Source: a virus
Taxonomy: Duplodnaviria; Heunggongvirae; Uroviricota; Caudoviricetes
IMG/VR virus record: IMGVR_UViG_2703718845_000006
Reading direction: 5' to 3' (one strand)
DNA: 45,755 bases
In this document: piece by piece, positions 1-45,755 of the stretch
Layout of the letters: the number at the start of each line of letters is the position of its first letter
Position numbering within the stretch: position 1 is the first letter of the stretch
The notes under the pieces: generated by a model
Database searches by the model: none
Seen by the model: the letters and a program-made list of their open reading frames with translations, nothing else
Told to the model about the DNA's origin: nothing
Position numbers and translations under genes: made by a program

Positions 1-1629
1 TTGTCGCTACATGATAAATTATTAATGCATAACTTCGCATTAGCCAATAAAAAAAGCCCTGACTTCATATCTGAACTTCCTCAAATTGAACCTAAACCAT
101 ACAGCAATGGACATAAAATTAAATGGATAAACCACACACTTACTAGCACTGAAGTTACTCCCCCTGATAACCTGATTAAAATATGCATATTGATTGAGTC
201 AGGGGAAATTGCTATAACATCAGTAAGTGATATTGCCAATTTACTTGGAGTTCCTGCTGGCCAATTACTTTATATACTATATCATAAAAAAGATAATTAT
301 CGTACTTTTGAAATAGAAAAGAAGAATGGTAAAAAAAGAGTCATTAATGCTCCTTGTGGCGGTCTATCGATACTCCAAACGAGACTAAAGCCTGTTCTTG
401 AATATTTCTACAGGCCAAAGAAATCTGCTCATGGTTTTATAAAAGGAAAGAGCATCATTACTAATGCTGGGATGCATATTAAAAAAAATTTTGTCGTAAA
501 CATTGACCTAGAAAACTATTTCGAATCAATAAGTTTTGCTAGGGTTTATGGAATATTTAAAAGTAAACCTTTTAATTTTGCTCATCCAGCAGCTACTGTT
601 TTAGCTCAGTTATGTACTCACAATGGAAAATTACCTCAAGGTGCGTGTACATCGCCAATATTAGCAAATATTGCATCAGCTTCTCTAGACAAACAGCTCA
701 CCCAATTTGCAGGAAGAAAAAAAATATCTTATTCTAGGTATGCTGACGACATAACTTTTTCTTTCAATCAGAGAAATATTGATATAATCAAAAAAAACGA
801 CGACGGAAGTTATAGTCTTAGTGAAACTATAGACAATATTATTTCAAAAAATGGCTTTAAAATAAATTATGATAAATTTAGAGTTCAAACCAGAAATACA
901 AGACAAAGTGTTACTGGCTTAGTGGTTAATGATAAAGTTAACATTAACAGAAGATATATAAGAATTACACGTTCAATGATTCATAGATGGACAGATGATA
1001 AGCTAAAGTATGCACTTCTCTTTGCTACAGAAAAAGGATATCAGGCAAAGGATAATAACCACGCAATTCAAATTTTCCGAAATCATATTTATGGAAGGCT
1101 TAGCTTTATAAAAATGGTTAGAGGGAAAGACTATCCAGGATATTTAAAACTGATGTCATACATGAGTCATAACGATCCATTAAAAACCCAAGAAGGATTG
1201 CGAGCAATGAAAGAAACAGAAAACTTTGATGTTTTTATATGCCATGCAAGCGAAGACAAAAAAGGCATTGCAATTCCAATATATGACGAGTTAACTAAAC
1301 TTAAAATTTCAGCCTTCATAGATCATGTTGAGATAAAATGGGGCGACTCCTTAATTGAGAAAATAAATGCAGCACTAGTTAAATCAAAATATGTCATCGC
1401 TATTTTATCTGCTAATTCAGTCAATAAGGAATGGCCTCAAAAAGAATTAAGGGCAGTTTTAGCCAGCGAAATATCGAGTGGCGACGTAAAACTTTTGACC
1501 TTATTAAAAAAAGAAGACGAGGAGGTCGTAAACCTATCATTACCTTTACTTAGTGATAAGTATTATATGGTCTATGATAATAATCCTGAAGTAGTCGCCA
1601 ACAATATTAAATCACTCTTACAACGATAA
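1..1629 (+). CDS. Retron-type reverse transcriptase fused to a C-terminal TIR domain (RT-TIR); ORF is open to the window edge so the 5' end may be truncated
   Basis: RT motifs in translation: NAPCGGLSILQTRLKP, GFIKGKS..NIDLENYFESI, LPQGACTSPILANI, YADD at aa 247-250 (nt 739-750), retron-typical VTG at aa 304-306. C-terminal TIR-like segment FDVFICHASEDKK (aa 409-421) with W-x3-E (W478..E482). AT-rich compared with the flanking tail genes. Confidence 0.85.
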   Translation: MSLHDKLLMHNFALANKKSPDFISELPQIEPKPYSNGHKIKWINHTLTSTEVTPPDNLIKICILIESGEIAITSVSDIANLLGVPAGQLLYILYHKKDNYRTFEIEKKNGKKRVINAPCGGLSILQTRLKPVLEYFYRPKKSAHGFIKGKSIITNAGMHIKKNFVVNIDLENYFESISFARVYGIFKSKPFNFAHPAATVLAQLCTHNGKLPQGACTSPILANIASASLDKQLTQFAGRKKISYSRYADDITFSFNQRNIDIIKKNDDGSYSLSETIDNIISKNGFKINYDKFRVQTRNTRQSVTGLVVNDKVNINRRYIRITRSMIHRWTDDKLKYALLFATEKGYQAKDNNHAIQIFRNHIYGRLSFIKMVRGKDYPGYLKLMSYMSHNDPLKTQEGLRAMKETENFDVFICHASEDKKGIAIPIYDELTKLKISAFIDHVEIKWGDSLIEKINAALVKSKYVIAILSANSVNKEWPQKELRAVLASEISSGDVKLLTLLKKEDEEVVNLSLPLLSDKYYMVYDNNPEVVANNIKSLLQR

Positions 1630-1911
1630 TTCTCTCACAAAAGCAAATGTGCAGATTGATGCGTATTAAGTATTAATCTGTACATACAAAAAATCAATAA
1701 AATAATATATTTTTCATAACTTGTAGGTAACAACAATATATGTCGTAACGAATAGTTGGATAACCTCTATACCCTATTAATCAACCAATTAACTCTATGT
1801 AATCTCGCAGCCTCAAAACCCGACTATTGTTCTCTTAACAGTCAGTTCACGTTCCATTTCGGCCTGAGCCCCATAACATGGAAGAAAAAACGCCCCCAGT
1901 CAGTCCAGCTT

Positions 1912-2016
1912 TCAGACAATCAGTGTGTCACCTGCCGATAATATTCTGAGTAGTTTTTTCAGCCCAGGCCTTTCGGACTTTGTACCACTGATTTTATCTT
2001 CAAAATCAGCGCGCAT
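1912..2016 (-). pseudogene. Internal fragment of a serine recombinase (DNA invertase/resolvase), 34 codons, lacking the catalytic N-terminus and the C-terminal DNA-binding part
   Basis: Minus-strand translation MRADFEDKISGTKSERPGLKKLLRILSAGDTLIV* resembles the conserved FEDK-SG...RPGLK...GDTLVV block of Pin/Gin/Hin-type invertases (from memory); in-frame stops lie immediately upstream and the frame closes after DTLIV. Confidence 0.55.
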
Positions 2017-2073
2017 ACTTCGTAATCCAGCAAGCTCTTGTATATGACGTTATTATGGCTACAGCAGTAACGA

Positions 2074-2256
2074 TTATTCCATAACAGGTACTGTAGGCCA
2101 CTCAATATCAGGTGCAGTTGATGTATCAACACGGTTCAGCAACACCCGATACTTTTTCCAGGCTTCCAGCAACAAGGTTTCTTCCTCCGTTGCGATTTCC
2201 AGCTCAACAACAGTCTGAACGTACCGGGAACAGCCTCCTTCAGAGCTTGAAGGATA
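2074..2256 (-). pseudogene. tfa: Remnant of the tail-fibre assembly gene tfa (C-terminal ~42 codons only), in frame directly after the stf stop codon
   Basis: Minus-strand translation after the stf TGA reads ...[48 protein letters not shown], matching the C-terminus of lambda Tfa as I recall it; there is no start codon or N-terminal part. Confidence 0.65.
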
Positions 2257-5200
2257 TCAATGTTCGCTTCCTGTTAACTGCCGGACAAGTGCAACCAGTT
2301 CGCTTACCTGATTTTCCAGAGTGCTGATCCGGGTGCCTGCTGTTGCCAGATTTTGACGTAGCGTTGTGTTTTCCTCTTCCAGCGCGGTAACGCGATCATC
2401 TGTTTCACGGGCGACCTGAACAAGTAAACCCGTCACGGCGGCGTAGTCAACATTAAGATAGCGCGTTTCTTCGCGTAGCTTGTTGCCGTCAACGGTCGGA
2501 CCTTGCAACTCTTCACCATAATGAGTAAACGATCCCACAGCTTCTGGTATCGCCTCCATTACTTCCTGTGCAATAACGCCAGCATAAGGCAGGCCGTTTT
2601 CCTTGAGCGTGTAGGTGTAACCGTTCATTTTGCGGATTGCTTTCGTCGCGTCGCTGATAACGCGAATATCGTCTTTAAGGTCGCGGTCTGATGACTGATT
2701 CAGCGTTGTGCAATTAATAGCGCCATTTACATCAAACAACTGGCCTGCTGGTGTTCTTTGCGCATAAAACAGATACGCAGCAGACGTTGCAACCTCAAAA
2801 ACGTTTTGTCGATCACTTGACCCCCAGACCGCGATGCTAACTGGCAGTTCTGAATTACCTGAATTAAGTAAAGCAAAACGATTGCCAGTCCCTGTTTGTT
2901 TTCTAATTACTAAATCGGCAGTTGAGTTAACCTCATCTTTGTTGATGGTTAGCGCCTGCGCTGTAGCACCGTTAACAGTGCCACTTAGTAGTTGAACCGC
3001 TCCATCATCGCCATTTAACAGCACTTGAGCGCTGCTTCTGTGGTTTTTCAGGAACAACTTTTTGCCTGTGCTTTCTGATGTGCCTACCGACCACGCCGAA
3101 TTGGTTCCAGTGCTATCAACACCACGAACGGTACAATTCATGCTGCCATAATCTGACGTACTTCCAAGCACATCAATCCGCCCGCCACCTAATTTTGATG
3201 GAGTCGTCGAGGTTAACGACCTGACGGTTACATCCTGATTCCATCCGGAAACAACAACCTGACTCCACGCTGTCCAGTTTCCATTAACAACAAAGCGAAC
3301 GTATATACGTTTTGTGTCGCTGTTAATCAGCGTTTGCATGTTCGCATAATCTGAATCCCTAACCTTACGAGTCGATTCAACACGGAGCAAAAAGTTACCT
3401 GTTACGCCGTCAGGCTTGTTGGTGATATTTGCACCACCTGCAGAGGATGGACAAATATAGTATTTAACTGCCCCGGCATCTGACTTGATGATGGTCAGGT
3501 TGTTAAGATTAACCGTCTGGCCGTCAATGTTTTCCGGCTCGATGGCTCCTGCTATCCCGGCACTGAACGTAGCAACGGCTGAAAACGCTGTCGTACCTTT
3601 GAAAGCCAGTTGACCACCAATCGTTAATCCCTTGTCGAGTTTCGCTTGCGTGATCAATTTGCTGTTTTGTTTCTGATCAGGACTCTCACCAAAAGCCAGA
3701 TCCCCATTAGTATCAATTCCAAGATACTTTGGGTTCATGTTGTCTAACTTAAACCCAATGGACACATTTTCAGAAGAACCAGAACGCGTTAAAACCAACG
3801 GCGTGTGCTGTACTCCATAGATGCTGAGCGTAGTTGCCGATGAGTCAGTGTCGGTATTTGCAATCTCAATCGTTCTGCTTTTAATTTTATACGCTACTGT
3901 GAGATCACGGACTTCAACCCTCCCGTCGTGACGAACAACAAGATCCCCTCCTGATGTCCCCCCTGCTGTCTTTGCCCTGATGCGAACTTCGCCAAGCGAA
4001 TCAGTGTTAGGACCAGCATAGATTATGCCGCGCTCTGTGTTATCGCCAGTATAAAACCGCAAAGCGGTGACTCCACTGTCTGCCCGCAGGAAGACTGACG
4101 GTGTACCTTTTTTGATTGTCAAGTCACCGGTCATTGTATCGCCGGTTTTTTTTACCTGCGCATCGTTCGTTACGTTGCCAAGTCCAACATCCGATTTCGA
4201 CGGCTTGTTTGCCGAGCCGTATAGCTCATTGACGCTAAAAGTCCCGTTGTTAAGCCGGGCATCGTTGCCGGCATAGATCTTAATCTTCGCGGTTGAGTAG
4301 TCGATATTGATCGCTGACCACGTATCGCCGCACCGCGAGAATATACCAGAACCGTGGCTATAAATGGTCGCCGTGCTTCCGGTCGGCTTATCACCGCGCC
4401 AGAAATGACCACCTTTGTCACGCAGAGCTTTTAAGATCTCTACATCGCTCATCTTGCCGTTTGTTGATATCCCGCTACCGCCAAGACCGAAAGCGCCTGT
4501 AAGCATAGCATTAGAAAGACCCAAATCTGCTTTAGTCGGCTTGTTTACCTGGTCGTAAATCCTTACAACGTTGCCTTCAATATATCCAGAAGGCGCGGCG
4601 GTTTGCTTAACAAATCCGTCTGGAATGTATAATTCCGTGCGTGCCGTCTGCGCCAGTACCGCAACCTTTGCGCCGTTGATAAATGCGCACTGGAAGGCCC
4701 AAACCTCAATAAAGCCATCACCTTTAACCAGGCCGTAACGCATCTGGTTGTTATCGGTCAGCCCGGTTGACCCTAAGCGGCGTATACTCAGATGACGAGA
4801 AACATTATCCGCACTAAGCAAAGAAGGCAGACCGCGCGCCGAGATCTCGATAAAGTCAATGTTTCCGTAAGGGGAGCCGTAGTTACCAGCGTTAGTAACC
4901 ATTAGCGTTACATGGCAATTGTTGCTTCCGGGATCGGAAAGTTTCGCGATCTTTATGTAAAAAGACTCATTACCAGTAACAACGGGCCAATCGTATTGCG
5001 TCATCGGGCTGACGAGTCCCCCGACCTTGTCGAGATATTCTTTCGCCTTGTTCTCTGACGCTTTAGCGTTGGTTTCGCTGACCTTTGCTGCTGCCTCACT
5101 ATTTTTCGCGTTGGTTTCTGATTTTTTGGCTGCTGTCGCGGAGTTTGCCGATGCAGTTTGTGAGTCTGCTGCCGCCTGTGCGCTGTTATCCGCATTCGTC

Positions 5201-6033
5201 TCAGACGTTTTTGCGGCCTTCGCGGAATTTCCTGCTGCCGTTGCCGAGGAAGCTGCACTGCCGGCGCTCGAGGCAGCGCTCGTTTCTGATGATTTTGCCG
5301 CCACTTTTGAAGCCGACGCATCCCGGGCTGAGGTGGCAGCTTCTGACGCTTTCGTGGTCGCGGTGGATGCAGAAGTGGCCGCAGATTTTTGTGATGCTGC
5401 GGCATTCGTTTCTGACGTTTTCGCTGCACCGGCACTGGTGGCTGCCGCGCTTTTTGAAGACTCTGCGGCGGCAGCACTTTTTGATGCTTCAGTGGCCTTT
5501 GTTGATGCCGTTCCTGCGCTGGAAGACGCTGACTGAGCCGACGACGCGGCCTGTCCGGCTGACGTGCTGGCTGCACGTGCTGAGCCTGCAGCATCAGTCG
5601 CACGGGTTGCCGCCTCACGGGCTGATGTGCCGGCATCGCTGGCTGACTTCTTCGCGGCTGCTGTGTTCTGCGCCACTGCGGACGCGTTACGCGCCACCTC
5701 TTCCACCATCAGTTCAAAGCGGCGCAGTGCCTCCGGACGGGCATCATCCTCCGTCATGGCACCGAGAAAATCATTCAGCGTACCGGGTCGGGAATCTTCA
5801 TACACGGTGATGGTCCCGGCATGTGACGGCGGGAATCCTTCCACCAACAGAATAACGCTGTACTGACCGTACTCAACGTCCATGCTGTAACGCCCGGCTT
5901 CATCCGGATTTTCTGAGGCCACCGTGTTCACCACCACCGTGGTGCTGTTACGTTTTGCTTTCAGCTGGATTGTGCAGTTCTGTACCGGTTTACCTGCACC
6001 GTCTTTCAGTACACCTGAAATCTTTACTGCCAT
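2257..6033 (-). CDS. stf: Side tail fibre protein: lambda Stf-like N-terminus, Ala/Ser-rich repeat region, C-terminal intramolecular-chaperone (peptidase S74-like) domain
   Basis: N-terminus MAVKISGVLKDGAGKPVQNCTIQLKAKRNSTT matches lambda Stf; C-terminus DLKDDIRVISDATKAIRKMNGYTYTLKE...VDYAAVTGLLVQVARE is typical of the self-cleaving chaperone domain of tail fibres/endosialidases. Probable start is the ATG at 6033 rather than the GTG at 6039. Confidence 0.9.
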   Translation of the reverse strand: MAVKISGVLKDGAGKPVQNCTIQLKAKRNSTTVVVNTVASENPDEAGRYSMDVEYGQYSVILLVEGFPPSHAGTITVYEDSRPGTLNDFLGAMTEDDARPEALRRFELMVEEVARNASAVAQNTAAAKKSASDAGTSAREAATRATDAAGSARAASTSAGQAASSAQSASSSAGTASTKATEASKSAAAAESSKSAAATSAGAAKTSETNAAASQKSAATSASTATTKASEAATSARDASASKVAAKSSETSAASSAGSAASSATAAGNSAKAAKTSETNADNSAQAAADSQTASANSATAAKKSETNAKNSEAAAKVSETNAKASENKAKEYLDKVGGLVSPMTQYDWPVVTGNESFYIKIAKLSDPGSNNCHVTLMVTNAGNYGSPYGNIDFIEISARGLPSLLSADNVSRHLSIRRLGSTGLTDNNQMRYGLVKGDGFIEVWAFQCAFINGAKVAVLAQTARTELYIPDGFVKQTAAPSGYIEGNVVRIYDQVNKPTKADLGLSNAMLTGAFGLGGSGISTNGKMSDVEILKALRDKGGHFWRGDKPTGSTATIYSHGSGIFSRCGDTWSAINIDYSTAKIKIYAGNDARLNNGTFSVNELYGSANKPSKSDVGLGNVTNDAQVKKTGDTMTGDLTIKKGTPSVFLRADSGVTALRFYTGDNTERGIIYAGPNTDSLGEVRIRAKTAGGTSGGDLVVRHDGRVEVRDLTVAYKIKSRTIEIANTDTDSSATTLSIYGVQHTPLVLTRSGSSENVSIGFKLDNMNPKYLGIDTNGDLAFGESPDQKQNSKLITQAKLDKGLTIGGQLAFKGTTAFSAVATFSAGIAGAIEPENIDGQTVNLNNLTIIKSDAGAVKYYICPSSAGGANITNKPDGVTGNFLLRVESTRKVRDSDYANMQTLINSDTKRIYVRFVVNGNWTAWSQVVVSGWNQDVTVRSLTSTTPSKLGGGRIDVLGSTSDYGSMNCTVRGVDSTGTNSAWSVGTSESTGKKLFLKNHRSSAQVLLNGDDGAVQLLSGTVNGATAQALTINKDEVNSTADLVIRKQTGTGNRFALLNSGNSELPVSIAVWGSSDRQNVFEVATSAAYLFYAQRTPAGQLFDVNGAINCTTLNQSSDRDLKDDIRVISDATKAIRKMNGYTYTLKENGLPYAGVIAQEVMEAIPEAVGSFTHYGEELQGPTVDGNKLREETRYLNVDYAAVTGLLVQVARETDDRVTALEEENTTLRQNLATAGTRISTLENQVSELVALVRQLTGSEH
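5049..5712 (-). repeat. Low-complexity Ala/Ser/Thr-rich coding repeat inside stf (source of the spurious antisense ORFs)
   Basis: Repetitive translation (AAKTSETNA, SASSAGTAST, AAKKSETNAKNSE...); several overlapping ORFs on the opposite strand have no protein-like character. Confidence 0.6.
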
Positions 6034-6042
6034 ATTCACCCC

Positions 6043-6071
6043 ACAAAAAAGCCCGCCTGAACCGGCGGGCT
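6043..6071 (-). terminator. Intrinsic terminator between lom and stf
   Basis: Stem GCCCGCC (6051-6057) / GGCGGGC (6064-6070) with a 6-nt loop, followed on the minus strand by a six-U run (complement of 6045-6050). Confidence 0.6.
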
Positions 6072-6097
6072 GTCATAACACTGTGTTACCTGGCTAA

Positions 6098-6697
6098 TCA
6101 GAACTTATAACCGACACCCATGATGAAACCGTCAGTGCGCCAGTCACCACTGCCGGAGCCTTCATAAGCAATATCAATGGCCACGGATTCGGTCGGGTTA
6201 AACTGCACGCCAGCCCCCCACGCCAGAGACGTGTTGCTGCGGCGACCGTCATCACTTCCGGTCAGCACTTCGTGCGTTTTCCCCTTGTTGTCAGTTACGC
6301 GGAGATAATCCCCGGAGAAAGTCGAAACACGGCTGTAAGCCACACCCGCCATCGCATACGCGCTGAACCATTCATTCACGCGCACAGACGGCCCCGCCAT
6401 CACGCTGAACCAGCGATTACGCACGGAATCTTCATGCCAGCGGGTATCGCTGTAATGAGTCAGCTGGCGATTCTTGTCTTCTGCATAGCTGAATGACGTC
6501 ACCATCCCCAGCGTGTCCGTAAACTCATAGCGGTATTTCACGTTAATCCCGTTAAGATCATCGCTGCCGGGAACGTTCGTCGAGGCATGAAGATACCCCG
6601 CGCTCAGCGTGGACTGATGTTCAGACGCCCATGAAGGCGCACCGGATACGACCAGACAGATGGCTGCGGACAAAATGGCTGCACAAACTTTACGCAT
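6098..6697 (-). CDS. lom: Lom-family outer membrane beta-barrel protein (Ail/Lom/PagC family)
   Basis: Signal peptide MRKVCAAILSAAICLVVSGAPSWA, C-terminal aromatic residue (..GVGYKF), position between J and stf as in lambda. Confidence 0.9.
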   Translation of the reverse strand: MRKVCAAILSAAICLVVSGAPSWASEHQSTLSAGYLHASTNVPGSDDLNGINVKYRYEFTDTLGMVTSFSYAEDKNRQLTHYSDTRWHEDSVRNRWFSVMAGPSVRVNEWFSAYAMAGVAYSRVSTFSGDYLRVTDNKGKTHEVLTGSDDGRRSNTSLAWGAGVQFNPTESVAIDIAYEGSGSGDWRTDGFIMGVGYKF

Positions 6698-6721
6698 AAT
6701 TACCTCTCGCTTTTCTGCAAT

Positions 6722-6750
6722 AAAAAAGGCGTCATTCCTGACGCCCTTTA
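6722..6750 (-). terminator. Intrinsic terminator downstream of J
   Basis: Stem GGCGTCA (6728-6734) / TGACGCC (6739-6745), loop TTCC, followed on the minus strand by TTTTTTATT. Confidence 0.6.
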
Positions 6751-6767
6751 TTGGGGTTATAACAATT

Positions 6768-9700
6768 TCAACGAATACTGATGCCGGAAGCAGCCTTTTT
6801 GGTCACAATCACCGTACAGTCGGTGATATTGCCTGCCCCCTGATTGCCTTTCTGGAAAATCTTAAACTCCAGAGTGACGCTTCCCCTGCCACTCGGCATA
6901 TCAATAACCGCACTGTAACTACCGGGAATGGCCCCTTTAGTTTCTCTGGATGCGATTAATACGCCGTTTTTGCGAACTTCAAAACCATAACCCGTGTATC
7001 TTGTACCTCCCGGGTTATTACCACTTCCCGGATCGCTATACGCTATTCCGTTAAAGATAATGGGCGGAATAATAATCTGGCGGTCAAAGTTATGATCATC
7101 GCTGATGGTGACTGTAACCGTACCGTTTGGTGTTTCCGTGTTACCCCACGTACCGACTTTTTTCGGGAAGGCTTTTGATACAGCTTTAACGAAATCCCCT
7201 CTGACCTGGGTCGCCTCCAGCATGCCCTTAATCGTACAGTTCTGGTTAATCGTGACATTGTTGAGCGTTCCTGAGTTCGCATTCACACTACCACTGATAT
7301 CCGCATTTTTAGCGGTCAGCTTTCCGTCTGATGTCAGGGAAAATACCGGAGGACTGCCACCGCTGGTAATGGTGGGGGCCGTCAGGCGTTTCAGGAACAC
7401 TTCATTCATGAATATCTGATCGCCCTGACCAACAAACATCGGCTTTGTGTTGCCATTCGCAGGATTAATCATCGCAATCCTGTCTGCTGCCAGCAGCACC
7501 TGACTCTGCATGCCGTCAGGGGTGTTCTCAATACCGGCACCGATACCCGCAATATAAAGGCGTCCGTCCTGCATCTGCTGCAGCTTCACTGCCCACATGC
7601 TGTTCAGGTTATTATTTGTATCAACCTGAACCTTCTGTATCTGCTGGATTGCCGCACTCTGGTCTTCCAGTTTCTTATTGACGGTCTGTGTTATTTCATT
7701 GCTGACATCCGTTATGGACGTCCTGATTTCAGTCAGGTCAGGCGCAAGCTGACCGTTATCAATCTGCGTCCACAGCTCCTGAGCCAGATGGGTTTTCCCT
7801 ATCTCGCCTTTGAAAAAATCCAGATAGCCTGATGCATCATCACTCGGCTGACCGACAGCCTCCACGAATGCCGATTTGCCAACGGTGTTCACACTGCGAA
7901 CGTAAAAATAATAATCATGGCCCGGTTTGATATTGATACTGGCGGCTATCCAGTACAGTGCCGTACCAAGATAACGCGCGCTGGTTTCAACCTGCCTGAT
8001 ATCCGCAATCCGTTTTTCCGAGAACCAGAACTCAAACTGTACCGTCGGGTCATAAACGGCAAGATGCGGCGTGGCGGTTATCTGAAAATAGCCCGGCGTC
8101 AGCTCAATCCTCGACGGTGCTGCCGGTGCGGCAATCCGGAACGATACCGACGCCGGATCGCCCTGCTGCCCCCACGCATTTACCGCCCGGACTGTCAGCC
8201 TGTAGTTCCCCAGCGCCAGTTGCCTGAAGCGGTATGTGGTTTCCGTCGTCCGGGCCGTGCTGACCAGCCGCTCACTGCCGTCGTCCGCTGTTACGGTCAG
8301 ACGGAGCAGGAAGCTCACCCCCTTCACCACCTTCGGCGTGTCCCAGCGCGCCAGCACCTGATATTCCCCGCTGTCTGCGGTGACTTCGGCAGTCAGGTGC
8401 TGCACCGCTGGCGGCGTGACACCATTCACCGTGCCGCTCTGGTCGCCGTCAAAGTGCGCCCCGTTATCCACGATGGCCTCTTTTTCCGGTACATGCTGCA
8501 CGGCGGTGATGGCATACGTGCCGTCATCGTTCTCACGGATACTCACGCAGCGGAACAGGCGCTGGCGCAGCGTCGGCAGCTTCAGCCCCCATACGCTGTA
8601 TCCGGCAACGCCGTCAGGAACACGGCTCACTTTCACCTTCACGCCGTCGGTGACGGACTGGACCTCCACGCTGACCGGACTCCCCTGCCCGTCAACCAGG
8701 CTTATCAGCGTGGTACCGGAAGATGGCAGCGTGATTTCACGGTCGAGCGTCAGCGTCCGGGTCTGGCTGTTCACCGCCAGCACGCGCCCGCCGGTGCTGA
8801 TACCGGCATAGTCATCATCGCAGATTTCAATGACATCGCCCGGTACATGGCGAAGCCCTTCGGCACCCACGCTGAAGTCCACGGTCTGCGTCTCCAGCAG
8901 CTCCGTTTTAATCAGCCACAGCCCGGCGCGGTGTGCCTGCCCCCGGCTGGTACAGCCAAAGGCATCCATCTTCGTGACGTTACGACCGTAACGGAGAATG
9001 GCCTGCGTGTCCTCCACAAGCTCTGTCGCCGTCTCCCAGCCGTTATCCGGGTCAATCCAGTTCACCTCAACGGCATTATGGCGGTCTTTCAGGGCGCTGA
9101 AACTGTAGCGGAACGGCGCGCCATCATCCGGCATCACCACATTACTGCGGTTATAGGTCCACACCTTATCCGACGGTCGGTCCTGCACGAACGTCAGCGT
9201 CTGCCCGTTCCATACCGGCATACAGCGCATCGCCGAGCAGAAATCGCTGAGCACATCCCACGCCTTACGCTGTGTGGTCAGCCAGGCATTACAGGTGATG
9301 CGCGGCTCCGTGCCGCCAAAGCCGTCCGGCACTGACTGGTCGCAGTACTGGCCGATAAGATACAGCGCCCATTTATCCACATCCACCGCACCAAGACGTT
9401 TCCCCATGCCGTAGCGCGGATGGGTCAGCATATCCCACAGACACCAGGCCGGGTTGTTGCTGTATGCCGGTTTAAACGTTCCGTCCCAGATACCGCTGTA
9501 TTGCCGCGTCTGCGGGTTATAATTCGACGGCACCTGCAGAATACGCCCGCGCAGATGATAATTACGGCTCACCTGCTGGCTGCCGAACTGCTCCGAGTCC
9601 ACCTGCACGCCGACCAGTGCCGTGTTCGGGTAGCACTGTTTCACATCGATAATTTCGGTGTATGACGACCAGAGCGTTTTGTTCTGCAGCTGGTCTGTGG

Positions 9701-10265
9701 TGCTGTCCGGCGTCATCCTGCGCATCCGGATATTAAACGGGCGCGGCGGCAGGTTATCCACCACCACCGAGGCCAGATACTGTGAAGTGGTTTTACCCTT
9801 AATGGTGATGTCTTTTTCCGTCACCCAGCCACCGTTACGTTGTATCTGAACCAGCAGGCGGACTTCCGATGGATTCCTGTCCCCCTTTGAGGTGGTTTCC
9901 ACCAGTGCCTGCACGCCGAAAGTAAAACGCAGACGGTCAATGTTTGCCGACGTGATGGTCCGGGTGATCGGCGTGTCGTATTTCACTTCCGTACCCAACA
10001 CCGTCTCGGAGCCGGAGGATTCAAATCCCTCCGGCGGAGTCTGCTCCTGCTCACCGGCCCGGAACACCACCGTGACACCGGCGATGTTGGTATTCCCATC
10101 ACTGTCCAGCACCGGCGTACTGTTCAGCAGCACGCTTTTTAATCCATCCACCGGACCTTCAACCGGCCCTTCGCTGATGGCATCGATCACACTCAGCAGC
10201 TGCGTGGACTTCAGGTTGTCCTTCGCTTCGCGCGGGGTATGCCCCTTACTGCTGCCTTTACCCAT
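6768..10265 (-). CDS. J: Tail tip / host specificity protein J
   Basis: 1165 aa; N-terminus [34 protein letters not shown] and much of the length match lambda gpJ as recalled; the C-terminal receptor-binding part diverges. Confidence 0.95.
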
Positions 10266-10325
10266 TCCTCACGCTCCATAAATGACAAAACCGCCCGCAG
10301 GCGGTTTCACATAAAACATTTTGCA

Positions 10326-10973
10326 TCAGCGACCAATCACCACAACCTGACCACCGTCCCCTTCGTCTGCCGTGCTGATCTCCTGAGAAACCACGCGAGA
10401 CCCCACGCGCATTTCACCGTACAGAACCGGCAGAACATTGCCCTGGGCAACCATGTTATCCAGTGAGGAGAAATAGGTGTTCTGTTTGCCGTTATCTGTA
10501 CTTGCTGCCGTGGGCGTCCTGGCTTTCGGTGCCAGCATCTGCGCCACTCCGCCCAGGATCATACTGGCCCCTGCCGCATACATGCCCGATACAGCCGCGG
10601 CACCCAGCCAGCCCACAGGGTTCCACCATGCCACCGCAATCAGCGCCGCCCCCAGCACCACCTGAAACACACCTCCACTTTTAGCTCCCGCCAGACGCGG
10701 CACGATGTGGATCACGGCACCATTTGCCAGCGGCTCATTAAGACGGGCAGACAATTCGGTTTCACCTGCATCACGCCCGGCAATGCGTACCTGGTACCAG
10801 CCGTCACTCAGTTTCTGACGAAACGCCGGGTTCTGCATGGCCAGCGCCCGGATGGCTTCGGACCCCGTTTTCACTCGAAGGTCGATGCGGCGGCCAAATC
10901 GTTGTAAATCCCCGTAAAGGCAGATGCGTGCCATGCCCGGTGACGCCAGAGGGAGTGTGTGCGTCGCTGCCAT
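10326..10973 (-). CDS. I: Tail assembly protein I
   Basis: MAATHTLPLASPGMARICLYGDLQRFGRRIDLRVKTG... matches lambda gpI; overlaps the 3' end of K as in lambda. Confidence 0.9.
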   Translation of the reverse strand: MAATHTLPLASPGMARICLYGDLQRFGRRIDLRVKTGSEAIRALAMQNPAFRQKLSDGWYQVRIAGRDAGETELSARLNEPLANGAVIHIVPRLAGAKSGGVFQVVLGAALIAVAWWNPVGWLGAAAVSGMYAAGASMILGGVAQMLAPKARTPTAASTDNGKQNTYFSSLDNMVAQGNVLPVLYGEMRVGSRVVSQEISTADEGDGGQVVVIGR

Positions 10974-11614
10974 TTGTCGGTGTACCTCTCTCGTTTGCTC
11001 AGTTGTTCAGGAATATGGTGCAGCAGCTCGCTGTCACCACAGTAAATGGCGGCATGATTCGGCACCGATGAACCAAAACAGCACAGCAGCACATCGCCCG
11101 GCTGCGCCGCTGACAACGGCACCTGATACAGCCCTGTGGCCTCCAGATTATCCAGATAGAGATTCTGACCGTTACGCCACCAGTCATCCTCGCGATGAAA
11201 ATCCGGCATCTCAATCCCCGCCAGATGGTAAGCATCCCGGAACAGCGTGTAACAGTCCGTCACCCCGTGCTCAAAGCGCCGCCCGGAAAGATGTGGCACA
11301 CAGCGGAACTTGTGAATCGCCCCCCGGCAAACCAGCCACCACGGCAAATCACTCTGCACCTGCAGCCGCCGGTCGGCCTCACTCAGCCAGGGCAGACCAC
11401 CGGGGTGGCTGTGGACCAGCGCCACAATCTCACCCTGCATTTCTGTCTGCAGCCAGTCCTCCGGAGCCATCCGGAAATAATCCTCCGGCTCACCGGAGAT
11501 ATTCACGCAGGGAAAATATCTTTCCCCCTCCGGCGTTCTCACCACGAAGCCGCACGACTCCGCTGGCGCACATCGCCGGGCGTGCGCCAGAATCGCTGAT
11601 TCTGTCTGTGTCAT
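10871..11614 (-). CDS. K: Tail assembly protein K (NlpC/P60 + JAB/MPN-type domains)
   Basis: 247 aa; conserved His/Cys motifs (HSHP, CxxF); position between L and I. Confidence 0.9.
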   Translation of the reverse strand: MTQTESAILAHARRCAPAESCGFVVRTPEGERYFPCVNISGEPEDYFRMAPEDWLQTEMQGEIVALVHSHPGGLPWLSEADRRLQVQSDLPWWLVCRGAIHKFRCVPHLSGRRFEHGVTDCYTLFRDAYHLAGIEMPDFHREDDWWRNGQNLYLDNLEATGLYQVPLSAAQPGDVLLCCFGSSVPNHAAIYCGDSELLHHIPEQLSKRERYTDKWQRRTHSLWRHRAWHASAFTGIYNDLAAASTFE

Positions 11615-11619
11615 GGGAT

Positions 11620-12318
11620 TTACTGCGAAAGTTTGTTAATGGAAAGGAAGCTGCCAAAGTTGCCGACATTATTGCGAAACTTACAGCCACTCAGGCATTT
11701 GCTGCATTTATCCTTCGTGATATCGGACGTCGGCTGATCATATTCATCCGCGACCGCCGGACCGTGATAACCGCACTCATCACCGCGATAGGTCCAGGTG
11801 CAGGTGTTGGCCAGCATGATACGTCCCGGAAAAACGGCACCGTCCGTTTCCGTCGGCGTGGACAGTACAAAAGAGGCACTCACCGCGCTCAGTTCGCTGC
11901 ACTGCTCGATGCGCCAGCGGCTGATCACCTCCTGCTCCGGATCGGCTTCGCTGTTTCCGTTGACGAAGTTCACCGCATCCAGAAAGCGGGCGTAAACCTT
12001 ACGCCGGACCACCGTTCCTCCGACCAGACTCTGCAGGTCTTCCGCCATCCCGGTGACCATGCCGTGCAGGTTAGAAACCGTCAGTGTCGGACGGGCAGCA
12101 CTGCCCTTGCCGTTCAGTTCAAATCCCGTCCCCTGAATGGGATACGCCTGATACTGTCGCCCCTGCCAGGTGACCGGCTCACCTTTTTCGTTCTGCTCAT
12201 TACAGAAAAAATAACGTTCTCCACCGACCACTGTCAGATCGATTTCCCAGAGCACCACCTGGGCTGACTGAGTGAGGCGTGTCGTCTCATGATGTGTTTC
12301 CTGTGGAATATCCTGCAT
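11620..12318 (-). CDS. L: Minor tail protein L
   Basis: 232 aa; lambda gpL-like with a C-terminal Cys cluster (CSKCLSGCKF); synteny. Confidence 0.9.
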   Translation of the reverse strand: MQDIPQETHHETTRLTQSAQVVLWEIDLTVVGGERYFFCNEQNEKGEPVTWQGRQYQAYPIQGTGFELNGKGSAARPTLTVSNLHGMVTGMAEDLQSLVGGTVVRRKVYARFLDAVNFVNGNSEADPEQEVISRWRIEQCSELSAVSASFVLSTPTETDGAVFPGRIMLANTCTWTYRGDECGYHGPAVADEYDQPTSDITKDKCSKCLSGCKFRNNVGNFGSFLSINKLSQ

Positions 12319-12327
12319 CAGAGCCTC

Positions 12328-12657
12328 CTATGCCACGACCTGTTCAAAATCTGCCGTTATGGTTACCCACAGCGCCCCCACGCTTGCCGACCATTTACGA
12401 CAAACCACCCTGATCGGCTTCCAGTCATAAGGTGGCGTCCACTGAAATGCGCGGACGCCACCGTGCCGTTCCAGAAAGGCTTTTAAAGATGGGTGTTCAC
12501 ATTTACGAACACGTATCGTCACGCTGTAAGTCGACAACTGGTTATTCAGTCCCGCCGCACGACGCTGTTCATAACCATCGCCCAGCTTCACTGTCACCAC
12601 TTTCGGCTCTGATACCACATTCATATCCGGGCGCACTTTCCAGTGAAACGTCTCCAT
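12328..12657 (-). CDS. M: Minor tail protein M
   Basis: 109 aa; synteny between H and L, lambda gpM-like. Confidence 0.85.
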   Translation of the reverse strand: METFHWKVRPDMNVVSEPKVVTVKLGDGYEQRRAAGLNNQLSTYSVTIRVRKCEHPSLKAFLERHGGVRAFQWTPPYDWKPIRVVCRKWSASVGALWVTITADFEQVVA

Positions 12658-15600
12658 TACCGATATGCTCCACTTAACCGACCACCATCACGGGCCTGCT
12701 GTTGCATAAAGTCCGCTGCTGCTTTTTTCCCGAGGTCATAAACCACCTTCAGAGCAGCCGGACCTATCTGCCCGTTCGTGCCATCGTTATTGATCTCTAT
12801 GTTGTACTGCGGGGCAAACATCGCCATACCTGAACCACCAATATCCGCCACAACCCCCAGCTTACCGTCAGCATCACGACGCAGTGGCAGAATGGCTTCA
12901 GGTCCCGCTTCCCCCATCACACCCGCGCCTTTTGCAAAAGCAAAAAACGTCGGACGGTTAACCACCGTGCCACTGTAGCGACTCAAATCAGCCGACTGAT
13001 AAACACCGCCATCAGCATTGGCTACAAAATCAAAAGGCAGCGCGGAAGCAATGCCTTTTACCGCTTTCATTAAAGCTATCTGAGCCATGATTCTGGACAT
13101 ATCTGACAGCACAGAAGAGGTGAAGGATTTGAAATTGAGTTTGCCTGTAGTACAGAATGTCGCCAGCCAGTCACTCATGCTACTGAACGCAGACGTGAAC
13201 AACTGTTCCACTGTCCCGGCTGTGTTATCCGCATTCTCAGTGACATTCTGGAGTGCACGCAGGACTCCGTTTTTCCAGTCACCCTGCACAACTTCAAGCT
13301 GTTGCCAGTAACGGCGATTCTCATTCAGTTGTCGGTTCAGGCTCTCCGTCAGCGCCTGCTCGGCCTTTCTGTAGTCATCCGTGTTATATGTCCCTTTCTG
13401 CTCACTATCCCGCCTCAACTGCTCCAGCTGTTGCTGGTATTTCTGGCGAAGACTCAGTTGTACCTGATATCGCTGCCGCTGCTGATCACCCATACCCACC
13501 GTGGCGATATCCAGGTCATGTTGCTGACGCTGAGCGCGCTCTTCTTCAGCCAGTTGACTGGTCAGCTGAATTGTTTTTTTCTTCAGCTCGTTGAGTGCCG
13601 TCTGTTTCTGAAGCTCCTGCTGTTTTACATCCAGCAGCGTCAGTGCCTGAATCAGTTCATCTTTACGGGCCAGCACACTCTTTTCATCTGCCGTCAGTTT
13701 TTTCCCGTCCAGGTCGCTGATGCGCTGCTGCAGAGCCAGAAGCTGTTTATGCGCTTCTGTCATCCTTTCCGTGGCAATGCCTGCTGACTGTCTGGCAGCA
13801 GCAATCTGTCCTTCCACCTGTGCCTGTTGCTGACTGTACTGCAGCAATAACCGGGTGGCCTCATCATTACGGGTTTCGCGTGTTTTTTTCTTACCGGATG
13901 CCAGGGCTTTCTCGTAACGTTCATTTTCACGTTGTATCGCCGCATCCCTGACAGCCTGATCGGCGTACTGCATGGCATTAATACGCGCAATTTCACGCTG
14001 ATGTCGTGCTGCTTCCGTTTCATTCATCCGGTTCAGTGCAGCATTTTCAGCATTACGGCGTTTCTGTTGCTCCTGATAATTCCGCTCTGCCTGCTCTTTT
14101 GCATCCTGCAAATCCTTCTGGCGTTTTTTCTCCTGAAGATCGTTAAGACGCTGCTGATCGTATTCAACCTGAGAAGATGATGCCGTCCAGGGGAGTCTTT
14201 TCGCCCGCGACACTTTCTCCTGTAAAGCGGCAATCTGTTCATCCAGCGAGTCTTCACGACCAATATTCATGGCCGCATCCCAGAAACGACTCCATAAATC
14301 AGACAGATACTTCAGCGTACTGCCCAGCGCATTGAGGTTATTATCAATATCCGCAGTACGCCGACCGGTTTCCTCTGCCAGTGCAGACATGGCTATCCGT
14401 GCCGCATCACTGGACCGCCCCTGATCCCCAAGGACGCGTATCTGCTCAAGCTGAGTGGCAGTAAGAAAATGCAGCTCATTGTCCAGAGCCTTCGCGGCAT
14501 TTACAGGATCATCCTTCAGCCGCTTAAACTGATTTATGGTATCGCTGACCGACTGGCCAACCGATCGCTCCATCTGTGCGGCAGCTCTCGCCACCATACC
14601 GATATCGTTTCCACGAAATGCACCACTCCCCACCACCTGAGCCAGCGCACCGGCTGCAGCATGTTGCGTGATACCATTTCCGGAAATAGCACGACTGAGC
14701 GTCCACAGCTGCCCGGCAGTGACTCCGGCATAATGCCCCGTCAGTGACAGCTGGCGGTTAAATTCTTCCCCCTCCTTCTGACCGTCATACCAGGCTTTAC
14801 CCAGACCATAGACGGCCGCGGCAATACCGCCAATAACCCCGCCCAGCATCATGCCTTTCGGTGACATCAGTGTGTCTATCCATCCGGCACGGTTAGCCAG
14901 CGTTATCCCGGTTCCCCTCAGCGCTCCTAAATTGCCACGGGCCAGTTCACCTATCAGAACGCCTATCTCCTGGCGGGCTGCTGCACTTTTCAGACCCAGC
15001 GAATGCGTGGCTTTTCCTGCCTGCTCCATTTTGCGGATATACACTTCTGCAGCACTGCTTACCCCCAGCTGGGCTGCCCTGGCACGAAGCAACTCAGAAG
15101 ATGAAAGATTCTGGCGGGTTGCCTGCTCTTTAAGCTGACGGATAAACGCCACTTTCTGTCGGGTAGCCTCTTCCTCAGCCTGTGTAAGAACACGGGTTTT
15201 CGCCGTAACCTCAGAAATCAGCGCCAGATAATCCTGCTGACCAATCCCGCCACTGTTTCTGGCCTGTCGGACCTGCTGCTGAATACGCTGTAATTCCTGC
15301 AGCCCCGCACTGGCCTGTTTCACACTGTCAATCTGACGATAAAACGCAGCAGCCGCTTTATCCTGAGCCTCCGCCAGAGCCATGGCCTGCGCCTGTTCCT
15401 CACGCATTTTCTGGCTCAGTGCCTCCATGCGCTGGCGGGTTTTCTCCACCTCGCGGGCCATGCGTTCATGAGCCTGTGCGTTCTTCTCCACCGTCTGCGC
15501 ATGGACGGATGCGGCTGTTGCAGCCGAAGAAGCCGCCTGCGTTGTCTGCCGGGCGGCCTGAGTCTGACGCTCCATAAAACGCTGCATACGGGCAGAAGAC

Positions 15601-15743
15601 CGTTCTGCATCGCTGGCTGCACCATTCAGAAGGTTTTTGATACGGGGAATTTCATTTTTAAACTCTGCCGCATCAATCCCCAAATCAATGACCAGGTTGG
15701 CTATCTGGTCCATAACGCACACCTCCGGAAATACCTTCCCCAA
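12657..15743 (-). CDS. H: Tail tape-measure protein H
   Basis: 1028 aa; long coiled-coil/Gln-rich regions typical of tape-measure proteins; synteny. Confidence 0.9.
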   Translation of the reverse strand: MGKVFPEVCVMDQIANLVIDLGIDAAEFKNEIPRIKNLLNGAASDAERSSARMQRFMERQTQAARQTTQAASSAATAASVHAQTVEKNAQAHERMAREVEKTRQRMEALSQKMREEQAQAMALAEAQDKAAAAFYRQIDSVKQASAGLQELQRIQQQVRQARNSGGIGQQDYLALISEVTAKTRVLTQAEEEATRQKVAFIRQLKEQATRQNLSSSELLRARAAQLGVSSAAEVYIRKMEQAGKATHSLGLKSAAARQEIGVLIGELARGNLGALRGTGITLANRAGWIDTLMSPKGMMLGGVIGGIAAAVYGLGKAWYDGQKEGEEFNRQLSLTGHYAGVTAGQLWTLSRAISGNGITQHAAAGALAQVVGSGAFRGNDIGMVARAAAQMERSVGQSVSDTINQFKRLKDDPVNAAKALDNELHFLTATQLEQIRVLGDQGRSSDAARIAMSALAEETGRRTADIDNNLNALGSTLKYLSDLWSRFWDAAMNIGREDSLDEQIAALQEKVSRAKRLPWTASSSQVEYDQQRLNDLQEKKRQKDLQDAKEQAERNYQEQQKRRNAENAALNRMNETEAARHQREIARINAMQYADQAVRDAAIQRENERYEKALASGKKKTRETRNDEATRLLLQYSQQQAQVEGQIAAARQSAGIATERMTEAHKQLLALQQRISDLDGKKLTADEKSVLARKDELIQALTLLDVKQQELQKQTALNELKKKTIQLTSQLAEEERAQRQQHDLDIATVGMGDQQRQRYQVQLSLRQKYQQQLEQLRRDSEQKGTYNTDDYRKAEQALTESLNRQLNENRRYWQQLEVVQGDWKNGVLRALQNVTENADNTAGTVEQLFTSAFSSMSDWLATFCTTGKLNFKSFTSSVLSDMSRIMAQIALMKAVKGIASALPFDFVANADGGVYQSADLSRYSGTVVNRPTFFAFAKGAGVMGEAGPEAILPLRRDADGKLGVVADIGGSGMAMFAPQYNIEINNDGTNGQIGPAALKVVYDLGKKAAADFMQQQARDGGRLSGAYR

Positions 15744-16014
15744 GATGCATCAGTTCTTCGTCCGTTCGCTCCGGTATCCCGTTCTCTTCCGGTAAAAGGC
15801 TGAAATCAGCCACCGCAGCATCACTGCTACCGGACACCATTCTCACGATCAATGCCTTCAGCGAGGCAAACTGCGCATCCATCCACACATCACTGAAGCT
15901 CTGCATCCGGAAATAATCGCCCCACTCACCAAGCTCAGTGGCCGACATTTCCGACAGCATCCGCCGCCAGTCTGCCCGCCTGAACTCCCGGGCAAGCCGC
16001 ATGACAAACTGCAT
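15685..16014 (-). CDS. T: Tail assembly chaperone T segment (expected to be made as a G-T fusion by -1 frameshift)
   Basis: ORF in the -1 frame relative to G, overlapping the G 3' end; T frame is open across ..GCC GGA AAA GTC.. The canonical GGGAAAG heptamer is not present; the nearest candidate is CGGAAAAG at 16029-16037. Confidence 0.7.
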   Translation of the reverse strand: MQFVMRLAREFRRADWRRMLSEMSATELGEWGDYFRMQSFSDVWMDAQFASLKALIVRMVSGSSDAAVADFSLLPEENGIPERTDEELMHLGEGISGGVRYGPDSQPGH

Positions 16015-16022
16015 TTCCCGCG

Positions 16023-16451
16023 TCAGGACTTTTCCGGCGTCAGCACCTCATGCTCCAAATCCCCGGCATTCTCAATGGCTCCCATACCGCTCAGCGACAG
16101 AACCATCTCCGCCCCCGTTCCCAGGGCATCATACGACCATGTTGTAATAACGGATGCGCAAAGCGTCTCAACATCCTGAGACTGTTCCGCATTCCACAGT
16201 GAGCGGGAAACCAGCCAGGCATTGATATCCATCCCCATCCGCAGAAAAGCAATCTGTCGTTCAGCCTCCGGCAGTTCTCCCTCTTCGGCATCAAACTTTG
16301 CCGTTCGCTGCTGAACAAACGCCAGATATTCAATTCTCTGCAGCCCGGACAGCTCACTGAGCACCACGGACTGCTTTTCATAATTAAACGTGCCCTGTTT
16401 CAGAAACATCATGTTCTCCACCTGCAAAAAAGCCCCGGATAACCGGGGCAA
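16023..16451 (-). CDS. G: Tail assembly chaperone G
   Basis: 142 aa acidic protein directly after V; lambda-like synteny. Confidence 0.85.
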   Translation of the reverse strand: MPRLSGAFLQVENMMFLKQGTFNYEKQSVVLSELSGLQRIEYLAFVQQRTAKFDAEEGELPEAERQIAFLRMGMDINAWLVSRSLWNAEQSQDVETLCASVITTWSYDALGTGAEMVLSLSGMGAIENAGDLEHEVLTPEKS

Positions 16452-16469
16452 ATGATGAGTATCGTCCTG

Positions 16470-17219
16470 TTAACCTGCGGCGCTGACAGCCACCGCAGCC
16501 ACTGCCACAAAATCGCCGTCAGAAGTCATGCCCACAATGCTGACACTGCCCTGCTTCACGCCTTTCACCGTGGCCACAAGCCCGTTCAGGGTCACCGTGG
16601 CAGTCTGTGGATCTGTCGAATGCACACTGATCGCTTTGTCACTGGCTCCGTCAGGTTTTACTGTAAAGGTCAGCGTGGTGGTTGCTCCCACTTTTACACT
16701 GGCAGATGCCGGTGCCACCGTCAGCCCGGTAACGCTCACTGTTTCAGTGCCTTCCTCTGCCAGATACGGACGCCCCACACCGCTGATTTTCACTGTGCGG
16801 GTCATCACGTCTTTTGAGGCAATGGTTTTACCCAGTGAGCTCAGCCAGCCACGGAAAACATCAACAGTGCCGTTGGGATATTTGATACGAAACGCGCAGA
16901 CTTCACCGGAGTCGAACAACTGAACCAGTTTTTTCTGTCCGCTGTCACCCGGACGCCAGGCCAGCGTCGCCGAAGTATCACCGACGGATTTCTGCCCCTG
17001 TGTTGTCGTTTTCCAGTCTGCATCTTCATCATCGAGATAAGTGTCATCTTCTGCATCAGCGGTCATTTCGCCAGGTTGCAGATCCTTCACCATCGCAAGA
17101 CGCAGCCAGTCAGTGTCCGATAAAGGGTTCGCAAACGCATCGCCCTTGCCGGTGTACATCCAGAACGTCGTTCCCGCACCTTTCGTTTTTGCCAGTGGAT
17201 TTGGTGTGGTCATTGCCAC
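16470..17219 (-). CDS. V: Major tail tube protein V with C-terminal Ig-like domain
   Basis: 249 aa; C-terminal VTGLTVAPASASVKVGATTTLTFTVKPDGA...VATVKGVKQGSVSIVG is a Big_2-like Ig domain as in lambda gpV. Confidence 0.9.
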   Translation of the reverse strand: MAMTTPNPLAKTKGAGTTFWMYTGKGDAFANPLSDTDWLRLAMVKDLQPGEMTADAEDDTYLDDEDADWKTTTQGQKSVGDTSATLAWRPGDSGQKKLVQLFDSGEVCAFRIKYPNGTVDVFRGWLSSLGKTIASKDVMTRTVKISGVGRPYLAEEGTETVSVTGLTVAPASASVKVGATTTLTFTVKPDGASDKAISVHSTDPQTATVTLNGLVATVKGVKQGSVSIVGMTSDGDFVAVAAVAVSAAG

Positions 17220-17224
17220 CTCCT

Positions 17225-17638
17225 TTAATTCGTGTACGTGATCTGGTACGTGATTTCCGCCATCGCCCAGGTGGCCATCTCATTATCACGTTGATAGTTA
17301 AAACCGAGAGGGATCAGGGTGTCGATGAGTCCGGAAAGTGCCGGTATATCATTCAGAGCCGGGAAAATGGTGCTCTCCATCCACATATCCAGCTCTGAAT
17401 CCGGTGCCTGTGCCCGGATGAAGACAGCAATATGCAGAACAGCCTGCCAGTCATCTTCATCCGTCATTTTTCCGGTGTACTGAGCATCACTCAGCCACAC
17501 CGCCACGGCAGGCAGTTCCTGCGCATCAATAAATGCCGGAAGCCCGTCAAAAAACGTGGCGCTGTCTCCACACTGTTCCCGAAGGCGTGCCAGTACGGCC
17601 TGGCGGATTTGTGTATGTCGGTTCATCGGGTCAGCCAT
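17225..17638 (-). CDS. U: Tail terminator protein U
   Basis: 137 aa; synteny between Z and V. Confidence 0.85.
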   Translation of the reverse strand: MADPMNRHTQIRQAVLARLREQCGDSATFFDGLPAFIDAQELPAVAVWLSDAQYTGKMTDEDDWQAVLHIAVFIRAQAPDSELDMWMESTIFPALNDIPALSGLIDTLIPLGFNYQRDNEMATWAMAEITYQITYTN

Positions 17639-18201
17639 AACCTCAGTTGTTGTTTCAGTGCATACCCCAGCTGTTTCGGCATTTCCGCAGCAATGATGCG
17701 GTCGCGGGCATCTTCAAATGCCTGTGTCAGCGGTCCGGAAAGCGGGATTTTCACCACATCAATGGGGTAACGATTTTTGCCATCAATACGCCGCATCACA
17801 TGCCAGCGACCATTCGCCAGTTGCTGAATAAACGCATCCCGGAAAAGATATTTACCCACCTTCAGCACACTGCCACGGTACTGCAGTTTTCCACCACGCC
17901 GGGCCAGTCTGACCCGGGCTGTCCCCAGCTTAATGGCGGGCAGATTGCCCCGGTTAACGCGGATCCTGGCCGTCATTTTTCCTGACGGACTGGCTTTAAA
18001 CACCCGGACACGCTGACGTACCAGTTTCAGGGGGATCCCTTTCACCTGGTTATCTCCCGCAACGGTATTCCCGGCAACCTGCCGGGTGGCAACCGAGACC
18101 GCTTTCTGTGCCACACGGTTTATCGCCCATGCGCTGGCCTGTGGCACCATACGGGTATCAAGGCTGTTCAGATTGCGGATGGCATTCTCAAGCCCCTTCA
18201 T
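17623..18201 (-). CDS. Z: Tail completion protein Z
   Basis: MKGLENAIRNL...NGRWHVMRRIDGKNRYPIDVVKIP...LGYALKQQLR closely resembles lambda gpZ. Confidence 0.85.
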   Translation of the reverse strand: MKGLENAIRNLNSLDTRMVPQASAWAINRVAQKAVSVATRQVAGNTVAGDNQVKGIPLKLVRQRVRVFKASPSGKMTARIRVNRGNLPAIKLGTARVRLARRGGKLQYRGSVLKVGKYLFRDAFIQQLANGRWHVMRRIDGKNRYPIDVVKIPLSGPLTQAFEDARDRIIAAEMPKQLGYALKQQLRLWLTR

Positions 18202-18212
18202 CCCACACCTCT

Positions 18213-18488
18213 TTACTCAATAAAGATCATTGGCTTACCGTTAAAACGTTCATGCCGTGTGACCGTCCATTGTTGTCCGTCATAAACAACGCGATCCCCG
18301 CGCCGTGGGCGGTATCCCGAAGAAAACACCACCAGAGAGACCGCAGGTCCGGACAGAGCATTCAGCTCTGCCAGTGTTTCGCCCGGGATCACAGCCATAT
18401 CGACATCATTAATCGAGGCTGTCTTTCCCATCTTTCTGACCGTGATCGCATCCATACGCGCTGCCAGCCGGGAAAAGGGATCAGACAT
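18213..18488 (-). CDS. Head-tail joining protein (gpFII-like)
   Basis: 91 aa; position before Z; RRGDRVVYDGQQWTV resembles the FII motif. Confidence 0.65.
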   Translation of the reverse strand: MSDPFSRLAARMDAITVRKMGKTASINDVDMAVIPGETLAELNALSGPAVSLVVFSSGYRPRRGDRVVYDGQQWTVTRHERFNGKPMIFIE

Positions 18489-18849
18489 TGAGTTTTACCG
18501 GCACTTCTTCTGCACTGGTTCCGGCATCTGCCCAGACAACCCCGACCAGCGGATCAGAGCCGCTGTTAGTCAGCTGAACTTTTCCGGACTTCAGATAAAC
18601 CTTCTTACCCGTTTTCATGTCATCCGTTTTCAGTTTAGGCAGGATAAACACACCTTCGGTCATGCCGTCGCCTGTTTCACCCTGTGGAATATCGGTCAGC
18701 GCCACCGCAAAAACATCACCCACCTGCACCAGATCTCCGCTGCTGATGGCTGCACTGGCAACAATCGCCACCGTTTTTCCTTCTTCTACAAAATTCTTTG
18801 CCATAACTGTCTCCGCACAGCCCCGTTCAGGGGCTGATTTCAGGTACAA
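18481..18849 (-). CDS. Small head-associated protein (DUF2190-like); start uncertain (possibly the internal MAKNF..)
   Basis: 122-aa Gly/Val-rich ORF directly downstream of the capsid gene. Confidence 0.5.
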   Translation of the reverse strand: MYLKSAPERGCAETVMAKNFVEEGKTVAIVASAAISSGDLVQVGDVFAVALTDIPQGETGDGMTEGVFILPKLKTDDMKTGKKVYLKSGKVQLTNSGSDPLVGVVWADAGTSAEEVPVKLNV

Positions 18850-18890
18850 AAAAAGCCCTTACGGGCCATCAGAGTTGTTGTCTGCGACGT

Positions 18891-20849
18891 TTACGCCGTA
18901 CATTTCACCAGACCGCGGTGATCAACTGGCGCGACACCGGCGTCAATACGCACTTTCGTTGTCACGCCATCCACACTGAAGCCCTCCATCTGATCAATAT
19001 ATGGCGTATCCACACCGTTGAGATAAGCCACTTCAATCGTATCGGAGCCTTTTGACGCAGCCAGGTAGAAGGTGGTCTGGCTGTTATCATCAAGACGAGG
19101 CTCTGCAATAACGGTCGCAAAATCTTTCACCGGGTTAATAATACCGGCGTTAATGTCAGCCCCCTTGACACTTGAGGAGCGAATGACCTGGTTAGCAACA
19201 GACTCCATCGCCGTCGGTACCAGTACGAACGCAGGACGAATATTCAGATGACGCTCCCCCTCTTTCTGAACGCGCATCAACTGGCGGGCTTTATCCAGCG
19301 ATGCCACGTCCATTGCAGCGCTCTCCAGTACGTTTGCATGTTTCGCTTTATCGAACAGACTTACATTATCTGTGGAGATTTTCGGGTTAGACGTCAGAAT
19401 GGCATAAACCAGATCGGCAATAGTGGATTTCGCCGCACGGCCCAGTTTCATCGGGACATCGGTCAGCATATTCAGATCATCATTGATAATGGCCTGACGG
19501 GTGATACTGAACAGCTCGCCATAGGTCGCCAGTGCAATAGTGGCCTGTTTATCTCCGGTGGTGACGTATTTATATTCCGCCCCTTCACGCACCTGACGCA
19601 GAGCACTGAAGCCCCCCATACCCACACGATGGGCAATTTTAAAATCAGACAACTGACCTTTCCGCGTCCACTGTTCATAGGTTTCAGGGGCATCTTCCCA
19701 GCCCTGCAGAATGGCTTTGTTCGCAACATCCAGCAGAATATTACCGAAGTCAGACGTACTGTGTGTGAACGCCGCACCGACCATCTGCATCGGGTTATAA
19801 CTGGAAACCCCAATACCCCGTTCAGTCAGTGACATACGGGCATATTCACGCAGGGTCATCCCGTTGTAGACATTATCACGTTCGGTTTTTTCAAATCCGG
19901 CACGCGCCATCAGCGCCTGGCGGATCCCGTCCCCCACAAAATTACCGTTACCGGCATAAATATGAGCCGGGGTATTTTTATTGGATGGCGTGGACTCGCG
20001 CCCCATCTCGTTCAACAGCTTTTCGCGGGCCTGCTCCAGCGAACATTCAGGATCGGCAAGACACTGAGCCTGCAGCGTCTGATAACGCCCGCCAAACATG
20101 GCAAACAGATCATTAATACCGTTTACACGCGCTTTTTGCTCTGCCAGTACCTGCGCACGGATGCTGTTTTCATCCACCACGGGTGCTGCTGCCTGCACTG
20201 GCGTCCGGGAGGCTTCAGGTTCATTATCCTGTACGCGTGGAGCACTGTTGCGTGGCGGAGTAATCATGTTTCGAATGGATTCCGGCATCTTTTTAAATTC
20301 CTCTGTACGTTTTGACTGAATACATGCCATTGCCTTAACGGCTGGCGTTACCTGATCAGCAAATCCATGTGCCAGACATTCGGCACCGGACATCCAGGTC
20401 TCATCCGCCAGCATGGCAGCAATTTCATCGGTGGTTTTCCCGGTTTTCTGTGCATAAGCGGGTAACAGAACCGCCTCAACTTTATCGAGCAGGTCGGCAT
20501 AGGTGCGCATGTCCTCCGCATCACCGCCCGTAAAGCCAAATGGTTTATGAATCATCATGAAGGTGTTTTCCGGCATAATGACCGGGTTTCCCACCATCGC
20601 AATGACCGACGCCATTGACGCCGCCACACCGTCGACATAAACGGTAATGGACGCACCATGTGTTTTCAGCGCATTAAAAATGGCGATGCCTTCAAAGACA
20701 TCGCCACCCGGTGAATTAATATGGAGATTAATGTGGGTGATATCGCCCAGTGCATTCAGATCACTGATAAACTGCTTCGCTGTAACACCCCAGAAACCAA
20801 TCTCGTCATAAATATAAATATCCGCGTCACTCTGGTGACCAGCCTGCAT
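18891..20849 (-). CDS. Prohead protease (ClpP/S49-like) fused to HK97-type major capsid protein
   Basis: N-terminal ClpP-like region (NSPGGDVFEGIAIFNALKTHG..VDGVAASMASVIAM), then a linker and an HK97-fold capsid region. The ORF-track N-terminal extension (to 21110) overlaps the portal gene and is rejected; start taken at MQAGHQSD. Confidence 0.85.
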   Translation of the reverse strand: MQAGHQSDADIYIYDEIGFWGVTAKQFISDLNALGDITHINLHINSPGGDVFEGIAIFNALKTHGASITVYVDGVAASMASVIAMVGNPVIMPENTFMMIHKPFGFTGGDAEDMRTYADLLDKVEAVLLPAYAQKTGKTTDEIAAMLADETWMSGAECLAHGFADQVTPAVKAMACIQSKRTEEFKKMPESIRNMITPPRNSAPRVQDNEPEASRTPVQAAAPVVDENSIRAQVLAEQKARVNGINDLFAMFGGRYQTLQAQCLADPECSLEQAREKLLNEMGRESTPSNKNTPAHIYAGNGNFVGDGIRQALMARAGFEKTERDNVYNGMTLREYARMSLTERGIGVSSYNPMQMVGAAFTHSTSDFGNILLDVANKAILQGWEDAPETYEQWTRKGQLSDFKIAHRVGMGGFSALRQVREGAEYKYVTTGDKQATIALATYGELFSITRQAIINDDLNMLTDVPMKLGRAAKSTIADLVYAILTSNPKISTDNVSLFDKAKHANVLESAAMDVASLDKARQLMRVQKEGERHLNIRPAFVLVPTAMESVANQVIRSSSVKGADINAGIINPVKDFATVIAEPRLDDNSQTTFYLAASKGSDTIEVAYLNGVDTPYIDQMEGFSVDGVTTKVRIDAGVAPVDHRGLVKCTA

Positions 20850-20862
20850 CCTGAACCAGGAA

Positions 20863-22371
20863 TTATTCTTCGGACTGGTCGTCGGTGTGCTGCGGCTCCT
20901 GTCGTTTCGTTGCGGCACTGCTGCCTCCTTTATCACTGGCCGGATCGGTATCAAATACCAGATCCAGCTTGCGGTTTTCATCAATTTCGGCCTTGCGCCG
21001 ACGTTTGACATCATCCGGATTACGACCACCAGCACGTACCCAGTCTGATTCTGTCGCCGCTCCACCACGAATCTGGATTTTCCAGGCCTCAGCCTCCTTA
21101 ACAGGGTCAATCCACGGCATCACCGGTCCGGAATACACCGCGGTATACAGTGAAGAAAGGTCAAGATCGCGGGGTAGCCTGATAACACCGGATGCCACAG
21201 CCTGTTTTAGCCAGGCACGATACATCGGACGGGTGACGGCACCAATAAACCAGTCCTGCAGGATCAGGTAGCCATCAGTGGATTCAACCAGCTCCTGACG
21301 CTGGGCGCTGTAAGTGCCGTTATAGTTGCGTGCCGTACTGGAAAAACTCAGACGACTGCCCGCCGCCACGGCACGCAACTGACCATTACGAAAAGTTTCA
21401 AGGTTAGGATTTGGGCGATCCGACTTCACCATTCCGATTTCTTCGCCGGGTTTCAGATCATCGTAAATAATGCCTGGCTGAATGGTAAGCTCGCGTTCCT
21501 TATCCTTGCTGCCATTACCATCCGCTTCATAGCTCTGCCCGTCGCCTTTCCGGATGTACATCCCCAGAGCAGCGGCGATCCTTGCTGCAGTCAGCTCAGA
21601 ATCTTCATACTCTTTCAGGGCACTGAGGCGGATCAGCACACCGGACAATAAAGACGTCCCGCGCATCTGGTGCAGACGGCGAACAAATTTAAGATGCAGC
21701 ATTCGCTCTGCATCCACTTCTTTGGTTTCCATCTGCCGTCCGGATACGGGACGGCTTTTATACACCAGATATTTTTCGGGACGCCCCCAGTCATCAACAA
21801 ACACGCCCTGATTCAGCCTGTTGCTCTCATCACTGGTCATGGGAATAAAGTCCGGCTCGAGCGCCTCCAGCCAGAAATGAACACCGGCAGAAGGCGTCAG
21901 GCTGTTTATGCGCCCGGAAACCATCTGGGCAAACACCTCACCATCGCGCAGCCAGGTACGAAGCATCAGACGTTCCAGCATCGGACGGGTAAACTGCCCG
22001 GTGACTTCCGGGCTGACAGACCATTCACTCCATCGGGTGCGAATCTCCGCAGCCAGGTCACGGGCAATGGCCCCATTGCGTAATACCGGATGTGGCTCGA
22101 CAATAATCCCGTTTTTCCCCACCACCCGTTCTTCCAGCTTGTCAAATACACCAATAACCAGATCGTGGTTGTTATCAAGGTAACGGGCCTGCTCACGTAA
22201 CGACACGGCCCCGTACTGGCTTAACTGGTCGGCAGTTCGGTTCTCCCGTCGGGCTTTGTGTGTCCGCGTCGTTTTTACGGCCTCATAAGCCTGGATCACC
22301 GCACGGGAACGCAGCCTTGCCGCTTTCCATCCTGGTGAAAAAACGCCAATCACATCATCAAGAATTGCCAT
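20863..22371 (-). CDS. Portal protein
   Basis: ~500 aa with an acidic C-terminus, between W and the capsid gene; start taken at MAILDDVIG immediately after W. Confidence 0.85.
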   Translation of the reverse strand: MAILDDVIGVFSPGWKAARLRSRAVIQAYEAVKTTRTHKARRENRTADQLSQYGAVSLREQARYLDNNHDLVIGVFDKLEERVVGKNGIIVEPHPVLRNGAIARDLAAEIRTRWSEWSVSPEVTGQFTRPMLERLMLRTWLRDGEVFAQMVSGRINSLTPSAGVHFWLEALEPDFIPMTSDESNRLNQGVFVDDWGRPEKYLVYKSRPVSGRQMETKEVDAERMLHLKFVRRLHQMRGTSLLSGVLIRLSALKEYEDSELTAARIAAALGMYIRKGDGQSYEADGNGSKDKERELTIQPGIIYDDLKPGEEIGMVKSDRPNPNLETFRNGQLRAVAAGSRLSFSSTARNYNGTYSAQRQELVESTDGYLILQDWFIGAVTRPMYRAWLKQAVASGVIRLPRDLDLSSLYTAVYSGPVMPWIDPVKEAEAWKIQIRGGAATESDWVRAGGRNPDDVKRRRKAEIDENRKLDLVFDTDPASDKGGSSAATKRQEPQHTDDQSEE

Positions 22372-22583
22372 CAGAACCTCGCCAGCCGATACCCGGGATG
22401 CCCCCGTCGTCGTGTAATCAGAGCCGCAAGGCGGCGCTCCCACTCCTGCCGTCCCTGCCGGATCTCAGATAAGTTTTCCATGGTCATCTGCTGACCATTA
22501 AAGGTGACGGATTTTCCGTCCAGCACCGCCATTTCAGCTTCCGTATAACGCTGAATCATGGCTTCGATATCATTCTGGTTCAT
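22371..22583 (-). CDS. W: Head-tail joining protein W-like
   Basis: ~70 aa; ...LITRRRGHPGYRLARF resembles the lambda gpW C-terminus; sits between terminase and portal. Confidence 0.7.
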   Translation of the reverse strand: MNQNDIEAMIQRYTEAEMAVLDGKSVTFNGQQMTMENLSEIRQGRQEWERRLAALITRRRGHPGYRLARF

Positions 22584-24682
22584 AACCATCCTCCGGAAGT
22601 CAGCCAGGGGTTAACATCGTCAGTTACTGTTTTCTTCCGTTTTTGTTTTTTAACAGGCGTGGATACCGGTTCCGGTGAGGATGACGGTTCGGTACTGTCC
22701 GGGACACACTCCAGCCAGGTTTCCCGGCTCGCCCACTCCGGTGCATCCGGCCAGCGGATCTTTTCGTATCCATGCAGAATGACCAGAGCCTCGGCATACA
22801 CCATCAGGTCAAAAGCTTCGTTGGCACCGCGACCCGGCTTACTCCATTTCCCGTCACTGCTCCGCTCTTCATACGTCAGTTCGTCGTAAAACCAGCTCCC
22901 CAGCCAGTCAGGGAAATGCACATAGCCGGGACCTGGCGAGTCACGCCATAACGCGTTATTCACCCGGTCTTTCAGTGCATCCGTCTGAAGAAGCCAGAGC
23001 GGCACATCACCTGCGGCCTGCGCCCGGCGGCCCGTTCGTCCGGTGTTATCAGGGAATGTACGGCTGATCAGTTTTGCGCGCCGGATGCTGTCACCCTTAA
23101 ACAGGTAAATACGTTTACCAAGGCCATCACGACGGCAACGACGCCAGAATTTATAGGCATTATCAGTGACCCCGTCTTCACCGCCGGAGTCCACCGCCAT
23201 TGCCATCAGTCGCATTTGTTGAGAAGGATCGGAGGCCAGCGGCCAGCTTTTATGAAAAACATCCGTCAGCAGGACATCCCAGTCTTCCGGGTAGCTGGCC
23301 GGATCAATTCGCTGGCTCTCCCCGTCGCAGTCACCGCGCAATGACTGCGTGATGTTGTAACGATCAATAATCCAGCGTTCGCCACGGCTGCCATAGCCCG
23401 TTACCTGAACCACAAAACGGCGATGACGTCCCGCCTGCACATCCACTGTCGCCACAAGAAAATTAACGCCATCCGGCACACTGCGGGAAGGAACTGGCTC
23501 TGCCCGCTGCTCAAGCAGTTCACTTTTTCGTTGCTCCATGCTGGCGCGGGGAAGATAAGGTAATCCCCAGTCGGTATTGATAACCGTCTTGAGTGTTTCT
23601 TCACTTCCGGTTGTCTCGTATTCCTGTTCTGCAGTAAGCAGTTTGTAAACGAGTTGCGAGAGTGTCTGGTAAGCAGCTGCCGGCCCCTCCATCCAGAATG
23701 ACGCAATACGTGAGCGTCGGGGATCACCATAACGACTGCCATCCGCATTGATGGATTCACCATCCCGCAACCAGACCCCACGTCCGTTCAGCTCACGTTT
23801 TTGTTCAGGCATAATCCGTCCTGAACAGGAAGGACACTGAATATAAGCCGCCTCACTTGCCAGAACGGGATCGGCAATATCACGGAAACCAGCAACCACA
23901 TCGCCGCAGGGCTGAAAATACTCACCACAGTGTGGACAGGGCCAGTACCAGCGACGGCGATCGCCACGGTTATAGAGCGACAGTATCCCCGTGGTTGGTG
24001 GAGCCTCATGCGGTGAAGTCCGTCGCCATTTCACATCCTTCACATCCCTGCCGGGGGAACTCTCCACCAGCGTCATACCACTGGACATAAATGTTGTGGT
24101 ACGTTTTGAGGCAAGAGAGAAAGCATCCCCCTCGCCATCAATATCTTCCGGAAAACGATCATAATCCGTCAGCGCGACGCATTTATAATCTGATGAGGAC
24201 ATGATATTGACTGACGGCCAGCCGATTTTCAGGTAGTTACCAGCAAGGAATGTTCTGTCATAAACGTTGTTGTCATTTTTGTTCGGACTCAGGCGACTGA
24301 CCACTTCCGGGCTGACGCGAAACGTTCTGGCGAGTCGTTTTTTGGAGTGTTCGCGGGCTTTTTCCTCCGTCATCTGAATAATCAGCATATCAGCAGGATC
24401 GCAAATCACGTTGTAAATCACCCAGCCGTCAATCAGGCCGATAGTCTTGCCGGTTCGTGCCGGGCCAACAAATATCACTGCGTCGTATTCACGCGAGGCC
24501 AGGCAGTTCATAGGCTCAATAACATACGGTGCCACCAGCGGATCCCACGGGACTGAGTTCCCTGCCCCCATGGGCACCCGCATATACTGAGCAACGGCAT
24601 CAGCAACCCGCATTCGTCTCGGTGCGCGAAGGATATAACCTGAATCGGTTCGTGCTGCCTTTGCGGTTTCCTGATTCAGCAT
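22580..24682 (-). CDS. Terminase large subunit (gpA-like)
   Basis: 700 aa; Walker A-like VGPARTGKT near the N-terminus; lambda-type order Nu1-A-W-portal. Confidence 0.9.
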   Translation of the reverse strand: MLNQETAKAARTDSGYILRAPRRMRVADAVAQYMRVPMGAGNSVPWDPLVAPYVIEPMNCLASREYDAVIFVGPARTGKTIGLIDGWVIYNVICDPADMLIIQMTEEKAREHSKKRLARTFRVSPEVVSRLSPNKNDNNVYDRTFLAGNYLKIGWPSVNIMSSSDYKCVALTDYDRFPEDIDGEGDAFSLASKRTTTFMSSGMTLVESSPGRDVKDVKWRRTSPHEAPPTTGILSLYNRGDRRRWYWPCPHCGEYFQPCGDVVAGFRDIADPVLASEAAYIQCPSCSGRIMPEQKRELNGRGVWLRDGESINADGSRYGDPRRSRIASFWMEGPAAAYQTLSQLVYKLLTAEQEYETTGSEETLKTVINTDWGLPYLPRASMEQRKSELLEQRAEPVPSRSVPDGVNFLVATVDVQAGRHRRFVVQVTGYGSRGERWIIDRYNITQSLRGDCDGESQRIDPASYPEDWDVLLTDVFHKSWPLASDPSQQMRLMAMAVDSGGEDGVTDNAYKFWRRCRRDGLGKRIYLFKGDSIRRAKLISRTFPDNTGRTGRRAQAAGDVPLWLLQTDALKDRVNNALWRDSPGPGYVHFPDWLGSWFYDELTYEERSSDGKWSKPGRGANEAFDLMVYAEALVILHGYEKIRWPDAPEWASRETWLECVPDSTEPSSSPEPVSTPVKKQKRKKTVTDDVNPWLTSGGWL

Positions 24683-25176
24683 TACTCCTCCTGCTGTAAT
24701 TCCTCCTCATCATCCGCACCTGCTTCAGTCACCCGCAGGGCTATCTGATCGCGAAGATCATCAATAATGGACTGAACACGGCTCACAGCGGCAGGCTGCA
24801 GACCGCAGTCACGTTCAAGAATATCCGGTAATGTCTCCAGCACCTGCACGACCGCTTTTGCCCAGATGGCAAACTCCCGTCTGACATCACTGGCCGGAAT
24901 GAGTTGTGCCGTTTCCTGTTCAAACTTAAGACGCTCACGTTCAGACTGATACCAGGCTTTGCGCTCATGCGCGTCCATTTCGCCTTCTGCAACCGGCGGT
25001 GGTAATGCCAGAAATGCCGACACAATATCAACCACCCGATAAAGCTTGAGGTTGCTTTCATGCCCCCCTGCAACGGGTAGATTTTGCAGCCTTGCCGCAG
25101 CAGTCTGGCGATGTACACCTGACAATGCCGCCAGTTGACTGATATTCAGCGTCAGATTTTTTAACTCTCGATCCAT
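24682..25176 (-). CDS. Terminase small subunit (Nu1-like)
   Basis: 164 aa; N-terminal HTH-like LNISQLAALSGVHRQTAAARL; acidic C-terminus; directly upstream of the large subunit. Confidence 0.8.
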   Translation of the reverse strand: MDRELKNLTLNISQLAALSGVHRQTAAARLQNLPVAGGHESNLKLYRVVDIVSAFLALPPPVAEGEMDAHERKAWYQSERERLKFEQETAQLIPASDVRREFAIWAKAVVQVLETLPDILERDCGLQPAAVSRVQSIIDDLRDQIALRVTEAGADDEEELQQEE

Positions 25177-25289
25177 ACCCGCTCCAGAATGTTTTAAACA
25201 TGCATCTTGCGAACAACTTTAGGCAAACGGTGTTAGTGATGAACAAAAAACAATCAGAATCGACACCATAAAAATAAAATCACTGTAAT

Positions 25290-25366
25290 ATCAATCAATT
25301 ACAGTGGTGGTGATGACGAATAAAATTTCAAAAACTAGCCTTTTTCCGCGACGCTCCCGCCCCGTG
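25290..25366. other. cos-like site (cosN-like core plus adjacent terminase-binding-like sequence) about 175 bp upstream of the small terminase gene
   Basis: Minus-strand sequence ACGGGGCGGGAGCGTCGCGG...TGAAATTTTATTCGTCAT resembles the lambda left end ACGGGGCGGCGACCTCGCGGG...TGAAAATTTTCC...TTCGTCAT as I recall it; the 12-nt core (25351-25362) differs from lambda at about 3 positions. Confidence 0.45.
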
Positions 25367-25991
25367 GCAGGCCACCCCACCGGGAGGACCCGTCAGCCTG
25401 ACAGCCATGACGAACGTCTGATACAGCACCCTGCATGAATGGCATCGGGATAATCCAGAAAGGAATGGCATCGTACCCACAAGAATCTGTGTGAGTGTCC
25501 TGTTTCTTCCACCCCCGCACAGGACTGGCGAGCATGAGGGACAAACCCGCGAATCATTAGCGCGGTAAAAACCCGGTGTGCATCGTTTTTGATTATTCCC
25601 GCACACTCTCGCAGAAGGAGTTCCCCGTCGGGCTACGGTCTCTGTTAATACGGGAATACGGCGACGATACAGCGCATGATGTGTCAGGCTTGAATACCTT
25701 TATCCGTTAAAAGGGATATCAGTTAAGTTATCCCGTGTAGGGTATAAGCCATTATCAAAGCCACTCTGTAGGGAGTGGCTTTTGTAATGGCAATAAAAAG
25801 CCCCGCGAATACGAGGCTAAATCCTGGTATTTGTAATGACTGGCTCTTATCTCAACGCAGCCCCTTACCGCGCGCAAGATGCTCAATATCAAGCATCAGC
25901 AATGAGATGTTTAATCTGGATTCACTCCAGAAGTGATCACCACCCTGTCTACAGAGCCAGATGTGAAGGATGATAAGTAAAATTATCGCTA

Positions 25992-26459
25992 TCATCGAAG
26001 GCATTGCGTCCTGATGTATTCCTGAAGCGTTCTCAGTGCTGTTTGGTCGCTGATGATTCCGTCCCGGATACCGAGAACGTTTCGTCCAGCAACTGGAGAG
26101 AGTTCGACGGTGGCATCATTGCCCATGCCGGAGGCGCTGGAGGTTTCGGCTGAGGATGGCACAGGGCATTTTCCTTTGACGAACACCCGACCACCATTAT
26201 CAAGCTTGCGCCGAAGAGCATCATTTTCAGCTTTCGCATCAGCTAACTCCTTCGTGTATTTAGCATCGAGTGCATCAGCAGAACGCTGGCGCTGCTGCAT
26301 GTCAGTAATGGTGGCGGTCGCCTGCTTCAGCTCACTGACTTTTTTATCTCGCTGTTCTTTGTAGGCGATGGCGTTATCACGGTAATGATTGACCGCCCAC
26401 GACAGGCAGACGATGATGCAGATAACCAGAGCGGAGATAATCGCGGTTACTCTGCTCAT
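25992..26459 (-). CDS. Rz: Rz i-spanin
   Basis: [48 protein letters not shown] is nearly identical to lambda Rz over the N-terminal half. Confidence 0.9.
26033..26239 (-). CDS. Rz1: Rz1 o-spanin lipoprotein, embedded in Rz in another frame
   Basis: [21 protein letters not shown] (lipobox VVGC) followed by a proline-rich stretch [16 protein letters not shown], entirely inside Rz. Confidence 0.8.
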
Positions 26460-26953
26460 TGTTGCCCCCACAAACAGACTTCACGCTCAATCTCACGACG
26501 AGTCATCAGGCCTTTCCATTGCTTACCGCCAGCGTATGTCCAGCGACGTAGCTGGTCACATGCGCCTTTGATATCGCCCTGGTTTATTTTGCGAAGAAGC
26601 GTCGATGTTCTGAAATTGCCAGCACCCACGTTGTAGACGAACGAGTAAAGAGCGCCGCGCGTTGTTTCCGGTATATCGACTTTGATGTACGGGTTAATTT
26701 GTCTGGCGACCGTGGCAAGGTCTTTATTCAGGAGGGCTTTGCATTCTGCTTCGGTATACGTTTTACCGAGCATGATGTCTTTTCCGGTGTGTCCGTGACA
26801 TACAGTCCATACGCCAACGATATCTTTGTATGGTATGTAGCTGACACCTTCCAGGCCATCGTCACCACTTGGGCCAGTGATTAACACTGATGCTATAGCA
26901 ATTGCTCCGCCACCAATAGCAGCAGCAACTGCTTTTCGTAATGATGGAGGCAT
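26456..26953 (-). CDS. R: SAR endolysin (phage-21-type lysozyme)
   Basis: N-terminal signal-anchor-release segment [20 protein letters not shown] followed by a lysozyme-like domain; resembles the phage 21 endolysin. Confidence 0.9.
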
Positions 26954-27168
26954 TATTCACCTCTCGCAGCCTTGCGCTTATCTTCTTTAATCTTGAAATA
27001 AAGGTTTGTCAGGTACGTCAGCAGGCCAAATACCAGGCTACCCAGCACACCTATTGCTGCCCACTGTGAGGGCGTGACTTTATCGAGCAGCTGTAAAAAC
27101 CAGTAACCGGCACTACCTGCTGAGGTGCCATAGGCGACACCCGTTGTTAACTTATCCATGGATTTCAT
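26953..27168 (-). CDS. S: Pinholin (phage-21 S-type holin)
   Basis: 71 aa, two TM segments ([13 protein letters not shown].., [17 protein letters not shown]) and a charged C-terminus; directly upstream of the SAR endolysin. Confidence 0.9.
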
Positions 27169-27204
27169 AACCCCACCTCGCAGATGCGGGTGCTGTGTAA
27201 TGGA

Positions 27205-27228
27205 AATAAAAAGGCCACCTGCGTGGCC
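27205..27228 (-). terminator. Intrinsic terminator between the methyltransferase gene and the holin gene
   Basis: Stem GGCCAC (27213-27218) / GTGGCC (27223-27228), loop CTGC, followed on the minus strand by TTTTTATTT. Confidence 0.55.
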
Positions 27229-27234
27229 ACCAGA

Positions 27235-28287
27235 TTATTTCCCCACCAGCTCGTTTATCTCTTTCACTGTCTGGTTAAACCGCTCTGACTCAAGCTCAAC
27301 ACCTAAGGCCCGACGCCCCAGCGCCATTGCTGCTTTTATTGTGGAACCGGATCCCATAAAAAAATCAGCAACCAGATCACCAGGTCGACTACTGGCATTG
27401 ATTATTTGCCTGAGCATATCCGCCGGTTTCTCACACGGATGTTTACCCGGGTAGAACTGAACGGGTTTATGCATCCAGACATCGGTATAAGGCACGGAGA
27501 CTGATACGGAGAAATAGCGCCGGAGAGATTTAAACTCATCCAGCAATTCAGAATATTTGCGATTCAGTGAATCATAAGATGCCACCAGCTGGTGGTGTGG
27601 TTGTTCCAGTTGTTGTTCCTGAAACTTCTCTGCCGCTATACGGGAAAACAGTGCCTGTAACTTCCGATAGTCAGCCTCATTCGGCAACTGCCACTGACTG
27701 GCACCAAACCAGTGGGAAACCATATTTTTCTTACCTGTGGCTTCGGCAATTTGTTTTGCCGTTATACCCAGTTCGGCACGAGCATCCCTGAAATACGATA
27801 TCAGCGGTGCCATTATGTGCTGTTTGAGTGCCCTTTCTTTTGCCGCATAGCCGTCACTTTTGCCGCGATATGGCCCCTGGTAATGTTCAGCAAACAGAAC
27901 GCGCTCTGTGGCAGGAAAATATGCGCGCAGACTTTCTTTATTACACCCATTCCAACGTCCGGACGGCTTCGCCCAGATGATATGGTTAAGCACGTTGAAA
28001 CGTTCACGCATCATGATCTCAATATCAGATGCCAGGCGATGCCCACAGAACAGGTAAAGGCTTCCGGCAGGTTTCAACACCCGCCAGAACTGGGCCAGAC
28101 AGTGGTCCAGCCACTTAAGGTAATCTTCGTCCCCTTTCCACTGATTGTCCCAACCGTTGGGTTTCACCTTGAAGTAAGGCGGATCGGTAACAATCAGGTC
28201 AATGGAATCATCAGGCAGGGACTGAATAAAATGCAGGCAATCAGCGTTGATTAAATCAACACTGTTTATTTTTACAGTATTTTTCAT
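27235..28287 (-). CDS. DNA methyltransferase, beta class (N6-adenine or N4-cytosine; YhdJ-like)
   Basis: DPPY motif (IVTDPPYF) near the N-terminus and AdoMet-binding FFMGSGST near the C-terminus (motif IV before I). Confidence 0.85.
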   Translation of the reverse strand: MKNTVKINSVDLINADCLHFIQSLPDDSIDLIVTDPPYFKVKPNGWDNQWKGDEDYLKWLDHCLAQFWRVLKPAGSLYLFCGHRLASDIEIMMRERFNVLNHIIWAKPSGRWNGCNKESLRAYFPATERVLFAEHYQGPYRGKSDGYAAKERALKQHIMAPLISYFRDARAELGITAKQIAEATGKKNMVSHWFGASQWQLPNEADYRKLQALFSRIAAEKFQEQQLEQPHHQLVASYDSLNRKYSELLDEFKSLRRYFSVSVSVPYTDVWMHKPVQFYPGKHPCEKPADMLRQIINASSRPGDLVADFFMGSGSTIKAAMALGRRALGVELESERFNQTVKEINELVGK

Positions 28288-28436
28288 GGATCAGTAAGCG
28301 TAACTCTGGTAGGCTCACTCTGCTTTTGCGCTAAAGCAGTGGGCCGTGGTTCGCTTGTGACCAGTAAGCATGAGCGAATGGCTGGCAGGTGCTACCAACA
28401 CCCACCAGCCGCCCATTTTCACAAATTAAAAGTCCT

Positions 28437-28655
28437 TCATTGCTGAAGGCGTCTGTAACAGCCGAACTGGTAATCTGCCAGCCCCGCCATAACCAACTGG
28501 GTCAGTATTAACTGACAGCGTTCGCGTGAAAGATATGTGTTTTGTGCAATCTCCCCGACTGTTGCCGGTTCGATGCTTAATTCATTAAAAACAACTTTCG
28601 CCGTTTCTGTCATATCTTGCTGTTTTAGCATGTCTTTTTTCCTTCTGGTTAACAT
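28437..28655 (-). CDS. Small hypothetical protein (possible winged-helix DNA-binding protein); start uncertain
   Basis: 72-aa ORF between the tR'-like terminator and the methyltransferase gene; TVGEIAQNTYLSRERCQLILTQLVMAGLA looks HTH-like. Confidence 0.4.
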   Translation of the reverse strand: MLTRRKKDMLKQQDMTETAKVVFNELSIEPATVGEIAQNTYLSRERCQLILTQLVMAGLADYQFGCYRRLQQ

Positions 28656-28752
28656 GACATACCAATAACTCTTGTCTAAAAAGCCAGCAAGATAAAAAGT
28701 CAGTATTCACGACCACCAGCGTGTTTACCGTACTGCACCAGGTTTACAGGTA

Positions 28753-28779
28753 CAAAAAAACCCGCTCGACGGCGGGTTT
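28753..28779 (-). terminator. Strong intrinsic terminator on the minus strand, upstream of the lysis-proximal genes (tR'-like)
   Basis: Stem ACCCGC / GCGGGT (28760-28777) followed on the minus strand by seven U (complement of AAAAAAA at 28753-28759). Confidence 0.7.
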
Positions 28780-28834
28780 AAGTTGTGTGGCGAAGTAACC
28801 ACTCTTAACACAATACAATACTTTTTGCGTACGC

Positions 28835-28863
28835 GTTATAGTTTTCTTACAATCAACTTTCAA
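28835..28863 (-). promoter_or_regulatory. Candidate sigma70 promoter on the minus strand (possible late promoter), back-to-back with the start of the DUF262 gene
   Basis: Minus strand reads TTGAAA - 17 bp - TATAAC (rc of plus 28858-28863 and 28835-28840), about 60 nt upstream of the terminator at 28753-28779. Confidence 0.3.
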
Positions 28864-28879
28864 TTAAAGGAACGAAAAC

Positions 28880-30040
28880 ATGACTACACTCAAAGAACTC
28901 AAAGAAGAGCTTGCTCAGATACAAGATGAACACGCTAAGAACAGAAAAAAGGCTGAAATTGCAGCTTTAACCGCTTCCGCTGACAATGAAATCAGACTCG
29001 CTCAGAGAAACATTGGATACAATGTACGTGAGTGGACCGTTGAAGTCATTATTCAAAAGTATGGTGATAATATTGAAAATGACAAAAACGAGCTTTTTAT
29101 TCCAGATTATCAACGTGATTACAAGTGGGATACAAAAACAGCCTCTCGCTTTATAGAAAGTATTCTATTAGACTTTCCAATACCTTACCTTTACATTGCT
29201 GATGTATTTAATGAAGACCCTGAATTAGATGGTAGGGTAGAAATCATTGATGGTTCACAACGGATACGCTCTATTTATTATTTTTGGAACGATCAATTTG
29301 AGTTAAAGGATTTGAAAGAGCTTAAAAGTTTAGAAGGTTTCAAATTTTCAGATCTTTTAGCTAGCCGCCAAAGAAGATTTTTAAGAGCTTCACTAAGATT
29401 TATTGAGTTGAAAGGTGATGTTGAGGAACAACATAGAAGAGATTTATTTGAAAGGATCAACTCAGGTGTTAAAAGATTAGAAGCGATGGAAGTGAGGCAT
29501 GGCTCAGATGCTGCTACCTCAATGTTCTATAAAGATGTTGTGACCCCATGCTCAACAAACTCACTTTTTTCCCAACTAGCTCCATTATCAGACCGGAAAC
29601 GGTCGAATGGCGATCATCGTGAGTTAGTTTTGAGATTTTTTGCATATTTAAATGATTTAGAAAACTATAAGGGATTTGTCCGTCCCTTTATTGATAATTA
29701 TTTAAATGAACAAGCAGCAGCTGTGACTACTCAACAAGATGTTGATAATTTTAAACATGATTTTGAAATGATGCTTGCTTTTGTTGCTACCCATTTCCCT
29801 ATTGGCTTTAAAAAGACCGCAACAAGTAAAACCACCCCACGAGCCAGATACGAAGCCATTGCCGTGGGAACTGCACTTGCATTAAAAACTAACCCACAAC
29901 TCCAGAGTCCAGCCGTACCTGTAGGTGAATGGCTATTTGAAGAGGAATTTGAAACACTTGTTACTGCTGATAGTGCAAACAATACCAGCCAGCTAAAAAA
30001 CAGAATCTTTTACGTTAAAAATAAGTTGTTAGGGATTTAA
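28880..30040 (+). CDS. DUF262 (ParB-like nuclease/NTPase, GmrS-like) domain protein, 386 aa
   Basis: IPDYQRDYKW and DGSQR (aa 124-128, nt 29249-29263) match the DUF262 signature; AAGGAA RBS 8 nt before the ATG; AT-rich; no DUF1524/HNH-like C-terminal domain recognised. Confidence 0.85.
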   Translation: MTTLKELKEELAQIQDEHAKNRKKAEIAALTASADNEIRLAQRNIGYNVREWTVEVIIQKYGDNIENDKNELFIPDYQRDYKWDTKTASRFIESILLDFPIPYLYIADVFNEDPELDGRVEIIDGSQRIRSIYYFWNDQFELKDLKELKSLEGFKFSDLLASRQRRFLRASLRFIELKGDVEEQHRRDLFERINSGVKRLEAMEVRHGSDAATSMFYKDVVTPCSTNSLFSQLAPLSDRKRSNGDHRELVLRFFAYLNDLENYKGFVRPFIDNYLNEQAAAVTTQQDVDNFKHDFEMMLAFVATHFPIGFKKTATSKTTPRARYEAIAVGTALALKTNPQLQSPAVPVGEWLFEEEFETLVTADSANNTSQLKNRIFYVKNKLLGI

Positions 30041-30042
30041 AA

Positions 30043-30732
30043 ATGAGTCTAATTGATTTACGAGATGAATATGAAGAAAGAGCAAGAGACATTATGGAAC
30101 TGCTTTCTCTTGCATCATCTATAGAGATTCATACTCAGCAGTTAGATCCGCAAGCGCATCAAGATGAAATAGAATCTAATATCCTAAGGGTAAATATTTT
30201 AAAATCATCCGTTCATATGATGCTATATAATCAAGTTGAAAATACTGCCAGAGGTTGCATCGAGTCAATTTATGATCATTTACAAGATAATGAGGTGAAT
30301 TACGCATCACTCAGGGAGAAGCTTCAAGTAAATATATTACATAGAATTGTTTCAGATAATGAAACAGGGCAATCCCTTTATAAAAAGATAGGCACTGACA
30401 TTTCCAAAAGAATAATTTCAGCCTCATTGAATATTCGTAAAGAATTCAATGGTAATGTTTGCAAGCCTGTATTACACAAAATAACGCAGGCTTACGGAAT
30501 AACTATCGCAAACTCACCTGAATGTAGAAATGGTATTGACTTAGACTTGCTTAAGGATATCAGAAACGAACTCGCGCATGGAAGTACTAGCTTCTCTAAA
30601 AAGGGGCAAATTGACCCCTTAGAAGAAGTTAAGTCTAGAGCAGAGAGAGTTGATCTATATCTTCGTTTATTAATAAACTCAACTGAAGATTATATTATCT
30701 CTAACGGATATTTATCCCCTCAACATGCCTAA
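30043..30732 (+). CDS. HEPN-like protein (putative nuclease), 229 aa, translationally coupled to the DUF262 gene
   Basis: Starts 2 nt after the DUF262 stop; R-x4-H motif RNELAH at aa 174-179 (nt 30562-30579) in a predicted helical protein; 3' end overlaps the convergent methyltransferase gene by about 32 bp. Confidence 0.75.
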   Translation: MSLIDLRDEYEERARDIMELLSLASSIEIHTQQLDPQAHQDEIESNILRVNILKSSVHMMLYNQVENTARGCIESIYDHLQDNEVNYASLREKLQVNILHRIVSDNETGQSLYKKIGTDISKRIISASLNIRKEFNGNVCKPVLHKITQAYGITIANSPECRNGIDLDLLKDIRNELAHGSTSFSKKGQIDPLEEVKSRAERVDLYLRLLINSTEDYIISNGYLSPQHA

Positions 30733-31741
30733 CAAACGTTCTCCCTATTACTTGGCCAATTATAGGGGGAACAGCATTACCAATCATCGTTCCTAACTTT
30801 TGGAATGAAAAAGGCGTATTTTTTCCAATAAATTTATAATCCATAGGAAAAGATTGTAAAATAGCAGCTTCACGCAAAGTTATTGCTCTATTTTGCTCAG
30901 GATGTCCGAATCGCCCATTACCATATCCATAACATTGGGTAGTTATTGTAGGACTAGTATCGTCCCAAACCATCCGTCCATAAACACTTTTATAGGTAGC
31001 ACCTGAATGCTTTTTATGGCAATCCGCTCTAATTTCTTCAGGCCAATCATCCCACGTACCACCTGGTAAAGAGTGCAAGATTCGTTTAAGGTTAATATCC
31101 CTTAATTTAGGCGAACGATGCAATGGATCACTTTCGAGTTTCTCCCCTGCACCTATTTTTGGCAACTGACCAATAGCATCCTTTACTGTAACTTTACGGC
31201 TTACTTTTTTTTGATCAAGGCTGATTGGCCCCAATATGGACCCAATTAGAATTAATCTACGTCTATTTTGAGGCAAGCCATACTCGGAACATTTTACAAC
31301 GTCGTACCACAGATGATACCCAAGAGTCTTTAATACACTAACAAACTCTTCAAAAACCTTATGATTTCTAAGTTGAGGAACATTTTCCATAGTCACAAGC
31401 TCTGGCATGACATCACTTACAATCCTCTGAAACTCAGATAAAAGACGCCACTTTGTATCATCTTTTCTGCTATTTGGATTACGATACTTGGAAAACGGTT
31501 GGCAAGGGGCACAGCCTGCAAGTAATCTAATATTTCCTTCCTTGAACATAGCAGACACATCGCTGGATTGCAGTTCAGTAACTGACTGGTTAATGAACTT
31601 CGTTAAGGGATTATTGCTCTCAATAGCGAAACGGCAGGACTCATCAATATCAATGCCATGAGAAACTTCAATCCCGGCTTTTTTTAGCCCAAAAGTTAAG
31701 CCCCCTGCGCCACAAAAAATGTCTACTGCTTGAATGTTCAC
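30701..31741 (-). CDS. DNA (cytosine-5) methyltransferase
   Basis: Motif I FCGAGG, motif IV GCAPCQPFS (PCQ), motif VI ENV, motif VIII QNRRR, motif X GNAVPP; GTG start with GGAGA RBS; a TATAAT hexamer lies in the 80-bp gap after Q. Confidence 0.9.
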   Translation of the reverse strand: MNIQAVDIFCGAGGLTFGLKKAGIEVSHGIDIDESCRFAIESNNPLTKFINQSVTELQSSDVSAMFKEGNIRLLAGCAPCQPFSKYRNPNSRKDDTKWRLLSEFQRIVSDVMPELVTMENVPQLRNHKVFEEFVSVLKTLGYHLWYDVVKCSEYGLPQNRRRLILIGSILGPISLDQKKVSRKVTVKDAIGQLPKIGAGEKLESDPLHRSPKLRDINLKRILHSLPGGTWDDWPEEIRADCHKKHSGATYKSVYGRMVWDDTSPTITTQCYGYGNGRFGHPEQNRAITLREAAILQSFPMDYKFIGKNTPFSFQKLGTMIGNAVPPIIGQVIGRTFVRHVEGINIR

Positions 31742-31820
31742 AAGATTCTCCGTTACTTTACCCTGGTATTATATACACATAAAAGTTGGGAAAGTAGAAT
31801 GATTTTACATAGCACTTAAC

Positions 31821-32189
31821 TCATTGTATTAAATAAAAAAATGACAAGCATCCATCAATAAACCCCATAGCTGTTTGCATATCTTTTCGAACTGTTCCGT
31901 CTGAACATTTCCGCTTCTTTGCAATTGTACGGAGCGAAATGCCAACAACAAAGTGAGCAATTATCAGCTCATACTCTGCCGGCTTGTATTTACGCAACCT
32001 AGCGACACAACCGTCTATTATGATGCCCTCATCATCATCGCACTGAATCCGGGACTTTCTGCCATGAGGTAAAAGCCGCTTGAAGCCAGCAGCTACCGGT
32101 TGCCAGTCCACACCACTGTTTTCTGCAGCAGCCCATGCCCCCCAGCGGTCCAAAACTTCATACATATCACGCATCAACTTTCTCCACAA
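31821..32189 (-). CDS. Q: Late-gene antitermination protein Q (Phage_antitermQ family)
   Basis: 122 aa; VLDRWGAWAAA..DWQPVAAGFKRLLP..IQCDDDEG.IIDGCVARL..CSDGTV pattern of the small Q family found in E. coli prophages (as recalled). Confidence 0.85.
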   Translation of the reverse strand: MWRKLMRDMYEVLDRWGAWAAAENSGVDWQPVAAGFKRLLPHGRKSRIQCDDDEGIIIDGCVARLRKYKPAEYELIIAHFVVGISLRTIAKKRKCSDGTVRKDMQTAMGFIDGCLSFFYLIQ

Positions 32190-32191
32190 AA

Positions 32192-33187
32192 TCAGGCCAG
32201 CACGCCAATTGCCAGCGCACGATCGATAAAACGAAATATCAGCTCCAGCTGGGAACCATACTTCTCTTCAAATGCCACGGTATCCGCATGCAGCTCGTCG
32301 TGATGCTTTCTGCACAAAGGCAACACAAAGAGGTCATGCGCTTTTGTACCCATTCCCCCCTGACCGTGGCCTATCAGGTGGTGGGGATCATCAGCAGGCT
32401 TTCCACAACATGCACACGGCTGTGTCTTAACCCAGCGTGTGTACTTTTCATTAACCCAGCGGCGACGTTTTGGGCGTAACATAAAAGACTCCGGCGACTC
32501 CGGATCCACTTTCAGCGCCAGCACATTTTTCGCCTTATCCTGGATGATGCTGGTGGCAGGAACCGAAGGCACAAGGTCACTTTCCCGGGTGACAGACGGC
32601 ACAACAGGCTTCGGTAATCTCAGTGCCTTACGGGCTGCACTTTCCGGTAAGGCATCCGCCAGGTCATTACGAATCAGCCACCAGCACAGTTCCGGCATTG
32701 TCACAACGTGACTGTCATCAAAACCGAGATCCCGACGCACAACAGACAACACCCAGCGGGCACAGTTATCCGTTGCCATTGATTCCAGCCGTTCCGTGAA
32801 CTGATCACGCAGCTGGTTATCGCAGTGCCAGCACAGACGGATTGCGCCCGGCGCGTGTCGCATTGTGGTCATGTTCTCGCTGTGCCAATCGGAATGAGGC
32901 CACTGGCAGCCTTTTTCACGAAGTAACCAGCTTTCAAGACATTCCACGCCACCAGCACGACGGATCACTGCCTCATTGCGGAACACGGCCCGAACGGCAG
33001 GATCATCCGCCAGCGGTTGTGATGCCGCCGGAACGGCACCACTGGCGAAAGATGAATAACGTTCCGGCTCAGGCTCCAGCAGGACACGCCCCTGCATAAA
33101 CAGGGGCATCAGCTCTGAACCTGGCCTGAACAATACGATCCCCATACGCGGGGCAATTTCAGGGGTCAGTAATGCTCTCACGGTCAC
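32192..33187 (-). CDS. DUF968 (YdfU-like) nin-region protein
   Basis: 331 aa; C-terminal Cys/His cluster (CACCGKPADDPHHL..HD..LPLCRKHHDELH); position next to Q. Confidence 0.7.
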   Translation of the reverse strand: MTVRALLTPEIAPRMGIVLFRPGSELMPLFMQGRVLLEPEPERYSSFASGAVPAASQPLADDPAVRAVFRNEAVIRRAGGVECLESWLLREKGCQWPHSDWHSENMTTMRHAPGAIRLCWHCDNQLRDQFTERLESMATDNCARWVLSVVRRDLGFDDSHVVTMPELCWWLIRNDLADALPESAARKALRLPKPVVPSVTRESDLVPSVPATSIIQDKAKNVLALKVDPESPESFMLRPKRRRWVNEKYTRWVKTQPCACCGKPADDPHHLIGHGQGGMGTKAHDLFVLPLCRKHHDELHADTVAFEEKYGSQLELIFRFIDRALAIGVLA

Positions 33188-33188
33188 C

Positions 33189-33998
33189 TCAATGAACGGT
33201 ATCGAGCAGCTTTAACAGCTCAGGGAATCGGGATTCGAAGAAATGCGGCTGCGTCTCGCGCGGATTTGCGGGACTGGTGATGTTCTTGCCGAACATGCAA
33301 CCTTTCGCTGTCAGCGACCAGAATTTTTTGATGTTGTTAATCGCAGTACGACTGTATCGTTCGCGCTGCTCGACGATCCCCAGTTTCACCATCTGGTGAT
33401 ATGCCTGATTAGCCGTCAGGCGGATACCATACTGTTTCAGCAGTGCACTCAGCGACAGCGTAGGGCGACTTGAGCCATCAGGCGCGTCAGCAGGAGCATC
33501 AATGGCATAGCGCGGTGCCAGATTCGGTAAGCCAACAGCCTCCTGGAGTTTCTGACAGGCACCAAGCACTGAAGAGTTAGACAGGTTTAACTCCCTGCGC
33601 ATAAAGTCCAGCAGAATCACTCCAGCCTGCATCTTGTCAGCAGCCTGCCCGGATAATTTTTCCGGTGCGCTGGTTACCATATCGAAAGTACGGATCACCT
33701 TCAGATGGAATGACGGGCTGATCCACATTGCATAGGCATACACCAGTTCTTTGCAGACATACGTCCCCTGGTTATTTCCGCCATTAATGACGCTAACTGG
33801 TTGATTTTGTTCCAGAGGCGGAATTCCACCCTCGGTGAAAAGTTGTTCAATCAATTCACAGGTTTGCTTATTGGAGAGCCAGTATTTCGGGCGGTTTTTT
33901 TGTTCTCCCCCGGCTGCCCTGTGCAGATCGTTCAGGCTGTAACGCCCATAAGCATCACGACGAACTTCAATACCATCAATAACCATCAGATTATTCAT
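33189..33998 (-). CDS. KilA-N domain protein
   Basis: N-terminal MVIDGIEVRRDAYGRYSLNDLHRAAGG...YWLSNKQTCELIEQL...YVCKELVYAYAMWISPSFHLKVIRTF fits the KilA-N pattern. Confidence 0.75.
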   Translation of the reverse strand: MNNLMVIDGIEVRRDAYGRYSLNDLHRAAGGEQKNRPKYWLSNKQTCELIEQLFTEGGIPPLEQNQPVSVINGGNNQGTYVCKELVYAYAMWISPSFHLKVIRTFDMVTSAPEKLSGQAADKMQAGVILLDFMRRELNLSNSSVLGACQKLQEAVGLPNLAPRYAIDAPADAPDGSSRPTLSLSALLKQYGIRLTANQAYHQMVKLGIVEQRERYSRTAINNIKKFWSLTAKGCMFGKNITSPANPRETQPHFFESRFPELLKLLDTVH

Positions 33999-34017
33999 AC
34001 TTCGTTTCTCCTCTTAA

Positions 34018-34407
34018 TCAGGCGGCTGCACCCGCCGGTTTCTCATACTTACTGATAGTGATCTCGACCTTCCCTTTCGGGATAACCGGTCCCCACTCCA
34101 CCAGCATTCTTTTCACCTGTCTGTCGTCTTCCCACACACCCGCGTGGGTCAGGGCGTCAAACAGCGCCTTGTTATAGTTGTCCAGATCGCGGATCCGGTT
34201 ATCCGGAGGAAACAACACGATCTCCACTGAAGCAGGTGCCGACGTTGGTTTTGGCAGACGACGTAACTGCTCAACTATTGCTGCGCACGCCGCGCTCTGA
34301 AATTTTCGCCCCGCCGCGCTTATCAGGCTCTTACCAGCAAATGCCCCTTTGTTGGGGTGTCGCCAGTAGGTGTTCACGCTGGGCGGGAAAGGCAGGATCA
34401 GCTTCAT
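34018..34407 (-). CDS. rusA: RusA-family Holliday junction resolvase
   Basis: 129 aa; FPPSVNTYWR...RIRDLDNYNKALFDALTHAGVWEDDRQV matches the RusA catalytic core. Confidence 0.9.
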   Translation of the reverse strand: MKLILPFPPSVNTYWRHPNKGAFAGKSLISAAGRKFQSAACAAIVEQLRRLPKPTSAPASVEIVLFPPDNRIRDLDNYNKALFDALTHAGVWEDDRQVKRMLVEWGPVIPKGKVEITISKYEKPAGAAA

Positions 34408-34730
34408 ACTTTCAGGCCTCTCTCATGTAACCAGTGAGTTGCACGCAGCCTTGCGTTTTCCTCACCGGCAAGCAGTGAGCGGATAATCCCGACCGCCTCG
34501 CTGTCGTCGTCCTTCACCGCGGTATGAAGCGTGATCCCCCGGGCCACACCACGCTTTATCGTGATGACGCCTTTTTTCTCCAGTGCGCGAAGATGCTCCA
34601 CCGCTGCATTCACCGAACGGTATCCCAGCATGGTTGCCACCTCCTGATTGGTTGGCGGGAAGCCACGCTCTTTCTGATAAGAAATCAGCATATCCAGCAC
34701 CTGCTGCTGGCATTGAGTTAACGTCGTCAT
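34404..34730 (-). CDS. Stand-alone LexA-type N-terminal DNA-binding domain protein (no peptidase domain)
   Basis: LTQCQQQVLDMLISYQKERGFPPTNQEVATMLGYRSVNAAVEHLRALEKKGVITIKRGVARGITL parallels the LexA winged-helix domain; 108 aa with no S24 Ser/Lys dyad. Confidence 0.7.
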   Translation of the reverse strand: MTTLTQCQQQVLDMLISYQKERGFPPTNQEVATMLGYRSVNAAVEHLRALEKKGVITIKRGVARGITLHTAVKDDDSEAVGIIRSLLAGEENARLRATHWLHERGLKV

Positions 34731-35380
34731 GCCGCCATCTCCCTGACCAGCTTTTCCGCCTGCAGGCGAACCTGCGCCAGAAACGCCTCACCACATGCCT
34801 CAAGTTCATCGCGCCCGATGTAGCTGATTGCCGGTCCCTTCCAGGTCTTGTCGAAAACAGCAATAGCACCAGCGAAGAAAGCGCCTGTCGGCACCTGCTT
34901 CTCATCCTTCGGGATAAACCAGGCAGGCAGTTCAAAACCAATACGCCCGCGAATAAAAGCAATATGATCTGCATCTTCCGGCCACCACACTTCGCTGGTG
35001 GCAGCTTTGATCAGGAAAACATAGCGCCCGCCCTTATCACGCATGGCACTGGCATGCTTCATGATGTAACGCATGCCGGTGATGTATTGCCCCTCATGCT
35101 GACTGGCGCGGCTGTATGGGGGATTTCCAAAGGCAGCACCTTTAAGCTCCGCAAGGCGTTCTGACCAGTCATGCGCCAGCGCGTTGTCTTCCGCCGTGTA
35201 ATACGCAGCACATTTGGCGTTATCACCGTCAGTGAACAGATCCAGAACAAACGGACCAAACAGGGTGTTAATTCCCCAGAAAATGTTGTCCGGCGTGCGC
35301 CACTGATCGCCCACTTCCTTCAGTTCATGGGCTGGTTTGTTCCGCAGTTCCACCAGCTCCTGGCAATATTTATTACTCAT
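34727..35380 (-). CDS. Phage-type DNA N6-adenine methyltransferase (Dam-like)
   Basis: W.TPDNIFWGINTLFGPFVLDLF...GNPPYS (NPPY motif); start taken at MSNKYCQ. Confidence 0.85.
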   Translation of the reverse strand: MSNKYCQELVELRNKPAHELKEVGDQWRTPDNIFWGINTLFGPFVLDLFTDGDNAKCAAYYTAEDNALAHDWSERLAELKGAAFGNPPYSRASQHEGQYITGMRYIMKHASAMRDKGGRYVFLIKAATSEVWWPEDADHIAFIRGRIGFELPAWFIPKDEKQVPTGAFFAGAIAVFDKTWKGPAISYIGRDELEACGEAFLAQVRLQAEKLVREMAA

Positions 35381-35874
35381 TAAGCCCCCACGTAATTCCC
35401 TGACAGATACCACTCATCACCCGATACAGCGCGCTTGCTGCTTTTCCGTAAACACTGCTCACGACGCGCCAGAAAATTGTTTCGTTCTGGCTGGGAGTGG
35501 CTTTCACGGAATGCCGCCATCCACACCGTTGCAGCACGACGGTATAAGCCCCTGGACTCCAGTTCTTCAGCCTGGCGGGTCAGGCATAAAATCTCCCGCG
35601 GGTCGTTAGTGCCGACATAGAAATTGCGCACAGGTCTGGTTTCACGAACTGGTTGCCGTTCCGCCTCCGGCGATATCTTTGTCTGGCGCGGGAAATGTCT
35701 GCGTGTATCCCCTTCACAACGGTGAGCCACACGCCCACTCTGACGTAACTTGCTTGCTGACTGCAGAACGCGCTGCCGTGAGTAACCTGCAAAAGCATCC
35801 GCAATGTCTCCGGAAGTACACCCCGGATGGGCTTCAATGAATTTCTGAACTTCATTCAAAAGACTCATGATCAC
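35380..35874 (-). CDS. Putative PerC-family transcriptional regulator
   Basis: LESRGLYRRAATVWMAAF resembles the PerC signature; 164 aa downstream of the replication gene. Confidence 0.45.
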   Translation of the reverse strand: MIMSLLNEVQKFIEAHPGCTSGDIADAFAGYSRQRVLQSASKLRQSGRVAHRCEGDTRRHFPRQTKISPEAERQPVRETRPVRNFYVGTNDPREILCLTRQAEELESRGLYRRAATVWMAAFRESHSQPERNNFLARREQCLRKSSKRAVSGDEWYLSGNYVGA

Positions 35875-36689
35875 CCCCTGAATCCTGCCGGGATCTGGCT
35901 GTAGTCCACGTTGTCGTAACTGGCTTTGAAGTACGGGTCCTCACGTCTGGCTGCAGATACCGCAGGAACTTCCCAGGATTCTTCGAAATGACGATCCGGA
36001 CCAAAGAACGTGACAGCCTGTTTCACAAATTGTGTGCCGCTGTTACCCATCGCAGATACCCAGCCCGCATAGCGTTTCACACCTTCCAGCATGGTTTCGG
36101 GGTTTACCCCCTCATTCAAACGGGCTTTCCAGGCTTTGAAGGCTGCAGATTTTGAATTGCCACCAGCACGTTTGGGATATGCCAGCCATGCCTGCTCAAA
36201 CTCCGGAGAGTATTCCGGTCGGTTTGAACGAACTCGCACAGACTCATCAGCAGATGCACCAACAGCTATTGGTTCATTGACTGGTTCTTTGACTGGTTCA
36301 AAAGAGTGACTGGTTCTGGGTGAATCTCCTGCACTACCCCCTAGTGCAACTCCTGCACTACCTGGTGAATTTGCTGCACCAGATAGTGAATTATTTGCAC
36401 TACCCCCTAGTGAATCTCCTGCACCATCCAGATGAAGGAGATAGATATTACTTGAGTTACCTTTTTCACCTTTCCGGGTGACTTTTTTTACCAGCCCGGA
36501 CTCACAAAGGGCCGCAATATGATTCATCACAGAACGTTTGCTAATCTCGCACTGGTCAGCAATATGCTGGTAGCTGGGCCAGCACTCACCCTGATCGCTG
36601 GCATTATCAGCCAGCTTGATCAGAACCAGTTTTCGCAATGGATTACCCACTCGAATTTTCATCGCTTTAACCATCAGCTCCATACTCAT
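35871..36689 (-). CDS. Replication initiation protein (O-like replisome organiser) with N-terminal winged-helix domain and internal repeat region
   Basis: N-terminal LRKLVLIKLADNASDQGECWPSYQHIADQCEISKRSVMNHIAALCESGLVKK; central Gly/Ser/Ala repeats encoded by DNA iterons; position downstream of cro/cII. Confidence 0.7.
   Translation of the reverse strand: MSMELMVKAMKIRVGNPLRKLVLIKLADNASDQGECWPSYQHIADQCEISKRSVMNHIAALCESGLVKKVTRKGEKGNSSNIYLLHLDGAGDSLGGSANNSLSGAANSPGSAGVALGGSAGDSPRTSHSFEPVKEPVNEPIAVGASADESVRVRSNRPEYSPEFEQAWLAYPKRAGGNSKSAAFKAWKARLNEGVNPETMLEGVKRYAGWVSAMGNSGTQFVKQAVTFFGPDRHFEESWEVPAVSAARREDPYFKASYDNVDYSQIPAGFRG
36278..36440. repeat. Iteron-like direct repeats inside the replication gene (candidate origin)
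   Basis: Three copies of TGACTGGTTC (36278, 36290, 36307) followed by about five ~21-24-bp units of the form (g)aatctCCTGCACtaCCccctaGTG (36322-36430). Confidence 0.6.
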
Positions 36690-36910
36690 GCTGCACCTCC
36701 GAGATGCTTCATGTTTTTTCCGGAGCGAAAGGTTATAAGCGGCATACTGACGCGGTAATTACGGCCCAGCGGTTCACAAATCACCTTCTGACATTCACGG
36801 TCCACCAGGCTAACACGTAGAACATGCCCTGCAGGTGTGGTGTACCACTGACCCGGACGAGGACAACGGAAAGTCTGATTGGTAAACCGTTTGAAAATAT
36901 TCCGGATCAT
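36686..36910 (-). CDS. Hypothetical small protein
   Basis: 74-aa ORF between the Rha-domain ORF and the replication gene; no recognised motif. Confidence 0.35.
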   Translation of the reverse strand: MIRNIFKRFTNQTFRCPRPGQWYTTPAGHVLRVSLVDRECQKVICEPLGRNYRVSMPLITFRSGKNMKHLGGAA

Positions 36911-38058
36911 TTGCGCCCCCTTACCTCTGAAGGGTTCAGCGACAAATTTATGAGGCAGGCCAGTGCCGAAGCATCATTAATATAGTCATACAAGCTAACA
37001 GCCAGCGGAGATTCGGCTTTTGCCAACATAGGATAAAGCTGCTGCAGCCAGACCTGATGAATTGATGAAATGTAGGAACAGAGAACGCTGGCGTTATGTG
37101 CAACGTCGCTCGGTACAGCGGGCTTTGAAAGCTGTTTCTCCATCTGGTTAAAGGCATTGATGTATGCCTCTTTGAACTGGGCAGCACGTTTACCCGTGAA
37201 ACCCATAGCAAGAAACGCAAAGCCGTCGCGGGTTATTTGATAGCAAGGTAGTTTGCGGCCTGTGCAATCGGTGTAATCACTCACCGAAAAATTGCGGGCA
37301 GTGAATGATGCGGAACATTCAAGCGTGCGGATCTTTTTCAGTACATCGTCATGACGTTTGGAGAAGAAGTTGGCAACAGCCAGGGATGAAGTAACAGCCT
37401 GACCATCAACGATGGCAATTTCAGGTTGAGTGAGGGTTGGGATCGTAGCCATGATGGCAGCCTCTTTGGTGATTTTTAATAACTCACCACCAAGGCTTTC
37501 CACGACCTTATTGGTGGTGAGACGTACAGGGGTGGAAATACCGGTCACCAAAGAACCCGGCCCAACCGAAGTTGGCCCTGCACGCCCCACCATAATTTGG
37601 GCGTAATGCTGCTCATGACACAAAAAAACCGCAAGAGCGCGGTTGTGCGCTTTGGTGAATTCCGGGTTTCCACGCCCGGCACCCGCTTTATAAGGTGCCT
37701 GAACAGTGTAACGTCCCGGAATGGCAGAATCAATGTGCTGGTGGTCCTTCACACTCAACAAAATCACGCCTGAATTTCCACAAAGGACTAAAGCATTCAT
37801 GCGGGTAGTCTTTGCGAAGATAGATAACGCGCTGTGTTTCTGGCTCCCAACGAATAACATGAACATAAAGTCCTCTTCCGTCACGAAACCAGCGGTTAAG
37901 TTCCTGCACAACTCGCCCCCCACAGTCAGGTAAAGTTCTCTGTGGTTACTTACAGCCAGGTGATTTGGTAATCTGCATTCATGCCGTAACAACAGGTGTG
38001 CAGCGACACTGACCACCAGCTGTTGCGACAAACGGTTATTTGCCGTTAAACTGTTCAT
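36907..38058 (-). CDS. Rha-family phage regulatory protein; the N-terminal ~200 codons of the ORF are unassigned and the true start is uncertain (possibly MATIPTLTQ near 37446)
   Basis: The C-terminal half has a Phage_pRha-like block (QAVTSSLAVANFFSKRHDDVLKKIRTL...GRKLPCYQITRDGFAFLAMGFTGKRAAQFKEAYINAFNQME). Confidence 0.6.
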   Translation of the reverse strand: MNSLTANNRLSQQLVVSVAAHLLLRHECRLPNHLAVSNHRELYLTVGGELCRNLTAGFVTEEDFMFMLFVGSQKHSALSIFAKTTRMNALVLCGNSGVILLSVKDHQHIDSAIPGRYTVQAPYKAGAGRGNPEFTKAHNRALAVFLCHEQHYAQIMVGRAGPTSVGPGSLVTGISTPVRLTTNKVVESLGGELLKITKEAAIMATIPTLTQPEIAIVDGQAVTSSLAVANFFSKRHDDVLKKIRTLECSASFTARNFSVSDYTDCTGRKLPCYQITRDGFAFLAMGFTGKRAAQFKEAYINAFNQMEKQLSKPAVPSDVAHNASVLCSYISSIHQVWLQQLYPMLAKAESPLAVSLYDYINDASALACLINLSLNPSEVRGRK

Positions 38059-38606
38059 GCGTTAGTTTCTCCACAGACACAAAACGCCACGACGCCCGGA
38101 GCTGCACACTCGCGGGCGTCACTCTTTTCTGGAGCGCAGAAAATTTTGTAGACCAGTGCCGCATGCTCCTGGAGCTTCGAAATTGACAGATACAATTCAT
38201 CATTAATTGCTGTCTGCTCGTGTGGCTCCACTACCCCATCTTCGATTGCCGAACGAATCTGCTTTGAGTAACTCCCGATCTGTTCGATGACTTCCAGCAG
38301 GCGCTGGTTTATATCTGCGTTCTCTACTTCCTCAATTTCAGGAAGCGATACAAACACCCCACCAGCAGACTGTGCGACAGCATCCGCAATGTAGTGAGTG
38401 CCAGCAGCACGCTGTAAAATCATTGCCCATCCCAGCGGGAAAATCTGATCGCCATCTGCACGAAGGCGGTTGAATAAAGCGTTCTCTGTAACATCCAGCC
38501 ACTCAGCAGCTTCAGCGTAACCCCCCGGCAACGCCGCGATAGTTTTTCTGACAGCTTTCACGTACCACTCAGGCTGTTTTTCCACTTTCCAGTGATGATT
38601 ACCCAC
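38055..38606 (-). CDS. Putative CII-like regulatory protein (by position downstream of cro)
   Basis: 183-aa ORF overlapping the cro 3' end by a few nt; assignment is mainly by position. Confidence 0.45.
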   Translation of the reverse strand: MGNHHWKVEKQPEWYVKAVRKTIAALPGGYAEAAEWLDVTENALFNRLRADGDQIFPLGWAMILQRAAGTHYIADAVAQSAGGVFVSLPEIEEVENADINQRLLEVIEQIGSYSKQIRSAIEDGVVEPHEQTAINDELYLSISKLQEHAALVYKIFCAPEKSDARECAAPGVVAFCVCGETNA

Positions 38607-38859
38607 GGCTTACCTCCTGTTCCTGTGGTTTAAACCCATTCTGGTTTTGGCTAGATTGAAAACGTGCCGGATAAAGAATCTGCATTTCGCTGATTTCACC
38701 CTTAAAAAAATTGGCCAGACGTTCTGCAAGATCGATAGATGGAATTTGTTCCAGTCTTTCAATACGACTCAGCGTCGCTGGATTGACCTGAACGCCAGCA
38801 GCAACATGCTGCAAAGTAAATCCGTGCGCCTTACGCACATTCCGTAATGGTGATTGCAT
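38599..38859 (-). CDS. cro: Cro-like HTH repressor (XRE family)
   Basis: HTH LQHVAAGVQVNPATLSRIER; GGAGG RBS 5 nt upstream; divergent from cI. Confidence 0.8.
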   Translation of the reverse strand: MQSPLRNVRKAHGFTLQHVAAGVQVNPATLSRIERLEQIPSIDLAERLANFFKGEISEMQILYPARFQSSQNQNGFKPQEQEVSRG

Positions 38860-38873
38860 ATAACCTCCACATA

Positions 38874-38950
38874 TTGCGTGATAAGCATATTATTTCACGC
38901 AAATATTTTGCGCAAGTTGATTTGCTTAACGCGCAATAAAGAAATGTAAT
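38874..38950. promoter_or_regulatory. Immunity switch: divergent pR-like and pRM-like promoters interleaved with operator repeats
   Basis: Minus-strand promoter TTGCGC (38910-38915) - 17 bp - TAATAT (38887-38892) for cro. Plus-strand promoter TTGCTT (38922-38927) - 17 bp - TGTAAT (38945-38950) placing the start at or near the cI ATG (leaderless-like). Inverted repeats TTGCGTGA (38874-38881)/TCACGCAA (38895-38902) and TTGCGCAA (38908-38915)/GCGCAA (38931-38936). Confidence 0.6.
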
Positions 38951-38956
38951 AAACGC

Positions 38957-39649
38957 ATGAACATAGGAAACCGAGTCAGACAACTTCGCCAGGCGAAGAA
39001 CATGAAAATCGCCGATCTCGCTGAAGCAATAGGAGTGGATGCGGCGAATATCTCACGCCTGGAAACAGGTAAGCAGAAACAATTCACTGAACAAGCCCTG
39101 AGTAATATTGCCAGGAGCTTAGGTGTTGATATTGCTGATCTCTTTACCTCAGACGTCAAAAGTAATACTGTATGTAAAAACAGTATTAGTGAGGATGTTG
39201 CGCAGGTGAAGGATGTATTCCGTATTGAAATGCTGGATGTCAGTGCCAGTGCGGGAAATGGCCTTATCCAGGGCGGTGATGTCATTGATGTGATTCATGC
39301 CATTGAATACAGAACTGATAATGCTGTATCGATGTTTGGCGGACGGCCAGCCAATCACATTAAAGTTATCAACGTTCGTGGGGACAGTATGTGTCCAACC
39401 ATTGAGCCAGGAGATCTCATCTTCGTTGATGTCAGTATCAATCAGTTTGATGGAGATGGTATCTATGTATTTGGTTTTGATGATAAAATTTATGTCAAAC
39501 GACTGCAAATGATACCTGACAAACTACTGGTGATTTCTGATAACCAGATTTACCGTGAATGGGGAATTACCAGCGAAAATGAACACCGGTTTATGGTCTT
39601 TGGAAAGGTCTTAATCAGCCAGTCACAAACCCTTAAGCGACACAATTAA
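38957..39649 (+). CDS. cI: CI-type prophage repressor (HTH + S24 LexA-like autopeptidase domain)
   Basis: N-terminal HTH VRQLRQAKNMKIADLAEAIGVDAANISRLETG; C-terminal S24 domain with GDSM and a downstream Lys (VKRL). Confidence 0.9.
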   Translation: MNIGNRVRQLRQAKNMKIADLAEAIGVDAANISRLETGKQKQFTEQALSNIARSLGVDIADLFTSDVKSNTVCKNSISEDVAQVKDVFRIEMLDVSASAGNGLIQGGDVIDVIHAIEYRTDNAVSMFGGRPANHIKVINVRGDSMCPTIEPGDLIFVDVSINQFDGDGIYVFGFDDKIYVKRLQMIPDKLLVISDNQIYREWGITSENEHRFMVFGKVLISQSQTLKRHN

Positions 39650-39670
39650 CCCTTACCTCCTCATCAATTA

Positions 39671-39694
39671 GCCACCCAAAGGTGGCTTTTCATT
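39671..39694 (+). terminator. Intrinsic terminator downstream of cI
   Basis: GCCACC (39671-39676) CAAA GGTGGC (39681-39686) followed by TTTTCATT. Confidence 0.7.
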
Positions 39695-39704
39695 ACCCTT
39701 TAAA

Positions 39705-39757
39705 TTGCATATCTCGCAACAAAAACACTTGCATAATGCGCAACTTCATTTTATCTT
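39705..39757 (+). promoter_or_regulatory. Left operator region with candidate pL-like promoter
   Basis: Two 15-bp sites TTGCATATCTCGCAA (39705-39719) and TTGCATAATGCGCAA (39729-39743) share half-sites with the cI-cro intergenic region; candidate -35 TTGCAT (39729-39734) and -10 TATCTT (39752-39757). Confidence 0.5.
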
Positions 39758-40215
39758 TCTTTCCAGACAAACAAACAAGGTACTAACAAAATTTGGTTGT
39801 AACACGGCGTATGGCACATGCGTCGTTAGCGGTCTGGGGACGTTAAAGGGGACAATCCACTCCTTGCTCGGGCAAACAAACCAGGTAGCCGGAATGTGCA
39901 AGTCAATGATGATGCTGATAAGACGCCTAACCAGCGTGGCGATTCGGTTTGACGCCTGGGAAGAGACCAGGGTGCAACGATGAGGGCATTTATGGAGCCG
40001 CGACAAAGTGTGGTGCCGTAACTGGCTAAGTGCTCTCAGCGTTGTGGTAATCCGCGAAATGGCGCGGCGGTAAGTATGGCGGGGTTACTCTTTCCCCGTT
40101 GAGGACACCGGATTGTCAGGTTGACCATACGCCTGAGTGACAACCCCACCACAACAGCCACTGCTTTGGCGGTACCAGTTTGTACCCTTGCTTCCGGCTG
40201 GTACCGCTCTTTTTA

Positions 40216-40302
40216 CAAAACAGAGAAGAGCATCACCGGACGACGGGCTCATAACCCAATCCATCCGGGCGGCTGCCACCGCAGGTGTTCTTCTCTGTTT
40301 TG
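40216..40302 (+). other. Long inverted repeat (14-bp arms, ~59-nt spacer) in the early-left leader
   Basis: CAAAACAGAGAAGA (40216-40229) and its exact reverse complement TCTTCTCTGTTTTG (40289-40302); a second inverted repeat GGTACCAG (40171-40178)/CTGGTACC (40198-40205) lies just upstream. Confidence 0.4.
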
Positions 40303-40351
40303 TGGAGAAACTAACCGACCTTACAGGGTCGATATGATGAGGAGCAGCAAA

Positions 40352-40714
40352 ATGGCTAGCGAACGCAGTACTGATGTGCAGGCATTTATCGGGGAGCTGG
40401 ACGGCGGCGTATTTGAAACCAAAATCGGCGCAGTTCTCAGTGAAGTCGCTTCCGGTGTGATGAACACGAAAACCAAAGGTAAGGTCTCACTCAACCTGGA
40501 AATCGAACCATTTGATGAGAACCGTGTGAAAATCAAACACAAACTCTCATATGTTCGCCCGACTAACCGCGGGAAAATTTCCGAAGAAGACACCACCGAA
40601 ACGCCGATGTATGTCAATCGCGGTGGTCGCCTGACTATTCTGCAGGAAGACCAGGGACAATTACTGACTCTTGCCGGTGAACCTGACGGAAAACTCCGCG
40701 CAGCAGGTCATTAA
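40352..40714 (+). CDS. Early-left operon protein, YfdP-like (120 aa)
   Basis: GAGGAG RBS 8 nt before the ATG at 40352; length and position match the first gene of the CPS-53 yfdPQRST cluster (from memory); the upstream ORF-track extension is rejected. Confidence 0.6.
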   Translation: MASERSTDVQAFIGELDGGVFETKIGAVLSEVASGVMNTKTKGKVSLNLEIEPFDENRVKIKHKLSYVRPTNRGKISEEDTTETPMYVNRGGRLTILQEDQGQLLTLAGEPDGKLRAAGH

Positions 40715-40779
40715 TATCGTTCTTAATTAACTGATTATTTATCTCATCACTGAATATCTTTATATAGTGAGGACTTATT

Positions 40780-41604
40780 ATGTCTCAGAACTTAGACGCA
40801 ACCGCAATTAATCAAATCCATGCCCTTATTTCTGCTCAGGGTGTTAATGAAATTATCAGTAAGATTGGTGCCGATGCTGTGGCATTGCCTGAGAATTTCC
40901 GCATTCATGATCTGGAAAAATTTAATTTAAATCGCTTCCGTTTCCGTGGTGCGCTTTCCACTGCCAGCATCGATGACTTTACCCGTTATTCTAAAGATCT
41001 TGCAGATGAAGGCACCCGCTGCTTTATCGATGCTGATAATATGCGAGCCGTCAGTGTGCTTAACCTGGGTACTATTGATGAACCAGGTCACGCAGATAAC
41101 ACCGCCACTCTCAAACTGAAAAAGACAGCACCGTTCTCTGCCCTGTTGTCTGTTAACGGCGAGCGTAACTCCCAGAAGTCACTGGCAGAATGGATTGAAG
41201 ACTGGGCCGACTACCTTGTGGGCTTTGATGCTAATGGTGACGCCATTCAGGCAACAAAAGCGGCTGCGGCGGTCCGTAAAATCACGATTGAAGCAAACCA
41301 GACCGCTGATTTTGAAGACAATGACTTCAGCGGCAAACGCTCTCTGATGGAGTCTGTCGAAGCGAAAACCAAAGACATTATGCCAGTAGCATTTGAGTTT
41401 AAATGCGTTCCGTTTGAAGGCCTGAAAGAACGTCCGTTTAAATTACGCCTCAGCATTATCACTGGTGATCGCCCTGTACTGGTTCTGCGCATTATTCAGC
41501 TGGAAGCAGTACAGGAAGAAATGGCTAACGAATTTCGTAATCTGCTTGTTGAAAAATTCAAAGACAGCAAAGTAGAAACCTTTATTGGTACTTTCACCGC
41601 CTGA
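40780..41604 (+). CDS. yfdQ: YfdQ-like protein (DUF2303)
   Basis: 274 aa, same length and position as E. coli CPS-53 YfdQ (recalled); GTGAGGA RBS. Confidence 0.7.
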
Positions 41605-41731
41605 TTTCATTACTGCAAATGCCCCTGCGGGGGCATTTATGGAAACGTAATTAACTCAATAATCGCCTGATGGCGAGGGTTTTCTTTAACCAAAATTCAG
41701 CGCGGTGCAGCGCATATACGTGGAGAACAAA

Positions 41732-42268
41732 ATGTCATTTATTAAAACTTTTTCCGGGAAGCATTTTTATTATGACAGGATAAATAAAGACGACATCGAT
41801 ATTAACGATATCGCGGTTTCCCTTTCAAATATCTGTCGCTTTGCCGGTCATCTTTCGCACTTCTACAGCGTCGCCCAACATGCGGTTCTTTGCAGCCAGT
41901 TGGTGCCGCAGGAATTTGCTTTTGAAGCGTTAATGCATGATGCAACAGAAGCGTATTGCCTGGACATTCCCGCACCACTGAAACGCCTTCTTCCTGACTA
42001 TAAACAAATGGAAGAAAAAATAGACGCCGTAATCCGTGAGAAATACGGGTTACCCCCAGTTATGAGTACGCCCGTGAAATATGCCGATCTCATCATGCTG
42101 GCAACCGAACGCCGCGATCTCGGGCTTGATGATGGCTCTTTCTGGCCTGTACTGGAAGGTATCCCGGCAACAGAGATGTTCAACGTGATTCCACTGGCAC
42201 CGGGCCATGCCTACGGGATGTTTATGGAACGCTTTAACGAGTTATCGGAGTTACGCAAATGCGCATGA
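41732..42268 (+). CDS. yfdR: HD-domain phosphohydrolase, YfdR-like
   Basis: HD motif ..SVAQHAV...LMHDATEAY; 178 aa from the ATG at 41732 (GGAGA RBS), matching the length of CPS-53 YfdR. Confidence 0.8.
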   Translation: MSFIKTFSGKHFYYDRINKDDIDINDIAVSLSNICRFAGHLSHFYSVAQHAVLCSQLVPQEFAFEALMHDATEAYCLDIPAPLKRLLPDYKQMEEKIDAVIREKYGLPPVMSTPVKYADLIMLATERRDLGLDDGSFWPVLEGIPATEMFNVIPLAPGHAYGMFMERFNELSELRKCA

Positions 42269-42621
42269 ATGTTTTCGAAATGGAAGGGTTTCTTCGTGGG
42301 AGATGTGTACCGCGAGATCTGAAAGTAAATGAAACAGATGCTGAATACCTGGTGCGTAAATTCGATGCGCTTGAAGCTAAATGTGCAGCACAGGAAAACA
42401 AAGTAATACCAGTGTCAACTGAACTGCCACCAGCAAATGAAAGTGTTTTGTTATTCGATGCTAACGGAGAAGGCTGGCTAATTGGCTGGCGTTCTCTCTG
42501 GTACACCTGGGGACAAAAAGAAACCGGAGAATGGCAGTGGACATTTCAGGTCGGGGACCTTGAAAACGTCAATATCACTCACTGGGCAGTAATGCCAAAA
42601 GCACCGGAGGCTGGAGCATAA
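42259..42621 (+). CDS. DUF551 protein, YfdS-like
   Basis: 120 aa; C-terminal NITHWAVMPKAPE resembles the DUF551 signature. Confidence 0.65.
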   Translation: MRMNVFEMEGFLRGRCVPRDLKVNETDAEYLVRKFDALEAKCAAQENKVIPVSTELPPANESVLLFDANGEGWLIGWRSLWYTWGQKETGEWQWTFQVGDLENVNITHWAVMPKAPEAGA

Positions 42622-43232
42622 TGACCACTTTCACCGATAAGGAACTGATTAAAGAAATCAAAGAACGAATCGGCAGCTTAGACGTGCGAGACAATGTTGA
42701 GCGCCGTGCTTATGAAATTGCTCTGGCATCACTGGAAGCAGAGCCGGTGGCGTGGCTTCATTCAGACAATGGCTTAGGTATTCCGGCAATAACCAGGAGC
42801 AAAAACATTGCTGACAGTTGGTTATCAAAGGGCTGGTATGTTCAGCCGCTATATATGGCTCAGCCAGTGTCGGTGGTGCCGGATGCTCTTCCGTCTTTAA
42901 ATAATGGCATAGTCGGCTTTGATGAAGGCTGGAACGCCTGCCGCGCCGTCATGCTTCATGGTGCCGAACCTGTAAGCCAGACTTACAAGTTGAACAAGCT
43001 GTCGGGCAACCCTCCTGTAACTCCGGATGGTTGGATAAGCTGTAGTGAGCGAATGCCAGAGGACGGTCAGCACGTAATTATTTTATGTGATGGCGCATTC
43101 GTTCTTTATGCGCAATATCGAGACGGTGAGTTTTTTGATGTTGTCCGCAATGGTGAGGAGTTCTTCGAAACGCAGAGCCGCAATGTAACCCACTGGATAC
43201 CGCTACCGGAGCCGCCGCAGGAGGTAAATTAA
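42621..43232 (+). CDS. DUF551-domain protein, YfdT-like with N-terminal extension
   Basis: 203 aa; C-terminal VTHWIPLPEPPQ DUF551-like signature. Confidence 0.65.
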   Translation: MTTFTDKELIKEIKERIGSLDVRDNVERRAYEIALASLEAEPVAWLHSDNGLGIPAITRSKNIADSWLSKGWYVQPLYMAQPVSVVPDALPSLNNGIVGFDEGWNACRAVMLHGAEPVSQTYKLNKLSGNPPVTPDGWISCSERMPEDGQHVIILCDGAFVLYAQYRDGEFFDVVRNGEEFFETQSRNVTHWIPLPEPPQEVN

Positions 43233-43426
43233 TGAACAACTTAATGACAACAAAACAAGTCGCCGAATTCTGTGGCGTTTCAATATCGACGGTGCTTCGC
43301 TGGAACAGCGTAAACCGGAGAACTGGCAAGAAATACAGACCAGACTTTCCAGATCCTGATATTAAATCCTGCCCAAATAAATGGGCATCACAAAAGATTT
43401 ACAGGTTTGCAGGAGTCATTGAGTAA
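43232..43426 (+). CDS. AlpA/Xis-like small HTH protein (putative excisionase or regulator)
   Basis: 64 aa; TKQVAEFCGVSISTVLRW...FPDP...W resembles AlpA-family excisionase-like proteins; lies next to the integrase end of the prophage. Confidence 0.6.
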   Translation: MNNLMTTKQVAEFCGVSISTVLRWNSVNRRTGKKYRPDFPDPDIKSCPNKWASQKIYRFAGVIE

Positions 43427-43561
43427 TATGCCTTAGATCAGATGTAAGCTGACACACCACTATGGCACAGAGTCAAACCTAATCTAACTACCTGCTCTGT
43501 GCCAAAAGAAGATACTACTAACATAAGTATAAAATAATCAACGGGACACAGCTCATCTGTA

Positions 43562-44380
43562 CTACTCCACAAGCGGGATAAGTTTTTTACCTGTGTCTTC
43601 AAAGAATGAAAACGAAGACCAGCGGTAAGTATATAAAAAAGCCACTTTGCCTGCATGTTCTTCGATAGCTTTTTTTAAATATGACTTGCGTTTACTGACT
43701 TCTGGAAATTTATCCGAAAAGATAACTATTGCTCTTGATGATAGTCCACCACCATTCCGCATAAAGAGAGTAAACTCACTCAATCTAAGCATATTGAAAT
43801 TTGCACAATTCGCTACATCATTATCAAACTTAGCAACTATACTTTTTATTTTGTCATACAGACTGACCATATCCCTAAAAATATTTTCATCTGCCAACTG
43901 AATATTTCTTTCATTCAACTCTGTTATATATTTATTATCATCCACTATTCCAATAGGATATCGAGCATTTAAAACTATATCTCGAGACGCAACTTTCAAT
44001 AACTTCAGTTCGTCAACGGTTAATGGCAAACCTAAATCAACAGCCATACAATCAAGTTTATGCCCATAATTACAAAACTCATTTTCAATAGCTTTTTTTC
44101 TCGCACCGAGATTCATTAGAAGAATCGCTGACTTTAACAACATTTCAAAAGCATACCCCAACATAAGTCTGCTAGTTTGATCAGTTGCCGATGCGATATC
44201 GATGTATTCATGAACAATAGGAGATTTCTTACTTGCTGCCCGAAGCAATTTTTTGTTTCGCTCACCTTCACTTCTCAACAGCTTCGCAGATAAATACAGT
44301 TTTTTAGACTCTGTTAACCAAGCCTTTCGATCAAATATACCTTTCCCATTTTTCTGCGTGATTATCTCGCTCTGCATCAA
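43562..44380 (-). CDS. Hypothetical protein, 272 aa, AT-rich cargo gene between xis and int
   Basis: Clean AT-rich ORF, predicted mostly helical, no motif I can assign with confidence; flanked by AT-rich non-coding DNA. Confidence 0.6.
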   Translation of the reverse strand: MMQSEIITQKNGKGIFDRKAWLTESKKLYLSAKLLRSEGERNKKLLRAASKKSPIVHEYIDIASATDQTSRLMLGYAFEMLLKSAILLMNLGARKKAIENEFCNYGHKLDCMAVDLGLPLTVDELKLLKVASRDIVLNARYPIGIVDDNKYITELNERNIQLADENIFRDMVSLYDKIKSIVAKFDNDVANCANFNMLRLSEFTLFMRNGGGLSSRAIVIFSDKFPEVSKRKSYLKKAIEEHAGKVAFLYTYRWSSFSFFEDTGKKLIPLVE

Positions 44381-44531
44381 TAACTCCTATGTTATTAGAA
44401 CCAAACCTGCCACTAATCAATTGCAAATCTCGTCGCTGTTATTTTGACCAGACATTACATTGTCTCCATTTGTAAAATACCACTTAACTAACTTGAATGA
44501 GAAATTGTAAGTATTCCGACAAAACAGACTA

Positions 44532-45755
44532 TCAGTTGGGGTCTGAGCTAGCACAAGTAATGATCGATTCAACCCTCTCCCACCACGCCTGGTAGGCTTT
44601 ACGCTGTTCTTCTAGATAATCGCTCTTGTCATAAACCTGCCAAACCCCTGGCAGTTTATGGCCGAGCATTATTTCTGCAATATGAGGAGCAGTAAGATCA
44701 GAAAAGTTTGTTCGTGCTGTTCGCCTCAAATCATGAAGAGACCAATGAGGGAATTGATACCCCAAACTCCGCCATGCGTACTGCATTAAATTGTAAGGCA
44801 GCGACTGCAATGATGTTCGACCAACGGGTTCCCTGCTTCCTTCCTTAGTAAAAAGCATATCGGAACCATTGTTCATAGAGATAGCGTTCTTTATAAGCTC
44901 CTCCACCGGTTCAATAATGGGCCTCTTTAGCGGTTCGCCTGTTATCTCCCCAGTCTTATGTCGTTCTGGTGGTACAGTCCATACCTTATTAATGAAATCA
45001 AAATCGTCCACCCTGGCAGTAATTAGCTCTGAACTACGGCAGCCAAAATGCAGCAATAGCTTAATGAAGGCCCGGTATTTAGGAACCATTCGAGAACCAT
45101 CGATCGCAGCATAAAGGATTTTAATTTCATCATGTGTCAGAAACCGTTTCTTCTGACCTTTACGGATATCCATATCTTTACCCGTGATATCCGACAGCGG
45201 GCGAGTTTCAATGAGCTTTCTCTTATACGCCCAGACATGGGCCTGCTTTGCGTTAATTAGCAATCGGTCTGCTATTGCTGGAGTCTTAGTGCTAAGAGGC
45301 TCCAGGACTTCTAACCAATCATGCAATGTAGCTGCATCGTGAGGGATATTCCCGATTTTAGAGAACAGGTGCAGCTCAAACGAGCGGAGTATCTGTTCAG
45401 AACCTTTTTTATTTTTTACACAATATGCTTCATACCAGGCACGGATCACAGACTCTACCGTCATGGCTTCAGTAGCTTTTCGTTTTTCAGCCTGCTTGAC
45501 AAATCGTGGATTACGGTTTGACTCAAGTTCACCACGGAGACGAATAACTTCTTCTCTGGCCTCTTTTAATCCAGTTGCCGGGTAAGTTCCGATATCAAGA
45601 CGCTCACCTTTCCCTGCCCATTGATAACGATATTGGAACACTACGCGACCTTTCGGTGATACTCTGACAGACAGACCATCACGATCGGATTTAACCAAAA
45701 CCTTATCACGTTCCTTTCCAACGACTGAACGCAACCACGCATCAGACAGCGCCAT
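44532..45755 (-). CDS. int: Tyrosine integrase, P4-like (N-terminal arm-binding DUF4102-like domain + catalytic domain)
   Basis: N-terminus MALSDAWLRSV..VFQYRYQWAGKGERLDIGTYP resembles P4-type integrases; catalytic region has R (HFGCRSSE), H-x-x-R (HDLRRTART) and a C-terminal Tyr region (WQVYDKSDY); the ATG is at the last base of the window. Confidence 0.9.
   Translation of the reverse strand: MALSDAWLRSVVGKERDKVLVKSDRDGLSVRVSPKGRVVFQYRYQWAGKGERLDIGTYPATGLKEAREEVIRLRGELESNRNPRFVKQAEKRKATEAMTVESVIRAWYEAYCVKNKKGSEQILRSFELHLFSKIGNIPHDAATLHDWLEVLEPLSTKTPAIADRLLINAKQAHVWAYKRKLIETRPLSDITGKDMDIRKGQKKRFLTHDEIKILYAAIDGSRMVPKYRAFIKLLLHFGCRSSELITARVDDFDFINKVWTVPPERHKTGEITGEPLKRPIIEPVEELIKNAISMNNGSDMLFTKEGSREPVGRTSLQSLPYNLMQYAWRSLGYQFPHWSLHDLRRTARTNFSDLTAPHIAEIMLGHKLPGVWQVYDKSDYLEEQRKAYQAWWERVESIITCASSDPN

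Follow-up and report, generated by a model that had tools for sequence, protein, structure and literature searches.

Retrons of type XII are retron reverse transcriptases (RTs) with a C-terminal TIR_2 domain and are placed in RT clade 8 (Mestre 2020, PMC7736814), where the type XII ncRNA is given as 'nd' (not determined). In the passages of PMC7736814 that cite Gao 2020, Retron-TIR is credited with anti-phage defence for which the fused domain is needed, and passages of PMC7736814 and PMC7699616 attribute the phage resistance of the family, with its dependence on RT activity, ncRNA and TIR domain, to the same work. Phage T5 is restricted by the retron-TIR of S. dysenteriae NCTC2966 (10.1101/2022.06.09.495361). 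No mechanistic or structural paper on any type XII retron was found in the literature search, and the PDB copy contained no RT-TIR structure. The closest solved structure is that of Eco2 (Ec67, type I-C1), which has a clade 8 RT and the same plan of one fusion protein plus an ncRNA, but its effector is a tRNA-cutting TOPRIM nuclease and not a TIR domain. The Eco2 effector is caged by msDNA and is activated through breakdown of this msDNA by DenB, a phage nuclease (PMC12916289). Type XI retrons have an RT of the same clade (PMC7736814), whereas their C-terminal domain is a trypsin-like serine protease. On the TIR side, the nearest sequence relatives are AbTIR (A. baumannii) and TcpB/BtpA (Brucella), which are stand-alone or coiled-coil proteins without polymerase fusion or msDNA control.

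The window, which is the whole stretch of DNA analysed here (45,755 nucleotides, IMG/VR record IMGVR_UViG_2703718845_000006), begins with an ORF at 1-1629. Judged from its sequence, the ORF is an intact copy of the catalogued and already known Retron-TIR, type XII. It is very probably the protein half of a two-part anti-phage retron of this type that travels as prophage cargo and acts by the mechanism proposed below. With the tested S. dysenteriae system it shares a retron RT that ends in a TIR_2 domain, an ncRNA located upstream and the lack of an accessory gene; nothing in the architecture differs, the likeness to the Shigella allele being one of architecture and family models. The following features were assigned (window positions).

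1..1629, + strand: type XII retron RT-TIR fusion, complete CDS (PADLOC, NCBIfam)
1..3, + strand: TTG, most likely the start codon (upstream AGGAG, in-frame TAG, homolog N-termini)
1..210, + strand: N-terminal extension of ~70 aa, beyond all family profiles, which begin at aa 70-74
211..1200, + strand: retron reverse transcriptase with fingers, palm and helical thumb region (RVT_1, PDB sequence matches, Foldseek)
463..477 (aa 155-159), + strand: NAGMH, the retron-specific NAxxH motif of region X (N155, A156 and H159 invariant in 29 sequences)
739..750 (aa 247-250), + strand: YADD polymerase active-site motif (Y247, A248, D249 and D250 invariant in 29 sequences)
910..918 (aa 304-306), + strand: VTG triplet, retron region Y in RT7 (V304, T305 and G306 invariant)
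1222..1626, + strand: TIR domain, putative effector (Pfam TIR_2 at aa 411-524, 4e-18; Pfam TIR, 8e-11)
1432..1446, + strand: WPQKE, i.e. W478-x3-E482, with the putative catalytic Glu at 1444-1446 (W478, P479 and E482 invariant)

The gene is a single plus-strand ORF of 542 codons that ends with a TAA stop at 1627-1629. The preliminary description of this DNA had been right to call the ORF at 1-1629, to note its AT-richness (GC 32.6% vs 50.5% in the remaining window) and to see it converge with the tail-fibre ORF (2257-6039, minus strand); no intrinsic terminator was found 3' of the gene. Its claim that the true start lies outside the window had to be dropped. Identical E. coli DNA has a TAG stop in frame 10-12 nt 5' of base 1 and AGGAG at 7-11 nt upstream, with a 6-nt spacing to the TTG at 1-3, and homolog N-termini of the form MSLH(D/N)KL (e.g. 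MSLHDKLL) line up with codon 1. This TTG is most likely the start codon, and the stop, the AGGAG and the homolog N-termini together place the whole CDS within the window. The cut that defines the window follows gene edges, which alone makes the ORF seem open at base 1: prophage contigs in IMG/VR begin at the identical base, and the other end of the window is the integrase start codon. In RefSeq, the protein is begun at ATG 25 and has 534 aa, against 542 aa from TTG; both forms are in public databases under the name "TIR domain-containing anti-phage reverse transcriptase", which is also the RefSeq name of the identical protein. Met at codon 9, the PGAP start, is missing from two homologs in the 29-sequence alignment.

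The identity and family of the gene were established by profile and structure searches. The PADLOC model RT-TIR_XII was matched over aa 70-541 (3.2e-187, 621 bits), the runners-up being RT-Protease_XI (404 bits across aa 72-419, the RT part) and RT-Toprim_I-C (357 bits), and the top 25 PADLOC matches were retron RT models without exception. The NCBIfam equivalog NF042941 (Retron_TIR_antiphage) scored 670.5 bits (cutoff 600) over profile positions 1-463 of 464, and Pfam RVT_1 covered aa 105-306 (3e-19). In the PDB sequence search, the RT part matched the RTs of Eco2/Ec67 (3.9e-41) and Ec86 (2.6e-33). The AlphaFold2 model of the protein had a pLDDT of 85.7, and Foldseek ranked the Eco2 entries 9lm3 and 9i2f first among its PDB matches (1.6e-27).

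The NAxxH and VTG motifs are defined in PMC7736814, and VTG (region Y) is said to steer the RT to its own msr. Both were observed here along with YxDD and an adjacent ncRNA closed by a1/a2 inverted repeats, the general marks of a retron. The TIR_2 domain is C-terminal to the RT, and the nearest RT, that of Eco2, is of clade 8, as type XII prescribes. By these profiles and motifs, the RT of the ORF belongs to the retron clade. Earlier inspection of the letters had read the gene as a retron-type RT of a classified anti-phage RT-TIR type, which type XII is according to the passages of PMC7736814 citing Gao 2020; YADD, VTG, FDVFICHASEDKK (aa 409-421) and W478/E482 were found at the positions then given and are invariant in 29 homologs.

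The TIR part had PDB sequence matches at ~1e-15 to AbTIR (7uwg, 8g83) and to Brucella TcpB/BtpA-type TIRs (4c7m, 4lzp, 4lqc). The W-x3-E arrangement proposed at the outset was recovered in the TIR_2 domain, where WPQKE aligned column for column with W..E of AbTIR (kdWtnyEl) and TcpB (kqWparEl). The TIR fold, (F/Y)D.FI.HASEDK, GDS and WxxxE are common to these proteins, and E482 corresponds to their motif Glu, which we take to be catalytic in AbTIR and TcpB. E482 itself is invariant in the 29-sequence alignment, the check that had been suggested for this residue. AbTIR and Brucella TcpB-type TIRs yield cADPR isomers. Thoeris was considered as an assignment and rejected (ThcB4 28 bits vs cutoff 220; no ThsA-like neighbour annotated).

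An ncRNA of ~140 nt was located in flanking DNA of identical E. coli loci, 28-167 nt 5' of window base 1, upstream and outside the window as anticipated. The a1/a2 inverted repeats that were to be sought there form a 13-bp stem (a1, L001 5834-5846; a2, L001 5961-5973), which is accompanied by an msr hairpin; the single-sequence fold had an MFE of -49 kcal/mol (z = -2.5). A promoter-like TTTACT-17-TATGAT has its 3' end 10 nt before a1, and the hexamers are identical in L094-L096. Since Rfam gave no retron RNA family on the upstream region, at the gathering threshold or at E<=10, a covariance model (R1) was built. Homolog upstream DNA was taken from IMG/VR and from exact-protein look-ups; the genome-contig search with the RT-TIR protein as sole query returned TIR-only relatives alone (L002-L008).

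R1 was matched in full length 20-55 nt before the start codon at 15/15 loci (46-100% protein identity) from Escherichia, Yersinia, Serratia, Salmonella, Citrobacter, Orbus, Aeromonas, Vibrio and Pseudoalteromonas, which answered the proposed covariance-model check. The ncRNA and its covariation were established from the alignment: 92.9% of cells were paired, with compensatory changes in 13/25 pairs, in a fit to R1 that is biased towards the modelled structure, and 8 compensatory pairs were already present in an independent MAFFT/RNAalifold alignment of 7 sequences. The observed pairing was equalled by 0/500 shuffles, and slid controls were 36-45% paired. A covariation-supported, sequence-derived type XII ncRNA consensus is thereby available for the gammaproteobacterial subgroup. 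Over the whole window, including 1630-2256, where no msr/msd had been noticed before, neither R1 nor Rfam gave a retron ncRNA. R1 had no match at the RT-TIR loci of ~37% identity (L100-L104, L009, L011, L014); at more distant RT-TIR loci, the upstream DNA has a1/a2-like inverted repeats of its own, 10-13 nt long and spaced 105-120 nt. R1 also matched weakly just 5' of the RTs from three further retrons (L020, L027, L082), at E 1e-4 to 0.1, which is too weak for an ncRNA type common to other retrons to be claimed.

In the proposed mechanism, one transcript would start at a promoter ~180-205 nt 5' of window base 1 and carry first the ncRNA, closed by the a1/a2 stem and containing the msr hairpin and a variable msd hairpin, and then the RT-TIR ORF. 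The RT would bind its own msr and prime from the 2'-OH of the branching G, and the msd would be copied into msDNA that stays protein-bound thereafter; in retrons generally, a 2'-5' bond at the branching G links msDNA to the RNA. As in Eco2, the msDNA-protein complex may keep the fused TIR effector inactive. Disturbance of the msDNA by an infecting phage would free the TIR domains, which could cleave NAD+ via Glu482, and the infected cell would be arrested or killed. The caging and NAD+ depletion steps are drawn by analogy because neither a type XII mechanism paper nor an RT-TIR structure was found. In this sense we infer that msDNA is made, that a phage triggers the system, that the TIR domain is an NADase and that infection is aborted, and killing by NAD+ depletion has the same standing in the literature found.

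A type XII retron could also act through a different output, the TIR domain making a nucleotide signal, such as a cADPR isomer, or feeding a host executioner, e.g. the (p)ppGpp/MazF pathway. Such a signalling role is possible since AbTIR and TcpB, the nearest sequence relatives of the TIR domain, are able to make cyclic ADPR isomers. The MazG-like (p)ppGpp pyrophosphatase Atd1 of phage origin lowered retron-TIR defence against T5 ~10-fold (10.1101/2022.06.09.495361), which points the same way. However, no conserved signal-reading partner gene stands beside RT-TIR in the homolog loci examined, and the working system consists of the retron and its fused domain in the passages of PMC7736814 that cite Gao 2020. 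Comparison of the E. coli locus with 8 homolog loci showed differing flanking genes, and the PADLOC class is 'single gene'; the varying neighbours fit a self-contained system of ncRNA plus one gene. A signalling output in place of bulk NAD+ depletion is on balance unlikely. An upstream DinI-like gene was tried as a retron partner and rejected, since RT-TIR homologs do not keep it as a neighbour.

The genomic context was established as well. A lambda-like E. coli prophage, inserted between prfC and yjjG, carries the RT-TIR gene as cargo at its tail-fibre end, whereas several enterobacterial RT-TIR homologs are found behind a P4-type primase. Gene plus ncRNA occurred at >=99% identity in 83/5426 complete E. 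coli genomes, the ncRNA accompanying the gene in all 83 gene-carrying genomes. The prophage copy might be a decaying, non-functional remnant like the pseudogenes that adjoin it at this prophage end, a recombinase with a frameshift and a tail-fibre-assembly gene that is truncated; disrupted copies do exist in other strains, with ISSen4 between the RT and TIR parts in three genomes and an IS1 end 22 nt 5' of the start in L091. Against decay, the 542-codon ORF is intact with every invariant catalytic residue present, the ncRNA, promoter-like site and SD are at least 99% identical across the 83 genomes, and the exact protein was found on >200 contigs, which makes a remnant very improbable.

The RT might instead come from the group II intron maturases or from the UG-class Abi/DRT enzymes and have a TIR domain by chance, a grouping the preliminary description had named as the alternative. 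The probability of this is negligible: Pfam alone reports a generic RVT_1, and there are weak matches to group II RT TIGR04416 (64.2 bits) and Drt2 (34.6 bits), but these scores are far under the curated cutoffs of 300 and 390, retron profiles reach 160-620 bits (RT-TIR_XII 621 bits), the retron-specific NAxxH and VTG are invariant, a covarying a1/a2 ncRNA lies upstream, Rfam gave no group II intron RNA in the window and flank around the ORF, and in Foldseek the retron RTs (1e-27 to 1e-13) outranked group II RTs (~1e-12), with Eco2, Ec86 and Eco7 well above the latter.

Within type XII, the gammaproteobacterial subgroup, which includes this gene, might have features undescribed for any retron, namely an N-terminal module, ncRNA motifs and a branch site without an invariant G, although this is considered unlikely. 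The N-terminal extension is kept in gammaproteobacterial RT-TIR homologs and missing from more distant ones in the 29-sequence alignment. AlphaFold2 predicted a folded module (pLDDT 77-86) with a helix at 3-14, a beta-hairpin at 32-43 and a helix at 55-67. Eco2 is without this ~60-aa N-terminal extension, its residue 12 pairing with residue 71 here. The strictly conserved single-stranded motifs of the ncRNA are UUAAAU after a1, the GUUGUUUCGC loop and GCGYAARGUGAUUGGG before a2. An invariant G at the inner end of a1, the expected branch site, was sought by conservation and none was found; the msDNA boundaries, sought in the same way, did not emerge either. Were the N-terminal module to sense the phage or to clamp the msDNA, and were priming non-canonical, the subgroup would have a distinct DNA gating of a TIR NADase.

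The chief value of the analysis lies in correct annotation: a prophage bears a retron-TIR, a putative abortive-infection system, as cargo at its tail-fibre end. When a prophage caller cuts at gene edges, the retron ncRNA and promoter are lost, and a clone of such a window would be non-functional unless at least about 210 nt of upstream DNA were added. The subgroup ncRNA consensus fills the 'nd' gap in the 2020 retron classification and could aid msDNA, structural or genome-editing work on type XII retrons. Elsewhere the same prophage has one or more additional defence-type modules, and with the retron-TIR and these the lysogen would therefore be protected against other phages. An exact att repeat of at least 12 nt was sought at the prophage ends without result, and an imperfect ~21-nt repeat, TTATGTACAAnCATATGTACA, is present at both ends.

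The locus at the beginning of the window is very probably a type XII retron defence system. RT-TIR, a retron reverse transcriptase (RT) with a fused C-terminal TIR domain, is encoded by a single uninterrupted frame, and the motifs quoted in the preliminary description (YADD, VTG, FDVFICHASEDKK, and W478/E482) were all found at the positions reported there. These motifs were invariant in an alignment with 28 homologs (39–83% identity), as was a second retron-specific motif, N155-A156-x-x-H159 (retron-specific motif definitions: PMC7736814).

Features of the RT-TIR gene and its product
Window 1–1629, plus strand: RT-TIR gene, 542 codons, stop TAA
aa 105–306: RVT_1, reverse transcriptase (Pfam, 3e-19)
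aa 247–250: YADD
aa 304–306: VTG
aa 409–421: FDVFICHASEDKK
aa 411–524: TIR_2, TIR domain (Pfam, 4e-18)
W478 and E482: WxxxE motif of the TIR domain

The top PADLOC model was RT-TIR_XII (3.2e-187, 621 bits, aa 70–541), followed by RT-Protease_XI (404 bits) and RT-Toprim_I-C (357 bits), which both cover the RT part only. For NF042941, the NCBIfam equivalog named "TIR domain-containing anti-phage reverse transcriptase", the score was 670.5 bits, above the curated cutoff of 600. A group II intron RT (model score 64, cutoff 300) and Drt2 (score 35, cutoff 390) were rejected. In a PDB sequence search, the N-terminal two thirds matched the RTs of retrons Ec67/Eco2 (3.9e-41) and Ec86 (2.6e-33), the C-terminus matched AbTIR and Brucella TcpB-type TIR domains (~1e-15), and no RT-TIR structure was found among the PDB entries. 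Foldseek matches to the AlphaFold2 model of RT-TIR (pLDDT 85.7) were headed by Eco2 (1.6e-27), then other retron RTs, with group II RTs far behind (~1e-12). W478 and E482 fell in the same alignment columns as the W and E of WxxxE in AbTIR and TcpB. By family scores, structure ranking, and WxxxE alignment, the RT is therefore of the retron type and does not group with group II or Abi RTs, and the TIR domain has the conserved Glu. The system is already known: RefSeq holds the protein under a functional name, two dedicated family models are passed, and the retron type has been classified since 2020, with an experimental test in a close host. For the type XII family the locus brings no surprises; the preliminary identification was correct except on one point of fact, where the start codon lies.

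The true start had been placed outside the window. E. coli chromosomes carry the window DNA with ~100% identity. One of these is L001, whose position 6001 corresponds to window base 1; there the sequence reads CCGA TAG GAG TTG GTT up to base 1 and TTG TCG CTA CAT GAT from there on. An in-frame TAG lies 10–12 nt upstream of base 1, and AGGAG is found 6 nt ahead of the TTG at bases 1–3. The MSLH(D/N)K N-termini of Erwinia, Providencia, Edwardsiella, and Citrobacter homologs align to codon 1, and two of these homologs have Leu or Phe at Met9, the E. coli start chosen by PGAP. The upstream TAG, AGGAG, and homolog N-termini contradict the earlier placement, and the window does contain the start codon. 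Both 534-aa and 542-aa versions of RT-TIR are present in public databases. The impression of an open frame at the first base comes from the trimming of the window to gene boundaries. Four prophage contigs in IMG/VR (L089, L090, L092, and L093) also begin exactly at base 1, and at its other end the window stops with the integrase start codon (integrase at 44532–45755, minus strand). The real prophage ends, together with the att-like repeat, a DinI-like gene, and the promoter and ncRNA of the retron, lie beyond the window. In practical terms, the window comes without the RNA half of the retron system.

The ncRNA was located upstream of the window, as had been predicted, in L001 at 167 to 28 nt before base 1. 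The stem of its closing inverted repeats surrounds an msr hairpin (GAGGUUGUUUCGCCUC) and, at the centre, a hairpin region that is variable.

Closing repeats of the ncRNA
L001 5834–5846: a1, 13-bp stem with a2
L001 5961–5973: a2, 13-bp stem with a1

The ncRNA had an MFE of −49 kcal/mol (z = −2.5). When seven enterobacterial loci were aligned with MAFFT, 8 of the 25 RNAalifold pairs showed compensatory changes (for example, CGGCUCUGCC/GGCAGAGCCG vs CGGCUCCACC/GGUGGAGCCG), and this alignment served to build the covariance model R1. R1 had no match on either strand of the window, and the earlier finding of no retron RNA in 1630–2256 held. Each of the 15 RT-TIR loci for which upstream DNA was available gave a full-length match that ended 20–55 nt before the start codon (46–100% protein identity; Escherichia, Yersinia, Serratia, Salmonella, Citrobacter, Orbus, Aeromonas, Vibrio, and Pseudoalteromonas). 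Across these loci, 92.9% of cells were paired and 13 of the 25 pairs had double changes; none of 500 shuffles reached these values, and pairing fell to 36–45% when the partner columns were slid. As an alignment-free check, the closing stem was present in the MFE fold of each sequence on its own. RT-TIR loci at ~37% identity had different inverted repeats (10–13 nt, spaced 105–120 nt) in the same place. An invariant G at the inner end of a1 was not found, hence no branch point is assignable, and the msd hairpin was too variable for alignment. Upstream of a1, with a gap of 10 nt, is a promoter-like site (TTTACT-17-TATGAT), with identical hexamers in three comparison loci (L094–L096). The 251-nt segment comprising promoter, ncRNA, and start was at least 99% identical in 83 of 5426 complete E. 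coli genomes, the same 83 that carry the gene. Rfam has no family for the upstream ncRNA, which is without annotation in RefSeq. The type XII ncRNA is given as "nd" (not determined) in Mestre 2020 (PMC7736814), and the covariation-supported consensus for the gammaproteobacterial subgroup is a modest new addition.

The prophage is inserted between prfC and yjjG, with the gene order prfC, DinI-like gene, ncRNA, RT-TIR, gene remnants, tail fibre ... integrase, yjjG. An imperfect ~21-nt repeat (TTATGTACAAnCATATGTACA) is found at both prophage ends, which puts the entire retron as well as the DinI-like gene within the prophage. As described earlier, the RT-TIR gene is AT-rich (GC 32.6% vs 50.5% in the remaining window) and convergent with the tail-fibre gene.

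Features downstream of RT-TIR
1813–2043, minus strand: frameshifted Pin/Hin-type recombinase remnant (RefSeq annotation of identical DNA)
2074–2208, minus strand: truncated tail-fibre-assembly gene fragment (RefSeq annotation of identical DNA)
~2117–2300, minus strand: partial Rfam IS009 match (88.6 bits, under the gathering score of 117)
2257–6039, minus strand: tail-fibre ORF

The debris at 1630–2300 looks like a relic of an invertible tail-fibre switch. RT-TIR homologs elsewhere have unrelated neighbours, so the DinI-like gene does not belong to the system, and the retron acts like a piece of mobile defence cargo. In Yersinia, Serratia, Salmonella, and Citrobacter (L169, L170, L173, and L174), a P4-type primase (Zn_Ribbon_Prim, Toprim_3, and D5_N domains) immediately precedes RT-TIR and its ncRNA, a mobile-element setting unlike the present lambda-like prophage. 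In three E. coli genomes (NZ_AP023230.2, NZ_AP023219.2, and NZ_AP023433.1), the gene is divided by ISSen4 into one ORF for the RT and another for TIR. In contig L091 (1–82), an element that we take to be an IS1 end lies 22 nt upstream of the RT-TIR start, between gene and ncRNA. Such insertions may reflect counter-selection of a costly system.

Judged from sequence, the RT is intact, with all catalytic and retron-specific residues, a cognate covarying ncRNA stands under a promoter-like site, and the fused TIR domain keeps its conserved Glu. Type XII is defined by the RT-TIR fusion (PMC7736814). Retron-TIR gives defence and needs the fused domain, according to Gao et al. 2020 as cited in PMC7736814, and a commentary on that study states that msDNA synthesis and structure are both required (PMC7699616). 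Eco2, the nearest solved relative, is a trimer scaffolded by msDNA with the effector caged, and phage nuclease degradation of the msDNA leads to release (PMC12916289). In RT-TIR, the RT would synthesise msDNA, and the msDNA-protein complex would hold the TIR domains apart; upon phage-induced damage or sequestration of the msDNA, these would assemble and cleave NAD+ via E482, aborting infection. NAD+ depletion specifically is somewhat favoured. The main rival is that the TIR product acts in signalling or through a host executioner. In favour of this rival, the TIR relatives are AbTIR-like, and T5, which is restricted by the Shigella dysenteriae NCTC2966 system, is partly rescued by a phage (p)ppGpp pyrophosphatase (10.1101/2022.06.09.495361); against it, a conserved partner gene is absent. 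The literature searched yielded no study of structure or mechanism for type XII retrons.

The ~70-aa N-terminal extension (window 1–210, aa 1–70) falls outside every family profile. AlphaFold2 predicted helix, beta-hairpin, and helix (pLDDT 77–86). It was found in gammaproteobacterial homologs, whereas more distant RT-TIR proteins and Eco2 are without it; noting this apparently folded extension is a further modest addition.

The same prophage has a second defence-type module (28880–31741), adjoined by a methyltransferase gene, and two Rfam matches that fall within the span of an Ash and Rha domain ORF.

Other features of the prophage
28880–30040, plus strand: GmrSD_N/DUF262 protein (Pfam 5.8e-26; PADLOC NsnA 5.9e-45, PD-T4-2_A 4.6e-27)
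30043–30732, plus strand: HEPN_MAE_28990 protein (2.9e-17)
30701–31741, minus strand: C5 cytosine DNA methyltransferase
36907–38058, minus strand: Ash and Rha domain ORF
37510–37597, minus strand: C4 antisense RNA (Rfam 83.6 bits, above gathering score)
37622–37698, minus strand: isrK Hfq-binding RNA (Rfam 67 bits, above gathering score)

At the position of dsr1, the window has an unannotated 272-aa ORF instead (43562–44380, minus strand), with no Pfam or PADLOC match. E. coli F5 (L178 3545–7372), with the same prfC/yjjG prophage type, carries this anti-phage sirtuin gene adjoining the integrase and retron-TIR at the opposite end.

Follow-up and report, generated by a model that had tools for sequence, protein, structure and literature searches.

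The window is the whole stretch of DNA analysed here, 45,755 nucleotides of a caudoviricete virus recorded in IMG/VR as IMGVR_UViG_2703718845_000006. At its left end, on the plus strand, lies the RT-TIR gene of a type XII retron defence system (1-1629), followed by an AT-rich flank (1630-1780). The side tail fibre gene stf runs towards it on the minus strand (2257-6039), so that the two are convergent. Between them, and in the orientation of stf, lie a 54-nt spacer (2203-2256), a remnant of a tail fibre assembly gene (tfa; 2074-2202), a joint of 42 nt (2032-2073) and a pseudogene of a Pin-type serine invertase (1781-2031). These features are described below and compared with the same locus in other phages and prophages.

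The side tail fibre gene ends in an S74 domain

The stf gene encodes 1260 amino acids and stops at a TGA at 2257-2259. The N-terminus of Stf is of the lambda type (Pfam phage_tail_N, E 5e-72), the same as that encoded by the lambda stf-tfa, Rac stfR-tfaR-pinR and Qin stfQ-tfaQ-pinQ loci. At its C-terminus, a Peptidase_S74 domain (PF13884; Pfam E 3.4e-13) covers residues 1117-1168, corresponding to about 2536-2691 in the window. The Ser/Lys motif of Stf, SSDRDLKDDI, aligns with SSDRRIKKDI of the long tail fibre of phage S16 (chain 6F45_A). Hence, the Stf of the window has both features by which we recognized S74 tail fibres, the C-terminal domain and the Ser/Lys motif. Peptidase_S74 and the SDR..K motif are shared with the K1F endosialidase, the L-shaped fibre of T5 and gp37 of S16. 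Unlike in the endosialidase-type fibres, the S74 domain is here grafted onto a lambda-type Stf shaft, with cleavage and independence from Tfa as predicted properties.

Removal of the chaperone part after folding is established for the S74 domain family. The conserved Ser/Lys motif suggests that, in this Stf too, the S74 part would be cleaved off once folding is complete. An Stf that folds with its own chaperone would no longer need a separate Tfa. This predicted independence fits the case of phage mEp460, which has the same S74-ended fibre and in whose whole genome the tfa stub is the sole Tfa match. In the window, tblastn found no second tfa copy, and no second serine recombinase was found there either.

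At the DNA level, the region encoding the S74 chaperone part (2190-2760) shows 67-85% similarity to lateral and long tail fibre genes of virulent siphophages. The matches are to T5-like phages, Dhillonvirus, phages of the JenP2/FritzHoffmann types and mEp044/mEp554. This similarity indicates that the S74 domain has been exchanged between temperate and virulent phages.

A tfa stub and a constant spacer follow stf

Downstream of the TGA, the frame of stf stays open for 60 codons, up to a TAA at 2074-2076. Eighteen of these codons belong to the spacer and 42 are derived from tfa. The tfa remnant (2074-2202, minus strand) comprises the last 42 codons (2077-2202) of a lambda-type tail fibre assembly gene and its TAA stop, but neither a start codon nor the N-terminal 152 codons. 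Over these 42 codons, there is 100% identity to the C-terminus of the full-length, 194-residue Tfa of a sister prophage, Ecol_224. In a tblastn comparison of the stub with full-length Tfa, 43 of 48 positions are identical (E 2e-26), and the tfa 3' ends of lambda, Rac and Qin have 91-94% DNA identity to the stub. An earlier note on this DNA had read the C-terminus of lambda Tfa in frame after the stf TGA, and this is confirmed by a match to Pfam Caudo_TAP (PF02413; E 4.9e-20), restricted to positions 86-130 of the 131 of the profile, and by 93-94% identity of lambda tfa DNA to 2069-2205.

Homology to full-length tfa genes ends at 2202-2219, and further upstream only the spacer of the S74 module and the stop of stf are found. 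The profile match to Tfa is therefore not accompanied by a complete gene with its start and the N-terminal ~150 residues. Overall, the remnant is a pseudogene stub and not a member gene of the Tfa family. In genomes of 100% identity, RefSeq labels it "tail fiber assembly protein, incomplete".

The spacer (2203-2256, minus strand) is non-coding and travels with the S74 fibre module. It is present in phages Ayreon and mEp460 and amounts to 51 copies in all, which are nearly invariant and fall into two main haplotypes. When aligned with full tfa genes, 11 of the 17 nucleotides at 2203-2219 match tfa, with clear tfa identity stopping at 2202; these matches may represent microhomology at the breakpoint. 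A donor of the spacer was not found among phage genomes; in the closest non-lambdoid S74 genes (mEp044, mEp554 and MagusPhagus), the match comes no nearer to the stop than about 100 nt upstream of it. By inspection of the sequence, two of the three frames of the spacer are open, and one junction in three would be in frame. An open junction in frame is thus expected by chance in roughly one case out of five, which makes the in-frame relation of stf and tfa unremarkable.

The invertase pseudogene

The remnant of the serine invertase (1781-2031, minus strand) corresponds to about codons 21-138 of PinE, as delimited by tblastn, DNA alignments and Pfam. It contains a 34-codon open reading frame (1912-2016, minus strand) that matches PinE residues 31-64. 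With PinE as query, tblastn gives an E value of 1e-19 for a gapped alignment that reaches PinE residue 126. In addition, a conceptual translation stitched from the 34-codon frame and the pieces downstream matches Pfam Resolvase (PF00239) with an E value of 1.4e-17. The open reading frame had been correctly recognized as part of an invertase, but the sequence after it, previously described as unrelated, is invertase sequence as well. There, homology continues in shifted frames (GRFFFHVMG, AEMERELTVKRTIVG, then FEAAR). In alignments with e14 pinE and with the less decayed copy of a prophage integrated at ssrA (L005), it is secure to 1824 and weak to about 1781; the block 2005-1824 has 80-87% DNA identity to pinE. 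Altogether, the alignments reveal significant similarity to Tfa as well as to serine recombinases, far beyond chance.

Several lesions interrupt the pseudogene on the minus strand. A 1-nt deletion at 2005/2006 places the ATG of the 34-codon frame outside the ancestral frame. Stop codons replace W61 (1912-1914) and R65 (1900-1902). Further along, an internal deletion of about 100 nt is found at 1896/1897, a 1-nt deletion at 1869/1870 and a 1-nt insertion near 1823. PinE codons 1 to about 20, including the region of the catalytic Ser10 (YVRVST), have no counterpart in the window. The C-terminal DNA-binding part, with its helix-turn-helix, is gone, the homology stopping at PinE codon ~126-138 of 184. 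Hence, when set against the Pin/Gin/Hin/Cin invertases, the remnant has the resolvase domain match but not the catalytic serine, an intact frame or the helix-turn-helix. Its RefSeq label, again in the 100%-identical genomes, is "recombinase family protein, frameshifted", a pseudogene.

The joint of 42 nt that leads from the tfa stop to the invertase remnant (2032-2073, minus strand) is about 83-86% identical in two prophages at ssrA (L005 and L006). Crossover sites of the hix, gix or pix type were not detected in 1600-6100 at up to 9 mismatches, in a scan that recovered both the e14 and the P2-like positive controls. The 26-bp site sequences used were validated solely by these two controls.

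The RT-TIR retron gene and the cargo boundary

The RT-TIR gene is assigned to RT-TIR_XII by PADLOC (E 3e-187) and carries the Pfam domains RVT_1 and TIR_2. Its score against NCBIfam NF042941 (Retron_TIR_antiphage) is 670 bits, for a cut-off of 600. The true start of the gene is probably at 25. Its AT-rich 3' flank (1630-1780, no strand) forms the right end of the cargo. GC content is 0.20-0.29 across 1620-1779 and reaches 0.49 by 1820-1899, the rise falling within about 1700-1860. To the left of 1781-1824, neither pinE nor the ssrA prophages show homology to the window. From the extent of the invertase homology together with the GC step, we place the boundary between RT-TIR cargo and phage DNA at about 1781-1824. 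A position near 1900-1912, proposed before, is wrong, as it would fall within the invertase homology.

The RT-TIR gene is found in 83 of 5426 complete E. coli genomes and in every case adjoins the same invertase stub. The phage collection gave no match, and the plasmid collection a single one, a record with the same prophage piece. A search for the edge of the RT-TIR cassette in independent contexts gave, among GTDB species representatives, distant TIR matches only. An insertion of ISSen4 interrupts the gene in several strains, for instance YJ4. The msr/msd RNA of the retron should lie upstream, beyond the window.

No intrinsic terminator was detected in 1500-2500, a span that covers the interval separating stf from the RT-TIR gene convergent with it. 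Consequently, late-operon transcription, once induced, would run antisense through the retron gene. That such antisense transcription matters for self-immunity of the retron is a speculation.

Replacement of the fibre end seen against a sister prophage

In strain Ecol_224, the same prophage is present next to prfC, and it contains the RT-TIR gene and the invertase pseudogene of the window. Its identity to the window is 99.7% over 1-2219 and 95% over 5192-6785. Between these shared flanks, however, Ecol_224 has a full tfa of 194 codons' worth of protein and a conventional distal part of stf. The comparison sets the limits of the swap in the window, with the right-hand breakpoint at 2203-2219 and the other limit at 5192, and thus delimits a swapped-in cassette within the stf region (2220-5191, minus strand). 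Matching flanks around a full tfa and a conventional stf support the conclusion that an S74-carrying fibre end took the place of the stf 3' part and of 152 codons of tfa.

According to the earlier note, a chaperone-containing fibre gene had replaced the original stf 3' end, tfa and an invertible-segment system. As far as the stf 3' end and most of tfa are concerned, the comparison with Ecol_224 upholds this description. The invertible segment is a separate matter: it was not lost in the fibre swap, for the same invertase pseudogene adjoins the full tfa of Ecol_224.

The invertase remnant in other prophages

The joint between tfa stop and invertase is common to the window, to Ecol_224, where it stands beside a full tfa, and to prophages at ssrA. 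In one of the ssrA prophages (L005, 4400-5360), the invertase reaches its natural stop and is followed by unrelated hypothetical genes. In another (L006, 3350-5120), it breaks off at about PinE codon 95, before an RnlA/RnlB toxin-antitoxin pair. On the other side, the invertase remnant is absent beside the S74/tfa junction in mEp460, in Ayreon and in many prophages. Judged from its co-occurrence with intact tfa and from the joint shared with the ssrA prophages, the decay of the invertase is independent of the fibre swap and older. Across these prophages, the stretch from the fibre module to the prophage end acts as a slot for varying cargo.

As in the window, a Pin-type recombinase gene adjoins tfa in the Rac and Qin loci. 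Unlike in lambda, Rac and Qin, only 42 codons of tfa are left in the window, and an S74 chaperone forms the end of the fibre. Moreover, pin of Rac and Qin is intact and convergent with tfa, whereas the remnant in the window has the direction of tfa and begins 42 nt beyond its stop. Like in the window, pin lies downstream of the fibre/tfa pair and co-directional with it in the P region of e14 (stfP-tfaP / tfaE-stfE / pinE), whose pinE has 80-87% DNA identity to 1824-2005, and in P2-like fibre inversion modules. These modules have an inverted alternative segment in between, whereas the window has neither segment nor crossover site. In addition, unlike the e14 and P2-like pin, the invertase of the window is without its catalytic N-terminus and without its DNA-binding C-terminus. 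We infer that the co-directional layout of the window would descend, by deletion, from an e14/P2-like layout. An ancestral invertible segment is assumed here on the model of the e14 and P2-like prophages; no lambdoid locus with intact co-directional tfa, inverted segment and pin was recovered.

Spread and recombination of the S74/tfa junction

The same spacer and breakpoint are present in 805 of 5426 complete E. coli genomes (about 15%). The junction occurs at different integration sites, namely bioA-ybhB, zinT, ompT-appY, potB and prfC. It is also found in 44 IMG/VR contigs and in the sequenced phage isolates mEp460 (NC_019716) and Ayreon (MF807953). Both isolates have the S74-ended stf, the 54-nt spacer and the tfa breakpoint of the window, with 94-97% identity to it. 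Unlike in the window, their stub is followed by DinI/int or hypothetical genes, with neither an invertase remnant nor an RT-TIR gene. The junction pattern is absent from GTDB species representatives. In K-12, which is without the S74/tfa junction, the junction query matches on its tfa side alone. A literature search found no paper on this particular junction.

The presence of an identical junction in 805 of the 5426 genomes, at many sites and in phage isolates argues that it is not of local origin. The prophage of the window would probably have acquired it by homologous recombination instead of making it in situ. The most economical history would be a junction formed once and then moved by homologous recombination.

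Behind this constant junction, the 51 copies show at least eight alleles of the tfa 3' end, with translations ending in PALP, TVPVME, TNPVRE, EEPDTV, VAPIG and others. A four-gamete test was applied to 44 of the 51 junction copies, those with complete, indel-free flanks. It gave at least 23 recombination events in 757 nt, with at least 6 inside 2118-2197; for the adjacent 3' part of stf, at least 16 events in about 560 nt were obtained. In experiments, homology of stf-tfa let lambda recombine with Rac and Qin, and some of the crossovers lay inside tfa (PMC3945230).

Probable origin of the two remnants and alternative explanations

Very probably, the DNA between stf and the retron cargo contains the remains of two genes, independent of each other and without function, which mosaic evolution has left behind at the distal end of a lambda-like late operon. 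Their anatomy suggests that neither functions, and no product is expected. In the proposed course of events, an older deletion would have taken away the assumed inverted fibre segment and the crossover sites, as well as some 20-25 codons from the start of a Pin-type invertase, leaving a dead invertase 42 nt after the tfa stop. In this lineage, the invertase would later have gained the ~100-nt deletion, the stops and the frameshifts, and its 3' third would have been lost where the RT-TIR retron cargo now begins. As for the fibre, the S74-ended distal part of stf would have displaced both a conventional stf 3' end and the first 152 codons of tfa. The incoming cassette would have brought 54 nt of its own 3' flank, joined to tfa at about codon 153, and the 126-nt tfa stub would have been left as neutral DNA. 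The cassette would then spread among lambdoid phages and prophages, with homology arms in the conserved 5' part of stf on one side and in the tfa stub and the DNA downstream of it on the other. 

A single event in situ, replacing stf 3' end, tfa and invertible segment together, could account for two scars lying within 60 nt of each other. This is nevertheless very unlikely: the invertase pseudogene stands with the same lesions beside a complete tfa in Ecol_224, its joint to the tfa stop is shared with the ssrA prophages, and mEp460, Ayreon and many prophages have the S74/tfa junction but no invertase remnant. Still more improbable is a programmed readthrough of the stf TGA, which would yield a functional fusion of Stf with 60 further residues ending in the Tfa C-terminus. 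The frame is indeed open and in phase past the TGA, the stop is TGA in 50 of the 51 copies, and 44 of the 45 translated copies (the window and the 44 IMG/VR contigs) keep the frame open, which could be read as constraint. However, the spacer is open in a second frame too, and the open frame of the stub is explained equally well by continual recombination with functional tfa alleles. The stop is TAA in one of the 51 copies and one of the 45 translated copies is frameshifted in the stub. Moreover, all four variable sites of the spacer fall at codon positions 1 or 2 and change the amino acid, while those of the stub are distributed about equally among the three positions (27, 28 and 33), with no excess at the third. 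Considering the TAA copy, the codon-position pattern and the frameshifted copy, we see no coding-type conservation past a conserved leaky stop, and nothing in the aligned copies supports readthrough. In addition, residues added by readthrough would be attached to the S74 chaperone part, which is presumably removed from this Stf after folding. The stop of the window stands in the context UGA-U, reportedly the most efficient UGA terminator in E. coli, a result attributed to Poole, Brown and Tate (1995).

Selection might also have kept the tfa stub as a portable homology arm for exchange of the self-chaperoning fibre cassette, a proposal that we regard as doubtful. Recombination does occur inside the stub, and its full 126 nt are retained in viable phages and in 805 genomes; yet a neutral stretch of 126 nt, repeatedly overwritten from functional alleles, needs no selection, and recombination is also dense beside the stub, with the at least 16 events in ~560 nt of the stf 3' part. 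It is similarly unlikely that both stubs are fixed boundaries of two exchange slots, retained because the lineages with the stubs exchange modules more readily. If this were true, the tfa stub would be a right-hand arm for moving the S74 cassette into any tfa-bearing lambdoid phage, and the invertase stub would be the inner edge of a slot for defence genes, the type XII RT-TIR gene here and RnlAB elsewhere. Finally, the region might encode a small RNA of the Rfam family IS009 (RF02111), to which cmscan matches 2117-2317 on the minus strand with 95.4 bits (E 1e-22). The score does not reach the gathering score of 117, good alignment is confined to model positions ~95-199, the folding energy does not differ from that of shuffled sequences (z -1.15) and no terminator was found. 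Furthermore, the source of the model is the interior of tfa coding sequence, and full-length tfa genes reach 221-228 bits with it on the coding strand. The origin of the model in the tfa coding interior accounts for the sub-threshold score in the window, and a small RNA of this family is hardly credible here. The IS009 matches in prophages are tfa genes (tfaD, tfaQ and others) or fragments of them, and not evidence for a small RNA.

The preferred reading, two separate scars of ordinary module swapping and not a working element, agrees with the existing RefSeq annotation of both remnants as pseudogenes. Mosaic exchange of fibre distal parts, loss of fibre invertases and intramolecular S74 chaperones are all well-known phenomena. 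The analysis adds the precise position of the breakpoints and the occurrence of one S74/tfa junction in about 15% of complete E. coli genomes. The value of the analysis lies in annotation and mapping, with a receptor-binding cassette limited to 2220-5191, an inner boundary of the RT-TIR cargo at ~1781-1824 and two separate events. The locus would also offer a clean example of a self-chaperoning S74 end making a separate Tfa dispensable in lambda-like phages. It reveals no new mechanism, and may be of use for engineering of lambda side tail fibres and for host-range prediction.

Other searches and related arrangements

RNA folding of 2060-2275 and of 2200-2270 does not differ from that of shuffled sequence. 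Repeats in 1600-2400 are limited to short two-copy matches, judged to be due to chance. Two further Rfam hits in the window, both on the minus strand, inside coding sequence and far below the gathering score, were also attributed to chance: CRISPR-DR6 at 761-827 (E 0.073) and the glutamine riboswitch at 2460-2533 (E 0.67). Matches to IS009 were seen elsewhere at 4857-5055 in L011, 4345-4543 in L009 and 8488-8686 in L002.

As in the window, the tfaD and tfaX genes of the K-12 prophage DLP12 are tfa fragments lying beside accessory cargo at a prophage end. In two of the prophages compared, L012 (at bioA-ybhB) and L015 (at potB), the stub is followed within 2900-4080 by a gene for a SAM-dependent methyltransferase, a DinI fragment and a second tfa fragment, an arrangement that resembles tfaD-ybcY-tfaX of DLP12.

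Follow-up and report, generated by a model that had tools for sequence, protein, structure and literature searches.

The 45,755-nucleotide stretch of caudoviricete DNA analysed here (IMG/VR record IMGVR_UViG_2703718845_000006; hereafter the window) encodes three DNA methyltransferases of different classes, which raises the question of whether they serve one purpose or several. The list of open reading frames (ORFs) and Pfam searches confirmed three intact genes at positions 27235–28287, 30701–31741 and 34727–35380, each with its catalytic motifs: DPPY in a beta-class N6/N4 enzyme, PCQ/ENV in a C5-cytosine enzyme and NPPY in a phage 'Dam-like' enzyme. In agreement with the first-pass annotation, no recognisable classical restriction endonuclease gene adjoined any of the three among the window ORFs searched with Pfam. 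That annotation had suggested that multiple orphan methyltransferases serve anti-restriction protection or epigenetic regulation or, as the last of its options, are partners of a DUF262-HEPN module. The anti-restriction orphan proposal fits the beta-class and Dam-like enzymes but not the C5 enzyme, which is linked to the DUF262-HEPN genes. The three methyltransferases most likely fill two different roles, two of them being solitary lytic-phase enzymes and one the methylase of a gene cassette. Each of the five proteins of the region had an exact match in public sequences.

The beta-class gene (27235–28287, minus strand) encodes a predicted N6-adenine (N6/N4) methyltransferase of 350 aa from the M.EcoGI/M.EcoGII family (Pfam PF01555, N6_N4_Mtase, E = 2.4e-42), with DPPY at residues 35–38 (window 28174–28185) and an FxGxG motif, 'FMGSG', at residues 310–314. 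It was 99.7% identical to orf56 of phage cdtI and 82% identical, over 348 aa, to M.EcoMV of EC958 Phi4. The synteny around the gene was the same in SfV, cdtI and EC958 Phi4. It belongs to the backbone of SfV/cdtI/Stx-type late regions, where it is always flanked by a small winged-helix (wHTH) ORF and a holin gene, and was without a nuclease partner in the late regions compared. In the late region, it is located just upstream of the holin gene and downstream of a terminator that has its counterpart after Q in SfV. The small ORF between terminator and methylase gene (28437–28655, minus strand) is a homologue of SfV orf47 with a weak winged-helix signal (DprA_WH and TrmB matches below cutoff); it is conserved with SfV, cdtI and phiP27 and is context, outside the cassette described below. 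M.EcoMV was reported to be 99% identical to M.EcoGI, a close relative of the non-specific M.EcoGII, which was reported to be encoded by a prophage, to be silent in the lysogen and to do harm if constitutively expressed. The window enzyme resembles M.EcoGI and M.EcoGII in class, length (349–350 aa), N-terminal DPPY and C-terminal FxGxG motifs, and in being a prophage gene located between Q and the lysis genes, but it is 82% rather than >95% identical. By homology to these enzymes it may methylate irrespective of sequence and remain silent in the lysogen, although non-specificity is not established at only 82% identity to M.EcoMV.

The Dam-like gene (34727–35380, minus strand) encodes a predicted, solitary N6-adenine methyltransferase (217 aa with the ATG at position 35380 as start codon; Pfam Dam, PF05869, E = 1.2e-45). 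Its NPPY motif is at residues 86–89, and it scored 255 bits against the NCBIfam equivalog TIGR01712 'phage_N6A_met' (cutoff 97). The mechanical ORF list gave an alternative GTG start at 35413. Since the family models align from residue 12–14 and the exact 217-aa protein was present in at least 1000 contigs of the public collection, the ATG at 35380 is to be preferred as the start. The gene lies in the early-right region, with a LexA-like gene on one side and a PerC-like gene on the other, and constitutes a 654-bp indel that was missing from the closest E. coli relatives and prophages. The DNA methyltransferase of phage T1 (ST20, the T1 Dam enzyme), which modifies GATC, is a distant homologue (E = 4e-10). 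Curated models (PF05869, TIGR01712) place the window enzyme in the same family as the Dam enzymes of the T1/HP1 type and the NPPY motif is shared, but at only 25% identity the GATC specificity of the T1 enzyme is not transferable.

The C5 gene is part of a low-GC, three-gene moron (28780–31820; GC 0.32–0.42 versus approximately 0.48–0.55 in the flanks) inserted between the antiterminator gene Q (31821–32189, minus strand; Pfam PF06530, E = 5.4e-46), its right-hand neighbour, and an intrinsic terminator at its left edge (28758–28779, minus strand; an 8-bp GC-rich stem followed by a T run). Homology to SfV stops at 28778, which corresponds to the annotated 'putative rho-independent terminator' after Q in SfV. 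At this site SfV has no cassette, and cdtI has a different two-gene cassette. The first cassette gene (28880–30040, plus strand) encodes a DUF262 (GmrSD_N/ParB-type NTPase) protein of 386 aa (Pfam PF03235, E = 5.8e-26). It matched the PADLOC models NsnA (E = 5.9e-45, residues 14–315) and PD-T4-2_A (E = 4.6e-27). Its motifs PDYQRDYKW (residues 75–83) and DGSQR (residues 124–128) were both conserved in a 40-sequence alignment, and DG.QR was present in 14 of 14 loci checked; a DUF1524 domain was absent from the protein. The second gene (30043–30732, plus strand) encodes a putative HEPN nuclease of the MAE_28990 family (229 aa; Pfam PF18737, E = 2.9e-17; PF18735, E = 1.4e-7), whose Rx4H motif, RNELAH (residues 174–179), was invariant in the alignment (A1) and retained by distant homologues. 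None of the PADLOC models, PD-T4-2_B included, matched this protein. The third gene (30701–31741, minus strand) encodes the predicted C5-cytosine methyltransferase (346 aa; Pfam PF00145, DNA_methylase, E = 2.7e-54) with all motifs present (FCGAGG; PCQ, window 31499–31507; ENV; QNRRR; GNAVP) and matches to the PADLOC models MTase_II (E = 1.2e-88) and DrmMII (E = 7.7e-85). It is convergent with the HEPN gene, with a coding overlap of 32 bp, and has the orientation of Q, from which it is separated by 80 bp on the downstream side. For none of the three cassette genes could a convincing promoter be recognised.

The suggested partnership of the C5 enzyme with DUF262-HEPN was supported by co-inheritance in E. 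coli, in phage contigs and across phyla. In all 107 matching E. coli genomes, out of 5426 searched, at least 80% of the 2.9-kb cassette query was kept, as two variants (≥99% and approximately 87% identity) in different prophage backbones. Likewise, when viral contigs were retrieved through the HEPN gene, each of the 52 that could be assessed had all three genes. Viral loci occupied two hotspots, P2 gpA–portal (n = 17) and lambdoid Q–lysis (n = 25), and in all 25 lambdoid loci the C5 gene adjoined Q in the same orientation. A distant set comprised 80 loci from species-representative genomes of Cyanobacteria, Proteobacteria, Collinsella, Bacteroidota, Verrucomicrobia, Actinomycetes, Planctomycetes and others, with HEPN proteins 23–37% identical to that of the window over the best aligned segment. 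DUF262 was immediately upstream of HEPN in every one of these 80 loci, and a C5 methylase was adjacent in 67 of the 76 that could be assessed (88%), in 64 of them belonging to the orthologous family of the window enzyme (45–57% identity). Its gene order was convergent in 39 loci, downstream and co-directional in 13 and upstream in 10. Median identity decreased from methylase (51%) to DUF262 (41%) to HEPN (26%), and the best-conserved part of the methylase was its target-recognition region. There was no conserved fourth gene, as the 103 flanking ORFs scanned contained 118 Pfam families, each in at most four ORFs. The settings included a Tn7-like transposon (Pseudoalteromonas), a lambdoid prophage (Yersinia) and a Klebsiella plasmid record. 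The methylase was absent from eight of the 76 assessable loci and reduced to a remnant in one. An Aphanizomenon locus without methylase (L018) encoded DUF262 and HEPN proteins 97% and 91% identical to those of a three-gene Dolichospermum locus (L026), with motifs intact, and IncF plasmids carried the DUF262-HEPN pair without an annotated methylase. The C5 enzyme is not an orphan; it belongs, as the methylase, to a three-gene cassette that is conserved and mobile. An association of DUF262, HEPN and methylase genes was already noted in 2013.

The C5 family also adjoined other restriction-type modules. In 80 viral contigs found through the methylase, its neighbour was a GHKL-ATPase protein with a match to PADLOC REase_II PDLC03419 ('Type II REase') at 19 loci and DrmD/DrmMI of class-1 DISARM at five, and it was solitary at eight. 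The target-recognition region was approximately 62% identical between cassette C5 enzymes and the GHKL- or DISARM-linked members, and its conservation beside such modules fits a self-marking role.

We consider the cassette to be probably a restriction-modification-like anti-phage defence, with the other two methyltransferases as solitary phage enzymes. The beta-class and Dam-like enzymes, both in lytic-phase operons, most likely modify phage DNA during replication, ahead of packaging, which would let the progeny escape the restriction of the next host. The C5 enzyme would place a fixed 5mC mark on the resident DNA, both prophage and chromosome. Scanning of DNA would fall to the DUF262/ParB-type NTPase, whose C-terminal part binds DNA in the proposed scheme; on meeting incoming unmarked DNA, it would license the HEPN Rx4H nuclease. 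The licensed nuclease would halt infection, most likely via RNA cleavage. Related systems are in line with this reading: a DUF262-HEPN pair protects E. coli from T4 in PD-T4-2, DUF262 is a sensor NTPase in GmrSD and SspE, and in class-1 DISARM of Serratia joint methylation by DrmMI and DrmMII works as an off switch. A point against it is that characterised HEPN enzymes are, to our knowledge, RNases, to which DNA sensing would have to be coupled. Upon induction, read-through of the Q operon, antisense to DUF262-HEPN, may raise methylase levels and spare the phage's own progeny.

Alternatively, DUF262-HEPN could be a stand-alone sensor-effector of the PD-T4-2/type IV kind, responding to DNA features peculiar to phages, for instance hypermodified cytosines. 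The C5 enzyme would then not define self but be an accessory that dampens self-activation, keeps other restriction systems at bay or provides a second layer of defence. PD-T4-2 needs no methylase for its protection against T4, modified DNA is sensed by DUF262 in GmrSD and SspE, and pairs lacking a methylase have persisted with their motifs intact. In class-1 DISARM, methylase deletion caused no autoimmunity and DrmMII by itself had anti-phage effects. However, the near-constant adjacency of a C5 methylase with the same conserved target-recognition region, the partnering of its family with other restriction-type modules and the incompatibility of a 5mC-attacking sensor with a neighbouring C5 methylase make this alternative rather unlikely. 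The methylase-less pairs, PD-T4-2 and the lack of autoimmunity in DISARM suggest that methylation may tune the system of the preferred restriction-modification-like reading rather than strictly protect the host; in methylase-less loci, an unlinked methylase may substitute.

It is improbable that the cassette serves mainly for addiction (post-segregational killing) and so stabilises its mobile element, with HEPN as toxin, methylation as antidote and defence as a by-product. Many toxin-antitoxin systems do have a HEPN domain as their toxin, the cassette is carried by prophages, plasmids and a Tn7-like element, and its convergent, overlapping layout is common in Type II restriction-modification systems acting as addiction modules, but several lineages tolerate methylase loss with DUF262-HEPN intact, and the sites occupied in P2-like and lambdoid prophages, which are known anti-phage hotspots, speak for defence. 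Three independent orphan anti-restriction or epigenetic genes beside an unrelated DUF262-HEPN moron, as the lack of a classical restriction endonuclease fold, the solitary C5 members and the common occurrence of several methylases per lambdoid phage might suggest, are very improbable and already disfavoured by the linkage within and outside phages and the shared 32 bp of coding sequence.

Among relatives of the cassette, only the methylase-less PD-T4-2 of E. coli ECOR65 (DUF262 and HEPN; Vassallo et al. 2022) has been tested experimentally. The window cassette resembles it in having a DUF262 gene, matching PD-T4-2_A, followed by an adjacent HEPN gene. In contrast, PD-T4-2 is approximately 1.5 kb long and, as cloned, needed no methylase for activity, whereas a C5 methylase is the near-constant third gene of the cassette; moreover, the window HEPN does not match PD-T4-2_B and the window DUF262 scores higher against NsnA. 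The NsnA match suggests the sensor architecture of Menshen (NsnABC), i.e., ParB-DUF262 with a DNA-binding C-terminal domain, but the cassette lacks the NsnB ABC-ATPase and NsnC, and its effector is a separate MAE_28990-type HEPN protein. The Menshen survey also described loci with an associated methylase, in which DUF262 'may target non-modified genomes'. The C5 enzyme resembles DISARM DrmMII and the methylases of Type II systems with a GHKL-ATPase 'REase' by profile match, MTCGAK being the motif that the Serratia DrmMII methylates; neither DrmA/B/C/D nor a GHKL protein was present among the window ORFs listed or scanned, the partner being DUF262-HEPN instead. With GmrSD, BrxU and SspE the window protein shares the N-terminal DUF262 NTPase and its DGxQR motif, a domain that serves as the sensor NTPase in GmrSD and SspE and reads DNA modification state in these enzymes, but not the DUF1524 His-Me nuclease domain. 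Whereas those enzymes attack modified DNA or read phosphorothioate, the window DUF262 is partnered by a C5 methylase, which implies that it tolerates its own 5mC mark.

The window carried a lambdoid prophage on the minus strand, which an ORF list and a Pfam scan resolved from the tail genes to the integrase. A terminase (22580–24682), lysis genes (25992–27168) and the Q antiterminator (31821–32189) were followed by a 'nin'-type region with DUF968, KilA-N, RusA and LexA-like genes and then by replication genes, both between Q and a cI-like repressor (38957–39649); an integrase lay at 44532–45755. Past the tail-fibre end, in a stretch of very low GC content (0.32–0.35), an ORF open at the window start (1–1629, plus strand) encoded a reverse transcriptase-TIR fusion (RVT_1, E 3e-19; TIR_2, E 4e-18), which looks like a second defence-type moron of the retron/DRT-like kind.

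Three methyltransferase ORFs, all on the minus strand, were real and intact according to family models and motifs: a beta-class enzyme (27235–28287; 350 aa; N6_N4_Mtase, E 2.4e-42), a C5-cytosine enzyme (30701–31741; 346 aa; C5 DNA_methylase, E 2.7e-54) and a Dam-like enzyme (34727–35380; 217 aa; Dam PF05869, E 1.2e-45). Each matched public proteins exactly, on hundreds to thousands of contigs. The 8.5-kb block containing them (27000–35500) was never covered by more than 92% in one place among 5426 complete E. coli genomes. The exact trio is thus a rare mosaic, although each part is common. The first-pass annotation had read the three genes as orphans serving anti-restriction, epigenetic regulation or a partnership with the DUF262-HEPN genes. 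The orphan reading held for the beta-class and Dam-like enzymes, which are of ordinary, known kinds, but not for the C5 enzyme, which sequence comparison places in a conserved DUF262-HEPN variant, a predicted defence system, as its own methylase. A DUF968 protein just upstream of Q (32192–33187, minus strand) had an HNH-like C-terminal part (HNHc_6, E 4.6e-6). As such genes are common in lambdoid phages and occur in phage SfV (orf45, annotated as HNH endonuclease) and in prophage Phi4 of E. coli EC958 as well, it is not a partner of any of the methylases.

The beta-class enzyme showed the features of its group, with DPPY at the N-terminus (aa 35–38), FxGxG at the C-terminus (FMGSG, aa 310–314) and PF01555 spanning aa 29–341. 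Orf56 of phage cdtI was 99.7% identical to it, and the 'DNA methylase' of Stx2 phages 80–85%. For comparison with M.EcoGII, the EC958 Phi4 enzyme was used as a proxy; the two were 82% identical (91% positives) over 348 aa without gaps. The accession of M.EcoGII was not among the displayed members of the 90% cluster of the window enzyme. The ST131 methylome paper names the Phi4 enzyme M.EcoMV and gives it as 99% identical to M.EcoGI, which shares 333 of 349 residues with the non-specific adenine methyltransferase M.EcoGII. The latter is encoded on a prophage, is not expressed in the lysogen and is harmful if constitutively expressed. Non-specific adenine methylation and silence in the lysogen are established for M.EcoGI and M.EcoGII only, of which the window enzyme is a close homologue. 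The gene order Q, terminator, small ORF, methylase and holin was common to SfV, cdtI, EC958 Phi4 and the window, identifying the beta-class gene as a late-region backbone gene without a nuclease partner. The enzyme is a truly solitary methyltransferase, and its position suggests that it is expressed with the late genes.

The Dam-like enzyme scored well above the family cutoffs (PF05869, 156 bits against 28; TIGR01712 equivalog, 255 bits against 97) and carried NPPY at aa 86–89. Homology to the DNA methyltransferase of phage T1 (T1 Dam) was distant (25% identity, E 4e-10). T1 Dam modifies GATC, a specificity that is not transferable at such low identity. In the closest E. coli prophages the gene was absent and the LexA-like gene was directly followed by a PerC-like gene; these prophages matched 92% of the 8.5-kb query, the shortfall corresponding approximately to the length of the Dam-like gene. 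This junction indicates that the gene is a 654-bp insertion. Its start and stop codons overlap both neighbours. The Dam-like enzyme, too, is solitary.

All catalytic motifs were found in the C5 enzyme: motif I (FCGAGG, aa 9–14), IV (PCQ, aa 79–81), VI (ENV, aa 119–121), VIII (QxRxR, here QNRRR, aa 158–162) and X (GNxVP, here GNAVP, aa 321–325). PF00145 spanned aa 4–335, and TIGR00675 scored 120 bits. A relationship to Dcm (CCWGG), which could account for the tolerated loss of the methylase, was considered and rejected, as only the catalytic core aligned with K-12 Dcm (27% identity over 196 aa); the target-recognition region had no similarity, so nothing about specificity can be deduced from that enzyme.

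[quoted passage not shown] The HEPN and C5 reading frames were convergent and overlapped by 32 bp. Homology to SfV ended at 28778, exactly at the terminator annotated after Q in that phage, where the interval from Q to the terminator is empty. Phage cdtI, at the equivalent of window positions 28780–31820 (3580–4968 in the cdtI locus, L089), carries a different, counter-oriented cassette of two unannotated genes, orf54 (313 aa) and orf53 (147 aa). The empty site in SfV and the different cargo in cdtI identify the three genes as a moron in a variable cargo hotspot. A search for direct repeats or other insertion scars flanking the cassette found none. Consensus promoter scans for the C5 gene and for DUF262-HEPN gave no more hits than in shuffled sequence, and the 80-bp spacer between Q and the C5 gene contained nothing convincingly promoter-like beyond a TATAAT hexamer.

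The three genes were consistently inherited together. A 2.9-kb cassette query against the 5426 complete E. coli genomes returned 107 matches, each covering at least 80% of the cassette, so that it is present in 2% of these genomes, ST131 included. Two variants were distinguished, 34 matches at 99% identity or more and 73 at about 87%, the latter at the same position but within another prophage backbone, in ST131 strains. HEPN homologues at 57% and 42% identity were found in the same three-gene arrangement. A Yersinia prophage carried the cassette between Q and holin, and in Pseudoalteromonas it adjoined Tn7-like tnsCDE genes. Among sequenced phages, a DNA-similarity search for the cassette matched the backbone flank only, and a protein search recovered it in the P2-like phage P24B2 and in Moraxella phages. 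In P24B2 (L091, 1994–3041) a frameshift in a tract of eight G interrupted the methylase gene; a sequencing error, decay or a switch based on slippage in this tract could each explain it. Because an error and a real frameshift are both possible, this phage was not counted as lacking the methylase.

More distant loci were collected from one genome per species, giving 80 loci whose HEPN proteins were 23–37% identical to that of the window over the best aligned segment. They spanned Cyanobacteria, Proteobacteria, Collinsella, Bacteroidota, Verrucomicrobia, Planctomycetes, Actinomycetes and others. DUF262 was immediately upstream of HEPN in all 80, and an orthologous C5 methylase (45–57% identity) was adjacent in 64 of the 76 assessable loci. 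Otherwise, there was another C5 methylase (three loci), a remnant (one) or none (eight), and four loci were cut by a contig end. The C5 gene was convergent in 39 loci, downstream and co-directional in 13, and upstream in ten. Adjacency kept through such rearrangement is strong evidence that the three genes are functionally coupled. No fourth gene or defence-island context was found around the distant loci, whose flanks were heterogeneous and consisted mostly of housekeeping genes (118 Pfam families, none in more than four of the 103 flanking ORFs scanned). Since the immediate flanking genes are unrelated, the unit comprises the three genes and no more.

IMG/VR viral contigs found via HEPN contained all three genes in 52 of 52 assessable loci. 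The cassette occupied the lambdoid Q-lysis position in 25 viral loci, where the methylase invariably adjoined Q in the same orientation; 17 others lay in the P2 gpA-portal hotspot and 11 elsewhere. An orphan has no linked restriction or effector gene across its relatives; the C5 enzyme had DUF262-HEPN adjacent in 107/107 E. coli matches and 52/52 viral loci, and its orthologue did in 64/76 distant loci.

DUF262-HEPN pairs without a methylase do exist (8 of the 76 assessable distant loci, and IncF plasmids), which speaks against a strict restriction-modification reading. The pair of an Aphanizomenon locus without methylase (L018) was 97% (DUF262) and 91% (HEPN) identical to that of a three-gene Dolichospermum locus (L026), with motifs intact. 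Comparison of L018 with L026, L021 and L015 showed a decay series within this single clade of cyanobacteria, from an intact triad through a methylase remnant to clean loss next to glyS, with DUF262 and HEPN full-length and their motifs intact throughout.

Median identity to the window proteins fell from 51% (methylase) through 41% (DUF262) to 26% (HEPN). In the alignment, the best-conserved part of the methylase was the target-recognition region between motifs VIII and IX, which makes a fixed C5 specificity across phyla likely. A reciprocal search via the C5 methylase yielded 80 viral loci, 48 of which had DUF262-HEPN adjacent. In another 19, the methylase was instead accompanied by a GHKL-ATPase (HATPase_c_3) protein of roughly 650 aa that matched the PADLOC 'Type II restriction enzyme' model REase_II (PDLC03419) over its full length. 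At least nine of these 19 (which include L109, 6047–8002, and L148, 6036–8033) adjoined P2 gpA, five of them with the portal gene too. One GHKL-ATPase member had a weakly Shedu-nuclease-like C-terminus. Class-1 DISARM genes (DrmD, DrmMI) were beside the methylase in five of the 80 loci (L144, L147, L151, L152 and L162), and eight showed none of these partners. In the five DISARM loci the methylase was directly upstream of DrmD/DrmMI, in one of them with a Vsr-like gene between. The C5 methylase family therefore doubles as DISARM DrmMII in those loci, and the window enzyme itself matched the DrmMII model (E 7.7e-85). Conservation of the target-recognition region did not differ between the four partner groups, with identity to the window of about 0.62 in each. 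A single methylase family, whose members probably share their specificity, thus lies next to restriction-type modules of at least three different kinds. Such a pattern is to be expected if the enzyme marks self, but not if it is a free-standing anti-restriction gene. The DrmMII of Serratia class-1 DISARM methylates the motif MTCGAK, and the combined methylation by DrmMI and DrmMII serves as an 'off switch' there. MTCGAK is a lead for the C5 family of the window, not a result.

The sensor role of DUF262 in known systems, the invariant HEPN motif and the activity of PD-T4-2 led us to propose that the cassette is most likely a restriction-modification-like defence. Indirect support comes from the conserved linkage, from the conserved target-recognition region and from methylases of this family that adjoin REase_II-type and DISARM modules. 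The C5 methylase would mark resident DNA, DUF262 would detect unmarked DNA, and HEPN would execute the response, probably on RNA. In the viral loci the methylase was co-oriented with the upstream early genes (lambdoid Q or P2-like gpA), and DUF262-HEPN was reversed. This layout suggests that induction would promote the methylation of progeny DNA and counteract the expression of DUF262-HEPN. The methylase-less pairs bear on how strict such protection would be. PD-T4-2, which pairs DUF262 with HEPN and needs no methylase, defends E. coli against T4 both natively and as a cloned system, and deletions of class-1 DISARM methylases are not autoimmune. Methylation may accordingly tune the system rather than strictly protect the host, or unlinked methylases may substitute. 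A more specific version, which we offer tentatively and consider rather doubtful, would be restriction-modification with a non-endonuclease arm. A ParB-type NTPase sensor would signal to a HEPN RNase, so that RNA would be cleaved and the infection aborted in response to unmethylated foreign DNA. One C5 'self' mark, possibly of the TCGA type as in Serratia DrmMII, would be set by a single methylase family whose target-recognition region is fixed, and would be read by at least three unrelated prophage-hotspot modules (DUF262-HEPN, GHKL-ATPase nuclease and DISARM).

Three methyltransferases in one lambdoid prophage are unremarkable by themselves, and the raw finding is ordinary; it is the C5 enzyme that matters, and the cassette is a good candidate system. 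The enzyme points to a widespread, compact defence-type cassette, present in many phyla and carried as cargo at two prophage sites known as defence hotspots. Under the model, if correct, the validated but mechanistically obscure DUF262-HEPN systems such as PD-T4-2 would be linked to methylation-based self-recognition, and one methylase family would mark self for several different effectors as an exchangeable module. Where the gene is annotated as an orphan 'DNA cytosine methyltransferase', a cassette that probably impedes phage infection and DNA transfer in clinical E. coli lineages is overlooked. RefSeq annotates the cassette genes separately. The literature searched contained no experimental study of the three-gene cassette and named none of the RefSeq accessions of its proteins. 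The cassette is absent from the P2/P4 hotspot paper, and the MAE_28990 family was named only in the 2013 HEPN survey.

Several known systems share parts with the cassette. DUF262 is a ParB-type NTPase that serves as a DNA-modification sensor in GmrSD and SspE, and the window protein keeps its PDYQRDYKW and DGSQR signature motifs. GmrSD requires a DUF1524 His-Me nuclease, whereas the window protein had only GmrSD_N (aa 66–206), with no DUF1524 in it or in its neighbours. The protein matched the NsnA profile over residues 14–315, suggesting that it combines ParB-DUF262 with a DNA-binding part, as described for NsnA. Unlike Menshen (NsnABC), in which an ABC-ATPase (NsnB) and the effector NsnC follow, the cassette continued with HEPN and then the C5 methylase, without an ATPase. 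Against PADLOC models, the DUF262 protein scored 152 bits with NsnA and 93 bits with PD-T4-2_A (E 4.6e-27). The HEPN protein had no PADLOC match at an E-value limit of 10, PD-T4-2_B included, except a weak one to RTasHEPN (E 0.019), and its homologues in P2 phages and plasmids likewise lacked a PD-T4-2_B match. With no PADLOC model for the HEPN protein and a DUF262 protein nearer to NsnA, the cassette is a relative of PD-T4-2 and not a member. It also differs from DISARM, as no DrmA-, DrmB- or DrmC-like gene was seen next to the window methylase, and the scanned ORFs (of those of at least 140 aa) were phage structural, lysis, regulatory and recombination genes. The HEPN protein matched PF18737 with 64 bits (cutoff 26.8), and its RNELAH motif (aa 174–179) was invariant in the alignment of cassette homologues and kept as RN(D/E)LAH in the distant loci. 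Table 1 of Anantharaman et al. (2013) describes the MAE_28990 family as a cluster of ParB nuclease, HEPN and DNA methylase. The window has this composition, in the order DUF262, HEPN and, converging on them, the C5 methylase, and corresponds to the MAE_28990 operon type.

Follow-up and report, generated by a model that had tools for sequence, protein, structure and literature searches.

A candidate methylation-coupled anti-phage cassette of DUF262, HEPN and C5-cytosine methyltransferase genes in a lambdoid prophage

The cassette and its setting

The window, that is the whole 45,755-nt stretch of caudoviral DNA that was analysed (IMG/VR record IMGVR_UViG_2703718845_000006), carries three abutting genes between the antiterminator gene Q and the lysis genes. 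Gene A (28880..30040, plus strand) encodes a 386-aa DUF262 protein, a ParB/Srx-fold NTPase with a helical C-terminal domain; gene B (30043..30732, plus strand) encodes a 229-aa all-helical HEPN protein of the MAE_28990 family; and gene M (30701..31741, minus strand, GTG start) encodes a 346-aa C5-cytosine DNA methyltransferase. The coordinates, strands and motifs of the three open reading frames (ORFs) agree with those of the original prediction, as does the AT-rich nature of the A-B pair: GC content is 0.33-0.41 across 28.8-31.8 kb versus 0.45-0.58 in the flanks. The tight coupling of A and B is likewise reproduced, in that A ends in TAA (30038-30040), followed by AA and then by the ATG of B (a 2-nt gap), with AGGGA lying 7 nt upstream of this ATG. 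The 3' ends of B and the convergent M overlap by 32 bp (30701..30732), as had been described. Given long ORFs in AT-rich DNA, above-threshold HMM matches and more than 200 independent loci with the same three genes, this occurrence is far beyond chance.

On one side the cassette is bordered by Q (31821..32189, minus strand; Pfam Phage_antitermQ, 5.4e-46), and on the lysis side its neighbours include the genes for a holin (26953-27168, minus strand) and a lysozyme (26456-26953, minus strand). A second methylase gene, separate from M, is found in the window at 27235-28287. The mosaic segment of low GC content that holds the cassette and Q spans 28779-32179; homology to SfV and Ayreon stops exactly at 28778 and picks up again at 32180. 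At the left edge of the segment lies a strong, tR'-like intrinsic terminator detected by a terminator scan (28758..28779, minus strand; an 8-bp stem with 5 GC pairs, then TTTTTGT), the first terminator to follow Q and M on the minus strand, and a terminator is annotated at the homologous position in both SfV and Ayreon. In 25 IMG/VR loci and in a Yersinia prophage (locus L002) M has a Q homologue 60-90 nt away, in the same Q-M-B-A order, and these parallels, together with the gap in SfV/Ayreon homology, uphold the earlier placement of the genes in a Q-to-lysis moron slot. Within lambdoid prophages, Q travels with the cassette.

Domain composition of the three proteins

The DUF262 assignment of A is secure (Pfam GmrSD_N/DUF262, 5.8e-26, 92 bits against a cutoff of 33). 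The domain is N-terminal and carries QR, DGxQR and FxxxN motifs as in GmrSD, BrxU and SspE, the first two being read here within FIPDYQRDYKW and IIDGSQRIRS, whilst the C-terminal half of the protein is all-helical. The absence of a nuclease partner domain, already remarked upon in the original prediction, stands: A has no Pfam match to DUF1524 (PF07510) and no structural match to His-Me or HNH domains. In structural comparison BrxU was the top match, with SspE and DndI also among the nearest. Amongst the PADLOC models, A matches NsnA (5.9e-45, aa 14-315 versus model positions 11-302 of 385) and PD-T4-2_A (PDLC04027; 4.6e-27, 93 bits, aa 72-346 versus 52-322 of 363), and since it scores higher on NsnA its membership of PD-T4-2_A is at the superfamily level only; a weak match to REase_II (PDLC03418, 7e-4) is confined to the DUF262 region. 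A is proposed to be a DNA/NTP sensor that has no nuclease domain of its own.

The suggestion that B is a HEPN protein, with a predicted HEPN fold, was supported by profile HMM searches, which gave a full-length match to Pfam HEPN_MAE_28990 (PF18737; 2.9e-17, 64 bits against a cutoff of 26.8, aa 6-223 versus profile positions 5-211 of 211) and a second match to HEPN_RiboL-PSP (32 bits, cutoff 28.4). The RefSeq name for B is 'MAE_28990/MAE_18760 family HEPN-like nuclease'. Its catalytic motif, RNELAH (R174-N-E-L-A-H179), lies where it had been placed and fits the HEPN Rx4-6H pattern; R, N, A, H and G are invariant in 46 homologues with identities down to 19%, and RN[DE]LAH is present in B of 85/85 genome loci. 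The PADLOC model PD-T4-2_B gave no match to B at E<=0.1, nor to three further diverged B proteins at E<=0.01. B is proposed to be the effector, a predicted RNase.

M is a C5-cytosine methyltransferase, as first called, according to Pfam DNA_methylase (PF00145; 2.7e-54, 185 bits), TIGR00675 dcm (1.8e-34) and the PADLOC models MTase_II (1.2e-88) and DrmMII (7.7e-85), and all of the motifs FCGAGG, PCQ, ENV, QNRRR and GNAVPP are present. Across 59 distinct orthologues the target-recognition region (approximately aa 200-300) is the best-conserved part of the protein; the whole M family is therefore probably of one specificity.

Candidate regulatory elements

A candidate promoter for A-B can be read upstream of A (28825..28853, plus strand; TTGCGT, a 17-nt spacer and TACAAT). 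It contains a 13-nt element, TGCGTACGCGTTA (28826-28838, plus strand), in which the palindromes GCGTACGC, CGTACG and ACGCGT are found. The element is invariant in 26 enterobacterial loci, 54-61 nt upstream of the A start codon, although the B proteins of these loci are just 57-100% identical, and it is absent in the distant clades compared; its function, like that of the promoter, is putative. On the minus strand, a perfect TATAAT (31768..31773) lies approximately 27 nt upstream of the GTG of M in the 79-nt Q-M spacer, and it recurs as TATATAAT in alleles whose proteins are as little as 57% identical. This hexamer has no good -35 partner and was not called by the promoter scan; it is a candidate promoter for M and perhaps also the late promoter pR'.

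Linkage and distribution of A, B and M

The co-conservation of A and B, and their co-occurrence with a C5-methyltransferase, were both supported when other genomes were surveyed. In E. coli, A-B and M are present in an identical set of 107 genomes, at 108 places and as two alleles, with M abutting in 108/108; roughly 2% of complete E. coli genomes carry the cassette, many ST131 isolates among them. In IMG/VR viral contigs A is directly upstream of B in 53/53 loci and M abuts in 52/53, the sole contig without M ending right after the B gene. Of the 85 genome loci, which come from at least 10 phyla, 84 have A directly upstream of B and 72 have M adjacent, in three gene orders (44 convergent, 15 A-B-M and 13 M-A-B) with the genes abutting throughout; the median gap to M is -4 nt in the genome loci and -32 nt in the viral loci. 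The three genes also co-diverge (Pearson r of 0.97 for A versus B, and of about 0.8 for M versus A or B), and the place of M is taken at three loci by a C5 methylase that is not its orthologue (24-31% identical). The contexts in which the cassette is found include the Q-lysis moron slot, the P2 hotspot that follows the phage's own gene A, Tn7-like cargo and a linear plasmid. This adjacency, with the non-orthologous replacement, indicates that M is not an independent neighbour of A-B. The earlier reading of M as an independent anti-restriction methyltransferase is not supported, as M is co-inherited with A-B across phyla and in three gene orders.

The linkage is not universal. Eight cyanobacterial loci have full-length A and B with intact motifs and no adjacent M, including one precise deletion of M (L019, compared with L027) and two that keep M remnants (L016 and L038), and an IncFIA plasmid carries A-B alone, these counts referring to adjacent M only, so that a methylase acting in trans is possible. 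Restriction genes lacking an adjacent M were seen at 0/108 of the E. coli places and in 0/52 of the viral loci with room beyond B. The M-less loci, along with the methylase-free clone of PD-T4-2 described below, suggest that loss of M is not necessarily lethal, unlike in classical type II systems.

A methyltransferase with exchangeable partners

The genes beside M orthologues provide a second view of the cassette. Of the 80 best M orthologues from viral contigs, 46 adjoin A-B, and the rest include neighbours encoding a GHKL ATPase (19), DISARM DrmD/DrmA (5) or a NERD helicase (1), these partners being mutually exclusive. The M-linked GHKL ATPase matches PADLOC REase_II ('type II restriction enzyme') with E values of 1e-40 to 1e-97 in the three members scanned. 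The M orthologues beside GHKL or DISARM genes are 47-57% identical, have the same conserved target-recognition region and occupy the same kinds of phage hotspot. A-B therefore fills the 'R' slot of an M-R pair. The cassette resembles the GHKL-ATPase/REase_II and DISARM (DrmMII/DrmD) systems in having an orthologue of the same C5 methylase as modification partner, and differs from them in its restriction arm, which is DUF262 plus HEPN rather than a GHKL ATPase-nuclease or an SNF2 helicase.

Relationship to known systems

The original prediction had regarded the DUF262-HEPN pairing as unnamed and uncharacterised, and this was not the case. An operon type comprising ParB, a MAE_28990 HEPN and a DNA methylase has been tabulated, and HEPN RNases proposed as partners of restriction-modification systems on the model of PrrC-EcoprrI (Anantharaman, Makarova, Burroughs, Koonin and Aravind 2013); the architecture is the same as here, with all four features (MAE_28990, Rx4-6H, DUF262/ParB and methylase) present. 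That description is purely computational and consists of a single table row, and it takes the ParB domain to be a DNase, whereas A appears to be a sensor NTPase lacking any nuclease. In the literature searched, 'MAE_28990' was met solely in that paper, and the operon type has there no name, phenotype or mechanism and no target for its methylase. PGAP/RefSeq already names A, B and M. A two-gene cousin has been validated experimentally: PD-T4-2 of E. coli ECOR65, a DUF262 gene followed by a small HEPN gene, protects against T4 both in K-12 and in its native strain (Vassallo 2022). As the gene combination was catalogued in 2013 and this cousin blocks T4, the cassette is not a new kind of system. 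In HHpred the PD-T4-2 HEPN matches HEPN_RiboL-PSP and HEPN_MAE_28990, the two families of B, yet it is approximately 165 aa long against the 229 aa of B; the relationship is one of shared Pfam families and not of the PD-T4-2_B model. The cloned region of 1.82 kb, with two ORFs spanning 1.54 kb, has no methylase (K-12 has Dcm), whereas here the C5 methylase is an integral third gene.

Other relatives share parts of the design. GmrSD, BrxU and GrwAB are characterised DUF262 proteins that recognise modified bases; A has the N-terminal DUF262 of GmrSD and BrxU but not their DUF1524, and type IV enzymes come without a linked cognate methylase. In SspABCD-SspE and DndBCDE-DndI, as in the arrangement envisaged here, a modification module is genetically linked to a DUF262 NTPase that reads the mark and controls a nuclease, although that mark is a phosphorothioate instead of 5-methylcytosine (5mC) and that nuclease is a fused DUF1524 His-Me DNA nickase instead of a separate HEPN protein. 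A is nearest to NsnA of Menshen (NsnABC), including its helical 'ParBDB' DNA-binding domain, but there is no NsnB ABC ATPase or NsnC effector beside A and the HEPN gene follows directly. PrrC-EcoprrI, in which a HEPN anticodon nuclease (an RNase) is tied to methylation-based self/non-self discrimination by a type Ic restriction-modification system, differs in that the cassette has no separate DNase. Finally, M has the intact catalytic motifs of a classical type II methyltransferase, but its partners are DUF262 plus helical (A) and HEPN (B) proteins and not a PD-(D/E)XK, HNH, GIY-YIG or PLD nuclease.

Proposed mechanism and alternatives

The adjacency of M in all three surveys and three gene orders, its replacement by a substitute methylase and the M family shared with other systems argue that A, B and M are one cassette, M included. 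Of the readings put forward originally, a methyltransferase-protected restriction-like unit is the best supported. Most likely the cassette is restriction-modification-like, with a DUF262 sensor and a HEPN effector, and its role in defence is suggested by the homologous PD-T4-2. We propose that the three genes act together against phages as one mobile unit coupled to methylation, a moron of a lambdoid prophage. M would write 5mC at one fixed motif on resident DNA (chromosome and prophage). A, whose ParB-fold NTPase is joined to a helical DNA-binding domain, would read DNA and its methylation state as an NTP-driven switch, and B would fill the role that a fused DUF1524 nuclease has in GmrSD, BrxU and SspE. 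On unmarked foreign DNA A would release B, and the outcome may be RNA cleavage with growth arrest or abortive infection, not classical DNA cutting. This proposal has in our judgement an even chance of being correct; the lack of methylation as the trigger, the regulation of B by A and the cutting of RNA by B are each predicted. Counting against it are the intact A-B pairs with no adjacent M in cyanobacteria and on the IncFIA plasmid, the activity of PD-T4-2 in K-12 from a methylase-free 1.8-kb clone, and the fact that the biochemically characterised DUF262 enzymes all sense modified, not unmodified, DNA. The idea that DUF262 proteins beside solitary methylases may target non-modified DNA was raised in the study of Menshen.

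A bolder form of the proposal is tentative and, in our judgement, less likely than not. It would describe a restriction-modification-like system without a DNase, in which A reads the presence or absence of 5mC and unmarked invader DNA turns on the HEPN RNase, modification thereby gating an RNA-targeting abortive infection. The M family would supply a shared 'self-mark' for at least three unrelated arms (DUF262-HEPN, GHKL-nuclease and DISARM), and the GC-rich, invariant palindrome of the enterobacterial promoter and the position of M inside a pR'-tR' unit could time A-B expression after methylation.

It is unlikely, though worth weighing seriously, that A-B is instead an autonomous two-gene defence like PD-T4-2, with a type IV-like sensor of modified or phage-specific DNA (for example, of T-even phages) and a HEPN effector, M being an accessory that might shield the mobile element from host restriction and would not be a self mark. 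PD-T4-2 needs no methylase, A-B pairs with intact motifs exist without M, GmrSD, BrxU and GrwAB recognise modified bases, and orphan methylases are often phage-borne, the second methylase at 27235-28287 being one to hand. This reading sits poorly with the abutment of M across the E. coli, viral and genome loci, in three orders and in non-phage chromosomal contexts too, with the different C5 methylase at the position of M in three loci, with the co-divergence of M with A and B, and with the use of the M family as modification partner of REase_II- and DISARM-matching proteins.

Slightly less probable is a logic like that of Ssp and DndI, whereby A would sense the 5mC placed by M on host DNA and the mark would license or position A-B against invaders, making M required for defence and not just for self-protection. 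The nearest structures to A (BrxU, SspE and DndI) are in keeping with this, since SspE and DndI are linked to, and sense, their systems' modification; the loss of M with A-B intact would be tolerated if unlicensed A-B were inert, and the strict conservation of the target-recognition region in M would suit a sensor adapted to a single methylated motif. Against this, the other partners of the M family (REase_II- and DrmD-matching) are of kinds that attack unmodified DNA, and PD-T4-2 is active without a methylase of its own, even if K-12 has Dcm. It is highly improbable that A-B stabilises the prophage as a toxin-antitoxin or addiction module, with HEPN as toxin and DUF262 as antitoxin or regulator, and has no part in phage defence. 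In its favour, A and B are tightly coupled and co-evolving, HEPN toxins are common in toxin-antitoxin systems and the cassette rides mobile elements. Against it, the 386-aa A, an NTPase/DNA-binding sensor, has homologues among the sensors of established defence systems, PD-T4-2 protects against T4 natively and heterologously, and the methylase linkage is left unexplained.

Implications

Most likely, by analogy with PD-T4-2, the cassette shields its host from other phages. Current ideas are not overturned, since a prediction of the family, and of what it probably does, dates from 2013. Carriage by lambdoid and P2-like prophages, plasmids and Tn7-like elements makes the cassette relevant to host range in phage therapy and to the interpretation of 5mC methylomes. 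If the methylation-coupled reading is true, it would offer a three-gene model of how a DUF262/ParB-type NTPase couples the reading of DNA modification to a separate effector, a question that stands equally for PD-T4-2, Menshen and Dazbog, all of which are without a DUF1524 nuclease, and it would mean that methylation-based self/non-self discrimination can drive an RNase instead of a DNase. The interchangeability of one methylase family among DUF262-HEPN, GHKL-ATPase and DISARM partners provides a handle for classifying non-canonical restriction-modification systems.

The three-gene cassette and its products

Between the antiterminator gene Q and the lysis genes lies a genuine, conserved unit of three genes, the role of which is probably defence, by analogy with a characterised relative. 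Gene A encodes a DUF262/GmrSD_N protein (28880-30040, plus strand, 386 aa), gene B a HEPN protein of the MAE_28990 family (30043-30732, plus strand, 229 aa) and gene M a C5 cytosine methyltransferase (30701-31741, minus strand, 346 aa, GTG start). The ORF table reproduced exactly the coordinates of the original prediction, and Pfam confirmed each of its three domain calls. A and B are separated by 2 nt, because the 3′ end of A (...TTAGGGATTTAA) is followed by AA and then by the ATG of B, with the sequence AGGGA 7 nt ahead of that ATG. B and M converge and overlap at their 3′ ends by 32 bp, where about 32 bp had been expected; the genes are indeed AT-rich, with a GC content of 0.33-0.41 across 28.8-31.8 kb vs 0.45-0.58 on either side. 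The motifs that had been singled out (IPDYQRDYKW, DGSQR, and RNELAH at R174-H179) are present and invariant in homologues. At this exact locus, RefSeq annotates A as 'DUF262 domain-containing protein', B as 'MAE_28990/MAE_18760 family HEPN-like nuclease' and M as 'DNA cytosine methyltransferase', whilst PHROGs classes both A and B as 'unknown function' and neither is matched by an NCBIfam model.

Protein A matches the Pfam GmrSD_N/DUF262 profile with 92 bits (cutoff 33) over aa 66-206, and the Pfam profile search found no DUF1524 domain. The AlphaFold model (pLDDT 81) consists of an N-terminal ParB-like alpha/beta domain and an all-helical C-terminal half. From the profile matches and the model, therefore, A is a predicted sensor/NTPase without a recognisable nuclease. 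That A itself acts as the DNase is unlikely: characterised DUF262 enzymes cut DNA via a fused DUF1524 nuclease, and A contains no such domain and no other recognisable nuclease domain. The family of A is large (3237 matches at E≤1e-3), with relatives of 53-64% identity in Vibrio, Pseudomonas and Photobacterium.

Protein B is stand-alone and all-helical, and its family is of moderate size (1272 of 1.84 billion representatives at E≤1e-3). It matches HEPN_MAE_28990 over its full length (64 bits, cutoff 26.8) and, in addition, HEPN_RiboL-PSP (32 bits, cutoff 28.4). In an alignment of 46 homologues with identities as low as 19%, the residues Y62, E66, G137, N138 and R174-N-x-x-A-H179-G are invariant and make up the canonical HEPN signature; the HEPN assignment stands on this motif together with the two Pfam models above threshold.

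Protein M matches the Pfam C-5 DNA_methylase profile with 185 bits and retains the full set of C5 methyltransferase catalytic motifs. Among solved structures, DNMT1, HaeIII and HhaI come nearest, with a likeness in the catalytic motifs only. Among 59 distinct orthologues, the most conserved part of M is the motif VIII-IX segment, which is the target-recognition region (approximately aa 200-300), and so the family probably has a single recognition sequence in common. A published ST131 methylome does not cover M.

Relationship to known systems

The MAE_28990 HEPN family was defined in 2013, when it was proposed that HEPN RNases work with restriction-modification systems in the fashion of PrrC-EcoprrI (Anantharaman et al. 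2013). DUF262 proteins (COG1479) are often fused to HNH, PD-(D/E)xK or HEPN domains and are associated with DNA-modification systems (Makarova et al. 2013). An anti-T4 system, PD-T4-2, has been isolated from strain ECOR65 and annotated as 'DUF262, HEPN'; by HHpred its second protein resembles HEPN_RiboL-PSP (97.8%) and HEPN_MAE_28990 (96.9%) (Vassallo et al. 2022). PD-T4-2 protects K-12 against T4, its deletion sensitises ECOR65, and the cloned region of 1.82 kb works in K-12, and does so harmlessly, with no cognate methylase supplied (Vassallo et al. 2022). That cloned region contains no methylase, whereas the cassette has M as its third gene. Reviews group PD-T4-2 with Menshen and Dazbog, as DUF262 systems that have no DUF1524 and act by unknown mechanisms.

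By the PADLOC v2 models, no system would be called at this locus. The top match of A was NsnA (5.9e-45), the sensor protein of Menshen (NsnABC), which combines DUF262 with a DNA-binding 'ParBDB' domain, and the next was PD-T4-2_A (4.6e-27); B matched neither PD-T4-2_B nor any other partner model. The comparison with PD-T4-2 was made through PADLOC HMMs and published HHpred tables rather than by direct sequence alignment. The WonAB system of V. cholerae was considered as a homologue and discarded, as it consists of an ABC ATPase and a PD-(D/E)xK nuclease; the DUF262 proteins in the WonAB paper are those of the GmrSD-like GrwAB. In the literature searched, no paper testing the three-gene, methylase-linked version was found, and 'MAE_28990' occurred only in the 2013 paper. 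The operon type to which the cassette belongs was catalogued in 2013, and a cousin of the cassette has been validated by experiment; the cassette is not a new category.

Linkage of M to A and B

The methylase gene is part of the same unit as A-B. In E. coli, A-B DNA is found in 107 of 5426 complete genomes, at 108 places, and M DNA gives the same numbers, with the entire 3.1 kb intact in all 107. The same two alleles are found for A-B and for M: 34 genomes have at least 99% identity, and 73, many of them ST131, carry a diverged allele (84.6% identity for A-B, 90.7% for M). Contig look-up of diverged B homologues placed the trio in a Pseudoalteromonas Tn7-like element (B 42% identical), in a Yersinia lambdoid prophage, between Q and holin, and in Salmonella bongori prophages. 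A scan of species-representative genomes added another 80 loci, the B of which is 24-37% identical, in cyanobacteria, several proteobacterial classes, Actinomycetota, Bacteroidota, Spirochaetota, Planctomycetota, Verrucomicrobiota, Acidobacteriota, Chloroflexota and Myxococcota.

The three-gene linkage holds across these phyla and across gene orders. At 84 of 85 genome loci the gene directly upstream of B is a homologue of A, and a C5 methylase homologous to M abuts A-B at 72 of the 85 (E 1e-105 to 1e-135 in most); 44 are convergent, as in the window, 15 have the order A-B-M and 13 the order M-A-B, all within -89 to +129 nt. At three loci (L006, L056 and L068) a non-orthologous C5 methylase takes the place of M, with 24-31% identity to it at the two included in the identity comparison. 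Among 53 IMG/VR viral loci, A is present in all 53 and M in 52, the exception being a contig that ends right after B, and Q adjoins M, as in the window, in 25. The proteins also co-diverge (Pearson r 0.97 for A vs B, about 0.8 for M vs A or B), the median identities to the window proteins being 0.40 (A), 0.25 (B) and 0.51 (M). The genome, E. coli and viral data together reject the earlier suggestion that M is an independent anti-restriction methylase that merely neighbours A-B.

M has been lost at some loci. At eight cyanobacterial loci A and B are intact with no adjacent methylase; one of the eight, in Aphanizomenon (L019), shows a precise deletion of M, of approximately 1.1 kb, relative to Dolichospermum (L027), and two others (L016 and L038) retain C-terminal remnants of M beside an intact A-B. 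In the Peduovirus P24B2 (L089, 2021-3041), M carries a frameshift near aa 227 and is broken in two; it is intact in related P2-like IMG/VR contigs. A methylase-free relative is seen on the E. coli IncFIA plasmid pVE155 (L090, 2828-4528), where a diverged DUF262 protein (353 aa) is paired with an MAE_28990 HEPN protein (211 aa) and no methylase was detected nearby; in E. coli and Salmonella, pairs of this type adjoin parM on conjugative plasmids. In architecture, PD-T4-2 is closer to this methylase-free pair than to the cassette.

Alternative partners of the M family

When IMG/VR was searched from an alignment of M orthologues and the best 80 matches were kept (47-100% identity), 46 had A and B adjacent and 34 did not. 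In 19 of these 34, M abuts a GHKL ATPase of 545-763 aa; those scanned have matches to Pfam HATPase_c_3 and to PADLOC 'REase_II' PDLC03419 (E 1e-40 to 1e-97), and one of them has a tail weakly resembling Shedu SduA_C. Five carry an SNF2 helicase of approximately 1050 aa (the one scanned scored 1500-1760 bits on DISARM DrmD/DrmA), one carries a NERD-UvrD helicase, and nine have none of these partners, some being contig ends. The M orthologues with alternative partners (L157-L223) are 47-57% identical to the window protein and have the same conserved target-recognition region; their partners are mutually exclusive, and several of these loci are at the P2 hotspot. Among the best 80 matches, no locus combines A-B with a GHKL, DISARM-like or NERD-UvrD partner. 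The P2 hotspot after replication gene A holds M and GHKL in P2-like contigs, and M, B and A in P24B2 and two IMG/VR contigs (L133 and L135). Restriction arms are therefore interchangeable around one M family, in known defence hotspots of mobile elements, and A-B occupies the 'restriction' slot beside a modification gene common to several partners. M occurs without A-B, and A-B in phages is never seen without M, an asymmetry that a restriction-modification-like dependency predicts.

Position in the late region and putative transcription

On the minus strand the order is a DUF968/HNH-like gene (32192-33187), Q (31821-32189; Phage_antitermQ, 5.4e-46), M, then B and A in antisense to the late operon, as had been noted, followed by a strong tR′-like intrinsic terminator (28779-28758), a small phrog_331 ORF, an N6/N4 methylase gene, and holin and lysozyme. 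The flanks are common to phages SfV, mEp460, cdtI and Ayreon; homology to these ends exactly at 28778, the end of the terminator annotated in the SfV and Ayreon records, and restarts at 32180. By these breakpoints, therefore, the variable mosaic segment is Q plus the cassette, between the late-gene regulator and the tR′-like terminator, and the 'Q-to-lysis moron slot' was correctly placed. No deposited phage genome was found to carry the cassette at near identity, and a protein search of phages recovered it only in P24B2 and Moraxella phages.

Several neighbours were characterised alongside. The product of 32192-33187, directly upstream of Q, has 331 aa, a DUF968 match and an HNHc_6-like C-terminus, and its homologues are named 'HNH endonuclease' in RefSeq phage records. 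The phrog_331 ORF (28437-28655, minus strand, 72 aa), just outside the mosaic boundary, is a homologue of SfV orf47 of unknown function in PHROGs, with weak winged-helix matches (DprA_WH, TrmB, MarR_2). The N6/N4 methylase (27235-28287, minus strand), between the terminator and holin, matches N6_N4_Mtase (2.4e-42; aa 29-341 against a 221-position profile) and PADLOC MTase_II PDLC03265 (3.3e-152), with a weak HTH_3 at aa 167-193. It is conserved in SfV (orf48), mEp460, cdtI and Ayreon, and has the look of an orphan methylase of the late operon with no relation to the cassette.

The 79-nt spacer between Q and M (31742-31820) contains a perfect TATAAT at 31773-31768, approximately 27 nt upstream of the M start, which is kept in diverged alleles. 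If this is pR′ or an M promoter, transcription of M would run towards A-B and end at 28758 unless Q is present. As the terminator at 28779-28758 is the first strong one on the minus strand downstream of the spacer, the pR′-tR′ unit may enclose M together with a transcript that crosses B and A in antisense; M would then be expressed constitutively in the lysogen, with convergent transcription against A-B.

A candidate A-B promoter lies at 28825-28853 on the plus strand (TTGCGT as -35, a 17-nt spacer, TACAAT). Within it, overlapping the putative -35, an invariant 13-nt element, TGCGTACGCGTTA (28826-28838), comprises overlapping GC-rich palindromes (GCGTACGC, CGTACG and ACGCGT). In 26 of 26 enterobacterial lambdoid-clade loci it lies 54-61 nt before the start codon of A, despite divergent flanking DNA and protein identities of 57-100%, and may be an operator, a methylation-sensitive site or a methylase target. 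The element is absent from distant clades, and when A-B upstream regions were searched for a short palindrome that all clades have in common and that might be an M site, every signal was specific to a clade and none was enriched across clades.

Proposed mechanism and alternatives

The observation behind the original prediction holds and its interpretation was partly right: A, B and M form a conserved, probably defensive unit, and a single methylation-coupled defence cassette is the best-supported reading. M would mark resident DNA. A, as a ParB-fold NTPase, would bind DNA and use NTP turnover as a switch, as SspE, BrxU and DndI do, and would sense the methylation state and control B. B would replace the fused DUF1524 nuclease of the relatives of A, cutting RNA and so bringing about growth arrest or abortive infection. 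The slot held by A-B and the asymmetry of its linkage to M favour unmethylated DNA as the trigger, in a restriction-modification-like manner. Our confidence in this trigger is only about evenly balanced, because the cyanobacterial loci and the IncFIA plasmid keep A-B without an adjacent M, because PD-T4-2 needs no cognate methylase in K-12, and because every characterised DUF262 enzyme senses modified DNA.

The same methylase-free pairs would suit an autonomous, PD-T4-2-like sensor-effector pair to which M is an accessory; set beside the constancy of M in the viral loci, this is unlikely. Slightly less probable again is a mechanism of the Ssp/DndI type, with A dependent on the 5mC mark for its licence; this would accord with the modified-DNA sensing of characterised DUF262 enzymes and sits beside the same loci in which A-B persists without M. 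A plain toxin-antitoxin or addiction pair would account for A and B as a couple and, beside the linkage of M across phyla, is very improbable. The cassette is of value as a tractable model, in E. coli, of a mechanism not yet characterised.

Follow-up and report, generated by a model that had tools for sequence, protein, structure and literature searches.

The window analysed here, a 45,755-nucleotide stretch of DNA (IMG/VR record IMGVR_UViG_2703718845_000006), is a lambdoid Escherichia coli prophage in which integrase is followed by cI, cro/cII, the early-right genes and Q. Its early region is 96 to 98% identical to those of phages mEp460, Stx2a_WGPS2, PhiR40_1 and others. Beyond Q lie methylases, a defence-like insert and the lysis and structural genes. 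The nin-equivalent region, on the minus strand, contains in order an O-like replication gene, PerC, Dam, a small protein that we call LexN, RusA, KilA-N, DUF968/HNH and Q (Table 1). An earlier reading of the letters without database searches (the sequence-only reading) had placed LexN, a stand-alone LexA DNA-binding-domain protein, in the nin region, and this gene order bears it out.

The LexN gene is preceded by a Shine-Dalgarno sequence (GGGAG) 8 nt upstream of its ATG. Its start overlaps the stop codon of dam and its own stop overlaps the start of rusA, the upstream overlap implying translational coupling. No promoter was found upstream of LexN on its own strand by a simple promoter scan. 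We read LexN as one of the inner genes of the early-right (PR) operon, coupled in translation to its neighbours. Since it lies in this operon with no promoter of its own, its expression in the window phage is expected after loss of cI or early in infection.

Table 1. Features of the window that bear on LexN (positions are those of the whole window).
Feature	Position	Strand	Basis or remark
Integrase	44532-45755		
cI	38957-39649	plus	
Candidate target, canonical SOS box TACTGTATGTAAAAACAGTA	39166..39185	unassigned	inside cI ORF, in linker between HTH and S24 domains
O-like replication gene	35871-36689	minus	ORF list and Pfam
Dam, phage DNA N6-adenine methyltransferase, upstream operon partner	34727..35413	minus	Pfam PF05869, E = 1.2e-45
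ATGA overlap, dam stop/LexN start	34727..34730	minus	sequence and ORF coordinates; translational coupling
LexN gene	34404..34730	minus	108 amino acids, ATG start, stop codon included
LexA-type winged helix-turn-helix, residues 1-68	34527..34730	minus	AF2 model, Foldseek, ungapped LexA alignment
Recognition helix SVNAAVEHLRALEK, residues 39-52	34575..34616	minus	LexA alignment, family conservation, contact list (PMC3091678)
Family-specific two-helix hairpin, residues 75-108	34407..34508	minus	AF2 model and column conservation
ATGA overlap, LexN stop/rusA start	34404..34407	minus	sequence
RusA Holliday-junction resolvase, downstream operon partner	34018..34407	minus	Pfam PF05866, E = 1.3e-14
Q	31821-32189	minus	ORF list and Pfam
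Candidate target, SOS-like box CACTGTTTATTTTTACAGTA	28260..28279	unassigned	codons 3-9 of N6_N4 methylase gene, late region

The head of LexN is a LexA N-terminal winged helix, as had been proposed from the letters. Pfam LexA_DNA_bind (PF01726) matched residues 1-65 over the entire model (positions 1-65 of 65; E = 2.9e-19, 69 bits with a cut-off of 23.7). A phmmer search of the PDB aligned residues 2-69 without gaps to the E. coli LexA N-terminal domain (NTD; 1LEA, E = 6.9e-16), with 51% identity. In an AF2 model (18-sequence input alignment, mean pLDDT 79) helices span residues 6-22, 28-35 and 40-52 and the wing strands residues 56-58 and 66-68. Foldseek superposed this model on 1LEA and on the LexA-DNA complexes 3JSO and 3JSP at 1.1 to 1.3 Å over 66 to 68 residues, at about 51% identity. 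Taken together, the agreement lies far above chance level.

E. coli LexA contacts bases through Ser39, Asn41, Ala42, Glu44 and Glu45 of helix III (PMC3091678). The recognition-helix region was also claimed to be reproduced in LexN, and alignment to the LexA NTD confirms it: four of the five contact residues (S39, N41, A42 and E45) are kept and only E44 differs, being replaced by V. The wing residues R64-G65 of LexA are kept as well. No member of the LexN family keeps E44, and other contacts vary in some of them (E45 to L, G, D or I; A42 to T or G; N41 to Y). These variants include many proteins of a dinI-linked sister clade described below, notably with Leu in place of E45. Given this variation, the specificity of LexN may be different from that of LexA.

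LexN stops at residue 108 and has no Pfam match to Peptidase_S24. The lexA equivalog model TIGR00498 was matched only at positions 1-91 of 203 (70.8 bits, under its cut-off of 110.95). The view that LexN has no autopeptidase domain, and is not RecA-cleavable, is upheld by both results; as the S24 autopeptidase is absent, LexN is incapable of self-cleavage in response to activated RecA (RecA*).

In place of the peptidase, a short, disordered linker (residues 69-74, low confidence in the AF2 model) leads to a private tail. Its two predicted helices (75-87 and 93-102; pLDDT about 86 to 88) form a hydrophobic face that hardly varies (positions 79, 80, 82, 83, 86, 87, 93, 97, 100 and 101). The tail sequence is not that of LexA. 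It is conserved in prophage relatives, 38 to 50% identical to LexN, from seven enterobacterial genera (Cronobacter, Kosakonia, Enterobacter, Cedecea, Klebsiella, Salmonella and Citrobacter), whose members have in common the consensus EAVxxIRALLAGEENARxRAxxWLxxRG. No Pfam family matched the tail, and a profile search with the tail alone against the PDB gave nothing significant (best E = 0.67).

[quoted passage not shown] The NTDs of DNA-bound LexA additionally form an interface with each other, and cleavage weakens DNA binding by LexA and uncovers residues that mark it for ClpXP and Lon (PMC3159453). Since LexN carries a conserved amphipathic hairpin and descends from a protein that binds DNA as a dimer, we infer that the tail may be a substitute dimerization module replacing the CTD. 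Heterodimers between LexN and host LexA had been suggested in the sequence-only reading. This part did not stand: the normal interface needs the CTD, and a heterodimer of that type was rejected because LexN does not have the dimerization domain. A DNA-dependent contact between NTDs is the sole association with LexA still open to it, and is conceivable.

When residues 2-90 were aligned to LexA residues 2-86 with HMMER, the 'AGE' of the tail put A88-G89 opposite the scissile A84-G85 of LexA. These two residues are lost in most distant members of the family, and in the AF2 model they fall in the turn that follows helix 75-87. We treat A88-G89 as a vestige rather than a feature, and a cleavage-site mimic as a property of the family was rejected on these grounds.

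The LexN sequence and its homology-based annotation are already known and are not new. LexN is a member of PHROG 362, a family of proteins of about 106 to 111 amino acids, judging from a full-length match that includes the tail (phrog_362; residues 1-108 against 1-106 of 106, E = 1.1e-59). It is identical in kind to the 'LexA family transcriptional regulator' that NCBI annotates in lambdoid prophages, and in E. coli the gene nearly always bears this name, with 'phage N-6-adenine-methyltransferase' on one side and 'RusA family crossover junction endodeoxyribonuclease' on the other. Among phage records, 61 contain the gene, and in 50 of these the protein is identical or nearly so. Carriers include mEp460, SfII (SfII_44), SfV, SfIV, cdtI, Stx2a_WGPS2 and many Stx2c phages. 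LexN is 100% identical over residues 1-107 to the mEp460 copy (mEp460_046, annotated 'LexA DNA binding domain protein'). The full 108 residues are the same in SKA5, Kati and several Stx2c phages, and the SfII and SfV proteins are 97 to 98% identical. No experimental or functional work on the enterobacterial LexN family was found in the literature searched (full text). The protein had no match to known defence proteins in PADLOC.

At ≥ 90% nucleotide identity, 2233 of the 5426 complete E. coli genomes (about 41%) carry the LexN gene, in up to four copies each, and it is intact in 2222. Pairwise dN/dS is 0.04 in the clade of the window protein (36 distinct alleles), 0.20 in an Enterobacter-type clade and 0.17 in a Cronobacter-type clade. 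The gene is under purifying selection.

SOS boxes were sought in the window as possible targets. CTGT-N8-ACAG occurs three times (0.4 to 0.6 expected), and two of the three are good boxes; other arm spacings from 0 to 20 gave at most two sites each, with similar expectations. No SOS box adjoins the LexN gene in the window. The box within cI (TACTGTATGTAAAAACAGTA) is one base off the umuDC operator. It is found at the same codon in all 30 cI homologues with at least 70% amino-acid identity, with varying spacers, and also in ST64B and a Klebsiella phage, whose cI genes are only 70 to 76% identical at the DNA level. The box in the methylase gene (CACTGTTTATTTTTACAGTA) recurs in Citrobacter phage phiNP. 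As dedicated LexN operators both were rejected, since the same boxes stand in ST64B, Klebsiella P7641 and phiNP loci without a LexN gene. They are probably host-LexA sites; for LexN they are no more than candidate targets.

A private operator was searched for without bias, as a palindrome shared among 216 loci of three clades, and no candidate emerged. The only returns were a GC hairpin at the 3' end of rusA and a repeat at the junction of cII with the next gene.

Gene neighbourhoods were compared in 250 viral loci, retrieved with single-protein queries and falling into four LexN clades. LexN (106 to 111 amino acids) is directly upstream of rusA in 80 of 80 window-type, 80 of 80 Enterobacter-type and 38 of 56 Cronobacter-type loci. 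Dam is the upstream neighbour in the window clade only (55/80).

The fourth, sister clade is organized differently from the window clade. Its proteins (130 to 135 amino acids, about 41 to 42% identical to window LexN) share the tail but begin with a disordered extension. Of 28 loci, 27 carry a high-quality CTGT-N8-ACAG box no more than 2.3 kb ahead of the LexN start codon, and 24 have it about 440 to 640 bp upstream. At these loci the box adjoins or partly covers a -10 element, and a -35 element stands at the correct distance; in one locus (L155) the promoter reads TTGACC-N15-TATACTGTTTATTTATACAGTA, followed by an RBS and ATG. The arms of these boxes are constant while their 8-nt spacers and flanks vary between loci, as would be predicted for a LexA operator under selection. 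In 18 of 34 loci the gene next to the promoter codes for a homologue of DinI (PF06183, E = 8e-22), and the unit runs (dinI), phrog_1813, LexN, phrog_1212, sometimes rusA, DUF968 and Q. With the window RusA as query, rusA was detectable in five of the 34 loci, and at one of them (L143) phrog_1212 separates it from LexN.

By this arrangement, the sister-clade LexN gene is wired into the SOS circuit, beside DinI, a known damper of RecA co-protease activity. The linkage to an SOS box and dinI is circumstantial, and is the strongest new sign that the LexN family may act in the SOS circuit. The boxes themselves are fully explained by host LexA.

LexN may be a RecA-insensitive surrogate of LexA, acting on CTGT-type operators once host LexA has been cleaved; we put this forward tentatively, at somewhat short of an even chance. 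The scheme that follows is inferred as to how LexN assembles, which DNA it binds, in which direction it regulates and what physiological benefit results. LexN would pair through its amphipathic tail, through DNA-dependent contacts between NTDs of the kind known for LexA, or through both, and the pair would occupy CTGT-type (SOS-box-like) operators. Because it cannot be cleaved, it would restore repression of LexA-controlled promoters while host LexA is being destroyed. Promoters within its reach might be those of the host SOS regulon, those driving antirepressors or colicins under LexA control in co-resident elements, and perhaps those at the phage's own SOS boxes. In the window prophage its synthesis would begin once cI has been lost, or early in infection, and would coincide with the depletion of host LexA.

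The LexA-like base contacts, the lack of cleavage and a conserved, predicted pairing module of its own lend the surrogate model a degree of plausibility that we would still place a little below one half. The number of CTGT-N8-ACAG sites in the window and the SOS-box promoter of the sister clade also speak for it. Against it stand the absence of E44 throughout the family and the variation at other contacts, the different palindrome and activating role of gp6 (see below), the lack of an SOS box beside the gene in the window and the presence of both good in-phage boxes in phages that lack the gene. SOS repression also has no obvious benefit once a cell is bound for lysis. In the sequence-only reading, LexN could modulate SOS-dependent induction. 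For the initial decision of its own prophage this does not hold, since LexN, encoded in the early-right operon, is made only after loss of cI; effects on the SOS state, on co-resident elements or on later steps are possible.

A more far-reaching version of the scheme, which we consider doubtful though worth stating, concerns rivalry between elements. Here an uncleavable LexA mimic would re-silence LexA-controlled promoters after prophage derepression (in the sister clade, at the onset of SOS), truncating the host SOS response and holding down the antirepressors, colicins or defence genes of rivals. LexN would then be an anti-SOS device working at the level of DNA and serving inter-prophage competition, with an undescribed helical dimerization module.

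As the main alternative, LexN may be a phage-specific transcription factor, repressing or activating, with a LexA-derived winged helix that has come to recognize a private operator, so that it times a phage promoter and leaves the host SOS regulon alone. This we regard as rather unlikely, though it has a clear precedent. Gp6 of the Bacillus tectivirus GIL01, the only characterized truncated phage LexA homologue, activates the late promoter P3 from GaCACAnnTGTGaC at -43.5 (PMC6182141). Like LexN, gp6 is phage-encoded, consists essentially of a LexA-type winged helix without a protease domain and is expressed with early genes. Diversifying specificities would also account for the loss of E44 throughout the family and for the variation of E45, A42 and N41 between LexN clades, and the LexN gene lies just upstream of Q and the late region. 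However, window LexN keeps four of the five LexA base contacts and gp6 only one. The recognition helix of gp6 (VSHKTAHRYL) differs from that of LexA at the other four, with Lys38 aligned to N41 of LexN, whereas the LexN helix is LexA-like. Moreover, gp6 has 66 amino acids and ends at the wing, while LexN adds a 34-residue helical tail, and gp6 comes from a tectivirus of a Gram-positive host whose lysogeny is held by host LexA. BLASTP of LexN against gp6 gave no alignment at E ≤ 100, and membership of LexN in the gp6 family was rejected on the lack of similarity, the different recognition helix and the tailless form of gp6. The failure of the three-clade palindrome search to yield a shared operator also counts against a private one.

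The close linkage to rusA, with overlapping stop and start codons, could instead mean that LexN binds DNA in an accessory or architectural capacity, as a partner of RusA or of nin-region functions in recombination and replication. In lambda, the small DNA-binding protein NinH is encoded beside the Rap nuclease and offers an analogue. We consider such a role improbable: rusA was detectable in few sister-clade loci and can be separated from LexN there, the retained sequence-specific LexA contacts are unexpected in an architectural protein, and the linkage may merely reflect a cassette that is inherited together. A poison or decoy of host LexA is very unlikely, whether it formed inactive heterodimers or offered Ala88-Gly89 as a pseudo-substrate for S24 proteases (LexA, cI, UmuD). 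The alignment of 'AGE' with the LexA cleavage site and the contact between NTDs of DNA-bound LexA (PMC3159453) speak for it, but LexN does not have the domain that holds the LexA dimerization determinants, and the Ala-Gly pair is unconserved and placed at the turn of the tail hairpin. In length and homology LexN resembles the first 90 residues of LexA, as a decaying, functionless remnant of a full-length lexA-like repressor gene would. The chance of this is negligible given the dN/dS values, a private tail conserved across seven genera, the intact gene in 2222 complete genomes, a proper RBS and coupling at both its start and its stop codon; a pseudogene is effectively refuted by selection and conservation.

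Should the surrogate reading be correct and LexN bind SOS boxes, a second SOS repressor, beyond the reach of RecA, would be present in a large fraction of E. coli strains, among them lysogens of Shigella serotype-converting and Shiga-toxin phages. LexN could then shape mutagenesis, the SOS response to antibiotics, induction of Stx phages and colicins and competition among co-resident prophages. If it has a private operator instead, it would join GIL01 gp6 as a second, independent example of a LexA head reused by a phage for a regulator of its own. What makes the family noteworthy is the retention of LexA recognition residues, unlike gp6, together with a conserved private tail, an SOS-box promoter and dinI in the sister clade and a presence in about two-fifths of E. 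coli genomes.

Host LexA (1LEA, 1JHH, 3JSO; TIGR00498) and LexN have in common the winged helix-turn-helix, S39, N41, A42 and E45 and the wing R64-G65. In contrast to LexA, LexN is without the S24 autopeptidase and dimerization domain and without Ser119 and Lys156, has V for E44 and possesses the two-helix tail. LexA is autoregulated from its own SOS boxes, whereas window-clade LexN is prophage-encoded within an early-right operon.

Mobile elements are known to modulate SOS by other means. DinI and PsiB of the F plasmid are such modulators and are not themselves LexA. The same is true of GIL01 gp7 (PMC6182141) and AriS of a Listeria phage (PMC9043618). A purpose shared with LexN, the tuning or shutting down of host SOS, is possible. 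However, these four act on RecA or on the LexA protein, while LexN would act directly on DNA and add a class of operator-binding mimics to them. The cleaved N-terminal fragment of LexA (residues 1-84) and non-cleavable LexA(Ind-) mutants also present a DNA-binding moiety that RecA* cannot inactivate. Compared with the cleaved fragment, LexN has a conserved extra module and is evolutionarily maintained.

A canonical SOS box, the CTGT-N8-ACAG operator type of the host repressor LexA, lies within the prophage's cI repressor gene (table). It covers codons 70 to 76, in the linker between the HTH and S24 domains, with the SASAG cleavage motif some 25 codons further on. All 30 of 30 cI homologues with at least 70% amino acid identity carry a box at the same codons, and it is also found in sb38 of ST64B and in the cI of Klebsiella P7641; its arms are invariant across homologues and its spacers variable. 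Upstream in cI is an invariant TTTACC-17 nt-TACTGT, which could be an internal promoter. The next in-frame methionine after the box and this putative promoter is M92, and one idea is that a transcript derepressed during the SOS response would yield a C-terminal cI fragment lacking the DNA-binding domain. No explanation for an SOS box inside cI was found in the literature searched.

Between Q and the lysis genes, the N6_N4 DNA methylase gene carries a further, SOS-like box at its extreme start. Citrobacter phage phiNP has an identical box where its 'dam' begins, and 25 related viral loci carry the methylase-start box. The prophage encodes three DNA methyltransferases in all.

Towards the integrase end, other phages with the same cI type have SOS boxes adjoining umuD-like and dinI genes; SOS-linked accessory genes seem to be recurring cargo in this phage group. 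In the Klebsiella, Cedecea and Enterobacter prophages L143-L169, a sister clade, an SOS-box promoter precedes the unit containing the gene for the LexA-domain protein. The gene order behind it is (dinI), phrog_1813, the 130-aa LexA-domain protein, phrog_1212, (rusA), DUF968 and Q (phrog numbers denote PHROG families). Q belongs to the unit driven by this promoter, so a LexA-controlled promoter may give these phages direct access to Q and the late-gene pathway.

Coordinates of SOS boxes and neighbouring features (window positions unless a locus is named)
Feature	Position	Strand	Context
Canonical SOS box TACTGTATGTAAAAACAGTA	39166-39185		within cI
cI repressor ORF	38957-39649	+	
SOS-like box CACTGTTTATTTTTACAGTA	28260-28279		codons 3-9 of N6_N4 methylase gene
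N6/N4 methylase	27235-28287	-	before lysis genes
C5-cytosine methylase	30701-31741	-	directly after Q
Dam	34727-35413		nin region
Palindrome AAACTGTTCATGCGTTAGTTT	38048-38068		spans cII-like stop and start of next gene
383-aa 'Rha' ORF	36907-38058	-	single gene as annotated in mEp460
Terminator-like hairpin with T-run	37627-37644	strand of 'Rha' ORF	within ORF, upstream of Ash/Rha domains
Two-gene insert	28880-30732	+	between Q and lysis genes
SOS-box promoter unit, L155	7290-8530		
SOS-box promoter unit, L143	7530-8980		
SOS boxes near umuD-like/dinI, L004 (phage Eeyore)	16100-17245		
SOS box near umuD-like/dinI, L003	16245		

Many proteins of 140 to 350 aa with two LexA_DNA_bind-like stretches came up in an exhaustive protein search (P0132, P0133, P0149, P0152 and P0153, among others). 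Two such stretches in one chain suggest that tandem-duplicated LexA heads are another route to a 'dimer' without the S24 domain.

The palindrome across the cII-like stop and the next start probably marks a conserved gene junction; its AAACT-N11-AGTTT repeat occurs in 34-89% of loci when all four clades of the LexN family (stand-alone LexA DNA-binding-domain proteins) are compared. In the 'Rha' ORF the Ash and Rha domains are confined to residues 117-308, and the true start may lie further downstream than annotated. The hairpin, which resembles an intrinsic terminator, could be tR1-like.

The insert, on the opposite strand, encodes a GmrSD_N-domain protein (PADLOC NsnA, E = 6e-45; PD-T4-2_A, E = 5e-27) and, as its second gene product, a HEPN protein (PF18737); together they are probably a prophage-borne anti-phage defence pair.

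What the first reader, a model, noticed from the sequence alone, without database searches (positions are those of the whole stretch)
39760..40351. About 590 bp of non-coding early-left leader with a long 14-bp inverted repeat
No convincing ORF lies between the OL/pL region and the first early gene at 40352. The region contains a perfect 14-bp inverted repeat with a 59-nt GC-rich spacer (40216-40302) and a second inverted repeat GGTACCAG/CTGGTACC (40171-40205). This could be a nut-like antitermination element, a regulatory RNA, or a recombination or protein-binding site. No N-like antiterminator gene is evident.
Basis: seen in the sequence. Interest (0 to 1): 0.45.

Follow-up and report, generated by a model that had tools for sequence, protein, structure and literature searches.

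The report
Structured RNA array in prophage leader
The 590 "empty" bases after this prophage's early-left promoter are a chain of conserved folded RNA modules that also occur separately in other phages; one matches the E. coli DicF small-RNA locus, one carries an exact copy of the initiator-tRNA anticodon arm, and none matched an Rfam family.

Summary
Both inverted repeats are real and lie where stated. The long one is 15 bp perfect; 300 shuffles reached at most 11.

The region is non-coding, but it is not a plain leader. It is an array of structured RNA modules on the + strand:
- M1 (39804-39974)
- cassette stem M2 (39975-40047)
- pseudoknotted M3 (40041-40155)

Each module shows compensatory base changes and conserved G·U pairs across dozens of phage variants. 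Modules recur separately in P1, phiV10-like and lambdoid phages.

M3 is 93% identical to the 5' part of the 190-nt DicF precursor of K-12 prophage Qin. The hairpin occupies the DicF slot, although Rfam's DicF model does not match it. In Qin, RNase III cuts at stems in the same positions.

The tip of HP is GGGCUCAUAACCC, the exact anticodon stem-loop of initiator tRNA.

Best reading: a terminated, RNase III-processed RNA precursor of the dicF-locus type. It is not nut-like or put-like. The functions of M1 and the tRNA mimic are unknown.

The parts
39705..39744 (.). Two operator-like direct repeats, TTGCATATCTCGCAAC and TTGCATAATGCGCAAC (inferred OL sites).
   Evidence: family D2. Position: after the cI-like gene 38957-39649 and its terminator 39670-39687. 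The operator function is inferred.
39729..39757 (+). Candidate pL promoter: -35 TTGCAT, 17-nt spacer, -10 TATCTT. The predicted start is near 39764.
   Evidence: Read from the sequence. The consensus scan did not report it. Homology with phages of other immunity types starts only at 39785, which fits a promoter and operator specific to this immunity type. Inferred.
39804..39974 (+). M1 core, a conserved multi-helix RNA. Helices: P1a 39805-13/39817-25; P2 39829-36/39882-89; P4 39923-26/39934-37; P6 39955-59/39967-71.
   Evidence: Conservation has sharp edges, at 39804 and at 40047 when the 3' cassette stem M2 is included. nhmmer finds it in P1, phiV10 and mEp460. Of 24 pairs, 96.8% are paired against 27-47% in slid controls, and 11 pairs carry compensatory changes. 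There is no Rfam match.
39975..40047 (+). M2, a cassette stem: CAACGAUGAGGGCAUU ... AAGUGCUCUCAGCGUUG around a variable cargo. Candidate RNase III site.
   Evidence: Fold. The same conserved arms with variable cargo follow M1 in 49 of 98 distinct variants, with a median outer helix of 16 bp among the 30 distinct stems folded. A similar stem occupies the same position in K-12 Qin, where RNase III makes the 5' end of the 190-nt DicF.
40041..40155 (+). M3, a closed domain with a pseudoknot. Helices: P1 40041-48/40148-55; P2 40052-56/40063-67; P3 40074-79/40125-30, which crosses P5 40110-18/40138-46; P4 40080-84/40094-98. It is homologous to the 5' domain of the 190-nt DicF species.
   Evidence: 93% identical to K-12 Qin immediately 5' of DicF. 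Of 33 pairs, 95.1% are paired against 32-56% in slid controls, and 9 pairs carry compensatory changes.
40168..40214 (+). DicF-slot hairpin (11-bp stem, 19-nt loop, dG about -20 kcal/mol) followed by UCUUUUU. Acts as an intrinsic terminator and the 3' hairpin of an sRNA.
   Evidence: It aligns with DicF over UUUGGCGGUAYCAGUUU and the U-tract. A hairpin plus T-run follows every one of 56 distinct M3 copies and precedes HP in 82 of 96 variants, with 41 distinct hairpin sequences. Rfam's DicF model does not match it.
40215..40303 (+). Candidate RNase III site.
   Evidence: Of 34 pairs, 93.9% are paired against 39-50% in slid controls; 12 pairs carry compensatory changes; one U·G pair is conserved in 35 of 42 sequences. 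Qin has a long stem of different sequence in the same position, and it contains the RNase III-made 3' end of the 72-nt DicF.
40245..40257 (+). GGGCUCAUAACCC at the tip of P2. It is identical to the anticodon stem-loop of E. coli initiator tRNA-fMet: three G:C pairs plus the loop CUCAUAA.
   Evidence: The tRNA sequence was verified in 5426 of 5426 E. coli genomes. The 13-mer is unique in the window. Among HP copies fetched without using this motif, every copy where the tip could be read (29 of 32) keeps GGG-N7-CCC, and all of those except e14 have CAU.
40316..40331 (+). Small hairpin CGACC-UUACAG-GGUCG, preceded by the conserved GGAGAAACUAAC.
   Evidence: The stems differ between relatives while staying complementary (GCCCC/GGGGC, GGCGG/CCGCC), and the loop keeps GCAG or ACAG. 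Function unknown.
40339..40354 (+). Shine-Dalgarno GAGGAG and the ATG of the first early-left gene (YfdP-like, phrog_204).

Best explanation
The leader is a polycistronic non-coding RNA precursor of the same kind as the dicF region of the Qin prophage.

Shown:
- The + strand carries five self-contained folded domains. Each is conserved with compensatory changes.
- The domains recur in other phages in different combinations.
- M3 is homologous to the 5' domain of the 190-nt DicF.
- A hairpin plus U-tract always follows M3.
- The 20-bp HP stem directly abuts that U-tract and sits about 50 nt before the first start codon.

Inferred, by positional analogy with Qin, where RNA ends have been mapped:
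1. Once the repressor is lost, RNA polymerase starts near 39764.
2. Part of the transcripts stop at the U-tract (about 40212), giving an RNA of roughly 450 nt.
3. RNase III cuts the M2 stem. This frees an M1 RNA of about 230 nt and an M3-plus-hairpin RNA of about 170 nt, the counterpart of the 190-nt DicF.
4. Read-through transcripts form HP. RNase III cuts its stem, separates the non-coding part from the yfdP-to-xis mRNA, and releases a Y-shaped RNA of roughly tRNA size that displays the initiator-tRNA anticodon arm.

The effector functions are not established for M1, for the variable loop of the DicF-slot hairpin, or for the tRNA-like tip.
For: Structure and strand:
- Covariation tests support M1, HP and M3.
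- G·U pairs that would be A·C mismatches on the other strand are conserved: 41-42 of 42 sequences at two M1 pairs, 35 of 42 at one HP pair, 38 and 44 of 68 at two M3 pairs.
- RNAalifold energy for M1 is -27.9 on the + strand against -14.5 on the reverse strand.

Link to dicF:
- Searches place M3 and the hairpin in a dicF-type locus.
- Bona fide DicF follows M3 in 4 of 15 loci, and other hairpins follow in the rest.
- A terminator-type hairpin follows M3 in all 56 distinct copies.

Processing in Qin:
- A 190-nt RNase III-dependent species and a 53-nt RNase E-dependent species exist (PMC10448788).
- RNase III makes a 72-nt 3' end (PMC5069750). That end falls inside the 21-bp stem that follows the DicF terminator in K-12.
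- The window has the same layout: terminator, long stem, Shine-Dalgarno, ATG.

Cassette stems and boundaries:
- The same conserved arms enclose variable cargo in 49 of 98 M1 variants.
- Other processing signals sit at the same boundaries: a tRNA-Arg abuts the 3' end of M1-M2 in 24 of 111 loci, and a tRNA ends about 14 nt before M1 in 14 of 111. One locus has a hammerhead-like core there.

Not coding.
Against: - There are no RNA-end or expression data for this phage. Every processing step is inferred from Qin.
- RNase III cleavage cannot be predicted from sequence.
- The Qin stems are similar in position and shape to M2 and HP, not in sequence.
- Rfam's DicF model does not match the window hairpin even at E <= 10. 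The hairpin lacks DicF's 5' single-stranded arm and its ftsZ-pairing sequence.
- The hairpin loop is 19 nt, and the simple terminator scan did not report it, so termination efficiency is unknown.
- The near-invariant tip of HP and the size of M1 imply functions beyond punctuation that this model does not explain.
- The motifs used as scan keys are invariant by construction. These are the M1 19-mer, the HP 21-mer and the M3 16-mer.
- The tested structures were derived partly from the window sequence, which favours them over the slid controls.
Confidence: 0.6

Rival explanations
1. Processive antitermination element that works like nut or put. A leader RNA (M1 or HP) modifies RNA polymerase so that it reads through the leader terminator and later terminators without an N protein.
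For: The element lies directly downstream of the presumed pL. There is no N-like gene. A conserved intrinsic terminator sits inside the leader and must be passed to express the early-left genes and xis. HK022 put is a precedent (PMC9378689).
Against: There is no significant similarity to putL or putR. boxA-likeness is not conserved, and there is no boxB/N pair. M1 is missing from many phages that keep the terminator and HP, such as SfII, ST64B and e14. M1 also occurs far from promoters, after a tRNA in the P1 ban operon. HP lies downstream of the terminator, so it cannot act on it. Read-through of the DicF terminator in Qin needs no known antiterminator.
Confidence: 0.12
2. Translational operator. 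HP's initiator-tRNA-like arm acts in cis on the first gene, like the tRNA-like thrS operator. It would bind a tRNA-fMet-recognising factor (MetRS or the 30S P site with IF3) or pair with the AUG/Shine-Dalgarno region.
For: The exact initiator anticodon arm lies about 95 nt upstream of the start codon and is conserved. CUCAU in the loop can pair with AUGAG at 40337-40341, which overlaps the Shine-Dalgarno sequence. An RNase III site before a start codon regulates N translation in lambda (own knowledge).
Against: HP precedes different first genes, and in e14 it precedes xis. The P1 HP-like copy is not next to a start codon. AUGAG or GAG next to start codons is expected anyway. No covariation links the loop to the downstream sequence.
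Confidence: 0.1
3. A DNA-level feature. The conserved stem arms are linker sequences for homologous recombination that shuffle modules between phages, or they are protein-binding or cruciform sites.
For: Mosaic breakpoints between phages fall at module edges, near 39785, 40041-40047 and 40147-40166. The same arms flank many different cargos.
Against: Compensatory changes keep the pairing, and conserved G·U pairs are strand-specific. That indicates selection on RNA. Recombination at the arms may be a by-product rather than the function.
Confidence: 0.08
4. Small protein genes. GenBank records annotate hypothetical proteins here, e14 YmfH overlaps the HP homologue, and frame 40121-40714 is open into the first gene.
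Against: Annotations disagree on strand and position. There is no Pfam hit. No frame is kept open across M1. Loop and cargo insertions vary in length. RNA covariation is present throughout.
Confidence: 0.03

Closest known systems
dicF region of the dicBF operon, prophage Qin, E. coli K-12 (190-nt, 72-nt and 53-nt DicF species)
   Same: It lies in the early-left-type operon downstream of a cI-like repressor. M3 is 93% identical to the 5' domain of the 190-nt species. It is followed by a hairpin plus U-tract that shares UUUGGCGGUAYCAGUUU with DicF, then by a long stem just before the next gene's start codon. In Qin, RNase III ends map to the stems in these positions.
   Different: Rfam's DicF model does not match the hairpin. 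The hairpin has no 5' single-stranded arm and a different loop. The long stem after it (HP) has a different sequence and cargo. M1 is absent from Qin. There are no protein genes (ydfABC) upstream.
Phage P1 ban operon leader (annotated 'dicF-like region', tRNA genes)
   Same: It contains M3 (L004 220-327, overlapping the annotated dicF-like region), an HP-like element with tip GGGUUCAUAUCCC (1495-1572), and M1 (2514-2688) directly after trnI.
   Different: In P1 the modules are spread over 2.5 kb among tRNA and tci genes. Here they are packed into 550 nt right after the promoter.
RNase III sites in phage early transcripts (lambda N leader, T7 early region) and in the metY-nusA-infB operon
   Same: A long imperfect duplex lies between an upstream RNA element and the next cistron. 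In metY the order tRNA, terminator, RNase III site, mRNA is the same. This comparison rests on my own knowledge and was not tested here.
   Different: No sequence relation was tested. The stems here are conserved cassettes with exchangeable cargo, one of which is a tRNA anticodon-arm copy.
HK022 put RNAs
   Same: A cis RNA lies directly downstream of pL in a lambdoid phage that lacks N, upstream of terminators (PMC9378689).
   Different: There is no significant sequence similarity. put is about 70 nt with two stems, whereas this element is about 550 nt with five domains, several of which occur away from promoters.
tRNA anticodon-arm mimics in mRNA leaders (thrS operator) and phage tRNAs proposed to counter anticodon nucleases
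   Same: A hairpin copies the identity elements of a specific tRNA anticodon arm. Enteric VapC cuts tRNA-fMet at exactly this arm (PMC3378870). Phage tRNAs have been proposed as a counter-measure to anticodon nucleases (PMC10264068).
   Different: It mimics the initiator tRNA, is not a full tRNA (ARAGORN finds none), and sits in an RNase III-type stem. Neither binding nor cleavage has been tested.
svsR, an sRNA of the SfV-like prophage NC-SV (PLoS Pathog 2026, PMC12803456)
   Same: It comes from the same kind of prophage and the same neighbourhood, the cI region.
   Different: svsR lies at the 3' end of cI, upstream of the finding. It is not one of the leader modules.

Membership tests
DicF sRNA (Rfam RF00039) | Match to the DicF covariance model at or above 48 bits. 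| tested here: not met
   No DicF match in 39600-40450 or in 40125-40225 even at E <= 10. The same model scores 76.7 bits on K-12.
DicF sRNA (Rfam RF00039) | Lies in an early-left (dicB-type) operon, directly 3' of the conserved 5' domain of the 190-nt precursor. | tested here: met
   M3 is 93% identical to K-12 L007 3001-3107, which ends 25 nt before DicF. In four of 15 M3 loci, bona fide DicF sits in this slot.
DicF sRNA (Rfam RF00039) | 3' end formed by a Rho-independent terminator hairpin. | tested here: met
   An 11-bp G+C-rich stem (dG -20.3 kcal/mol) followed by UCUUUUU. Actual termination was not tested.
DicF sRNA (Rfam RF00039) | Pairing with ftsZ, xylR and pykA mRNAs; inhibition of cell division. 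| not tested
   The DicF segments that pair with these targets (PMC5069750) are not conserved in the window hairpin.
lambda-type nut site | Conserved boxA plus a boxB hairpin, with a cognate N protein encoded downstream. | tested here: not met
   CGCTCTTTTTACAA is terminator stem plus U-tract and varies among relatives. No N-like gene.
HK022 put RNA | Sequence and two-stem relation to putL or putR. | tested here: not met
   Best local alignments score within the shuffle range (p = 0.09 and 0.42). The HK022 region searched with nhmmer has none of the modules.
HK022 put RNA | Makes RNA polymerase resistant to termination, acting through the beta' zinc-binding domain. | not testable with these tools
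   Needs transcription assays.
RNase III processing stem | About two turns of mostly uninterrupted double-stranded RNA. | tested here: met
   HP P1 has 20 consecutive pairs here. Family members usually have one internal mismatch. M2-type stems have a median of 16 bp.
RNase III processing stem | rnc-dependent cleavage. | not testable with these tools
   Known only for the stems at the same positions in Qin.
Intrinsic terminator | G+C-rich hairpin immediately followed by a U-tract. | tested here: met
   The loop of 19 nt exceeds the limit of the simple scan.
tRNA / tRNA-like | Cloverleaf detectable by a tRNA finder. | tested here: not met
   ARAGORN finds no tRNA in the window. Rfam's tRNA model does not match.
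tRNA / tRNA-like | Identity elements of the initiator anticodon arm: three G:C pairs closing a 7-nt loop with U33, anticodon CAU and A37. | tested here: met
   A 13/13 match to E. coli tRNA-fMet, conserved in relatives. That these elements define the initiator is established knowledge.
Any Rfam 15 family | Match at the curated threshold. | tested here: not met
   In the window only C4 and isrK match, and both lie outside the finding. The M1, M3 and HP homologues in P1, phiV10, Qin, e14, mEp460 and SfII also have no match.

The most novel reading that the evidence does not exclude
The HP module is a cassette that RNase III cuts out, releasing a small RNA of roughly tRNA size. The tip of this RNA copies the initiator-tRNA anticodon arm: three G:C pairs plus the CAU loop. 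The RNA would act in trans as a decoy or competitor for a factor that recognises that arm. The most attractive candidate is an anticodon nuclease of the enteric VapC type, which disables tRNA-fMet. Alternatives are MetRS or the 30S P site with IF3.

More broadly, the early operons of temperate enterobacterial phages would carry exchangeable 'RNA cassettes' (M1, M3 with a variable hairpin, HP and others). These would be separated by RNase III stems, tRNAs or ribozymes, and would form an accessory non-coding genome that has gone unrecognised.
Probability: 0.2. Interest if true: 0.85.

Novelty: new variant of a known kind. Interest (0 to 1): 0.66.

Why it matters
Parts of this leader occur in 4770 of 5426 complete E. 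coli genomes. They are also in P1, in phiV10/epsilon15-like phages, in Stx, cdt and Shigella serotype-converting phages, and in at least 12 enterobacterial genera. Even so, M1, M3 and HP match no Rfam family, and annotators label them as assorted hypothetical proteins, including K-12 ymfH.

Three consequences follow:
1. The analysis reframes DicF as one allele of a larger unit, a conserved pseudoknotted 5' domain plus a variable terminator hairpin.
2. It suggests that phage early operons carry punctuated arrays of non-coding RNA cargo.
3. It uncovers a conserved copy of the initiator-tRNA anticodon arm, which makes a link to tRNA-fMet-directed toxins or to translation initiation directly testable.

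The modules are present in K-12 (e14, Qin) and in P1, so the experiments are easy to set up.

Tried and rejected
- Rfam at curated thresholds on the window and on 6 related loci, plus permissive scans of 39600-40450, 40125-40225 and six small M1 loci. Nothing matched M1, M3 or HP. The chance-level matches (microRNA precursors and the like) were ignored.
- ARAGORN found no tRNA.
- A put relation was rejected on alignment scores against shuffles.
- A nut relation was rejected because the boxA-like string is not conserved.
- Coding was rejected.
- attP-type origin of the tRNA-like 13-mer was considered and rejected. HP occurs in phages with different integration sites, including e14 at icd, and in the plasmid prophage P1. 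The identity does not extend towards the 3' half of the tRNA.
- Named prophage sRNAs (AgvB, AsxR, the Pas sRNAs, svsR, co293) all lie elsewhere, and those with Rfam models do not match.
- A full-text search for stretches of the M1 sequence found nothing relevant.
- The P1 genome paper and King et al. 2011 (put-like RNAs) are not held in the library.
- Two RNase III target surveys do not mention ymfH or xisE.
- A long-range alternative pairing for the 5' end of M1 (GCACAU with AUGUGC, proposed by RNAalifold) could not be separated from the local hairpin, because its 3' strand was my scan key. The local hairpin has a clean AU/GC swap, 22 against 20 sequences.
- The hammerhead-like core after M1 occurs in only 1 of 150 copies, so it is not a general feature.
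Full report
CONTEXT

The window is a lambdoid prophage of the SfV/mEp460/cdtI type. On the + strand the layout is:
- a cI-like repressor gene at 38957-39649;
- a terminator hairpin at 39670-39687;
- two operator-like repeats at 39705-39744;
- the region in question;
- the genes YfdP-like (40352), YfdQ, a dNMP phosphatase, two of unknown function, and Xis.

A plausible promoter can be read from the sequence: TTGCAT, 17 nt, TATCTT at 39729-39757. The consensus scan does not list it. G+C rises from 0.38-0.44 in the flanks to 0.545-0.565 inside the leader.

CHECK OF THE OBSERVATION

Both inverted repeats are at the stated coordinates. The long one is 15 bp perfect. Three hundred dinucleotide-preserving shuffles reached at most 11 bp. 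The 10-bp repeat alone is marginal, since 13 of 300 shuffles reach 10 bp.

The region folds better than shuffles (z about -4.3 to -4.5). The 3' third has z = -7.8.

ORFs of 64-92 aa exist, but they have no Pfam match. They are annotated inconsistently in relatives. No frame stays open across M1 in more than 34% of 100 variants.

THE LEADER IS A MOSAIC OF MODULES

BLAST against phage genomes finds the whole leader in close relatives. Separate pieces turn up in very different phages:
- 39791-39968 in P1, P7 and D6;
- 39804-40047 in phiV10 and TL-2011b;
- 40041-40163 in other lambdoid prophages and an Actinobacillus phage;
- 40166-40351 in SfV, SfII and e14;
- 40209-40315 in ST64B and Flotzy.

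Some part of the leader is present in 4770 of 5426 complete E. coli genomes. I named the pieces M1, M2, M3, the DicF-slot hairpin and HP. Profile searches then mapped them in reference phages:

| Phage or prophage | Modules found |
|---|---|
| This window | M1, M3, HP |
| mEp460 | M1, HP |
| SfII, ST64B, phiNP, Flotzy, e14 | HP only |
| F1055 | M3, HP |
| K-12 Qin | M3 only |
| P1 ban operon | all three, scattered |
| HK022 | none |

M1 (39804-39974)

A scan of viral contigs with a 19-nt M1 motif returned 120 loci with 103 distinct cores. Conservation starts abruptly at 39804 and ends at 40047.

On 42 representatives, a structure of four helices is 96.8% paired, against 27-47% when partners are slid. 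Eleven pairs carry compensatory changes; one example is AU in 22 sequences and GC in 20. Two pairs are U·G in 41-42 of 42 sequences, which fixes the strand. RNAalifold also prefers the + strand.

In P1, M1 starts just after trnI and precedes ban. In phiV10-like phages a tRNA-Arg abuts its 3' end. Over all loci, 24 of 111 have the downstream tRNA-Arg and 14 of 111 have an upstream tRNA.

The motif occurs in species representatives of Kosakonia, Citrobacter, Klebsiella, Enterobacter, Erwinia, Kluyvera, Buttiauxella and other genera. No Rfam family matches. The function of M1 is unknown.

M3 AND THE DICF SLOT

M3 (40041-40155) is 93% identical to K-12 Qin sequence that ends 25 nt before DicF. It overlaps the region that the P1 record annotates as 'dicF-like'.

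On 68 distinct copies, a five-helix structure that includes a pseudoknot is 95.1% paired, against 32-56% in slid controls, with nine compensatory pairs. Support for the pseudoknot helix itself is thin, with only one varying pair.

Every one of 56 distinct M3 copies is followed within 37-84 nt by a stable hairpin ending in a T-run. There are 29 different hairpins. In 4 of 15 loci that hairpin is DicF by Rfam's threshold, and in the others it is not.

It shares UUUGGCGGUAYCAGUUU and the U-tract with DicF, but it fails the DicF model even at E <= 10. I therefore file it as an allele of the DicF slot, not as DicF.

In K-12 a 190-nt RNase III-dependent DicF species and a 53-nt RNase E-dependent one are documented (PMC10448788). 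By length, the 190-nt RNA is M3 plus DicF. Its 5' end falls at the base of a 12-bp stem that lies just 5' of M3.

THE LONG REPEAT: HP AND ITS SIBLING M2

A scan with HP's inner motif gave 96 distinct copies. On 42 sequences, the three-way junction is 93.9% paired, against 39-50% in slid controls. It consists of a 20-bp stem plus two arms. Twelve pairs are compensatory, and one U·G pair is kept in 35 of 42 sequences.

In 82 of 96 copies a strong hairpin ending in a T-run abuts the 5' arm, with 41 different hairpins.

M2 is the 3' part of the M1 block. It has the same kind of arms (CAAC..AGAGCAUY ... RGUGCUCU..GUUG) around a different cargo. Such stems follow M1 in 49 of 98 variants, with a median of 16 bp among the 30 distinct stems folded.

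In K-12, the DicF terminator is followed by a 21-bp stem that ends just before dicB. The published RNase III-made 3' end of the 72-nt DicF lies 19 nt past the 53-nt end, which puts it inside that stem (PMC5069750). The architecture is therefore shared: terminator, long stem, Shine-Dalgarno, ATG. In Qin the stem is an RNase III site. For the window this is inference.

THE TRNA-LIKE TIP

The most conserved part of HP is GACGGGCUCAUAACCCAAUCC. Its core, GGGCUCAUAACCC (40245-40257), is identical to the anticodon stem-loop of E. coli initiator tRNA. I verified the tRNA sequence in all 5426 genomes. The 13-mer is unique in the window; 0.05 matches are expected even when one mismatch is allowed.

Among 32 distinct HP copies fetched without using this motif, the tip could be read in 29. 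All 29 keep GGG-N7-CCC, and all but e14 have CAU in the anticodon position. The P1 copy reads GGGUUCAUAUCCC.

Three G:C pairs plus CAU are the identity elements of the initiator anticodon arm (established knowledge). [quoted passage not shown] Phage tRNAs have been proposed to counter such nucleases (PMC10264068). I found no paper that describes this mimic. What it does is not known.

MECHANISM I COMMIT TO (CONFIDENCE 0.6)

The leader is a terminated, RNase III-processed RNA precursor of the dicF-locus type.
1. Transcripts from pL either stop at 40210-40214 or read through.
2. RNase III cuts M2 and HP.
3. The products are an M1 RNA, an M3-plus-hairpin RNA (the counterpart of long DicF), a small HP-derived RNA with the tRNA-like tip, and a trimmed mRNA.

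The module boundaries also carry tRNAs in some phages, and in one locus a hammerhead-like core scoring 28.7 bits against a threshold of 34. This fits a punctuation role for these positions.

The folds, their conservation, the strand and the homology to the DicF precursor are shown. Transcription, termination, cleavage and all effector functions are inferred.

RIVALS

- Antitermination of the nut or put type is not supported. It cannot be excluded for M1 without assays.
- A cis translational operator and DNA-level recombination linkers remain possible secondary roles.
- Protein coding is very unlikely.

CAVEATS

- The motifs used as scan keys are invariant by construction.
- The tested structures were partly derived from the window sequence, which favours them over slid controls.
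- Many sequences are related, so the shuffle counts are not probabilities.
- No transcript data exist for this phage.

Noticed in passing
window 37510-37698 (- strand): Rfam finds a C4 antisense RNA (83.6 bits) and an isrK RNA (67 bits) inside the 383-aa ORF 36907-38058. Relatives annotate that ORF as Rha/antirepressor. This is a P1 immI-like c4/ant arrangement, so the annotated protein start probably lies too far upstream.
   Followed up: partly
L008 2363-2674 (E. coli K-12 e14, gene ymfH): The 3' half of the annotated ymfH ORF consists of the terminator hairpin and the HP module (HP at 2549-2637). ymfH may not be a protein gene.
   Followed up: partly
L060 384-430: In one viral contig, a complete type I hammerhead core (CUGAAGA ... 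GAAAC) follows M1 where M2 sits in the window. It scores 28.7 bits against a threshold of 34, with E = 0.0012. It occurs in only 1 of 150 M1 copies.
   Followed up: partly
window 39806-39814 and 40125-40133: GGCGTATGG in the 5' hairpin of M1 is perfectly complementary to CCATACGCC in the pseudoknot strand of M3. This 9-nt match could allow an M1-M3 contact or an alternative fold (pair I10).
   Followed up: no
L007 3207-3235; L004 1575-1600; L001 about 3410-3440: Another shared piece, GGTGAATGCGG(C)T.AGCGCACGCGG, occurs inside the Qin stem after DicF and after the P1 HP-like element. A related form replaces M3 in mEp460. It looks like a further module of the same system.
   Followed up: no
window about 39570-39690 (3' end of the cI-like gene and its terminator): A 2026 paper places svsR, an sRNA that limits phage infection, at the 3' end of cI in an SfV-like prophage. 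The matching part of this window was not compared, because the paper's text gives no sequence.
   Followed up: no
window 39923-39937 (M1 helix P4): The 7-nt loop reads CUAACCA here and UUCACCA in most relatives, so it always ends in ACCA like a tRNA 3' end. The stem covaries. This may be coincidence.
   Followed up: no
window 40157-40168 and 40345-40356: In the minimum-energy fold, the linker before the DicF-slot hairpin (GCCACUGCUUUG) pairs with the region around the first start codon (CAGCAAAAUGGC). This could couple processing to translation. Conservation was not checked.
   Followed up: no
L327, L339 (genome contigs): Two contigs labelled Oscillospiraceae and Bacillota (metagenome bins) carry the exact 19-mer of the enterobacterial M1. 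Binning contamination is the likely cause.
   Followed up: no
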